30,550 nt of DNA from Gammaproteobacteria bacterium (GCA_965222155.1 CBDCTH010000008.1:1-30550), one strand, 5' to 3'. Shown: positions 1 to 30,550, numbered from the stretch's first letter. The notes: generated by a model from the sequence alone, not told the origin. Numbers and translations are program-made.

Positions 1-919
1 TCACCGGGCGTCAGGGTCGGAGCAAAGAGCGGGTTGAGCCGGTCCTCGGGCGTAGCGCTGGCGCTGGGCGACCAAGCGCCCGGTCCCCGCGCGTTCACGG
101 CCTGCACCTGCACCTGGTAACTCTGGCCGTTGGTGAGGCCGGACAACCTGATACCGATTGTATAATATCTGTAACCACGCTGCGTCCACAAGCCGCCCGT
201 ATCGGGTCGGTAGCGGATGTTGTAGTCCGTAAGGGGCGAGCCGCCGTCATCGTCGAGGACGTCCCACTCCACCAAGAGCCTCCCGTCACCGGGCGTGAGG
301 GTCGGCGCAACCATCGCCGCGGGAACGGTCGCGGGCGTGGCGCTGACGCTGGCCGACCAGGCGCCCGGGCCCTGCTCGTTCACGGCCTGCACCTGCACCT
401 GGTAGCTGCGGTCGTTGGTGAGGCCGGTGATGGTCGTGCTCGTGCCGGTACCCGTGAAATCGGGGTCGCTCCAGCCGCCGCTGCTACCGGGGCGGTAGCG
501 CACGTTGTAGTCCGTGAGGGCCGAGCCGCCGCCGGGCGCGGCCCACGTCACCGCGAGCTGCCGGTCGCCGGGATTGAGGGTCAGGGCCGTGGGCGCATCC
601 GGGACCGTCTGCGCCCACGCCGACACGGTCAGCCCGCACATCAGTGTCATGAACGCCAGGGCGCACAGCACCCCGCGCCGGAACCGCCTGGAAAGCCCCG
701 CTGCGGTCGACCCCCCGCGAACGCCCGCACCCCGCGCGCGCGGCGAAGCGGCAGCGCGGCACCGGTGATTCGTTATCTCATGTGGGGGGGGGGGGTGAAG
801 GAGGATGGGCGCTGGATACCGCGCAGACGATGCGTCAGTGAGTCAGCACTGCAACCGGCAGCGTTGACCGTTCCGAACTCTCCCCCGTAAGGCAAGCGAG
901 CGTTCATGTTTATTGCCAT
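1..919 (-). CDS. Secreted fibronectin type III repeat protein (5' part, runs off the window); frameshifted at a G12 tract
   Basis: Manual minus-strand translation, absent from the ORF track because there is no stop in the window. Signal peptide RRFRRGVLCALAFMTLMCGLTVSAWA/Q, then two FN3 repeats (PDAPTALTLNPGDRQLAVTW...YNVRYR...GLTNDRSYQVQVQAVN...GAWS) and the start of a third. ATG at 919 with GAGG upstream (second ATG at 907) is one base out of frame with the FN3 frame. Confidence 0.85.
784..795 (+). repeat. G12 homopolymer (C12 on coding strand), putative phase-variation tract
   Basis: 12 consecutive G between the FN3 gene start and its signal peptide; G13 or G10 restores the frame. Confidence 0.8.
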
Positions 920-989
920 GGCTATCCATCCTCTAATCATAGTCGGCATACCCTACCCCACTGCTTCATGCAATGTCAACTTCTTTGTC

Positions 990-1118
990 CAGCCACTCCC
1001 GCTAACTCCCGGGGTCGAGGGCATCCTGCCCTCGTGGCGGGCGGGACGCCCTCCCTCCCAGGGAAACATGCCCCCTAATCTCCTGGGGGACTGGGGGACA
1101 GATTTAAATCTGTCCCCC
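990..1118 (+). mobile_element. MITE family A, copy 1 (partial; left TIR, ends in 26-bp palindrome)
   Basis: Starts CAGCCACTCCCGCTAAC, contains the GAGGGCATCCTGCCCTC hairpin, ends in the perfect palindrome GGGGGACAGATTTAAATCTGTCCCCC (1093-1118). Homologous to copies at 6024, 9987 and 15912. Confidence 0.8.
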
Positions 1119-1131
1119 TCCAAACCGGGGT

Positions 1132-4100
1132 TTATGCAACTTTTCGCAGGGCTGCTTCCAGGGTTTCACCCTGCTCGTCTGCCAGCGCGGCTTCTCGCAG
1201 TTGTTTGACTGCGGAGGTTGCATTCGGTTGCTTGCAAATTCCTGGTAGTGCTTCCATGATCCGGTTGAAAGCAGCCATGCCTCTTGCATGGGTCTCGCCG
1301 TAACCTTTCACCAGGCGCGGGCATTCGGCGATTTCTACTGCCAGGTCATAATCGGTGACGGCGGTATCGGTCACAGTTGACAGCCACTTTTCGATATTGA
1401 CGTTTTCCATCTCATAGCGCAGGGTTGAGCGACGCCAGCGACGCAGGCCGGCAAGCAGGCAGAGCAACAGGAAGCCGGACAGGGTCGTGGTCTTTATCCT
1501 TCTACCCTTTTTACAAAAGAATCCTATGAAGTTTCTCAACGCGGGGGTATTCATGACCAGGGAACCCTTCCAGACCGGCATGATATCGCAGATTTCCTGC
1601 ACCCTGGGGTGCATGAATTCCTGCCAGGCCACCACCTGTCCCTGCTCCGCCTGCACGTCTTTTCTCACCCGGGCAAAGCGCGTGGAGCGAATTTTCAGGT
1701 CCGCCACCCGGATTGCGTCTTCATAAGTCATCCACAGGGCCAGGTAACGCGCAGTTTCGATGGTCAGCCGGTAATCCCTGTCCGGATGATCCACCTGCAA
1801 AACAGGTTGTAATCTCTGCAGGTACTCCTCAGCATACCTGATATCCTGGTAATCCGTGAGTTTCCCCAGGGCTGCACGTATGATTTCCTGCGTTTGCGCC
1901 GGGAACTCCGCCTGGACCCGATCCAGCAGCGCCTGTACATTCTTGTGCGCCGGTCCCGGGGCTGCGCCTGACGGCTTCTCCTTCTCATCCTGTTGTTTCT
2001 GTGCGTGCTCATAACCGGCATTAAACCCTTTCAGGTTGGCTTCCACCGCAACGCCGGTCGCGCCGATGATTTCGGTAAATGTTTCCTTGCGGAACGGCAA
2101 GGCGCCGGATCCGGCGGCAGCGCCAAGCAATACGGAACTGATGACACTACCCGTTTGCCCGGCCAGGGCGTTCATATCGAAACCGATGAAGTGCTTTGCG
2201 TTCTCCATTACTACACCGGTAATCTTTTCGGAGTCCGCCCTGCCGTCACCCATTGCGGTTTTCTCGCCGATGGCGTAGTCGCGGTGGGTGGACACCAGTG
2301 CGGTGGTTCTGTCCGGTGAGATCAAACCCCTCAATATGGCGCGCCCGCCTTCGATCAGTTCACCGGCAAAGACGACATCCACGCGCCCGGGCACCGGCGT
2401 CAAGGCCAGCACGGCAGGCCTATCCCCGATGGCTTCCCGCGGGAAAAACTCCAGGTAGTAGACGGTTGCTCCGGTGCGCTGGGCGACACCGGGAACGGAA
2501 GTGGATTGCGCCAGGTAACCGGAACGCTCGGCCACCTGGATAAGCCAGTTACTGAGGACGCCCCCACCCTGTCCGCCCATGGCCAGGATAGCGACCTTGA
2601 TGGGCTCTGCCTGTTTGCCTGCCGGGGAATGACTCATCGTGGGGACGGACTTAAGTCCGTCCCCGCTAAGCCCCTGTTTCCATACCGGCAAGGAAGAGGA
2701 ATGCCTCTCCTGTTCTTCCCCGGCCGGGGAAACTGCCTCAATAGTCCGTCTGCGGCGGCGCCTGTCCGACCAGGCCTGGAGTTTGCCGATGGCAAATGAA
2801 CGAAGGGCCGCCAGTGCCCGGTCGGCCGGGTTGGGATTATAGACGATATCGGCCTTGTAAAAGGACGGGCAGAGAACGGCGGCATGGGCTACCTCGCCAC
2901 AGACGCCACAGCCGACACAACTGTTGATAACAGTGGCCACGGGATCTTTTCTAAGGGGGTCGGGATTGTCCTTGATGGTCAGTGACGGGCAGCCCGATAA
3001 CCTTATGCAGGAATGATCGCCGGTACAGGTGTCTTCATCAATGCCGAATCGTTCACGCACGTAACGTTTCTTTTGTTTGAGCAGGTTTTTTATCTGCGGT
3101 TTGATCCGACGTTGCCGGTTGAGCTGGCATTCTCCCTCCGCCACGATGAGTTTAGGGCCTTTCGCCCGGGTAGTCATGGCCTCTCTCAGCGCATGCAGGG
3201 ATTCCTGGATATGATAGGTGTGAACCTTCCTGATCCACTTCACGCCGGCGCCCTTGAGCGCATCGACAATGGACACTCGGTACTGGCGCCTGGCTGCGTC
3301 CGCCCTGGAAGATGGTATCCACTGACCGCCCGTCGCTGCGGAATAACCGTTGTCAACCACCACGATGACGCCGTCGTGTTCGTTTTCCACCGCATTGCCG
3401 ATACCCGTGGTCAGGCCGTTATGCCAGAAGCCGCCGTCACCCATGATACTGAGGGCGCGCTTCTCATGGGGTACCATCAGGGCCGAGGCGCTGGAAGGCC
3501 CCAGGCCATAGCCGGTAATGGTGTTGCCGATGTTGAATGGGGCCACGGTGGCGAAGGAATGGCAACCAATATCCATGCTCACTTGCAACTTGCCGAATTC
3601 CTTTTCCAGCAGTTTGACGGCGGAGAAAAACGGGCGTTCCGGACAGCCGGTACACAAGCCGGACGGCCGTTGCGGCACCAGTTGCGCCAAGTCTTCCCGG
3701 TCCGGACCAGCGGTCTTTTCCAGCGGCGGGACAGTGATTGCGGCAGGTTCCCATTGCTGCAGAAATTTCCGCAGTCCTGCTTCCATCAACTGGCAGGTAT
3801 ATTCCCCTGCCATAGTGAAAACGTCCTTGCCGTGCATCCTGGCCTGAACGTCATGGCGTCTCAGGATGGTGTTGATATTCTGTTCCAGGTAGTCCGGCTG
3901 ACCCTCCTCCACCATGAGCACCGCTTTCTTATCCCGGCAGAAACGGATCACTTCCGCATCGACCACCGGATAAGCCACGTTCATGATGTACATGGGAAGC
4001 GAACTGTTGCCGAATACGTCGGAGCAGCCCACGTGTTCCAGGGCCCGGTTCAAGGTGTTGTAGAGACCGCCGGCGACGATGATGCCGATCTCGTCAAAGC

Positions 4101-4872
4101 GGCCATCGACCACCTCATTCAACCCGTACTCCTCTATGAATTTCACTGCAGCGGGCCAGCGCTGTTCGATTTTCTCCGCCTCATGCTGATAGTTATAAGG
4201 CGGTAAGACGATACGCTCTATGTCCCGGGTCGGGGCATCCAGGGCATCGGTCACGGTAAAAGCCGGACGTTTGTTGTCCCTGGTATTCAACACGCCGTGG
4301 ACGTGGCAGGCCCGCACCCGCAGTTGCAGCATGACGGGGGTGCTTGAGGCCTCGGAAAGTTCAAAACCCTTCTCGACCATGTCGGCAATGGCGTTCAGGT
4401 TGGGCCTGGGATCGAGCAACCAGATCTGGGACTTCATGGCAAAGGCATGGGAGCGTTCCTGCATGATGGACGCGCCTTCACCGTAATCTTCCCCGACAAT
4501 AATGAGCGCGCCGCCCTTGACCCCGGCGGAGGCCACGTTTGCCAGGGCATCCGATGCCACGTTGGTACCCACAGTGGATTTCCAGGCCACCGCGCCGCGC
4601 AACGGGTAATTGATCGATGCGGCCAGCATGGATGCTGCCGCCGCTTCGCTGGCCGACTGCTCAAAGTGTACGCCCAGTTCTTCCAGTATTTCCCGGGAAT
4701 CGGCAAAGACATCGATCAAATGGCTGATGGGAGAGCCCTGGTATCCGCCGATATAGGAAACGCCCGATTGCAGCAAGGCCTTGGTGACGGCAAGAATGCC
4801 TTCCCCGTGGAGTTCGTCACCGTCCCCCAGGCGCAGCATCTTGACTTCTTTTGCGAAGGATCGTTCAGCCAT
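1132..4872 (-). CDS. iorAB: Indolepyruvate:ferredoxin oxidoreductase, fused alpha+beta subunits (IorA-IorB)
   Basis: 1246 aa. IorA N-terminus MAERSFAKEV..GEGILAVTKALLQSGV, LCTGCPERP, ThDP motif GDGGFWHNG...DN, ferredoxin motifs CTGDHSC..GCP and CVGCGVC; then IorB-type IKVAILAMGGQGGGVL, STSVPGVAQRTGAT and C-terminal VKGYGETH. Confidence 0.92.
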   Translation of the reverse strand: MAERSFAKEVKMLRLGDGDELHGEGILAVTKALLQSGVSYIGGYQGSPISHLIDVFADSREILEELGVHFEQSASEAAAASMLAASINYPLRGAVAWKSTVGTNVASDALANVASAGVKGGALIIVGEDYGEGASIMQERSHAFAMKSQIWLLDPRPNLNAIADMVEKGFELSEASSTPVMLQLRVRACHVHGVLNTRDNKRPAFTVTDALDAPTRDIERIVLPPYNYQHEAEKIEQRWPAAVKFIEEYGLNEVVDGRFDEIGIIVAGGLYNTLNRALEHVGCSDVFGNSSLPMYIMNVAYPVVDAEVIRFCRDKKAVLMVEEGQPDYLEQNINTILRRHDVQARMHGKDVFTMAGEYTCQLMEAGLRKFLQQWEPAAITVPPLEKTAGPDREDLAQLVPQRPSGLCTGCPERPFFSAVKLLEKEFGKLQVSMDIGCHSFATVAPFNIGNTITGYGLGPSSASALMVPHEKRALSIMGDGGFWHNGLTTGIGNAVENEHDGVIVVVDNGYSAATGGQWIPSSRADAARRQYRVSIVDALKGAGVKWIRKVHTYHIQESLHALREAMTTRAKGPKLIVAEGECQLNRQRRIKPQIKNLLKQKKRYVRERFGIDEDTCTGDHSCIRLSGCPSLTIKDNPDPLRKDPVATVINSCVGCGVCGEVAHAAVLCPSFYKADIVYNPNPADRALAALRSFAIGKLQAWSDRRRRRRTIEAVSPAGEEQERHSSSLPVWKQGLSGDGLKSVPTMSHSPAGKQAEPIKVAILAMGGQGGGVLSNWLIQVAERSGYLAQSTSVPGVAQRTGATVYYLEFFPREAIGDRPAVLALTPVPGRVDVVFAGELIEGGRAILRGLISPDRTTALVSTHRDYAIGEKTAMGDGRADSEKITGVVMENAKHFIGFDMNALAGQTGSVISSVLLGAAAGSGALPFRKETFTEIIGATGVAVEANLKGFNAGYEHAQKQQDEKEKPSGAAPGPAHKNVQALLDRVQAEFPAQTQEIIRAALGKLTDYQDIRYAEEYLQRLQPVLQVDHPDRDYRLTIETARYLALWMTYEDAIRVADLKIRSTRFARVRKDVQAEQGQVVAWQEFMHPRVQEICDIMPVWKGSLVMNTPALRNFIGFFCKKGRRIKTTTLSGFLLLCLLAGLRRWRRSTLRYEMENVNIEKWLSTVTDTAVTDYDLAVEIAECPRLVKGYGETHARGMAAFNRIMEALPGICKQPNATSAVKQLREAALADEQGETLEAALRKVA
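2641..2664. repeat. Perfect 24-bp palindrome (repeat family B) inside the IorA-IorB linker
   Basis: GGGGACGGACTTAAGTCCGTCCCC, a variant of the GGGGACAGATTTAAATCTGTCCCC palindrome at 1093, 6128 and 16003. Confidence 0.85.
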
Positions 4873-4925
4873 TGTGCTCTAACATGTAAATAGTGTCAGT
4901 CAACTTTTATAGATGGTTAAATCAC

Positions 4926-4991
4926 CCACCATTCCTGCGAAAGTTTACCCCTGTATGCTGTTGAGCAGGGGTAAACTTTCGCAAATGGTGG
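4926..4991. repeat. Long hairpin / REP-like pair between the cyclase gene and iorAB
   Basis: 18-bp perfect stem TGCGAAAGTTTACCCCTG (4936-4953) / CAGGGGTAAACTTTCGCA (4966-4983), extended by CCACCATT/AATGGTGG. Confidence 0.8.
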
Positions 4992-5056
4992 CGGATTGAC
5001 GCTGTATAATTGTTCCATAAAGATCACTCATCAATCAGTTCAAAACTTTCAGGCTA

Positions 5057-5797
5057 TCAATCCTCAGTGACGGCAAACACCCGGGCGGGGGAACCGTCCA
5101 GGCCCTCCAGGGGCAGGGGTATGCCGTACAGGGTAAACTCACTGCCATCCAGTTTGCCGATATTGGTGATCAACTGGATGATGATGGTCTTGTTGCCCAG
5201 CAAGGTCTTGTGGTTGCGTCCGGGCGGTTTATCCGCCTCGATGCCGAGCCAGAAGGGCGCTTCGGGGAAGCAATCGAGAGCGACCGCTTTGCAACCTTTT
5301 TCAACAATGTACTCCGCTGCGGTCGTGTCCAGGAATATGGAGTTGCCCCAGAATTCGTCAGTGTCCCAGGCACGATCGGTCCAGCCGGTGTACAGGACAG
5401 GAATAACGCTGTCATCGATCTCCACGCCGGTTTTGATGATCTCATCTGCAGTAACGCGTTCCCGCCCCTGCAAATGGGTCAGGGGGATGACCCTGCCTTT
5501 GCCGATGGTATGCTCCAGGGGGATTTCCTCGACCGACCAGCCGCCGGCTTCCAGGAAGTGACAAGGCGCATCAACATGGGTGCCTATATGAGTGAGAATC
5601 TCCAGCCGGGACAACATGTGCGGGGTGAACTCCAGGTTTTTATCCAATTCAATGCCACGGCTTTCAAGGTGATCCTGTTGTACTTCCCCCATGCAGGATA
5701 AAACGACGCACCGGGTGGGGTTCTCTTCGTACTCACGCAGGTTCGGAATGCCGCGCATGTGGCGATTGACGGGCAGGGTCAGATCGATGACAGCCAT
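5057..5797 (-). CDS. Cyclase family metal-dependent hydrolase (kynurenine formamidase / isatin hydrolase-like)
   Basis: HxGTHxDAPxH motif (THIGTHVDAPCHF), N-terminal VIDLT, C-terminal PLPLEGLDGSPARVFA; ATG at 5797 preceded by GGAGGAG. Confidence 0.88.
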   Translation of the reverse strand: MAVIDLTLPVNRHMRGIPNLREYEENPTRCVVLSCMGEVQQDHLESRGIELDKNLEFTPHMLSRLEILTHIGTHVDAPCHFLEAGGWSVEEIPLEHTIGKGRVIPLTHLQGRERVTADEIIKTGVEIDDSVIPVLYTGWTDRAWDTDEFWGNSIFLDTTAAEYIVEKGCKAVALDCFPEAPFWLGIEADKPPGRNHKTLLGNKTIIIQLITNIGKLDGSEFTLYGIPLPLEGLDGSPARVFAVTED

Positions 5798-6023
5798 GGT
5801 CTCCTCCGATTGGATCTTCGTTGCATTATATATTATTAGAATAAATACAGGGTCGCAATTTAACGATCCGGGTTTAACGATCCGGGTTTTTCTCAGGATA
5901 TTGGTCGGAGACGCTAAAATAATCACCGATCTGTGAGTTTTCCCACATTTCCGCCAGTGAATACAGGGTAAACTGTCATCATGACTCCTGAACTCTCCGG
6001 ATACATCATAGTCGACAATTTAC

Positions 6024-6153
6024 CAGCAATTCCCACTAACTCCCGGGATCGAGGGCATCCTGCCCTCGTGGAGGGCGAGTCGCCCTCCCTCCCGGGGAAA
6101 CATGCCCCCTTATGGTCAGGGGAACTTGGGGGACAGATTTCAATCTGTCCCCC
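6024..6153 (+). mobile_element. MITE family A, copy 2 (partial)
   Basis: CAGCAATTCCCACTAAC start, same hairpins as the other copies, ends in a family-B palindrome (6128-6153). Confidence 0.8.
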
Positions 6154-6179
6154 TTGTCTCAGCCGGCTCATCAGCAATA

Positions 6180-6188
6180 TGTTATACT
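6180..6188 (+). promoter_or_regulatory. Extended -10 promoter (TGnTATACT), probably for a leaderless mRNA
   Basis: TGTTATACT lies 6 nt before ATG 6195; no SD sequence between them. Confidence 0.5.
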
Positions 6189-6194
6189 GACGCA

Positions 6195-6434
6195 ATGGTT
6201 GAATGGGCCCCTTTCATTGCGCTTGCCGGCCTCATTATTGCGCTTGCCGGCCTCATTACCGGGCTGTTCGCCTGGTTACGTAACGACATCAACTTACTAC
6301 GCCGGGAAACCGGCGCCTTACATAAAGATATCCAGGCCATTGACGTCCGCCTGGCGCGGGTCGAGGCCACTCTAGAGACTACCTTCAGGCTACAGGGCAT
6401 GTTACCCGCAGAGCGTCACGACCAGGTTGCTTGA
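6195..6434 (+). CDS. Small membrane-anchored coiled-coil protein (79 aa), unknown function
   Basis: MVEWAPFIALAGLIIALAGLITGLFAW TM helix (built from a 21-bp tandem duplication), then heptad pattern LRNDINLLRRE...IDVRLARVEATL. Confidence 0.7.
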   Translation: MVEWAPFIALAGLIIALAGLITGLFAWLRNDINLLRRETGALHKDIQAIDVRLARVEATLETTFRLQGMLPAERHDQVA

Positions 6435-6495
6435 AGCGCCCGGACGGGAATCCGACCTATGGGAATTACCCGGGAAGGTAGAGTTGTTGAGAACC

Positions 6496-7140
6496 TCAAT
6501 CGGGCAACTCAAGCGACCTCAGGTAGCGCCAGGTCTTGTTGCCGGCAGGTTGACGCCGTAAAGCAAGCAGGTCGTCAGGACGATCAATATCCCGAACCAG
6601 TCCGGCAGGTCTGGCAATATTGACGGGGACCCGACGTTGTTCCGCTTCTCTGCGGAATTTCTCAAAGCTATTCTCGCCGTACATCAACCCGATGGCAAGA
6701 GGCGGCGTGAATACTATAGCGTTGGTGCCGCCGTCGCTGCCGGCGGGACACAAAGTGACGCCCTCCTTGTGAACCTGGTCCAGGTAGCTTAAATCCGTGT
6801 GTTCAAGTTCGGGTACGTCGGCAGGGATGATGAGCGCCTTGTCCAGGACCTTATTGCTGGTGGCTTCGACACCTTTCAGTACATCAGAGGCATAGCCGTG
6901 ATCGACCCCGGTGTTCAATACGTCCGCGTGGTGGTCTTGCGCCAGTGAGATGACGGCTTCGTCGCAACTGATGACCGTGACGCCACTAATCACGACGGTT
7001 TCATCCAGGGTGTTGAGGATATCATCCAGCATGCACATACTGAGTTGCCGGCGTTGCGCCTGCGATAACGCGCCGGCAAGGCGCAACTTGGTATGCTCCA
7101 ACCGTTTCACAGGGAGTAGCGCCCACATGTTAAGATTCAT
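6496..7140 (-). CDS. cofC: 2-phospho-L-lactate/PEP guanylyltransferase (F420 biosynthesis)
   Basis: WALLPVK..TKLRL, IPADVP, DGGTNA, YGENSF, DIDRPDDL motifs; adjacent to npdG. The start may be the Met at 7128. Confidence 0.9.
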   Translation of the reverse strand: MNLNMWALLPVKRLEHTKLRLAGALSQAQRRQLSMCMLDDILNTLDETVVISGVTVISCDEAVISLAQDHHADVLNTGVDHGYASDVLKGVEATSNKVLDKALIIPADVPELEHTDLSYLDQVHKEGVTLCPAGSDGGTNAIVFTPPLAIGLMYGENSFEKFRREAEQRRVPVNIARPAGLVRDIDRPDDLLALRRQPAGNKTWRYLRSLELPD

Positions 7141-7253
7141 CCGCAGATGAAACGAAAGTTTTTAACATAAATTACTGAAGATATCAGATTGTAACTTCTG
7201 TATTTTATGAAACATTATATTTACCTGCGGTAATCTGCGTAATCTGCGGATAA
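7139..7253. repeat. Repeat family C (ATCTGCG units) as an inverted pair
   Basis: ATCCGCAGATGAA ... CTGCGGTAATCTGCGTAATCTGCGGATAA; the right arm is nearly the reverse complement of 19353-19397. Confidence 0.75.
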
Positions 7254-7256
7254 CCT

Positions 7257-7934
7257 TTACGCGGATGAAGAAGTCTTTTCAATCCCGGTAATGCGGATAC
7301 CGGAATGGCTGGTCTTGTAGGTCTTGTTGATATGGATAAGCAGGCTGGTCAGGGCTTCTGCGGCCGCGGCATTGGCCAGTTTTCCCGCGTTGACGGCGCG
7401 GCAACCACTGTCCTCCACCAGTTGCATCACTTCCTTGCGGGTTTGCAGGTCGTCACCGGTCACCAGGATGTCGCAGTCGATCTCCACGTCCTGCTCCAGC
7501 AGGTTGGCGGCTACGTTGTGATACGCCGCCGTCACCCGCGCCCTGTCTCCCAGGGTGTTGCGAGTGATAACCGCGGCGCTCCCTTCTTCCGGTAGCTGGA
7601 CTACGGCTACTTTCGGCGGTATGAGCGGTACGGTGGTATCAATCAGGATCTGCCCCGACAGGCCCGGCTTGATGCTCTCCAGAGTCGCTTCATGAGCGGC
7701 GAAAGGGACGGTCAGGACAACGACTTCCACCTGTTTTGTCGCAGTGAGATTGTCAGCGCCTGTAATCCCCTCTGCGCCGGGTTTCCGGTTGAGTTCAGCC
7801 GCCGCCTTGTGTGCTTTCTCCGCAACCCGGGAGCCGATGACCACCTCGTGACCCGCCCTGGCCCAGCGCCAGGCCAACCCATAGCCGAGATTACCGGTCC
7901 CGCCCAGAACCGCTATTTTCTTTTTATTGATCAT
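7257..7934 (-). CDS. npdG: NADPH-dependent F420 reductase (F420H2:NADP+ oxidoreductase)
   Basis: IAVLGGTGNLGYGLA Rossmann motif, VIGSR, LTVPF, DTTVPL, EEGSAA, AYHNV, EALTSLLIHINK.YK...GIRITG. Confidence 0.92.
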   Translation of the reverse strand: MINKKKIAVLGGTGNLGYGLAWRWARAGHEVVIGSRVAEKAHKAAAELNRKPGAEGITGADNLTATKQVEVVVLTVPFAAHEATLESIKPGLSGQILIDTTVPLIPPKVAVVQLPEEGSAAVITRNTLGDRARVTAAYHNVAANLLEQDVEIDCDILVTGDDLQTRKEVMQLVEDSGCRAVNAGKLANAAAAEALTSLLIHINKTYKTSHSGIRITGIEKTSSSA

Positions 7935-8002
7935 GAGCGTTTATGTTGAGAAAAGGGGACGGATTTATTTTCCTGGTTATAATACAATTATCCCGGTTGA
8001 AT

Positions 8003-8076
8003 TGGGGGCTCGTCTAATGGTAGGACAGCGGACTCTGACTCCGCCAGTAGAGGTTCGAATCCTCTGCCCCCAGCCA
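8003..8076 (+). tRNA. tRNA-Gln (CTG)
   Basis: Acceptor stem TGGGGGC/GCCCCCA + G + CCA; anticodon arm GCGGA-CTCTGAC-TCCGC; T arm GGTTCGAATCC; 74 nt. Confidence 0.97.
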
Positions 8077-8089
8077 GTTTCCCGTCCTG

Positions 8090-8572
8090 CTACAGGTTTT
8101 CCAGGATGTTCTCGGCTGAACTGACCTTGAACTCCATAGGCGCTTCGACATAGATCTGGGTAATCGTACTGTCTTCCACTACCAGGGCAAAACGCTGGCC
8201 CCGGGTGCCCAGGCCGAACCCGGAGGCATCCAGTTCCAGGCCCAGGGCCGCGGCATAAGTACCGTTACCATCGGCCAGCATCAATACCTTGTCACCGGCG
8301 CCGGCGCTGTTGCCCCAGGCATCCATGACAAACATGTCATTAACCGCCATGCAGGCGATGGTATCCACCCCTTTTGCCTTGATGGCGTCAGCCTGGTCAA
8401 CAAAACCAGGCAGGTGTTCTTTTGAACAGGTGGGGGTAAACGCACCGGGTACCGAAAATACGACGACTTTCTTGCCGCTGAACAACTCCTCGGTACTCAA
8501 TGAGCCTGGCCCATCTGCATTCATTATATGAAATCGCCCTGCTGGGGCTTTATCTCCGACTTGTACTGTCAC
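8090..8572 (-). CDS. Peroxiredoxin (Prx5/redoxin family)
   Basis: VPGAFTPTCSKEHLPGF, AVNDMFVM.AW, LADGN, RGQRFALVV; GTG start with AGAGG upstream. Confidence 0.93.
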   Translation of the reverse strand: MTVQVGDKAPAGRFHIMNADGPGSLSTEELFSGKKVVVFSVPGAFTPTCSKEHLPGFVDQADAIKAKGVDTIACMAVNDMFVMDAWGNSAGAGDKVLMLADGNGTYAAALGLELDASGFGLGTRGQRFALVVEDSTITQIYVEAPMEFKVSSAENILENL

Positions 8573-8683
8573 TGTAACCTCTCATTTAGGTTGTTGGCTG
8601 TAATGAGAGGAATTATATCAGGGAATCGCATACTTTTATAGCGACAGTATTTTCCAATATGAAATGAGCCTGAAGGAAGGGCT

Positions 8684-8941
8684 GCGACCCTGAAAATCCT
8701 ATTTCAGGCTGCTATACCTGGCGCTGACAACAAGGCTGCCTGCTGTACCGCACTGTCAGCAATCTTACGCTCAATGTCACGCACTACCCGACTGAGGTAC
8801 GTGCGTCACCGTCTCACCCGGCGCCGCATCCGCCGATACTGCCGGGCATGACCGTAACGGTTGGCCTGTTGCAAGGCCTGCCTGACCCCGCTGCCGATAC
8901 CCTCAATGGTAGCCTGATAGGGGGGTTTTCAAGATCGACTA
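8684..8941 (-). mobile_element. Internally deleted IS5-family element remnant
   Basis: Minus strand encodes QALQQANRYGHARQYRRMRRRVRR*RTYLSRVVRDIERKI, resembling the IS5-family RYAHAKQF..LRTYLGRVIRDI.RK segment with a stop. Imperfect TIRs GCGACCCTGAAAATCC / GGTTTTCAAGATCGAC. Confidence 0.75.
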
Positions 8942-9490
8942 AGGAAGTTTTCCTTTCAGTGTCTTTACAGGGTCTTGTCCCTGTATGGGGGTGGTCACAG
9001 CCAAGTAATAATCAGAAGCAGAGACTTTGCCTTTGTCAGTGGGTGTCTCATTGCTGGGAACCTTCTTAATCGGTATAGCCTTGTAGATGGTTTCATCTCC
9101 CTCTACCTTCTCCCAAGCAAACAGGACTTGTCCCGGGGACTGCCCGGCAACCTTGTCTTCCAGGTCCGCATCTTTGATATCCTGCCCCTCATAGAGATAA
9201 ACCCCGACATCTCCTTCTGCTAACTCTGGAAGCAGCAAGGCAAACGTCCACTTCAGTTGTGTAAGAAAATCGATCTCCTCCAGCTCATAGACTTGTTCCG
9301 CAGCTTCCAACCACATGTTGTCCCCTTCCAGGTAAAAGACTTGTCCCGGTTCCAGTGACCGGTTCGAATCAGATTGGTTTTCCGCCTGAACAGGTATTGT
9401 CCGACCCACCGAGATTATTGTCAGCCAAACCAATATCCCCGCCGCGACTCGATTTCCCCTGAGGCATCTAATCGACGTAACTCTATTCAT
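8939..9490 (-). CDS. Hypothetical secreted acidic protein, possibly C-terminally truncated by the IS5 remnant
   Basis: Signal-peptide-like N-terminus ending VQA/E; the TAG stop coincides with the IS end. Confidence 0.65.
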   Translation of the reverse strand: MNRVTSIRCLRGNRVAAGILVWLTIISVGRTIPVQAENQSDSNRSLEPGQVFYLEGDNMWLEAAEQVYELEEIDFLTQLKWTFALLLPELAEGDVGVYLYEGQDIKDADLEDKVAGQSPGQVLFAWEKVEGDETIYKAIPIKKVPSNETPTDKGKVSASDYYLAVTTPIQGQDPVKTLKGKLP

Positions 9491-9501
9491 GCTAACACAT
9501 C

Positions 9502-9918
9502 TCAACCTAGAGCACTCTTGACGATAGTGAACGCCAGAGCGGGTACCAACATTCCGATGAAGAACAGTCGTAGCGGACCACCGTGTTTAATTCCACATGC
9601 AATCTGTACTGCTACGATAACAGGTAATAATAGGACAAGAATGATCTTCACATTCACAGACACAAAGTCGAGCCGATCGACCGCTGCCTGGTCTAGATAT
9701 TGAGTCACTCCCACCAAGATGAAGATAACTATCCCCAACCAGGCATTTACAAGGCGTCCAAGCCAGTGCAGGCGCGGTGGGCCTTTACCCAGATAAACTT
9801 CCACTATGCTTTCGACAACCCCGGCAAGCAGTTTCGTAATGCTGCCGTTATCACCGGCTATAGAATCGCCTCCCTCTTTGGGGCGTTCAGTTGAGTTTCT
9901 ATCAGAATCCAGCATCAT
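9502..9918 (-). CDS. Hypothetical membrane protein (about 3 TM helices)
   Basis: 138 aa with three hydrophobic stretches; ends 11 nt before the next gene's ATG. Confidence 0.65.
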   Translation of the reverse strand: MMLDSDRNSTERPKEGGDSIAGDNGSITKLLAGVVESIVEVYLGKGPPRLHWLGRLVNAWLGIVIFILVGVTQYLDQAAVDRLDFVSVNVKIILVLLLPVIVAVQIACGIKHGGPLRLFFIGMLVPALAFTIVKSALG

Positions 9919-9956
9919 TCAAGTTCTCTAATAACGAGAAGCATAGCAGCTTTTCC

Positions 9957-10284
9957 CGTAACTTCTCAATAACCAGTATTTTCCAACAGCAGTTCCCGCT
10001 AACTCAGGGACCGAGGGCATCCTGCCCTCGTGGAGGGCGAGACGCCCTCCCTCCCAGGGAAACATGCCCCTTTATGGTCAGAGTATGCCAGAATCCGGTA
10101 ATAATCACTGTATTGACCTCGATTTAGCGGGAATGGCTGTGCATAAGGCATCTTGCGCACCCCGCGAGCTGAAGGCGCCGGGTTATTCAGAGGTGACGGC
10201 GATACCATTTACCATTCATTTCCCGGAACGAGGGCATCTTGCCCTCGTTCCCAGGAAAATGCACGAGCTTATTGAGAAGTTACG
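9957..10284. mobile_element. Probable second MITE bounded by 16-bp perfect inverted repeats and containing MITE A copy 3
   Basis: CGTAACTTCTCAATAA (9957-9972) / TTATTGAGAAGTTACG (10269-10284); a degenerate third copy at about 10303. Confidence 0.6.
9987..10139 (+). mobile_element. MITE family A, copy 3 (both TIRs, 153 bp)
   Basis: CAGCAGTTCCCGCTAAC ... TTTAGCGGGAATGGCTG; TIRs match the IS at 12121-13221. Confidence 0.85.
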
Positions 10285-10502
10285 AAACAAACAAATATTT
10301 CACGTAAACTTCTCAGTATTCGAGGTGTTCTGAAAAGGCTGTAGAAAATTGAAAAACCTAATTATTAATTCATGCAGTTACAAGTAATTCCCGGTTGACG
10401 GCAGACGTTGAAAATCAGCGGGAGCATCTGCCCTGGACAGCCGATAGAGTGACAATCATGAATACTTTATGGTTTAATCATCCAGAAATACGAGTAACTT
10501 CG

Positions 10503-11699
10503 ATGACAACCTCGGAACAACCGATTTCCGCGTGGGCCGGGCCGGCGTTTCTCTCGCTTGGCTTGCGTCCGTTCTTTCTCTCCGCCGCCGTCTGGGCGGC
10601 GCTGAGCATGGCGCTGTGGATACTGATCTTGCGTGGGCAGCTGGTGCTTCCCACCACGTTCGATCCGGTATCCTGGCATGCCCATGAGATGCTGTTCGGC
10701 TATCTCGGTGCGGTGATGGCCGGGTTTCTGCTGACTGCAGTACCAAATTGGACCGGCCGGCCGCCGATTGTCGGATGGACTCTGCTGGGTTTCTTCGCCC
10801 TGTGGCTTCTAGGCCGGGTCGTGGTCGCAGTATCGGACTTTCTGTCACCCTTGCTGGTGGCGGCAATCGATCTCTCGTGCCTCGTGGTTCTCGGCGCGGT
10901 CATGCTGCGCGAGATTATCGTTACAGGGAATTGGCGGAACCTGGGCGTCATCGCCATCCTCAGCATCTTCATTGTGGGCAATGCACTTTTTCACGAGGAG
11001 GCCGCGAGGGGGGGTCTTGCGGCGTCGGGTTTTGGCCTTCGTCTCAGCGTTGCGGCCGCAATCATGCTGATCACGCTAGTCGGCGGCCGCATTGTGCCCT
11101 CTTTCACGCGCAACTGGCTGGTGCAACGCGGCAGCGCCGACCTGCCGCCCGCATTCGGACGATTGGATGGGCTTGCCCTCGCCTTAAGCCTGCTGGCGCT
11201 GTTGTCCTGGGTCGTAGCGCCGGATTGGGCCGGTACCGGCTATCTTCTGCTGGCGGCGGGGCCGGCGCAGGCCGGGCGGCTTTTCCGGTGGCGCGGGTTG
11301 AAGACATGTGCGGAACCCTTGGTCTGGATCCTGCATGTGGGATATGCCTTCGTGCCCATCGGCATGCTGGCCATGGCCTCGGCGACGCTGTGGCCCGACG
11401 CGCTCATGGTTCCTGCTGCGCAGCACATCTGGATGGCGGGAGCCGTCGGCGTCATGACTCTTGCGGTCATGACCCGCGCAAGTCTTGGTCACACGGGCAG
11501 AGCACTGACAGCGGGCGCGGGGACGACGGCGTTGTATCTGCTGGTGCTGGCCTCGGTGCTTACGCGGCTCCTGGCCGGTATAGTGCCGGAATCGACGTTG
11601 CCGTTGCTCACCTTGTCCGCTATCTTGTGGTCCACCGGTTTTACGGGGTTCGCAGTCCTCTACGGCCCCTTACTGATCCGTTCGCGCGCGGTAAGTTGA
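10503..11699 (+). CDS. nnrS: NnrS family haem-copper membrane protein (NO stress)
   Basis: GLRPFFL, WHAHEMLFGY..AV.AGFLLTAVPNWTG, GGRIVPSFTRNWL, EPLVWILHVGY, TRASLGHTGRAL; probable start MTTSEQ at 10503. Confidence 0.93.
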   Translation: MTTSEQPISAWAGPAFLSLGLRPFFLSAAVWAALSMALWILILRGQLVLPTTFDPVSWHAHEMLFGYLGAVMAGFLLTAVPNWTGRPPIVGWTLLGFFALWLLGRVVVAVSDFLSPLLVAAIDLSCLVVLGAVMLREIIVTGNWRNLGVIAILSIFIVGNALFHEEAARGGLAASGFGLRLSVAAAIMLITLVGGRIVPSFTRNWLVQRGSADLPPAFGRLDGLALALSLLALLSWVVAPDWAGTGYLLLAAGPAQAGRLFRWRGLKTCAEPLVWILHVGYAFVPIGMLAMASATLWPDALMVPAAQHIWMAGAVGVMTLAVMTRASLGHTGRALTAGAGTTALYLLVLASVLTRLLAGIVPESTLPLLTLSAILWSTGFTGFAVLYGPLLIRSRAVS

Positions 11700-11702
11700 A
11701 AT

Positions 11703-11814
11703 ATACAGATTCTCCAGAATGTTTTCGGCTGAGCTGACTTTGAATTCCATGGGCGCTCCGCCGTGGAACTGAGTAATCGTGCCGCCTTCCACTACCAGGG
11801 CAAAACGCTGACCC
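11703..11814 (-). pseudogene. Diverged copy of the peroxiredoxin 3' end
   Basis: Aligns without gaps to 8090-8201 with 19 mismatches in 112 nt (hand count); stop TAG has become TAT. Confidence 0.9.
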
Positions 11815-11838
11815 GCAGCCCCCGTTGGAAAACGCGGG

Positions 11839-12070
11839 TTAAGGGAATTCTGTGAGAACCTGTTCCAAGGGTTTGCGCTCCGCTGCGAGAATTTCAGCCG
11901 GGAAGCCGTACCAGAACATGCCCACCACCTGTTCCCGGGCGGGATCCGCCCCGATGATGTCATGGAAATCCCGGGTCCGAGTCACCGCGCCGGTGGTCCA
12001 TTTCACCCCGATACCCTCATCCCAGAGCAGCGGCATCAGGTTCTGGACGACGCAGCAACAGGAGGCGTAG
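11839..12070 (-). pseudogene. Diverged copy of the nitroreductase 3' end
   Basis: YASCCCVVQNLMPLLWDEGIGVKWTTGAVTRT...EQVLTEFP* is colinear with 14058-14289; the 5' half is missing. Confidence 0.9.
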
Positions 12071-12120
12071 AGCAAATCTCACAAAAAAATCAGGCGTCTC
12101 GGTTGGGTTACGGCTAGCAA

Positions 12121-13221
12121 CAGCAATTCCCGCTAACGCCTGAGACGTGCTGAAATCCTTATCAATACAGGGGTTTTTGCAGGGGTTAAAAAAAGTGTTC
12201 GTAAACGTTTCATGTTGATTCAGTCTACTAGCAGGCATTAGTCAAGTCAACGGTGACCCATCCTGTCCCGTCCTTATCTGCGCAAGACCCTGAGCGCCCC
12301 CGGTTTGTTACGTGAGGTGCGTCGTTGTTTTCAAGCTAGCAACGATGACACGGTCGGTCGGGGTTTGACCCTGGCGGATTACCTGCTGTCGGGGTTGGCC
12401 GTGTTCGGCTTGACGTATCCATCGTTGTTGCAATTTGACCGGGGTCCGGGGGACGAGTTGGTGCGGTCGAATCTGCGGTCGTTATACGGGATAGGGCGGG
12501 GCCCAGAGCCTGCCCCTGTATGGCGTTGAGCAGGGGGACACGGCCTTGCGGGCACGCGTGGACGCGCTGGCCCCCGCGGGGTGACGGCGTGCCTGCCGGC
12601 GGGTGTTTCATGTGCTACAACGGGGCAAGCTGCTGGAAGACGTTCTCTGGTGGGGCGGTCATGACCTGCTGTCGGTGGACGGGACCGGGTAGTTTCAGTC
12701 GGACACGGTGCATTGCGAGCAGTGTTGTGAGACACATCACCGGGACGGGCGGGTGAGTTGGTATCATCAGTTAATACCCTGAAGCACCCAGGCGACCACG
12801 TTGAGCATACCCTCCAACACGGCTATCAGCACCTGTCCACGGTGCTGGCGTGTCTGATTGACCCGGTGCAGCAGCACTGCTGCGGGCTGTTTCAACAGGG
12901 GGTGGCGAAGCGGGGCTGCAAGCGTGACGTCCGGGAGACACTGCGTAGCGTCTTCTGCACCTGGCTGGTGCCGGACTGGGAGACGCTGTATCGGGCCCTG
13001 GCCTACGGTGTATCGCCTACGGTGGTGGCGCCGTATGATACCGCTTGAGGACGGGCCGGGGTCGAGTAGTTCGAGGTGGGGAACGTCAGGGGAAGCCAAG
13101 CCACATCAACATAACCGGGGATAGCCGGCGGGTCGCGTATCCCCTGAGGGTCGGGTCACGGTGAAAAAAACGAACCTGACCCGACAATATAACCAGCTGA
13201 TAAAGTTAGCGGGAGCACCTG
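12121..13221 (+). mobile_element. Decayed, internally deleted IS (DDE transposase pseudogene, ISNCY-like) with TIRs and 9-bp TSD
   Basis: TIRs CAGCAATTCCCGCTAAC / GTTAGCGGGAGCACCTG; exact TSD GGCTAGCAA (12112-12120, 13222-13230); frameshifted fragments LSGLAVFGLTYPSLLQFD...NLRSLYGI and NTLKHPGDHVEH..HGYQHLSTV..LIDPVQQHCCGLFQ. The family name is from recall. Confidence 0.85.
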
Positions 13222-13280
13222 GGCTAGCAAGCAGGTCCTTGCTCGTCATACACTAGTACCCTAATTGATTTGGACTCAAG

Positions 13281-13550
13281 TTACTCCACTTGCCAGTCAA
13301 CAATTTGTTCATACAACTTTGCATTCATTTCTTCTCGCGTAGTCAACGTTCGCGTCTCACCAACCGGAAACTCAGTGGAAAAGTGTACAGCTTCTATCTC
13401 AAAGCCCTCAGCGTCCACACCTTGCAAGGTAAAATAAACATCTTCATCATCCGAGTTGTTCTTAACAGTGATTTTGATTGCAAAGATCACATCCCCGTAT
13501 TCATCGGTAGTGATAACTTTAGTAGTGATGCCATTAACTTTGTATTTCAT
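13281..13550 (-). CDS. Small hypothetical beta-rich protein (89 aa)
   Basis: AGGAG RBS, AT-rich; alternating pattern (IKITVKNNS, FTLQGVDAEGFEI) suggests an Ig-like sandwich. Confidence 0.7.
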   Translation of the reverse strand: MKYKVNGITTKVITTDEYGDVIFAIKITVKNNSDDEDVYFTLQGVDAEGFEIEAVHFSTEFPVGETRTLTTREEMNAKLYEQIVDWQVE

Positions 13551-14057
13551 TGGATACTCCTATTAAGTTGTTATGAAACATCAACCATTGTTCTAGCGGC
13601 CGCTATCATACCACGTGGAGCATTCAGATTTACCAGAGAGCCCAGCATTAGAGCTCATCAAGACATGAAGTATAAGGGGACGCCCATTAGCCAGTCTCTG
13701 TCAAGCGGGCACAACCCGGTTCTCCTGAGCCATCAGGCTTCTGATTAAATTAAACACCGGATACACGCCTGTTGTTTCATTAGTGTGTTATCGTATTGTA
13801 ACAATACGCAACAAACACCCATCAGTCTCCTCATTGTGGATGGTTTGTACACCCAACAGCCTAACCTGCTTCTGCAGGTTAGGGAGACTGGCTATATGAG
13901 TATCAGATTTGAAATCCGTCCCCGGCGTCCCTGGAATGGATTTGGATACTCGAAGAGTGCCCGAAGGGGGCGCTGCAAGGATGGAGCGTATCAAAAAGAC
14001 AAGCAAGGGCGCATTGCCTGGTAATGGAAATCCGGGCTGGCCTGCCCGGCATGCTGC

Positions 14058-14606
14058 TCAGGGAATTTCCGTAAGAACCCGCTCCAGGGACTTGCGCTCC
14101 GCCCCCGGGATGTCAGCCGGGAATCCGTACCAGAACAGACCCACCACTTCTTCCTGTTCGCGATCCACCCCGATGATGTCATGGAAAGCACCTGTCCGGG
14201 TCACCGCGCCGGTAGTCCATTTCACGCCGATTCCACCATCCCACAGGATCAGCATCAGGTTCTGGGCCACGCAACAGCAGGAGGCGTAATCTTCCCGCAT
14301 GGTGACCTCATCATCCGATTTCCGGCAGGTCAGGACCAGCCAGCCGGGTACCTCCCGCCAGCGTTTGAACTTGATCTCTGCCGCTCTTTCACCCTGTTTC
14401 TCATGAACAAGTTCCGCGTTCAGCAAACATATCTGATGCTTGCTTTTTTCACCCAGCAGATAGAACATCCAGGGTTGCGTCAGGTAGTGGTTTGGCGCCC
14501 AGATAGCCTGTTCCATGGCTGCCCGAATCGTAGCGTCATCGGGAACTGGTTCTGGCTTGAACCGGTGGATGGTACGCCGGTTCATGATGAGGTCTTTTAT
14601 TTCCAT
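14058..14606 (-). CDS. Nitroreductase family protein (YdjA-like)
   Basis: RRTIHRF, WAPNHYLTQPW.F, EDYAS...QNLML.LW..GIGVKWTTG. Confidence 0.9.
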   Translation of the reverse strand: MEIKDLIMNRRTIHRFKPEPVPDDATIRAAMEQAIWAPNHYLTQPWMFYLLGEKSKHQICLLNAELVHEKQGERAAEIKFKRWREVPGWLVLTCRKSDDEVTMREDYASCCCVAQNLMLILWDGGIGVKWTTGAVTRTGAFHDIIGVDREQEEVVGLFWYGFPADIPGAERKSLERVLTEIP

Positions 14607-14624
14607 TTACAGGTAACAAACAAG

Positions 14625-15794
14625 TTAAGACATGAAAAATTGTAACAGGTCGTTCAGGTAGCGCGACCCTTTTTCGGTTGCCTTGAGCAACCCCTGTTCA
14701 TCTTCCAGCAGTCCTTCGTTTCTGGTGGCGTCGACCTGTGCGCGGATGGCATCCGCTGGTAGCCCGGTCCTTTCACAGAAAGAATTCCGCGCTACGCCAT
14801 CCTTCAGGCGCAGTGCATTCAGCATGAATTCCAGGATGCAATCTGCTTCCGTCAACGTTTTATGTTCGGCAATAACCGAATCGGACCCGGCGCTACGGAT
14901 ATAACTCTCCGGCATGCGTAATCGTGACTGTCTGGTTATCGACGTTCGTAAAGATGGATCACCGGTCTCATTCCGGGTGGTGACCTTGCCGTGGGCGCCG
15001 GCACCGATACCGATATAATCGCCGAATTCCCAGTAATTCAGGTTGTGACGGCATTCACTGCCTTCCCTGGACCAGGCGGAGATCTCGTATTGACGGTAGC
15101 GGTGCCGGGTCAGGTAGTCCACGCCGCAACCTTGCATCTTCCAGATTAAATCGTCTTCAGGCAACGGCGGCGGTTTTACATGGAATACGGTATTGGGTTC
15201 GATAGTGAGTTGATACCAGGAGATATGCGCGGGTTCAAGACTGACTGCCCGGTCGAGGTCGGATAAGGCGTCTTCCGTAGTCTGTCCCGGCAGTCCATAC
15301 ATCAGGTCGATATTGATATTGGAAAACCCGGCGTCAACGGCGATTTCAAATGCAGATACCGCAGCATTACCGTCGTGAATCCGCCCGATAGCCGCGAGGC
15401 TGCCGTCATTGAAGCTTTGCGCGCCGATGGAAAGCCGGTTCACGCCCAGGCTTCGGTAACCTGCAAAGCGTCGGCTGTCGGCCGTGCCGGGGTTTGCTTC
15501 CAGGGTAATTTCAGTCGCGGCAGAAAGCGTTGAAACGGTATTGACGGCCTCCAGTATCGAGCCGATACCCTCTACCGACATGACGCTTGGCGTACCGCCG
15601 CCAATGAAAACAGAGGCAAGTTCCCTGCCTTGGAATAACCCGGCGCTGAATTTCAGGTCACGAACCACGGCGTCAACGTAGCCCTGCTCCGGGAAGAAAC
15701 CGTCTTTTATTTCATGGGAATTAAAATCACAGTAGGGACATTTTCTGATACACCAGGGAAGGTGAATGTACAGCGATAAAGGCAAGTCAATCAA
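14625..15794 (-). CDS. hemW: Radical SAM haem chaperone HemW
   Basis: LYIHLPWCIRKCPYCDFNSH, GGGTPS, EANP, NIDLMYGLP, YEISAW, HNLNYW..GDYIGIGAGAHG. TTG start at 15794 inferred because upstream sequence is repeat-derived. Confidence 0.93.
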   Translation of the reverse strand: MIDLPLSLYIHLPWCIRKCPYCDFNSHEIKDGFFPEQGYVDAVVRDLKFSAGLFQGRELASVFIGGGTPSVMSVEGIGSILEAVNTVSTLSAATEITLEANPGTADSRRFAGYRSLGVNRLSIGAQSFNDGSLAAIGRIHDGNAAVSAFEIAVDAGFSNINIDLMYGLPGQTTEDALSDLDRAVSLEPAHISWYQLTIEPNTVFHVKPPPLPEDDLIWKMQGCGVDYLTRHRYRQYEISAWSREGSECRHNLNYWEFGDYIGIGAGAHGKVTTRNETGDPSLRTSITRQSRLRMPESYIRSAGSDSVIAEHKTLTEADCILEFMLNALRLKDGVARNSFCERTGLPADAIRAQVDATRNEGLLEDEQGLLKATEKGSRYLNDLLQFFMS

Positions 15795-15859
15795 GGAATT
15801 TACCCGCAGATTAGCGCCAGTCGAAAAACCATCCCCGTTATAAAGGACAATGCACTGCC

Positions 15860-15884
15860 GGGTTCCGGCGTGCGCCGGAATCAC
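15860..15884. repeat. CGTC-type REP-like half (family D)
   Basis: GGGTTCCGGCGTGCGCCGGAATCAC resembles 27521-27540. Confidence 0.6.
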
Positions 15885-15911
15885 TCGTCTTCCGGGTTCT
15901 CTGTGGCGTTA

Positions 15912-16136
15912 CAGGCGCTCCCGCCAAATGGAGGTCAATACAGTGATTCTTGCCGGATTCGGGCATACTCTGACCATAAAGGGGCATGTTTCCCTGACAC
16001 AGGGGGGACAGATTTAAATCTGTCCCCCAGGAGATGTTCCCAGGAGATAAGGGGTCATGTTTCCCTGGGAGGGAGGGCGTCTCACCCTCCACGGGGACAG
16101 GATGCCCTCGATCCCGGGCGTTAGCGGGAACTGCTG
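15912..16136 (-). mobile_element. MITE family A, copy 4 (both TIRs, 225 bp, inverted)
   Basis: CAGGCGCTCCCGCCAAAT ... GTTAGCGGGAACTGCTG; equals copy 3 plus a family-B palindrome module between duplicated GGGG(T)CATGTTTCCCTG. Confidence 0.85.
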
Positions 16137-16160
16137 GTGGCCTTACAAAAGACTTGCTTT

Positions 16161-19100
16161 TCATCTGCGCTCATCTGCAAAATCTGCGGAGCTACGTAAC
16201 CAATCTCTGAACTGGAGCGTGAGTGACAGCAGCGTCGGCATGAAGGTCAGCGTGATCAGCGTTGAGAACAGCAGGCCGAACATCACGATTGCCCCCAGAC
16301 CACGGTATAACTCCGTGCCCGCCCCCGGATTGAACACCAGGGGCGACAGGCCGAATATGGTAGTGATAGTGGAAATCATAATCGGCCTGATGCGGGCGCG
16401 GGTGCTCTCCAACACTGCGTCAATCGATTGCATTTCCCTGGTCTTGATGTTGCGGATAGTACGATCGATGATGAGGATGGGATTATTCACCACCGTACCA
16501 ATCAGGATCAGGAAGCCCAGCATGGTGATGACGTCAAAGGGCTGGTGTATATTTGCCAGTCCCAGCAGTGACATGTTCCCGCCTATCGCGTTCAGCAGCC
16601 ATAGCCCGAACAGCCCCCCGCCTATACCGACGGGGACGGTAGTCATCACCAGCAGCGGATATCCCCAATGCGAGAAGATGGCAACCAGCAACAAATAAGC
16701 AATGAACACCGCAATGATAAAGTTTCCCATCAAGGCATTCCGGGTCGCCTCAAGCTGATCGCTGGCTCCGGTGATGCCCATGCTGATGTCATCCCCTATT
16801 TCCCCCGCTTCCCTTAATTCCTCGATAATGTTCTGACGAACCATATCAACACCTTGCTCCAGCGGAATAGTGCGCGGCGGAATAATACCCAGAGTAATGG
16901 TCCTTTCACCGTCCACCCGGCGAATGGTCTCGGTGTTTACGGTGTGCCGGACCTCGGCCACCGCGTTCAGCGGCACCATGCCGCCCTGAGGTGAATACAA
17001 CATGATGTCGTCCACGTCGCTCGGTTGCCGGATGGTGCCGTGAGTGGAATACAGGAACATGTCGATCTTCTCATCACCCAGGAAGAACTCATCTACAAAC
17101 GCGCCGTCCGAGAAGGCCCAGATTGTGTAACCCAGGTCACCAGCATCAATACCCAGTTCGCTGGCCCGTTCCCAGTCAGGGCGAATTTCCACCAGGGGTT
17201 GCCCCATGGACAGGCTTGAGGGCTGCGGGCGGATTTGCGGATTCTCAAACACGGATTGGGCTTTGACAAAGGCCTTCTGACCGGCGTCAAACAGGGCTAC
17301 CAGGTCGGTACCGCTCAACTCCAGGTTGATACTCCTGGAACCGCCCATGTTGCTGGAAAAAATAGACCCCCGGGAAGCAAACGCATGAATCCCCGGTATC
17401 TCCCGAATCTTCTCCACCACAATCTCAAGCAGGTCGTTGACTTGCCCCGGTGAGGTAGCCTCCGGAATAACCATGTTGCGTGCGGCACCGATATATCCGA
17501 CCACGTAATTCAGGCCCGGCAGGTCGGATTCGCCCCTGGCGTATCTGTCCGGGTCTTCACCGATATGCGGCACGAGGAACCCATCCAGGTCCTTGTAGAT
17601 TGCATGCATCTCATCAATGTTATAACCGGGCGGAGCAAACATCTGGATGAATATCTTCTGTTCTTCCCCTTCCGGCAGGTATTCCGCCTTGGGGATGGAG
17701 GCAAAGATAAGTAGCGTAATAGCGCCCACCACAGCCACCAGGCCCAACCGGCGCGACACTCCCCCCATCAACCAATGCACGAAGCGGATAAGCAACTCAC
17801 CGAACCGCTGTCCGGCAATATACAGGCCAAAACGACCGGACGGATTATACCGTTCCAGTGTGAGAAACCGGCTGCACAGGGTCGGTACCACCAGGGTGGA
17901 GACCAGCAGGGACATGATGATGGAGGCGGAGATGGCGACGGCAATATCGGAATATAACTGGCCGGCCTCCTCCTTGATGAAGATGATTGGTATAAATACA
18001 AACACCGTCGTCAGGGTAGACGCCAGCAGGGCCGGCCACACCTCCGCGACACCGTCCAGCGCGGCGCGTCGGCGTTGCTTGCCTGTCGACATGTGTCGGT
18101 AGATGTTCTCCAGGACGACAATACTGTTATCCAGGGTCATACCGATGGCAAACGCGACGCCGGCAAGCGAGATCACATTGATGGTTCGTCCGCTGATAAG
18201 CAACCCCAGGAACGCGGCCAGCGTGCAGATGGGGATGCCCATGGCGCCGATGAAGGTGGCCGATGGGGTTCTCAGGAAAAGAAACAAGACCATGATGACC
18301 AATAAAGCGCCGATAAGCAGGTTTTTACGCACGTTCAGTACGGAATCAGAGACATATCTCACGTCATCGGAGTTGAGTATCATGTGCAACCCCTGCTGTT
18401 TCAACAGGCCGTTGTTCAGTTTCTCCACCTTTTTCATGACGTTGTCCTTCACTTCGACCACGTTGGAACCGATTTGCCGGCGTACTCCGAGGCTGATGTT
18501 CGGAATACCTCGCCCATAGGAGTAGGACTCGATTTCAAAGGTGGACAGTTCAGCGTAACCCAGGTCGCGCAAGCGGACAAACGCGCCGCCACGCTGGGTG
18601 ATAACCATATTTTCTATCTCTGCCGTGGTTTCAAAACGCCCTACCGTCCTGATCAGGTAACGGCGTTTACCGCTGTCCAGGTCACCGCCGGATACGTCCC
18701 GGTTACGCGCGCGGATAGCACTGCGTAACTCAGACAGCGTAATCTGACGTTCGGCCAGCTTGACCGGGTCCACGTAGATCTTGATCTGTCGCTCCGCTCC
18801 TCCCCACATGATCACCTCCGAGACGCCCGGGACCCGTTCAATCTGTACACGTACATGGTCTTCGAGAAAATCACGCTTATCCACCATGTTGACGTTCTGT
18901 GGATTGCCCGGCAGGGGCCGGGTGAGAAAAAACAGAAACGGGTTATTGGAGACGGTACTGGTGACAAGCCGCGGTTCATCGACGTTTTCCGGGTAGCCCG
19001 GAACCTGGGTCAACGCGTTGTTCACCCGGATCAGGACTTCGTTGATATCGGCTCCATAGGTAAATTCCAGTTCAATATCCCCGCGTCCGGTGACGGCCCT

Positions 19101-19340
19101 GGAAATCATGCGCTCCAGGCCGGGGATGCGACGCAGGTATTCCTCCTGCTCGATGATAATCTCCTTTTCCACGTCCTGGGGTGTCGCTCCCGGCCATTTC
19201 GTAATAACGGTGACTACTCTGACATCAAGATCTGGGATCATCTGGATGGGCACGCGATAAATGGCCAGGATACCGAACAGGCAGATGATCAATACCGCTA
19301 CCGCGATAATCAGGGGTTTCTCGAGAGCAAACCTAAACAT
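16161..19340 (-). CDS. RND efflux permease (AcrB/AcrD/AcrF family)
   Basis: 1059 aa; WPGATPQDVEKEI, INVISLAGVAFAIGMTLDNSIVVLENI, GFLILIGTVVNNPIL, RIRPIMISTITT. Confidence 0.95.
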   Translation of the reverse strand: MFRFALEKPLIIAVAVLIICLFGILAIYRVPIQMIPDLDVRVVTVITKWPGATPQDVEKEIIIEQEEYLRRIPGLERMISRAVTGRGDIELEFTYGADINEVLIRVNNALTQVPGYPENVDEPRLVTSTVSNNPFLFFLTRPLPGNPQNVNMVDKRDFLEDHVRVQIERVPGVSEVIMWGGAERQIKIYVDPVKLAERQITLSELRSAIRARNRDVSGGDLDSGKRRYLIRTVGRFETTAEIENMVITQRGGAFVRLRDLGYAELSTFEIESYSYGRGIPNISLGVRRQIGSNVVEVKDNVMKKVEKLNNGLLKQQGLHMILNSDDVRYVSDSVLNVRKNLLIGALLVIMVLFLFLRTPSATFIGAMGIPICTLAAFLGLLISGRTINVISLAGVAFAIGMTLDNSIVVLENIYRHMSTGKQRRRAALDGVAEVWPALLASTLTTVFVFIPIIFIKEEAGQLYSDIAVAISASIIMSLLVSTLVVPTLCSRFLTLERYNPSGRFGLYIAGQRFGELLIRFVHWLMGGVSRRLGLVAVVGAITLLIFASIPKAEYLPEGEEQKIFIQMFAPPGYNIDEMHAIYKDLDGFLVPHIGEDPDRYARGESDLPGLNYVVGYIGAARNMVIPEATSPGQVNDLLEIVVEKIREIPGIHAFASRGSIFSSNMGGSRSINLELSGTDLVALFDAGQKAFVKAQSVFENPQIRPQPSSLSMGQPLVEIRPDWERASELGIDAGDLGYTIWAFSDGAFVDEFFLGDEKIDMFLYSTHGTIRQPSDVDDIMLYSPQGGMVPLNAVAEVRHTVNTETIRRVDGERTITLGIIPPRTIPLEQGVDMVRQNIIEELREAGEIGDDISMGITGASDQLEATRNALMGNFIIAVFIAYLLLVAIFSHWGYPLLVMTTVPVGIGGGLFGLWLLNAIGGNMSLLGLANIHQPFDVITMLGFLILIGTVVNNPILIIDRTIRNIKTREMQSIDAVLESTRARIRPIMISTITTIFGLSPLVFNPGAGTELYRGLGAIVMFGLLFSTLITLTFMPTLLSLTLQFRDWLRSSADFADERR

Positions 19341-19350
19341 GATATTAAAT

Positions 19351-19518
19351 TTTTATCCGCAGATTACACAGATTACCGCAGATGAATATAAAGTTTCAGC
19401 GTGGACCGTGGTTTCAATCTGAAATTTCCTGTAGACCATGTTTAACAAACTACATTTTTATCTGCGTTCATCCATGCCCCTGTATGTATTAAGCAGGGGT
19501 GCGTAATCTGCGGATAAA
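19351..19518. repeat. Repeat family C inverted pair with nested mini-hairpin
   Basis: TTTATCCGCAGATTA...TAATCTGCGGATAAA; right arm interrupted by CCCCTGTATGTATTAAGCAGGGG. Confidence 0.8.
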
Positions 19519-19528
19519 TTACTCGTAG

Positions 19529-20674
19529 TCACAAGTTCATCCGGAGTTCTTCCTTGATTTCCACCCGTTGACCCGGACGCAGTATTTCATTGCCGCGTAC
19601 CACCACCCGGTCACCTGCCTGTACCTCACCCGCAGTGATTTCAATATTCTCCCGGTAGCTGCGGCCCGTACGGACCTGTACCTGTCTGGCTATTAATCCC
19701 CCCCCTTCCGGTTGTAACACCCAGATGGATTCGCTGCCGTCCGGTTTCCTGACAACGGCATCCTGCGGCACGAGTAGCGACAGTTCGGAAGCGGCGTCAT
19801 TAAGTTGAAATATCACGCGTGCCGACATGCCCGGAGCGAGCAGGCGCTCACTGTTGTCCAGGTCTATTTTCACCGGAAAGGTCCTGGTCGAAACATTGCT
19901 CATGGGGACTTTCATGGTCACCTCGGCAAGGAAGTCCCTGCCCGGATAGGCATCAAAAGTAAGCCTGACCGGGGTGCCCAACTGCAGGTCATTAAAATAA
20001 AACTGGGGAACCGGCACATTCACCCGCAACGACTTGATCTCCACCAGTTCAAACAACGGGGTATCAATACTGACCCATTCTCCTTTTTCGATCATTTTTT
20101 GCGTAATGACGCCGTCGAAAGGTGCTTTTATCACATGACGACTGACAATCTCTTCCCGGCGATCCAGCTCTTTTTTCAGGCGCTCCAATACCGCCGTATC
20201 CATTTCGACCATTGCCAGGGCCGCATCATACCGGGTCGCCGGAATATGCTTCTTCGCAACCAGTTCCGCAACCTCATCCTTTTGTCGCACGGCCTCTTTC
20301 AGTCTTGCCTGGGCCTCTTTTACCTGTGCCCTTGCGGCAGCACTATCAATTCCAGCGAGCACCTTATCCAGTTCCAGCAAGTTGTCACCCTGTTTGACTT
20401 CATCACCTTCATCCACATGAAGTGTTGCAACCAGACCGGCCACCTCAGGTGAAATCCTGGATAAACGTCTGGTGGTCACACTCCCGGTCAATGGCAGCTC
20501 TTCGAAGACCGGGGCTATAACGGTCTTCACAATCTTCACCGGTATAGCCCTTTCTGCCTGTGCATGGGCCAAGCCCGCCGCAAGCAACAACGGAAACAGA
20601 CGAAACCAGGGGCTGCCATACCTTGTAGACAGGGTAGATGTTGCTCCCCCGCGTATGTGTCTTATTTTAGCCAA
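19529..20674 (-). CDS. RND periplasmic adaptor (membrane fusion protein)
   Basis: ISPEVAGLV..LHVDEGDEVKQG, IKAPFDGVI, TRTFPVK, LAPGMSA; signal peptide AHA/QA; start overlaps the rdgB stop (exact start uncertain). Confidence 0.93.
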   Translation of the reverse strand: MAKIRHIRGGATSTLSTRYGSPWFRLFPLLLAAGLAHAQAERAIPVKIVKTVIAPVFEELPLTGSVTTRRLSRISPEVAGLVATLHVDEGDEVKQGDNLLELDKVLAGIDSAAARAQVKEAQARLKEAVRQKDEVAELVAKKHIPATRYDAALAMVEMDTAVLERLKKELDRREEIVSRHVIKAPFDGVITQKMIEKGEWVSIDTPLFELVEIKSLRVNVPVPQFYFNDLQLGTPVRLTFDAYPGRDFLAEVTMKVPMSNVSTRTFPVKIDLDNSERLLAPGMSARVIFQLNDAASELSLLVPQDAVVRKPDGSESIWVLQPEGGGLIARQVQVRTGRSYRENIEITAGEVQAGDRVVVRGNEILRPGQRVEIKEELRMNL

Positions 20675-21278
20675 GCAGCTTCGCCTCTTTCATCATCTCT
20701 ACCAGTTTCCGCAGGGCCTGGCCCCGGTGACTGACACTGTTTTTTACCTGCGTCGGCAATTCCGCCGAGGTACAGGCATGGGTGGGCACATAAAATACCG
20801 GATCATACCCAAAACCATTTCCCCCGGCAGGTTCAGCAACAATATGCCCCTCCCAATTCCCGTGCGCGATGATCGGTTCCGGGTCATCACCCTCACGCAC
20901 AAACGCCATAATACACTGGAACCTTGCAACCGGATTCCGTATGCCCGCAGCAGCAATGTTATTCAGCAGTAATTGCAAGTTATCACTGTCCGAGGCATCT
21001 TCACCTGCATAGCGTGATGAGTAAACCCCCGGCTCACCGTTCAATATATCCACCTCCAGACCGGAATCATCAGCTATCACCGAGCGCCCGGCAGCCGTCG
21101 CCGCGTGCCGGGCCTTAATGAGCGCGTTTTCAACGAAACTCGAACCGGTTTCCTCCACAGCGGATACCGAGAACCGGGATTGTGGTAGTACACTGACCTG
21201 GTAAGCGGAAAATAACTGCGACAACTCACGCAGTTTACCCGGATTGCCGCTGGCCACCACAATTTCTCTGTTACTCAT
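20667..21278 (-). CDS. rdgB: dITP/XTP pyrophosphatase
   Basis: [49 protein letters not shown]. Confidence 0.96.
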
Positions 21279-21997
21279 TGGCCGGCGCCCAGGGTCATCG
21301 ATTGAATGGCAAACAACTGCTCAATACCCGTCTTTGCCAGGTTAAGTAACTGCTCCAACTCTGCAAAAGTGAACGGATGGCCCTCCGCAGTGCCCTGGAT
21401 TTCAATCAATTCACCCCGGTCATTCATCACCACGTTCATGTCTGTCTCGGCGCCGGAGTCCTCGGCATAATCCAGGTCCAGTACCGGGACGCCGGTGCAG
21501 ATACCGACCGAAACGGATGCGACCGCGCCAATGATCGGATTTGTCTGGATGGCCCCCTCTTCCAGTACCCTGTGAATGGCGTCCACCAGCGCCACGTAAG
21601 CACCGGTAATCGAGGCAGTGCGAGTGCCGCCATCGGCCTGAATAACGTCACAATCGACGATAATGGTATTCTCACCCAGGGCATTTAAATCCACTACGGC
21701 CCGCAGGGAGCGCCCGATCAACCTCTGGATCTCATGAGTACGCCCGCTTTGTTTGTTCTGGCCGGCCTCACGACGCATACGTTTATCCGTGGATCGGGGC
21801 AACATACCATACTCAGCGGTCACCCAGCCTTTACCCCCACCCTTCAAAAAACGCGGTACCGAATCATCAAAAGTGGCATTGCAAATAACCCGGGTCTGGC
21901 CGAATTCAACCAGCACCGATCCCTCAGCATGATGCGTGTATGCCCTGGTCAGTCTTACTTCCCTCATTTCATCGCGGGCGCGTCCACTCGGGCGCAT
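21275..21997 (-). CDS. rph: Ribonuclease PH
   Basis: [52 protein letters not shown]; 4-nt overlap with rdgB. Confidence 0.97.
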
Positions 21998-22400
21998 GGC
22001 TATTCTCCTCATAGATAGGCGGATGGCCTGAAAATACAGGCTGTTGTCATTATAACCGGTCAGCCACTAGAACAGAAAAACAGAGACCAAGCTCTCTTTC
22101 AGCCCCATCGGCAGAAGCTACAAAATCTTTTGATGGAATAGGCTTGGACACTACGATTGACTATTATAAGCAACTCGCTCAGACTTCTTGATGTGCCTTA
22201 AATCTTTTTATAATAATCGGGTGGAATAGCACATTTAGCTTGGACAAGGTATAGAAGCACCCCATGATGAGAAGTTTAACTATCTAGCTGCTGGACTGGC
22301 TTGATTACTTTACACGGGGGGGCTGGTGAATAAAGAGAACTTCTTTCGGCAAGAAAGATTAGCGCAATATCATGAAGTTGCGGGTGGTGGAGATAAGTAA

Positions 22401-25085
22401 ATGAACGAGCAAAAATCACCTATATACCAGGGGGCCCGATTTTACAAATGTGCCTTACAAGTAAATCCTTATAGCTATAATCAATACGGGGGGGAACAAG
22501 CTCATGATGAGACAAGCTACAACCAGAAAGTCTTGCAGCAGTGCCATGATAACGAGATAGAAGTCGTAGGGCTTGCCGATCATGGCAGAGTTGAGGATTC
22601 AGAAGGGTTACGGAATTTTCTGACAACAAATGGAATCGTCGTATTTCCAGGCTTCGAGATTGCCAGCTCTGAAAAAATTCACATGGTATGTCTCTATCCT
22701 GAGAATAACTCCTTGGCAACACTAAATCAGCATCTTGGACAGTTGATGGGAGGAAATAGCGCCCAACTTGGTCAAGAGCCAACCCATCCATCCTCATTAA
22801 GTTGCGAGCAAATCGCAGGCAAAGTGATAAATGATCAAGAAGGTTTTTGGTACGCTGCACATATGACCGGAAAAAATGGCCTGCTAAAGCTGGATGGCAG
22901 TGGAGGAAACTATGTTCAACTATGGAAAAAAGAGGCGTTAGTCATGGCCGGGCAGATTCCCGGCAGGATAGAAGATTTGCAGATAGAGCAAACGGAATTA
23001 GGAAAATACCGGCAAATTATCGAAAATAAAAATCCACATTATCAACGAGAAAAACCAATTGCGATTATTAATGCAAAAGATATCAAGGAACCAGATGATC
23101 TAAAACACAAATCTGCCTCCTGTCTAATCAAAATGACAGATGCCAATTTTGAAGCATTTATACAAGCTTTTTTAGACCCTGAATCCAGAATTCGTCTCAA
23201 TCATGATATGCCGGAACAGCCTTATTCCATAATTAAATCCATTCAATGGCGCGGCGCCGGTTTTTTCAGGGAAAATAATCTGACTTTCTCCCAGAATTTG
23301 AATGTGATGATCGGCGGTCGAGGCTCCGGAAAATCCACCTTGATTGAGAGCATCAGATTCGTTTTAGATGCGCCAATTCGAGGAGATGATGGGAAAGATA
23401 GTTTACGTAAAACCACATTGCAAGATTCTCAAGTTATTTTGCAAGTACGCTCAAAAACCCAAAATGGAAACACCTATAGCATCAGTAGGCGATATGGCGA
23501 GCAACCGGTGGTGAAAAATGATCAGGACGAGATATCGTATCTACGACCTGATGAAATCTTACCAAATATTGAAATACTGGGACAGAATGAAATACTTGAA
23601 ATAGAGAAAGATGAAAAGGCCAAGCTTGCTCTAACAAGCCGCTTTCTATCCGATGGCAAGCAATTTGAACAACATATGGTTGAAACTAAAAACAAACTGA
23701 AAAAAAATCGGGAACGGCTTCTGGACGCTTCTGCCGAATATGAAGCCCTCGATGTAGAAGTCGCAAAAGAATCAAAACTTAAAGAACAGGTCAGTCAATT
23801 CAGGAAACTCGGGATAGAAGCAAAACTAAAAAATGCACGATTAATCGAACGTGAAAGGGGTATTCAAAAAAATATTGAGGAACAACTGGAGATCGTTGAC
23901 AACTGGCTAAAAAGCTATCATGAGGTTTTCGATCTTTCATTCCTCCAACACGAGAACACAAAAACTCTACCCAATGGGGATATCATTGAAGCAGCGGGAA
24001 AAATTCTTGAGAGTCTGAAAAATAATATTGATGAATTGGTTCGACAGACAAATGAACCTGTAGAAAAAGCCAAGTCAGAATACCAGAGTGTGCGATTGGA
24101 GTGGGACAAAGGACGAAGTAGAGTTCGTGATGAATTAAACAATGCTATTGCTCAGCTACCGGAACAAGCTGGAAAAAGCGGTAGCCAATTAGGTTCAGAG
24201 TACACGACCATCATTGTACAACTGACAAAAATTGAAGGATTCAAAAAGGCCCATGAGAATCAGGGGAAAATAGTTCGCACACTCAGAACAGAGCGTGACA
24301 ATTTACTGGAAAACTATCGAAGTCTGGCATTTTCCCGATACTCTGCCATGGAAAAATCTACTAAAAAAGCTAACAAGCAGCTTGAGGGAAAAGTAAGAAT
24401 TGCTATAAAGCGGAAAGGTAATCTTGAACATCTGAAAGATTTTTTACTCAGTCTAGATGGAATTGGTAAAGCTAAAATTGAGTGGCTGGATCAAACGCAA
24501 GACAATCTGGACCCAACTCAATGGGCCAAGTGGGTTGAAGAAAGTAATCCAAATGCTTTTCTGGAAGCATTCTCACCAGTTGGATTAACTAAAGGTGTTG
24601 CGGAAAGATTATGTAAACTTGATATTAAACAACGTTTACAATTAGAAGAGATTGAACTGATGGATACCGTGGAAATTGAACTAAACGCCGCACATGATGA
24701 TGCAGAGGAGCATTTTGTGCCATTAAATTTGCTTTCCATTGGACAAAAGTGTACCGCAATTTTGAACTTATTATTGTTGAGTCGGGATGATCCATTGATC
24801 ATTGACCAGCCTGAAGATAATTTGGATAACGCCTTTATCGCAAACCGTATAGTGAAAGATTTGAGGCAGTTCAAGACGAACAGGCAATTCCTGTTTGCCA
24901 CCCACAATCCCAATATTCCGGTATTTGGCGACGCTGAGTTGATTGCAGTACTTGAAAGTAGCAAAGATTTCGGTCGTATTGGCGAAGGTTCCATCGATAA
25001 AAAACCAGTACGAGAAAAGGCCGCTGAGATACTTGAGGGCGGTAAAGCTGCATTTGAAATGCGCAAAAGAAAATACGGATTTTAG
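22401..25085 (+). CDS. PHP domain + ABC/SMC-like ATPase fusion (Ppl / TrlF-like), putative anti-phage protein
   Basis: 894 aa. PHP-like N-terminus (LADH, FPGFEI....IH, YAAH), Walker A GGRGSGKST, Q-loop GQNE, long coiled coil, signature LSIGQK, Walker B/D-loop IIDQPEDNLD, H-loop ATHN, C-terminal ILEGGKAAF..R..KY. Confidence 0.88.
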   Translation: MNEQKSPIYQGARFYKCALQVNPYSYNQYGGEQAHDETSYNQKVLQQCHDNEIEVVGLADHGRVEDSEGLRNFLTTNGIVVFPGFEIASSEKIHMVCLYPENNSLATLNQHLGQLMGGNSAQLGQEPTHPSSLSCEQIAGKVINDQEGFWYAAHMTGKNGLLKLDGSGGNYVQLWKKEALVMAGQIPGRIEDLQIEQTELGKYRQIIENKNPHYQREKPIAIINAKDIKEPDDLKHKSASCLIKMTDANFEAFIQAFLDPESRIRLNHDMPEQPYSIIKSIQWRGAGFFRENNLTFSQNLNVMIGGRGSGKSTLIESIRFVLDAPIRGDDGKDSLRKTTLQDSQVILQVRSKTQNGNTYSISRRYGEQPVVKNDQDEISYLRPDEILPNIEILGQNEILEIEKDEKAKLALTSRFLSDGKQFEQHMVETKNKLKKNRERLLDASAEYEALDVEVAKESKLKEQVSQFRKLGIEAKLKNARLIERERGIQKNIEEQLEIVDNWLKSYHEVFDLSFLQHENTKTLPNGDIIEAAGKILESLKNNIDELVRQTNEPVEKAKSEYQSVRLEWDKGRSRVRDELNNAIAQLPEQAGKSGSQLGSEYTTIIVQLTKIEGFKKAHENQGKIVRTLRTERDNLLENYRSLAFSRYSAMEKSTKKANKQLEGKVRIAIKRKGNLEHLKDFLLSLDGIGKAKIEWLDQTQDNLDPTQWAKWVEESNPNAFLEAFSPVGLTKGVAERLCKLDIKQRLQLEEIELMDTVEIELNAAHDDAEEHFVPLNLLSIGQKCTAILNLLLLSRDDPLIIDQPEDNLDNAFIANRIVKDLRQFKTNRQFLFATHNPNIPVFGDAELIAVLESSKDFGRIGEGSIDKKPVREKAAEILEGGKAAFEMRKRKYGF

Positions 25086-25101
25086 GTTAAGAGATTGACC
25101 A

Positions 25102-26331
25102 ATGCTACCAAGTGAATTACTCGCCCTAATCAGCCAGGATGAAGGCGCAAAGCTGGATTTCAAACGAGATGGTATGCGTCCTGAAAAGATGGCAAAGGAA
25201 ATTGTCGCCTTTGCCAATATGAATGGCGGCATCATATTGGTTGGCGTAGACGAGAATGATAAAAATATCAGCGGGGTTCAGAGAAAAAATTTTCAGGAAT
25301 GGTTAATGGACACGGTGATTGGCAGGCATGTCCATCCATTTATATTACCGGATTATGAAGAAATAACTACTGATGAAGGGAGGGTGGCTGTTGTTGAAAT
25401 CCCCCAGGGCAATAGTAAACCCTATATTCTTCGACACAATAACCGTGAAGATGTTTATGTGCGATATGGCGACACCTGTCAGTTGGCAACACGCGAACAG
25501 AGTGCCCGATTGTTCGAAAGCGGTGGTTTGATTTCAATTGAAAAGATGCCGGTTCATGGTAGCAGGCTACAAGACCTGGATAAAAGGCGTCTGCAAAACT
25601 ATTTTGTTGAAATCAGTCAAATAATAGACCTTGGTGAATGGCAAAGTTTCAGTAATGGAGATATTACTGAATGGTTGATCAACCGTGATCTCATGTGTGA
25701 TGTGGATGACGACTGTGTTTGTACAATTGGGGGACTGGCATTATTTGGTATAAAACCCAATTTAAGACTGTCTCAATCAGCAATTCGACTCACGGTGTTT
25801 CCTGGTCTTGACAAGGATTACAACACTGATCTGGACATTGTAATCAGTTCACCTTTTGTGGCTCTGGGCCGGCCTGACGATACCTATTATGAGCCACCTG
25901 TTACTGAGCGTGTTTTATCTGCTTTACAACCTCATATCAGTAAAGAGAAGTTGGACAGGACGACGAGAAGAATATATTGGGACTATCCGGAAGACGTCAT
26001 ACGTGAGGTGATAGTCAATGCTTTTGCCCATCGGGATTGGACCAGAAACACGGATATCGAAATCAGTGCTTACACTGATCGTATGGAAATAATAAGCCCT
26101 GGCGCATTGGTCAATGGTATGACAGTAGATAAATTAAAAGCGGGACAACGCACTCCTAGAAATAATAATATCTTTAGTGTCCTTCGTGATTGTGGCCTGA
26201 TGGAACACCAAGGCATGGGTATTCGTCGCAAAGTCATTCCATTGATGAAAAAATATAACGACACAGAGCCTGTTTTTGAAGCAACTGAAGACTATTTCAA
26301 AGTGACGTTATTGAAAAAATTACCAAACTGA
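25102..26331 (+). CDS. Schlafen/AlbA_2 domain + HATPase_c_4 (RecG C-terminal-like) protein
   Basis: EGAKLDFK, EIVAFANMNGGIILVGVDE, YVRYG; C-terminal IREVIVNAFAHRDW, DRMEIISPG, RN..I, MEHQGMGI; no trailing HTH; 16 nt after the ATPase stop. Confidence 0.88.
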   Translation: MLPSELLALISQDEGAKLDFKRDGMRPEKMAKEIVAFANMNGGIILVGVDENDKNISGVQRKNFQEWLMDTVIGRHVHPFILPDYEEITTDEGRVAVVEIPQGNSKPYILRHNNREDVYVRYGDTCQLATREQSARLFESGGLISIEKMPVHGSRLQDLDKRRLQNYFVEISQIIDLGEWQSFSNGDITEWLINRDLMCDVDDDCVCTIGGLALFGIKPNLRLSQSAIRLTVFPGLDKDYNTDLDIVISSPFVALGRPDDTYYEPPVTERVLSALQPHISKEKLDRTTRRIYWDYPEDVIREVIVNAFAHRDWTRNTDIEISAYTDRMEIISPGALVNGMTVDKLKAGQRTPRNNNIFSVLRDCGLMEHQGMGIRRKVIPLMKKYNDTEPVFEATEDYFKVTLLKKLPN

Positions 26332-26469
26332 CCGTCATTAGTCCAGACTTGGATATACGACTCCGAATTACACCAAATTTAAGTATATAATTAACCGAAT
26401 AATATACGGTTAGATAAACTTTCATCGAGGTTGCTTTAATTCAGGGATAACAACTGATGGAGAATTAGA

Positions 26470-27327
26470 ATGGTTGCCAGCATGACTGCTTTTGCGCGGC
26501 GCGAAGAATCAGGGGAATGGGGTCATGCCGCCTGGGAAATTCGTACGGTTAACCATCGTTATCTGGATATTTCGATCCGGCTGCCTGAGGAACTGCGCGC
26601 CCTGGAAACCAGTGTGAGGGAGTGTGTCTCTAAAAAGCTCAAACGCGGCAAGGTGGAATGCAACCTTCGCTACGATGCTGATTCGGCTGCCGGTGATTTT
26701 AATATCAACTCGGAGCTTGCGGAAAGGGTCATTCATGCGGCCCGCGAACTTCATCTACAGAGCCCCCCGACTATAAATCCCTTTGACGTGTTACGCTGGC
26801 CCGGCGTCATTGATAAAAATGCGCCGGACCTGGAGCGGATCGGCAACGCCCTGATGAACCTGCTGGACAAGGCCCTCGATAACATTGTTGCTGACCGGCG
26901 CAGGGAAGGTAAAAAAATTGAGCAGATGATTGCCGGACGATGCGATCTTTCGCTGCACCAGGTCCGGCAAATCCGAAACAGGATTCCGGAAATTATTGCC
27001 GCCACCAGGGAACGGCACCTGGCCAGGGTACAGGAACTCGATATCGAACCGGACAGCGGCCGGCTCGAGCAGGAAATTGCCCTCTTGTCACAGAAACTGG
27101 ACGTGGCTGAAGAACTGGACCGGCTGGAAACCCACACTAACGAAGTCAGGAGCATCCTGAACGAACCGGAACCCGTCGGCAGGCGACTCGATTTTCTTAT
27201 GCAGGAGATGAATCGTGAGGCCAACACGCTGGGGTCGAAATCAGCCCATATCGATACAAGCAACGCATCGATTGAACTCAAAGTACTGATCGAACAGATG
27301 CGCGAGCATATCCAGAACATAGAATGA
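26470..27327 (+). CDS. yicC: YicC/YloC family endoribonuclease
   Basis: SMTAFAR, EIRTVNHRYLD, RGKVEC, DVAEELDRL, GRRLDFLMQEMNREANTLGSKS, EQMREHIQNIE. Confidence 0.96.
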   Translation: MVASMTAFARREESGEWGHAAWEIRTVNHRYLDISIRLPEELRALETSVRECVSKKLKRGKVECNLRYDADSAAGDFNINSELAERVIHAARELHLQSPPTINPFDVLRWPGVIDKNAPDLERIGNALMNLLDKALDNIVADRRREGKKIEQMIAGRCDLSLHQVRQIRNRIPEIIAATRERHLARVQELDIEPDSGRLEQEIALLSQKLDVAEELDRLETHTNEVRSILNEPEPVGRRLDFLMQEMNREANTLGSKSAHIDTSNASIELKVLIEQMREHIQNIE

Positions 27328-29750
27328 TTGAAAAGCGCCATTTGCCATCATTCCGGCAACACCTGCCGTCATTCCGGCAACACCTGTCGTCATTCCGGCA
27401 ACACCTGTCGTCATTCCGGCGAAAGCCGGAATCCAGTAAATTAACGTGCCGCAGGCGGCCCAGTGTTTCACTGGATTTACATCCTTTGTTCCGTCAACGG
27501 CACATCCATGTGCCACTACTCGGCTTTCGCCGGAATGACGAAGGAAGGACATTTTCTGTCCCCAAATTATTAATTCATTTTCTGTGGCTGCTACTCATGT
27601 ATGGAGCGACCTGTCAGGCAGATACGGACAAGCAAGCGTTAACCCTGGAAAGCATTTTTGCCAGCAGTGAATTTGAAAATAATCTGCCGCAAAACATCCA
27701 GTGGCATAACGACGAACGGAGTTTCACCTTCACAAGAAAGAACCCGGAGACCGGCCTGCTTGATATCCATGAGTACGACGTTGCCGCCGGCGCCACGCGT
27801 TTAATCATCTCCGGGGACACACTCCGATATGAGAATGAACCCGTCGGGATGAGTAACTATCAGTGGGCAGCCGACGGTCAATTTATCTTGCTGGCAGGTC
27901 CGGTTAATCTGACCTGGGACGGCAGGTACGAAGCGCCCTGTTACATCTATGATCCCGGCAATAAAGAACTCCGGGCGTTTGCCGATAATAACCCACACTT
28001 GCTTAACGTCCGCCTCTCCCCGGACGGCAGTCGCGTGGGTTACGTACTGGAAAATAATATTTACATCACCGAGTTGAGCAGCCGCTCCACCCGCGCCGTC
28101 ACGACCGACGGTGATTACAACATATTCAACGGCTTTTTTGACTACGGCAGCAAGATGTTCTCCAGCGGGCCGGCCTGGTTCTGGTCGCCTGACGGCAGCA
28201 GGATCGCGTTCTGGCGCCTGGATGTCACGGACGTGAAGGTCTATTACATGGTGGATGAACTGGGTAAGTACAATACCGTCCGACCTATGAAATACCCGAA
28301 TACCGGCGAGCGTCTTGCCGTCACCCGGATAGGCGTGTTTGACCTGGAAAGCGGCCGGACAAGCTGGATGGATACCGGTGACAACCCAGATGACTACATC
28401 CCCAGGATCACCTGGACGAATTCCTCGGATACCCTCGCCATACAACGGCTTACCAGGGACCATAACAGACTGACTCTTCTGCTTGCCGACACCGTCACCG
28501 GCAAATCGAAAGCGATTGTCAATGATACAGACCCTGCATGGGTGGATATCACGAATGATTTGCTGTTTTTCAGAGACCGGGAAGCCTTCGTTTGGACCTC
28601 AGAGAAAAGCGGTTATCGCCATGCCTACCTCTACGATTACGAGGGAAACGAAATACAGTTGACTGACGGTGACTGGGAAATCTCCGCGCTCATCGGTCTC
28701 GATGAAAGCGCGGGCTGGCTGTATTTCTACGCTAAAAAGGACTCATTTATTGACCAGCATGTCTACAGGATCAAGCTCGACGGCTCGAATGTGGAAAGGC
28801 TGACAAGCAAACCGGGCTGGCACGAATGGCAGTTTTCACCGGACCGCCAACAGGTAATTGAGACCTGGTCCAATGCCAACACACCACACAGCATGACCTT
28901 GCGCAAGGCAAATGGAGATAAAGTCCGTGTACTGGAAGCCAGCAAACTCAAGGCAATGGATCAATATGCCATGCCGCACACGGAGTTTCTCAAGGTGGAA
29001 ACCAGTGACGGAATACTGATCGATGCCTATATGATCAAGCCGCTGGATTTCGATCCCGGTAAAAAATACCCGGTTATCGGTTACGGTTACGGTAACGCCG
29101 GTTCGCAGATGGTCACCAACAGGTGGGGTACCCAGTGGCAGCGGGACCCGAAACAGGATCTCTGGCACCGCTACATAGCTGAGCAGGGTTATATCATCTT
29201 CGCCGTGGACAACCGTACCAGCGCGGGAAGAGGCAAGGCGGCTAAGAACCTGACCTACGGGCACTATGGGAAATATGCTGTTCTCGACTACCTGGAAGGC
29301 GTCAACTACCTGAAATCACTGCCTTACATCGATGCAAGCCGGCTCGGCTTCTGGGGCTGGAGCGGCGGCGGTTACCTGGCTGCCGCGCTGATGACCAAGG
29401 GCGCGCCCCACTTCAAGACCGCCGTCAGTGTTGCGCCGGTCATCGATCTGAACCGCTACCAGGCCTTCGGTGTGGAACGCTGGATGGATACCGTTGAAAA
29501 CAATCCTCAGGGTTACTATGAAGTCAACCTGATGAACTTCGCCGACAAGCTGCAGGGCAACCTGCTGCTGATCCACGGCACAGGCGATGAAAATGTCAAG
29601 TATGCATTCACCTTACAGTTAGCCGACGCCCTGATTACCAACAACAAACAATTCGACATGATGATCTATCCGAACCAACATCATAACCTGGACGACGTAC
29701 AACTGCATGTATTTACCAGGATCACCAATTATTTTCTTGAGAAGCTGTAA
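27324..29750 (+). CDS. Dipeptidyl-peptidase IV-like S9B serine peptidase, secreted
   Basis: Beta-propeller (WSPDGSRIAF, YPNTG), GWSGGG nucleophile, LLIHGTGDENV, YPNQHH; signal peptide LLIHFLWLLLMYGATCQA/D preceded by a repeat-derived extension; ATGA overlap with yicC. Confidence 0.92.
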   Translation: MIEKRHLPSFRQHLPSFRQHLSSFRQHLSSFRRKPESSKLTCRRRPSVSLDLHPLFRQRHIHVPLLGFRRNDEGRTFSVPKLLIHFLWLLLMYGATCQADTDKQALTLESIFASSEFENNLPQNIQWHNDERSFTFTRKNPETGLLDIHEYDVAAGATRLIISGDTLRYENEPVGMSNYQWAADGQFILLAGPVNLTWDGRYEAPCYIYDPGNKELRAFADNNPHLLNVRLSPDGSRVGYVLENNIYITELSSRSTRAVTTDGDYNIFNGFFDYGSKMFSSGPAWFWSPDGSRIAFWRLDVTDVKVYYMVDELGKYNTVRPMKYPNTGERLAVTRIGVFDLESGRTSWMDTGDNPDDYIPRITWTNSSDTLAIQRLTRDHNRLTLLLADTVTGKSKAIVNDTDPAWVDITNDLLFFRDREAFVWTSEKSGYRHAYLYDYEGNEIQLTDGDWEISALIGLDESAGWLYFYAKKDSFIDQHVYRIKLDGSNVERLTSKPGWHEWQFSPDRQQVIETWSNANTPHSMTLRKANGDKVRVLEASKLKAMDQYAMPHTEFLKVETSDGILIDAYMIKPLDFDPGKKYPVIGYGYGNAGSQMVTNRWGTQWQRDPKQDLWHRYIAEQGYIIFAVDNRTSAGRGKAAKNLTYGHYGKYAVLDYLEGVNYLKSLPYIDASRLGFWGWSGGGYLAAALMTKGAPHFKTAVSVAPVIDLNRYQAFGVERWMDTVENNPQGYYEVNLMNFADKLQGNLLLIHGTGDENVKYAFTLQLADALITNNKQFDMMIYPNQHHNLDDVQLHVFTRITNYFLEKL
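27346..27540. repeat. CGTC-type REP cluster: three 21-bp tandem units + REP + interrupted inverted REP
   Basis: C(A/G)TCATTCCGGCAACACCTG(C/T) x3 (27346-27408), CGTCATTCCGGCGAAAGCCGGAATCCAG (27409-27436); inverted partner split into CTGGATT (27471-27477) and CGGCTTTCGCCGGAATGACG (27521-27540). Confidence 0.9.
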
Positions 29751-29782
29751 ACAACGATTATCCTGCTAAAAACCACAGCTTG

Positions 29783-29813
29783 GATATTTGGTGTCACAAA
29801 TGAGTAATCGCAT
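29783..29813 (-). pseudogene. Possible 5' relic of a PIN-domain gene coupled to the ImmA/IrrE gene
   Basis: ATG overlapping the end of the peptidase gene reads MRLLICDT, then N-I after a +1 slip, resembling the hhhDxNh first PIN motif; nothing follows. Confidence 0.45.
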
Positions 29814-30550
29814 CAAACAACTTCAATTTCCGTATCTGATGGAAGCGCATCAAAGGCATTTTCAGTAATTCAGCGGCTTTGGACTCGCTGATAATCCCTT
29901 CACCTAATGCATGACAGACCAATTGCTGAAATAACAGTGTGTGTTCCTTGGGGTACGCTTCTCCCGGTTCCTGTTTACGCCAACCTTCTGATGAATAAAC
30001 CTTGAGCAGACGTTTGCTGGTAGATTTATCAATAATACTCAACTCGGCGGCACGATGAAGACATGCCATCATACTGAGACCGAACTCGTGCTTCAACAGA
30101 TACAACTCGCGAACCTCAAGATTGTGGCGTTTGTCCCCAAGTTGCCGGCGAATACTGGCGGCAGGTAACAAAAAAGCAGCTGCAAAGCGGTCAGACGCTT
30201 TTTCTTCGTCCAGTTCAGAACTCATACGACCATGCAACAACAAATGTCCCAGTTCATGCGCCAGTGTAAAACGCTGCCGGTCACCGGGCCAATTGGCAGA
30301 AACCACTACGACCGGTTGGTCTGCAACCGTAGCTTGCAACCCGTCGAACTTGTCATGCACATTGACATGAGTAATGATCACCAGCACTCCATGGGACTCC
30401 AGCACATCAACCAGGTCCGGCAGCGGGTTCAAGCCTAACTGCCAGCTTGCCCGTACATGATCAGCAAACTGCCCTACTTCCTCCAGGGTAGTAATGCGCT
30501 CCGGCAGGCCGCTGATACCACTGAATGCCGGCACCGGGAAGGCAGGCCAT
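29794..30550 (-). CDS. ImmA/IrrE family (M78) metallopeptidase, 5'-truncated by the window edge
   Basis: A..VR..W.LG..P, GDRQRFTLAHELGH (HExxH), EEKASDRFAAAFLLP, LK.EFGLS, ISESKAAELL; frame open to 30550. Confidence 0.9.
   Translation of the reverse strand, partial: WPAFPVPAFSGISGLPERITTLEEVGQFADHVRASWQLGLNPLPDLVDVLESHGVLVIITHVNVHDKFDGLQATVADQPVVVVSANWPGDRQRFTLAHELGHLLLHGRMSSELDEEKASDRFAAAFLLPAASIRRQLGDKRHNLEVRELYLLKHEFGLSMMACLHRAAELSIIDKSTSKRLLKVYSSEGWRKQEPGEAYPKEHTLLFQQLVCHALGEGIISESKAAELLKMPLMRFHQIRKLKLFDAITHL

Follow-up and report, generated by a model that had tools for sequence, protein, structure and literature searches.

Locus and Horizontal Acquisition

The window, a stretch of 30,550 nt from a gammaproteobacterium whose assembly consists of 12 contigs, carries two co-directional genes, trlF and trlG, lodged between the divergent core genes rph and yicC (Table 1). 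A preliminary description of the sequence had pointed to this closely spaced, AT-rich pair, to the flanking genes and to the lack of an integrase, all of which could be verified. The GC content is 0.39-0.45 from 22001 to 26500 (nine 500-nt segments), against 0.50-0.57 in the flanks. In two genomes of the same family that lack the pair (G161 and G326), rph and yicC, also divergent, are only about 100-110 nt apart, so that the interval of 4,457 nt in the window represents an insertion, of 4.35 kb. No integrase, flanking direct repeats or Rfam match were found between 21900 and 26600. The 388 nt upstream of trlF (22013-22400) hold only open reading frames of at most 47 aa, meaning that trlR, the further gene of the Photorhabdus operon discussed below, is absent. 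The low GC content and the insertion between rph and yicC bear out the horizontal acquisition proposed earlier: the islet is an acquired trlF–trlG cassette devoid of the trlR regulator.

Table 1. Features of the trlF–trlG islet and its flanks (positions in the window).
Feature	Position	Strand	Basis
rph (RNase PH), core flank	21275..22012	-	Pfam RNase_PH + RNase_PH_C
trlF–trlG islet, low-GC, between rph and yicC	22013..26469		GC, flank spacing in relatives
trlF, TrlF-family PHP-like + Rad50/SMC-like ABC ATPase, 894 aa	22401..25085	+	NCBIfam NF045780; Pfam AAA_21, SMC_N, AAA_23
PHP-like N-terminal domain, aa 9-270, QxN for canonical HxH	22425..23210	+	invariant residues, weak profile alignment
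ATPase head, N-terminal half, aa 275-420; Walker A 23313-23339; Q-loop Q395	23223..23660	+	profile match, invariant residues
Helical insert, aa 421-740, presumed coiled-coil arms, apex near aa 520-600	23661..24620	+	composition; Pfam SMC_N alignment
ATPase head, C-terminal half, aa 741-894; LSIGQ 24732-24746, Walker B/D-loop, H835	24621..25082	+	invariants; Pfam AAA_21 763-839
Spacer, 16 nt, trlF stop to trlG start	25086..25101	+	sequence; purine-rich AAGAG inside
trlG, stand-alone Schlafen + GHKL ("Schlatpase"), 409 aa, no HTH	25102..26331	+	Pfam SLFN_AlbA_2, HATPase_c_4
Schlafen/AlbA_2 predicted nuclease domain, aa 14-129; motif E14-x4-D19-x-K21 at 25141-25164	25141..25488	+	Pfam SLFN_AlbA_2 E 7e-25
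TrlG middle region, aa 141-310, mosaic vs syntenic relatives	25522..26031	+	identity drop to L001/L002
GHKL-type HATPase_c_4, aa 317-403; N-box E302/N306 just upstream	26050..26310	+	Pfam E 8.9e-23; PDB 3lmm match
yicC, core flank	26470..27327	+	Pfam YicC-like_N + YicC-like_C

TrlF, a PHP-Like Rad50/SMC-Type ATPase

By its match to NCBIfam NF045780 ("TrlF family AAA-like ATPase"), the first gene is a full-length TrlF family member, with 500.2 bits over residues 11-893 and profile positions 2-944 for a curated equivalog cut-off of 350 bits. The Ppl family was also considered and rejected, NF042955 giving only 139.7 bits in two partial stretches for a cut-off of 1000 bits. The initial label of a Ppl-like protein survives as a resemblance and fails for Ppl proper: the PADLOC Ppl model (PDLC02208) matches at E 2.3e-33, partially, with its best stretch at 79-309 of 894. 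Likeness to AriA is confined to the P-loop region in PADLOC, with E 0.07 for AriA in the PDB.

The complete ABC/SMC ATPase described earlier stands firmly. Walker A (GGRGSGKST, 305-313), the Q-loop, the LSIGQ signature (778-782), the Walker B/D-loop segment (798-806) and H835 are all present, and invariance in 52 homologues extends to G305, G306, G308, G310, K311 and Q395 in the N-terminal half of the head and to L778, S779, G781, Q782, D802, Q803, P804, E805, D806 and H835 in the C-terminal half. In a profile search, residues 273-365 match SMC3, Rad50 and SMC heads of the PDB; Pfam SMC_N covers residues 290-839, yet only profile positions 16-201. The insert between the two halves, of about 320 residues, is poor in proline and glycine (6.9% together) and rich in charged residues (33%), a composition from which the long coiled coil is presumed.

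The PHP assignment is less secure. Pfam PHP does not match the window's TrlF even at E<=1, and matches 26 of the 52 homologues at that threshold (best 9.8e-5). C17, L19, Q20, N22, H61, E86, H94, H154 and D227 are invariant in these homologues. Relative to the canonical PHP metal-binding motifs, an invariant QxN takes the place of HxH and the last histidine is missing. In a weak profile alignment of low probability (E 0.013), the motifs of the domain come in the same order as those of a canonical PHP paralogue (CALQVN/DLHNH, ADH/TDH, GFE/GAE, AAH/PAH and AKD/SDAH). PHP identity is supported by this alignment taken together with the PADLOC Ppl match, the full-length NF045780 match and the Pfam PHP matches among homologues, and the predicted nuclease activity is uncertain because of the QxN replacement and the missing histidine. 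The PGAP annotation gives TrlF a double-strand-break-repair GO term.

Ppl is a single-gene anti-phage protein of E. coli, reportedly described by Gao and colleagues in 2020. It is an NTP-inhibited 3'-5' single-stranded DNA exonuclease that senses 3'-OH ends (PMC12904381). TrlF shares with it a PHP-like domain, an ABC/SMC ATPase and a helical insert, with significant but partial similarity; it differs by its score below the Ppl cut-off, its invariant QxN and its pairing with a Schlafen gene. Seven Ppl-like loci were found in the sampled genomes (486-614 bits, the one in G127 broken into two matches), none of them with a Schlafen neighbour. TrlF also recalls Mre11-Rad50/SbcCD, with a Rad50/SMC-type head, a presumed coiled-coil insert and a metallophosphoesterase, but it is one fused chain, its phosphoesterase is PHP-like rather than Mre11-type, and its patchy, mobile distribution is not that of a housekeeping enzyme.

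TrlG, a Stand-Alone Schlafen and GHKL Protein

The second gene has the architecture initially proposed, AlbA_2/Schlafen followed by HATPase_c_4; an HTH is lacking, since the protein ends at 409 and HATPase_c_4 extends up to 403. A protein search returned 2134 homologues. The Ex4(E/D)xK motif, defined as the Schlafen active site in PMC13056530, is intact (E14-GAKL-D19-F-K21): E14, F20 and K21 are invariant in 56 homologues, position 19 being E or D, and the motif aligns by profile to the C-lobe of the solved SLFN8, SLFN14, SLFN5, SLFN12 and SLFN11. Around the GHKL domain, R301, N306, H310, R311, D312, W313, G371 and G373 are invariant in the same set and E302 nearly so. TrlG thereby displays what defines the Schlatpase supradomain, namely PF13749 and an N-box Glu/Asn after the Slfn domain. 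Its PADLOC matches are limited to pAgo-associated Schlafen models and PDC-S50, with none to AriB, PrrC or RloC.

Schlafens of bacteria act in defence by cutting tRNA (PMC13056530), and a Schlafen + GHKL protein has been reported to tetramerise on ATP and to cleave tRNA (bioRxiv 10.64898/2026.05.29.728809); by analogy, the TrlG of the window would also be a tRNase. This architecture is the commonest one, representing 34% of pSlfn, and 58.6% of SLFN proteins carry GHKL (PMC13056530, bioRxiv 10.64898/2026.05.29.728809). Two Schlafen-HisKinase fusions were tested in E. coli and neither was protective (PMC13056530). Most Schlafen + GHKL proteins are described as having no fixed partner (bioRxiv 10.64898/2026.05.29.728809), and the main text of these two sources contains no occurrence of a PHP, SMC or Rad50 partner. 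TrlG resembles pSlfn-HisKinase and Schlatpase proteins by its AlbA_2 motif, its PF13749 GHKL domain and its defence-island setting. A pAgo, Ig-like or DUF262 sensor is absent from TrlG, and a separate sensor, if any, would be TrlF. TrlF, a partner that recurs and is translationally coupled, is a natural candidate for the sensor or regulator that would trigger this commonest bacterial Schlafen architecture.

Relation to the Photorhabdus Temperature Restriction Locus

The pairing had at first not been recognised as a described system. It is in fact already in print as part of the trlR-trlF-trlG operon of Photorhabdus laumondii, which causes growth arrest at 36 °C (Hapeshi et al. 2020, PMC7554251), and the TrlF family is already named by NCBI (NF045780). 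The window pair falls into a deep-branching group of the family whose first known representative is this temperature restriction locus. In both loci, a large PHP-annotated ATPase is followed by an AlbA_2 + HATPase_c_4 protein that lacks an HTH and is some 400 aa long, and both are inserted between core genes, rph and yicC here, polA and dsbA in Photorhabdus (PMC7554251). They differ by trlR, a small upstream regulator gene (79 aa) in Photorhabdus, where the TrlG domains are at 14-128 (AlbA_2) and 298-365 (HATPase_c_4) (PMC7554251). For the prototype proteins a different branch, that of the Pseudomonas-plasmid type, is probable, on the indirect ground that its residue numbering agrees best with the published one; its TrlF and TrlG share just 22% and 28% identity with those of the window.

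The Photorhabdus operon is transcriptionally induced on temperature upshift; its deletion, or point mutations in trlG, make growth possible at 36 °C, and the restriction returns when the complete operon is supplied (PMC7554251). In about 22 temperature-tolerant clones, 14 or more distinct lesions were all located in trlG and none in trlF (as counted from the printed Table 1 of that paper), although trlF is 2.2-fold longer (PMC7554251). A role of TrlF as a restraint on TrlG, or as a dispensable component, is therefore favoured over that of a required activator.

Such an activating role had been put forward in the preliminary description, the ATPase sensing infection and switching on the Schlafen RNase in the manner of PrrC or RloC, so that the RNase would be off without TrlF. 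ABC/SMC ATPases are infection sensors in many systems, trlF and trlG are tightly coupled, and TrlF resembles Ppl, a sensor of DNA ends and nucleotide depletion (PMC12904381). The trlG-only lesions fit this scheme poorly, as does the persistence of TrlG-type genes without TrlF at many loci, in a link that is optional both ways, and it is considered quite improbable.

Conservation and Optional Coupling of the Pair

The two families are recurrently adjacent, as had been anticipated. All 13 compared pairs, from chromosomes and plasmids, keep the order trlF to trlG, the two genes being -19 to +33 nt apart, and in some of them the stop and start codons overlap. Pairwise identities of TrlF and TrlG are correlated (Spearman 0.92 for 78 pairs, the relatives not being independent), the two proteins co-diverging down to the identities given above for the Pseudomonas-plasmid type. 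Among 400 sampled genomes of the class, TrlG lies directly downstream of nine of ten TrlF-type genes (seven pairs are intact, one is truncated where its contig stops and one has decayed).

TrlF is alone on 9 of 13 inspected plasmid loci. The 13 full-length TrlG-type genes of the 400 genomes follow an intact TrlF in seven cases and a TrlF remnant in two, and four have no TrlF. Of the 70 metagenome loci that offer 300 nt or more upstream of a TrlG-type gene, 33 have TrlF directly upstream and 37 do not, TrlG being solo in 35 of these and accompanied by TrlF elsewhere in the locus in 2. On a quickly built tree of 24 TrlF sequences, the partner must have been gained or lost at least six times. The link is thus optional in both directions. 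Since solo TrlG genes exist, it can be argued that TrlG is not constitutively toxic without TrlF.

Two autonomous defence genes, a Ppl-like nuclease-ATPase and a self-contained tRNase, might share an operon for co-transfer only, with no mutual regulation. The solo plasmid and metagenome loci just described, and the solo TrlG-type genes found at times within BREX or hsd operons, are in line with this, as are the single-gene action of Ppl, the usual lack of a fixed partner for Schlafen + GHKL proteins (bioRxiv 10.64898/2026.05.29.728809), the absence of trlF mutants in the Photorhabdus screen (PMC7554251) and, weakly, the fact that a search for a fused TrlF–TrlG protein found none. The order and spacing kept in every compared pair, with overlapping codons in some, the co-divergence, the entry of the pair into other operons as a unit and the nearly constant partnership on chromosomes argue against it, and this view is held to be unlikely.

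Defence-Type Settings

Homologous pairs are found inside BREX and restriction-modification operons, in agreement with the suspected defence-type setting. In Vibrio parahaemolyticus plasmids, trlF–trlG is located between pglX and pglZ of BREX-1; in a Citrobacter IncC plasmid and in genome G108, it is located between hsdS and hsdR. The pair has thus been inserted as a unit into BREX and type I restriction operons, and it adjoins type I/III restriction genes or Eco57I-type methylases in four other genomes (G393, G249, G231 and G389). Like the window, the Vibrio, Citrobacter and Pseudomonas plasmid pairs lack trlR.

These settings bear on a further reading, in which the locus would not be immunity but a stress or growth-control module halting replication in response to heat or other stress, or TrlF an SbcCD-like repair enzyme. 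Stress/growth control is how the authors of PMC7554251 themselves interpret their locus, and the induction on upshift followed by growth arrest, together with the PGAP repair term, would agree with it. However, the distribution is patchy and the composition foreign, pairs occur on plasmids and within BREX and restriction-modification operons, and Schlafen domains have documented antiviral roles (PMC13056530, bioRxiv 10.64898/2026.05.29.728809). A defence system misfiring under stress would moreover give the same phenotype, and a function outside immunity appears highly improbable.

A Restrained tRNase as a Possible Mechanism

PARIS (AriA-AriB), PrrC and RloC couple ABC-type ATPases to tRNA nucleases. 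TrlFG would follow the same logic, an ABC/SMC-like ATPase and a predicted tRNA-directed nuclease leading to growth arrest, and both TrlFG and solo TrlG share with PrrC the embedding in type I restriction operons. They depart from PARIS and PrrC in that the effector is a Schlafen, not a Toprim or PrrC ACNase, and in that TrlF has its own phosphoesterase domain.

A role of the pair in phage defence is considered very probable. The preferred reading, to which we give about an even chance, is an abortive-infection-type defence cassette with TrlG as a growth-arresting tRNase and TrlF as its restraining Rad50-like controller. The stand-alone Schlafen + GHKL protein would be the effector: once its Schlafen active site (E14/D19/K21) is assembled, tRNA would be cut and growth would stop. 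TrlF, in its single-chain likeness to Mre11-Rad50, may monitor DNA ends and/or nucleotide pools, by analogy with Ppl. Control would be negative, TrlF holding TrlG back in the uninfected cell, possibly through direct contact, and TrlG would be released once TrlF is engaged or put out of action, the cause being phage or, for Photorhabdus, heat. Among the papers searched, none reported testing a TrlFG pair for phage defence or described TrlFG as a defence system. Should TrlFG defend against phage, it would link Schlafen tRNases to a Rad50-like DNA-end machine, add a two-gene relative to the single-gene Ppl system and allow a puzzling published phenotype, the upper limit that one locus puts on the growth temperature of Photorhabdus, to be reread as misfiring immunity. 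Otherwise, the islet would simply add a further copy of an operon that is known but poorly understood.

This restrained-tRNase reading can tentatively be extended, with rather doubtful prospects for the extension as a whole. TrlFG would then be a widespread two-gene anti-phage system, in which a QxN-site analogue of Mre11-Rad50 reads DNA ends or nucleotide pools and keeps the Schlafen + GHKL tRNase in check until infection, the Photorhabdus phenotype would be heat-triggered autoimmunity, and an exchangeable middle region of TrlG would set specificity. In comparison with the syntenic relatives L001 and L002, identity is 76-83% for TrlG residues 1-140 and 80-85% for TrlF, and 35-38% for TrlG residues 141-310. 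At the DNA level, homology to L001 is lost at 25560-26085, save for a short patch, and is back from 26201.

Relation to the Photorhabdus temperature restriction locus

The preliminary description presented the two genes as an undescribed pairing, but trlF–trlG is part of a published operon, trlR-trlF-trlG, which sits between polA and dsbA in Photorhabdus laumondii (Hapeshi et al. 2020, PMC7554251). As reported there, trlR codes for a regulator of 79 aa, trlF carries the annotation "histidinol phosphatase", and the product of trlG is an AlbA_2 + HATPase_c_4 protein wrongly annotated as recG. Lesions in trlG were found in clones selected to grow at 36 °C: as counted from Table 1 of that paper as printed, some 22 clones carry at least 14 distinct trlG lesions, and none in trlF. 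Deletion of the operon has the same effect as the trlG lesions, the whole operon complements, and its transcription is raised by a temperature upshift. Where the paper deals with the locus, its discussion concerns growth control and not phage defence. The window locus is a further member of this known family, but it lies on a deep branch and comes without trlR. Out of 13 TrlG positions reported as mutated in Photorhabdus (PMC7554251), window TrlG agrees at two in the same numbering. The TrlG of a more distant, Pseudomonas-plasmid type agrees at all four of the C-terminal ones at an offset of −1, a hint that the prototype Photorhabdus branch could be of this type.

Positions of the pair, its neighbours and the TrlF motifs
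Feature	Position	Strand	Remarks
rph	21275–22012	−	Neighbour of the pair
trlF	22401–25085	+	ORF, 894 aa, co-directional with trlG
trlG	25102–26331	+	ORF, 409 aa, 16 nt 3' of trlF
yicC	26470–27327	+	Neighbour of the pair
Walker A	TrlF aa 305–313		Invariant, 52 homologues
Q395	TrlF		Invariant, 52 homologues
Signature LSIGQ	TrlF aa 778–782		Invariant, 52 homologues
Walker B + D-loop	TrlF aa 798–806		Invariant, 52 homologues
H835	TrlF		Invariant, 52 homologues
CALQVN	TrlF		Aligns with DLHNH of canonical PHP paralogue
ADH	TrlF		Aligns with TDH of the paralogue
GFE	TrlF		Aligns with GAE of the paralogue
AAH	TrlF		Aligns with PAH of the paralogue
AKD	TrlF		Aligns with SDAH of the paralogue

A foreign islet between rph and yicC

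The arrangement first noticed, two closely spaced co-directional ORFs of low GC lying between the divergent rph and yicC genes with no integrase at the islet, is confirmed. Since rph and yicC are only about 100–110 nt apart in two genomes of the same family devoid of trlF and trlG, the 4,457 nt between them represent an insertion, which is foreign by composition (GC of 0.39–0.45 in the nine 500-nt windows spanning 22001–26500, against 0.50–0.57 in the flanks). The 388 nt upstream of trlF hold no ORF longer than 47 aa, an Rfam scan of 21900–26600 gave no match, and a repeat search returned only short two-copy matches, none of which bounds the islet. A prophage or integrative element was considered and dropped, integrase and att-like repeats both being absent. 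Searches of phage records yielded only distant matches, with less than 30% identity across most of the query. Promoter- and terminator-like sites are no commoner than in shuffled sequence, and none is thus claimed. Two more stretches of lower GC (0.46–0.50) were seen in the window, at 9001–10500 and 13001–14000; they hold ORFs without Pfam matches, at 8939–9505 on the minus strand and 13290–13748 on the plus strand.

TrlF, a Rad50-like ATPase with a divergent PHP-like domain

Gene 1 matches the NCBIfam model NF045780 (TrlF family AAA-like ATPase) over its full length with 500 bits, for a cut-off of 350. Its score against NF042955 (anti-phage protein Ppl) is 140 bits, under the curated cut-off of 1000, and the match to the PADLOC Ppl model is significant yet partial (E 2e-33). 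Its identification as Ppl was thus abandoned, and by these scores it is best classed as Ppl-like, not Ppl. The complete ABC/SMC ATPase announced in the preliminary description was recovered with all its motifs, invariant across 52 homologues, and the nearest solved structures by sequence are the Rad50 and SMC heads. The two halves of the TrlF head are parted by about 320 residues, poor in proline and glycine and rich in charged residues, an insert whose composition would fit coiled-coil arms.

The PHP assignment is the weakest part of that description. It finds some support in the family, since Pfam PHP at E<=1 matches 26 of the 52 homologues (best E 9.8e-5), but the window protein itself gives no match even at this threshold, and PDB searches by sequence and by profile returned for TrlF only SMC/Rad50 heads, with no PHP-domain match. 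A profile alignment of the N-terminal 270 residues with a canonical PHP paralogue of the same genome is weak (E 0.013), although collinear through the successive motifs, and Q20, N22, H61, E86, H94, H154 and D227 are invariant. Because of these collinear motifs and invariant residues, the domain is read as a conserved PHP variant with QxN in place of HxH. The whole family has an invariant C-A-L-Q-V-N at this position (TrlF residues 17–22, window 22449–22466) and lacks the last histidine. Both changes suggest that the metal site is altered or that the domain binds a ligand without catalysis.

TrlG, a Schlafen–GHKL protein with a mosaic middle

Both domains proposed for gene 2 were found, SLFN_AlbA_2 at TrlG residues 14–129 and HATPase_c_4 at 317–403; the protein stops at residue 409 and therefore has no HTH, as stated initially. 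The Schlafen active-site motif, Ex4(E/D)xK (PMC13056530), is present as E14...D19-F-K21. Across 56 homologues, E14, F20 and K21 never vary and position 19 is always E or D; the family profile aligns this stretch with the catalytic C-lobe of the solved mammalian SLFN8, SLFN14, SLFN5, SLFN12 and SLFN11. Conservation extends to E302 and N306 of the GHKL N-box. The combination of Schlafen and GHKL domains is reported as the commonest bacterial Schlafen form, with 34% of pSlfn proteins (PMC13056530), and a 2026 preprint names it the "Schlatpase" supradomain, giving 58.6% of prokaryotic SLFN proteins (bioRxiv 10.64898/2026.05.29.728809). By its domain composition, gene 2 belongs to this commonest class.

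The insert is also present, at the rph/yicC site, in two syntenic relatives (L001 and L002). Their TrlF proteins are 80–85% identical to that of the window over the whole length, and in TrlG the identity is 76–83% over residues 1–140, 35–38% over residues 141–310 and 62% over residues 311–409. The lowest values fall in the middle of trlG (window 25522–26031, compared with L001:8702–9904 and L002:8695–9885), the Schlafen domain, the last 40 or so residues of TrlG and all of TrlF being 76–94% identical. At the DNA level, homology with L001 breaks at 25560 and picks up again near the 3' end. Since the similarity of other homologues (70–94% identical to window TrlG) is even along the length, this mosaic points to recombination within trlG that exchanged alleles, not to gradual hypervariation, and the exchanged middle is a candidate specificity region.

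Association between trlF and trlG

Among 400 genomes drawn evenly from the class, from which 18 loci were fetched and re-scored, ten full-length TrlF-type genes were found, 34–44% identical to the window protein. The scoring kept two candidates per genome and left out more distant full-length TrlF-type matches in two genomes (G068 and G021), where the query used gave no Schlafen match. TrlG lies directly downstream of nine of the ten (the exception is G238); seven of these pairs are intact, one is cut by a contig end after 72 codons, and one has both genes broken. Seen from the other side, the 13 full-length TrlG-type genes follow an intact TrlF in seven cases and a TrlF remnant in two, and four are without TrlF, two within type I restriction operons and two among core genes.

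The pair recurs in the sampled genomes, but each gene is also frequently met without the other, and the idea of an obligate system was dropped. Among the best 80 metagenome loci for TrlG, some of them near-duplicates, the upstream sequence reaches 300 nt or more in 70; in 33 of these TrlF is directly upstream, in two it is elsewhere in the locus and in 35 it is absent. It is present in 20 of the 40 loci with at least 2,700 nt upstream. Near-full TrlF occurs in 18 plasmid records; in the 13 inspected, TrlG is present in four (three Vibrio parahaemolyticus, one Citrobacter) and absent from nine (Bacillus, Staphylococcus, Chitinibacter, Xanthomonas, Acetobacter, Providencia, Klebsiella, Latilactobacillus and Halapricum), with the caveat that gene tables for plasmids have gaps. 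A quick tree of 24 TrlF proteins requires at least six changes between paired and solo labels, for a shuffled mean of 8.0, and 48 of 500 shuffles are as low.

Where paired, trlF and trlG behave as one unit. The order is always trlF then trlG in 13 pairs compared, with gaps of −19 to +33 nt, and pairwise identity among the TrlF proteins tracks that among the TrlG proteins (Spearman 0.92, 78 non-independent pairs), a relation that reaches the Pseudomonas-plasmid type, 22% and 28% identical to window TrlF and TrlG. The search for a fused TrlF–TrlG returned only one longer protein, which carries DUF4209 and no TrlF part. Seven Ppl-like loci were detected in the same 400 genomes (486–614 bits, none above the cut-off, the G127 locus being broken into two matches); they have no Schlafen match nearby.

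Genomic setting of the homologous pairs

The case for a role of the family in immunity is built mainly on its position, since restriction and BREX-type sites are classic places for accessory defence genes. On the Vibrio parahaemolyticus plasmids, a BREX-1 operon hosts the pair between its pglX and pglZ genes; on the Citrobacter IncC plasmid and in G108, the pair is flanked by hsdS and hsdR. In other sampled genomes it follows a type III restriction-modification pair (G393) or hsdM and hsdS (G231), or overlaps an Eco57I/MmeI-type methylase gene (G249) or a ResIII helicase gene (G389). Solo TrlG genes have the same kind of setting. In G169, the pair stands alone between the core genes ftsK and lolA, like the lone insert of the window. 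A defence reading is reasonable but unproven; on such a reading, the Photorhabdus temperature limit may be a form of autoimmunity. In the literature searched, no publication was found that links the trl locus, or a Schlafen plus PHP domain combination, to defence, and the main text of two Schlafen papers mentions neither PHP, SMC nor Rad50 (PMC13056530; bioRxiv 10.64898/2026.05.29.728809).

Several loci show further variations. A second, divergent Schlafen + HATPase_c_4 gene adjoins the pair in G231 (L057:7827–9008) and G233 (L059:8973–10373). The pair of G064 (L061:3390–6988) is decayed, with trlF broken into two ORFs and trlG reduced to its C-terminal third, with an in-frame TAG; an HTH gene of the Cro/C1 type (134 aa), a possible trlR analogue, overlaps the start of trlF, and the locus continues with an ISL3 transposase gene. 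In G254 (L044:6486–7802), the TrlG closest to that of the window outside its lineage among the sampled genomes (70% identical) is preceded by only the last 22 trlF codons and adjoins ThiF-JAB, DUF6527, AAA and subtilase genes; here TrlG has been kept and TrlF lost, within another defence-type cluster. On a Halapricum desulfuricans plasmid (L073, NZ_CP064792.1 91615–99146), the gene after an archaeal TrlF-family gene codes for a DUF262 protein, not a Schlafen, and the locus is flanked by DUF1156 and DUF499 genes; a DUF262–Schlafen fusion is reported as a validated defence protein (PMC13056530).

Proposed control of TrlG by TrlF

TrlG would be the effector, in view of its conserved nuclease motif, the published genetics and biochemical work on related Schlafen + GHKL proteins. 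TrlF, which resembles Mre11–Rad50 in one chain, would be the controller. The mode of control to which we commit is restraint and release, as in PARIS: TrlF would restrain TrlG, then let it go. This choice is based on the tight trlF–trlG coupling. By analogy with E. coli Ppl, described as a 3'-5' ssDNA exonuclease that is inhibited when NTPs are bound and activated by 3'-OH ends (2026 review PMC12904381), TrlF probably reads DNA ends and/or nucleotide levels.

The opposite wiring, initially proposed, in which the ATPase is needed to switch the RNase on, is hard to reconcile with the Photorhabdus screen, whose printed table contains no trlF lesion (PMC7554251). The same result fits restraint by TrlF, since loss of TrlF would then be toxic and never recovered, and it also fits a TrlF irrelevant to the heat-triggered arrest. 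The strongest objection to restraint is the large number of solo TrlG genes, and independent, uncoupled neighbours are rated second, behind restraint and release.

A second variant and a nearby variable spot

The window makes up an entire contig of 30.5 kb (C8). Contig C10 of the same assembly matches window 18516–29770 at 99.34%, with 53 mismatches and 4 gaps, before diverging (L014, G000:C10:104000–123999). TrlF and TrlG are 100% identical between the two; the assembly, with 7.3% contamination, seems to hold two strain variants. The C10 variant carries a second PHP + ATPase gene (L014:11830–14508, plus strand, 892 aa, with a canonical DLHNH) 5 kb beyond trlG, on the far side of yicC and a DPP-IV peptidase gene. 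No Schlafen partner accompanies it, and its product scores 173 bits for Ppl and 297 bits for TrlF, both below the cut-offs. Next along (L014:14919–19965) come an ORF of 132 aa, the type I genes hsdM and hsdS, a C-terminal fragment of hsdR and a DDE transposase. What lies downstream of the peptidase gene forms a second variable defence spot. At the point of departure from C10, the window encodes on the minus strand (29794–30549) an ImmA/IrrE-type Peptidase_M78 protein, typical of mobile-element regulators, which runs off the contig end.
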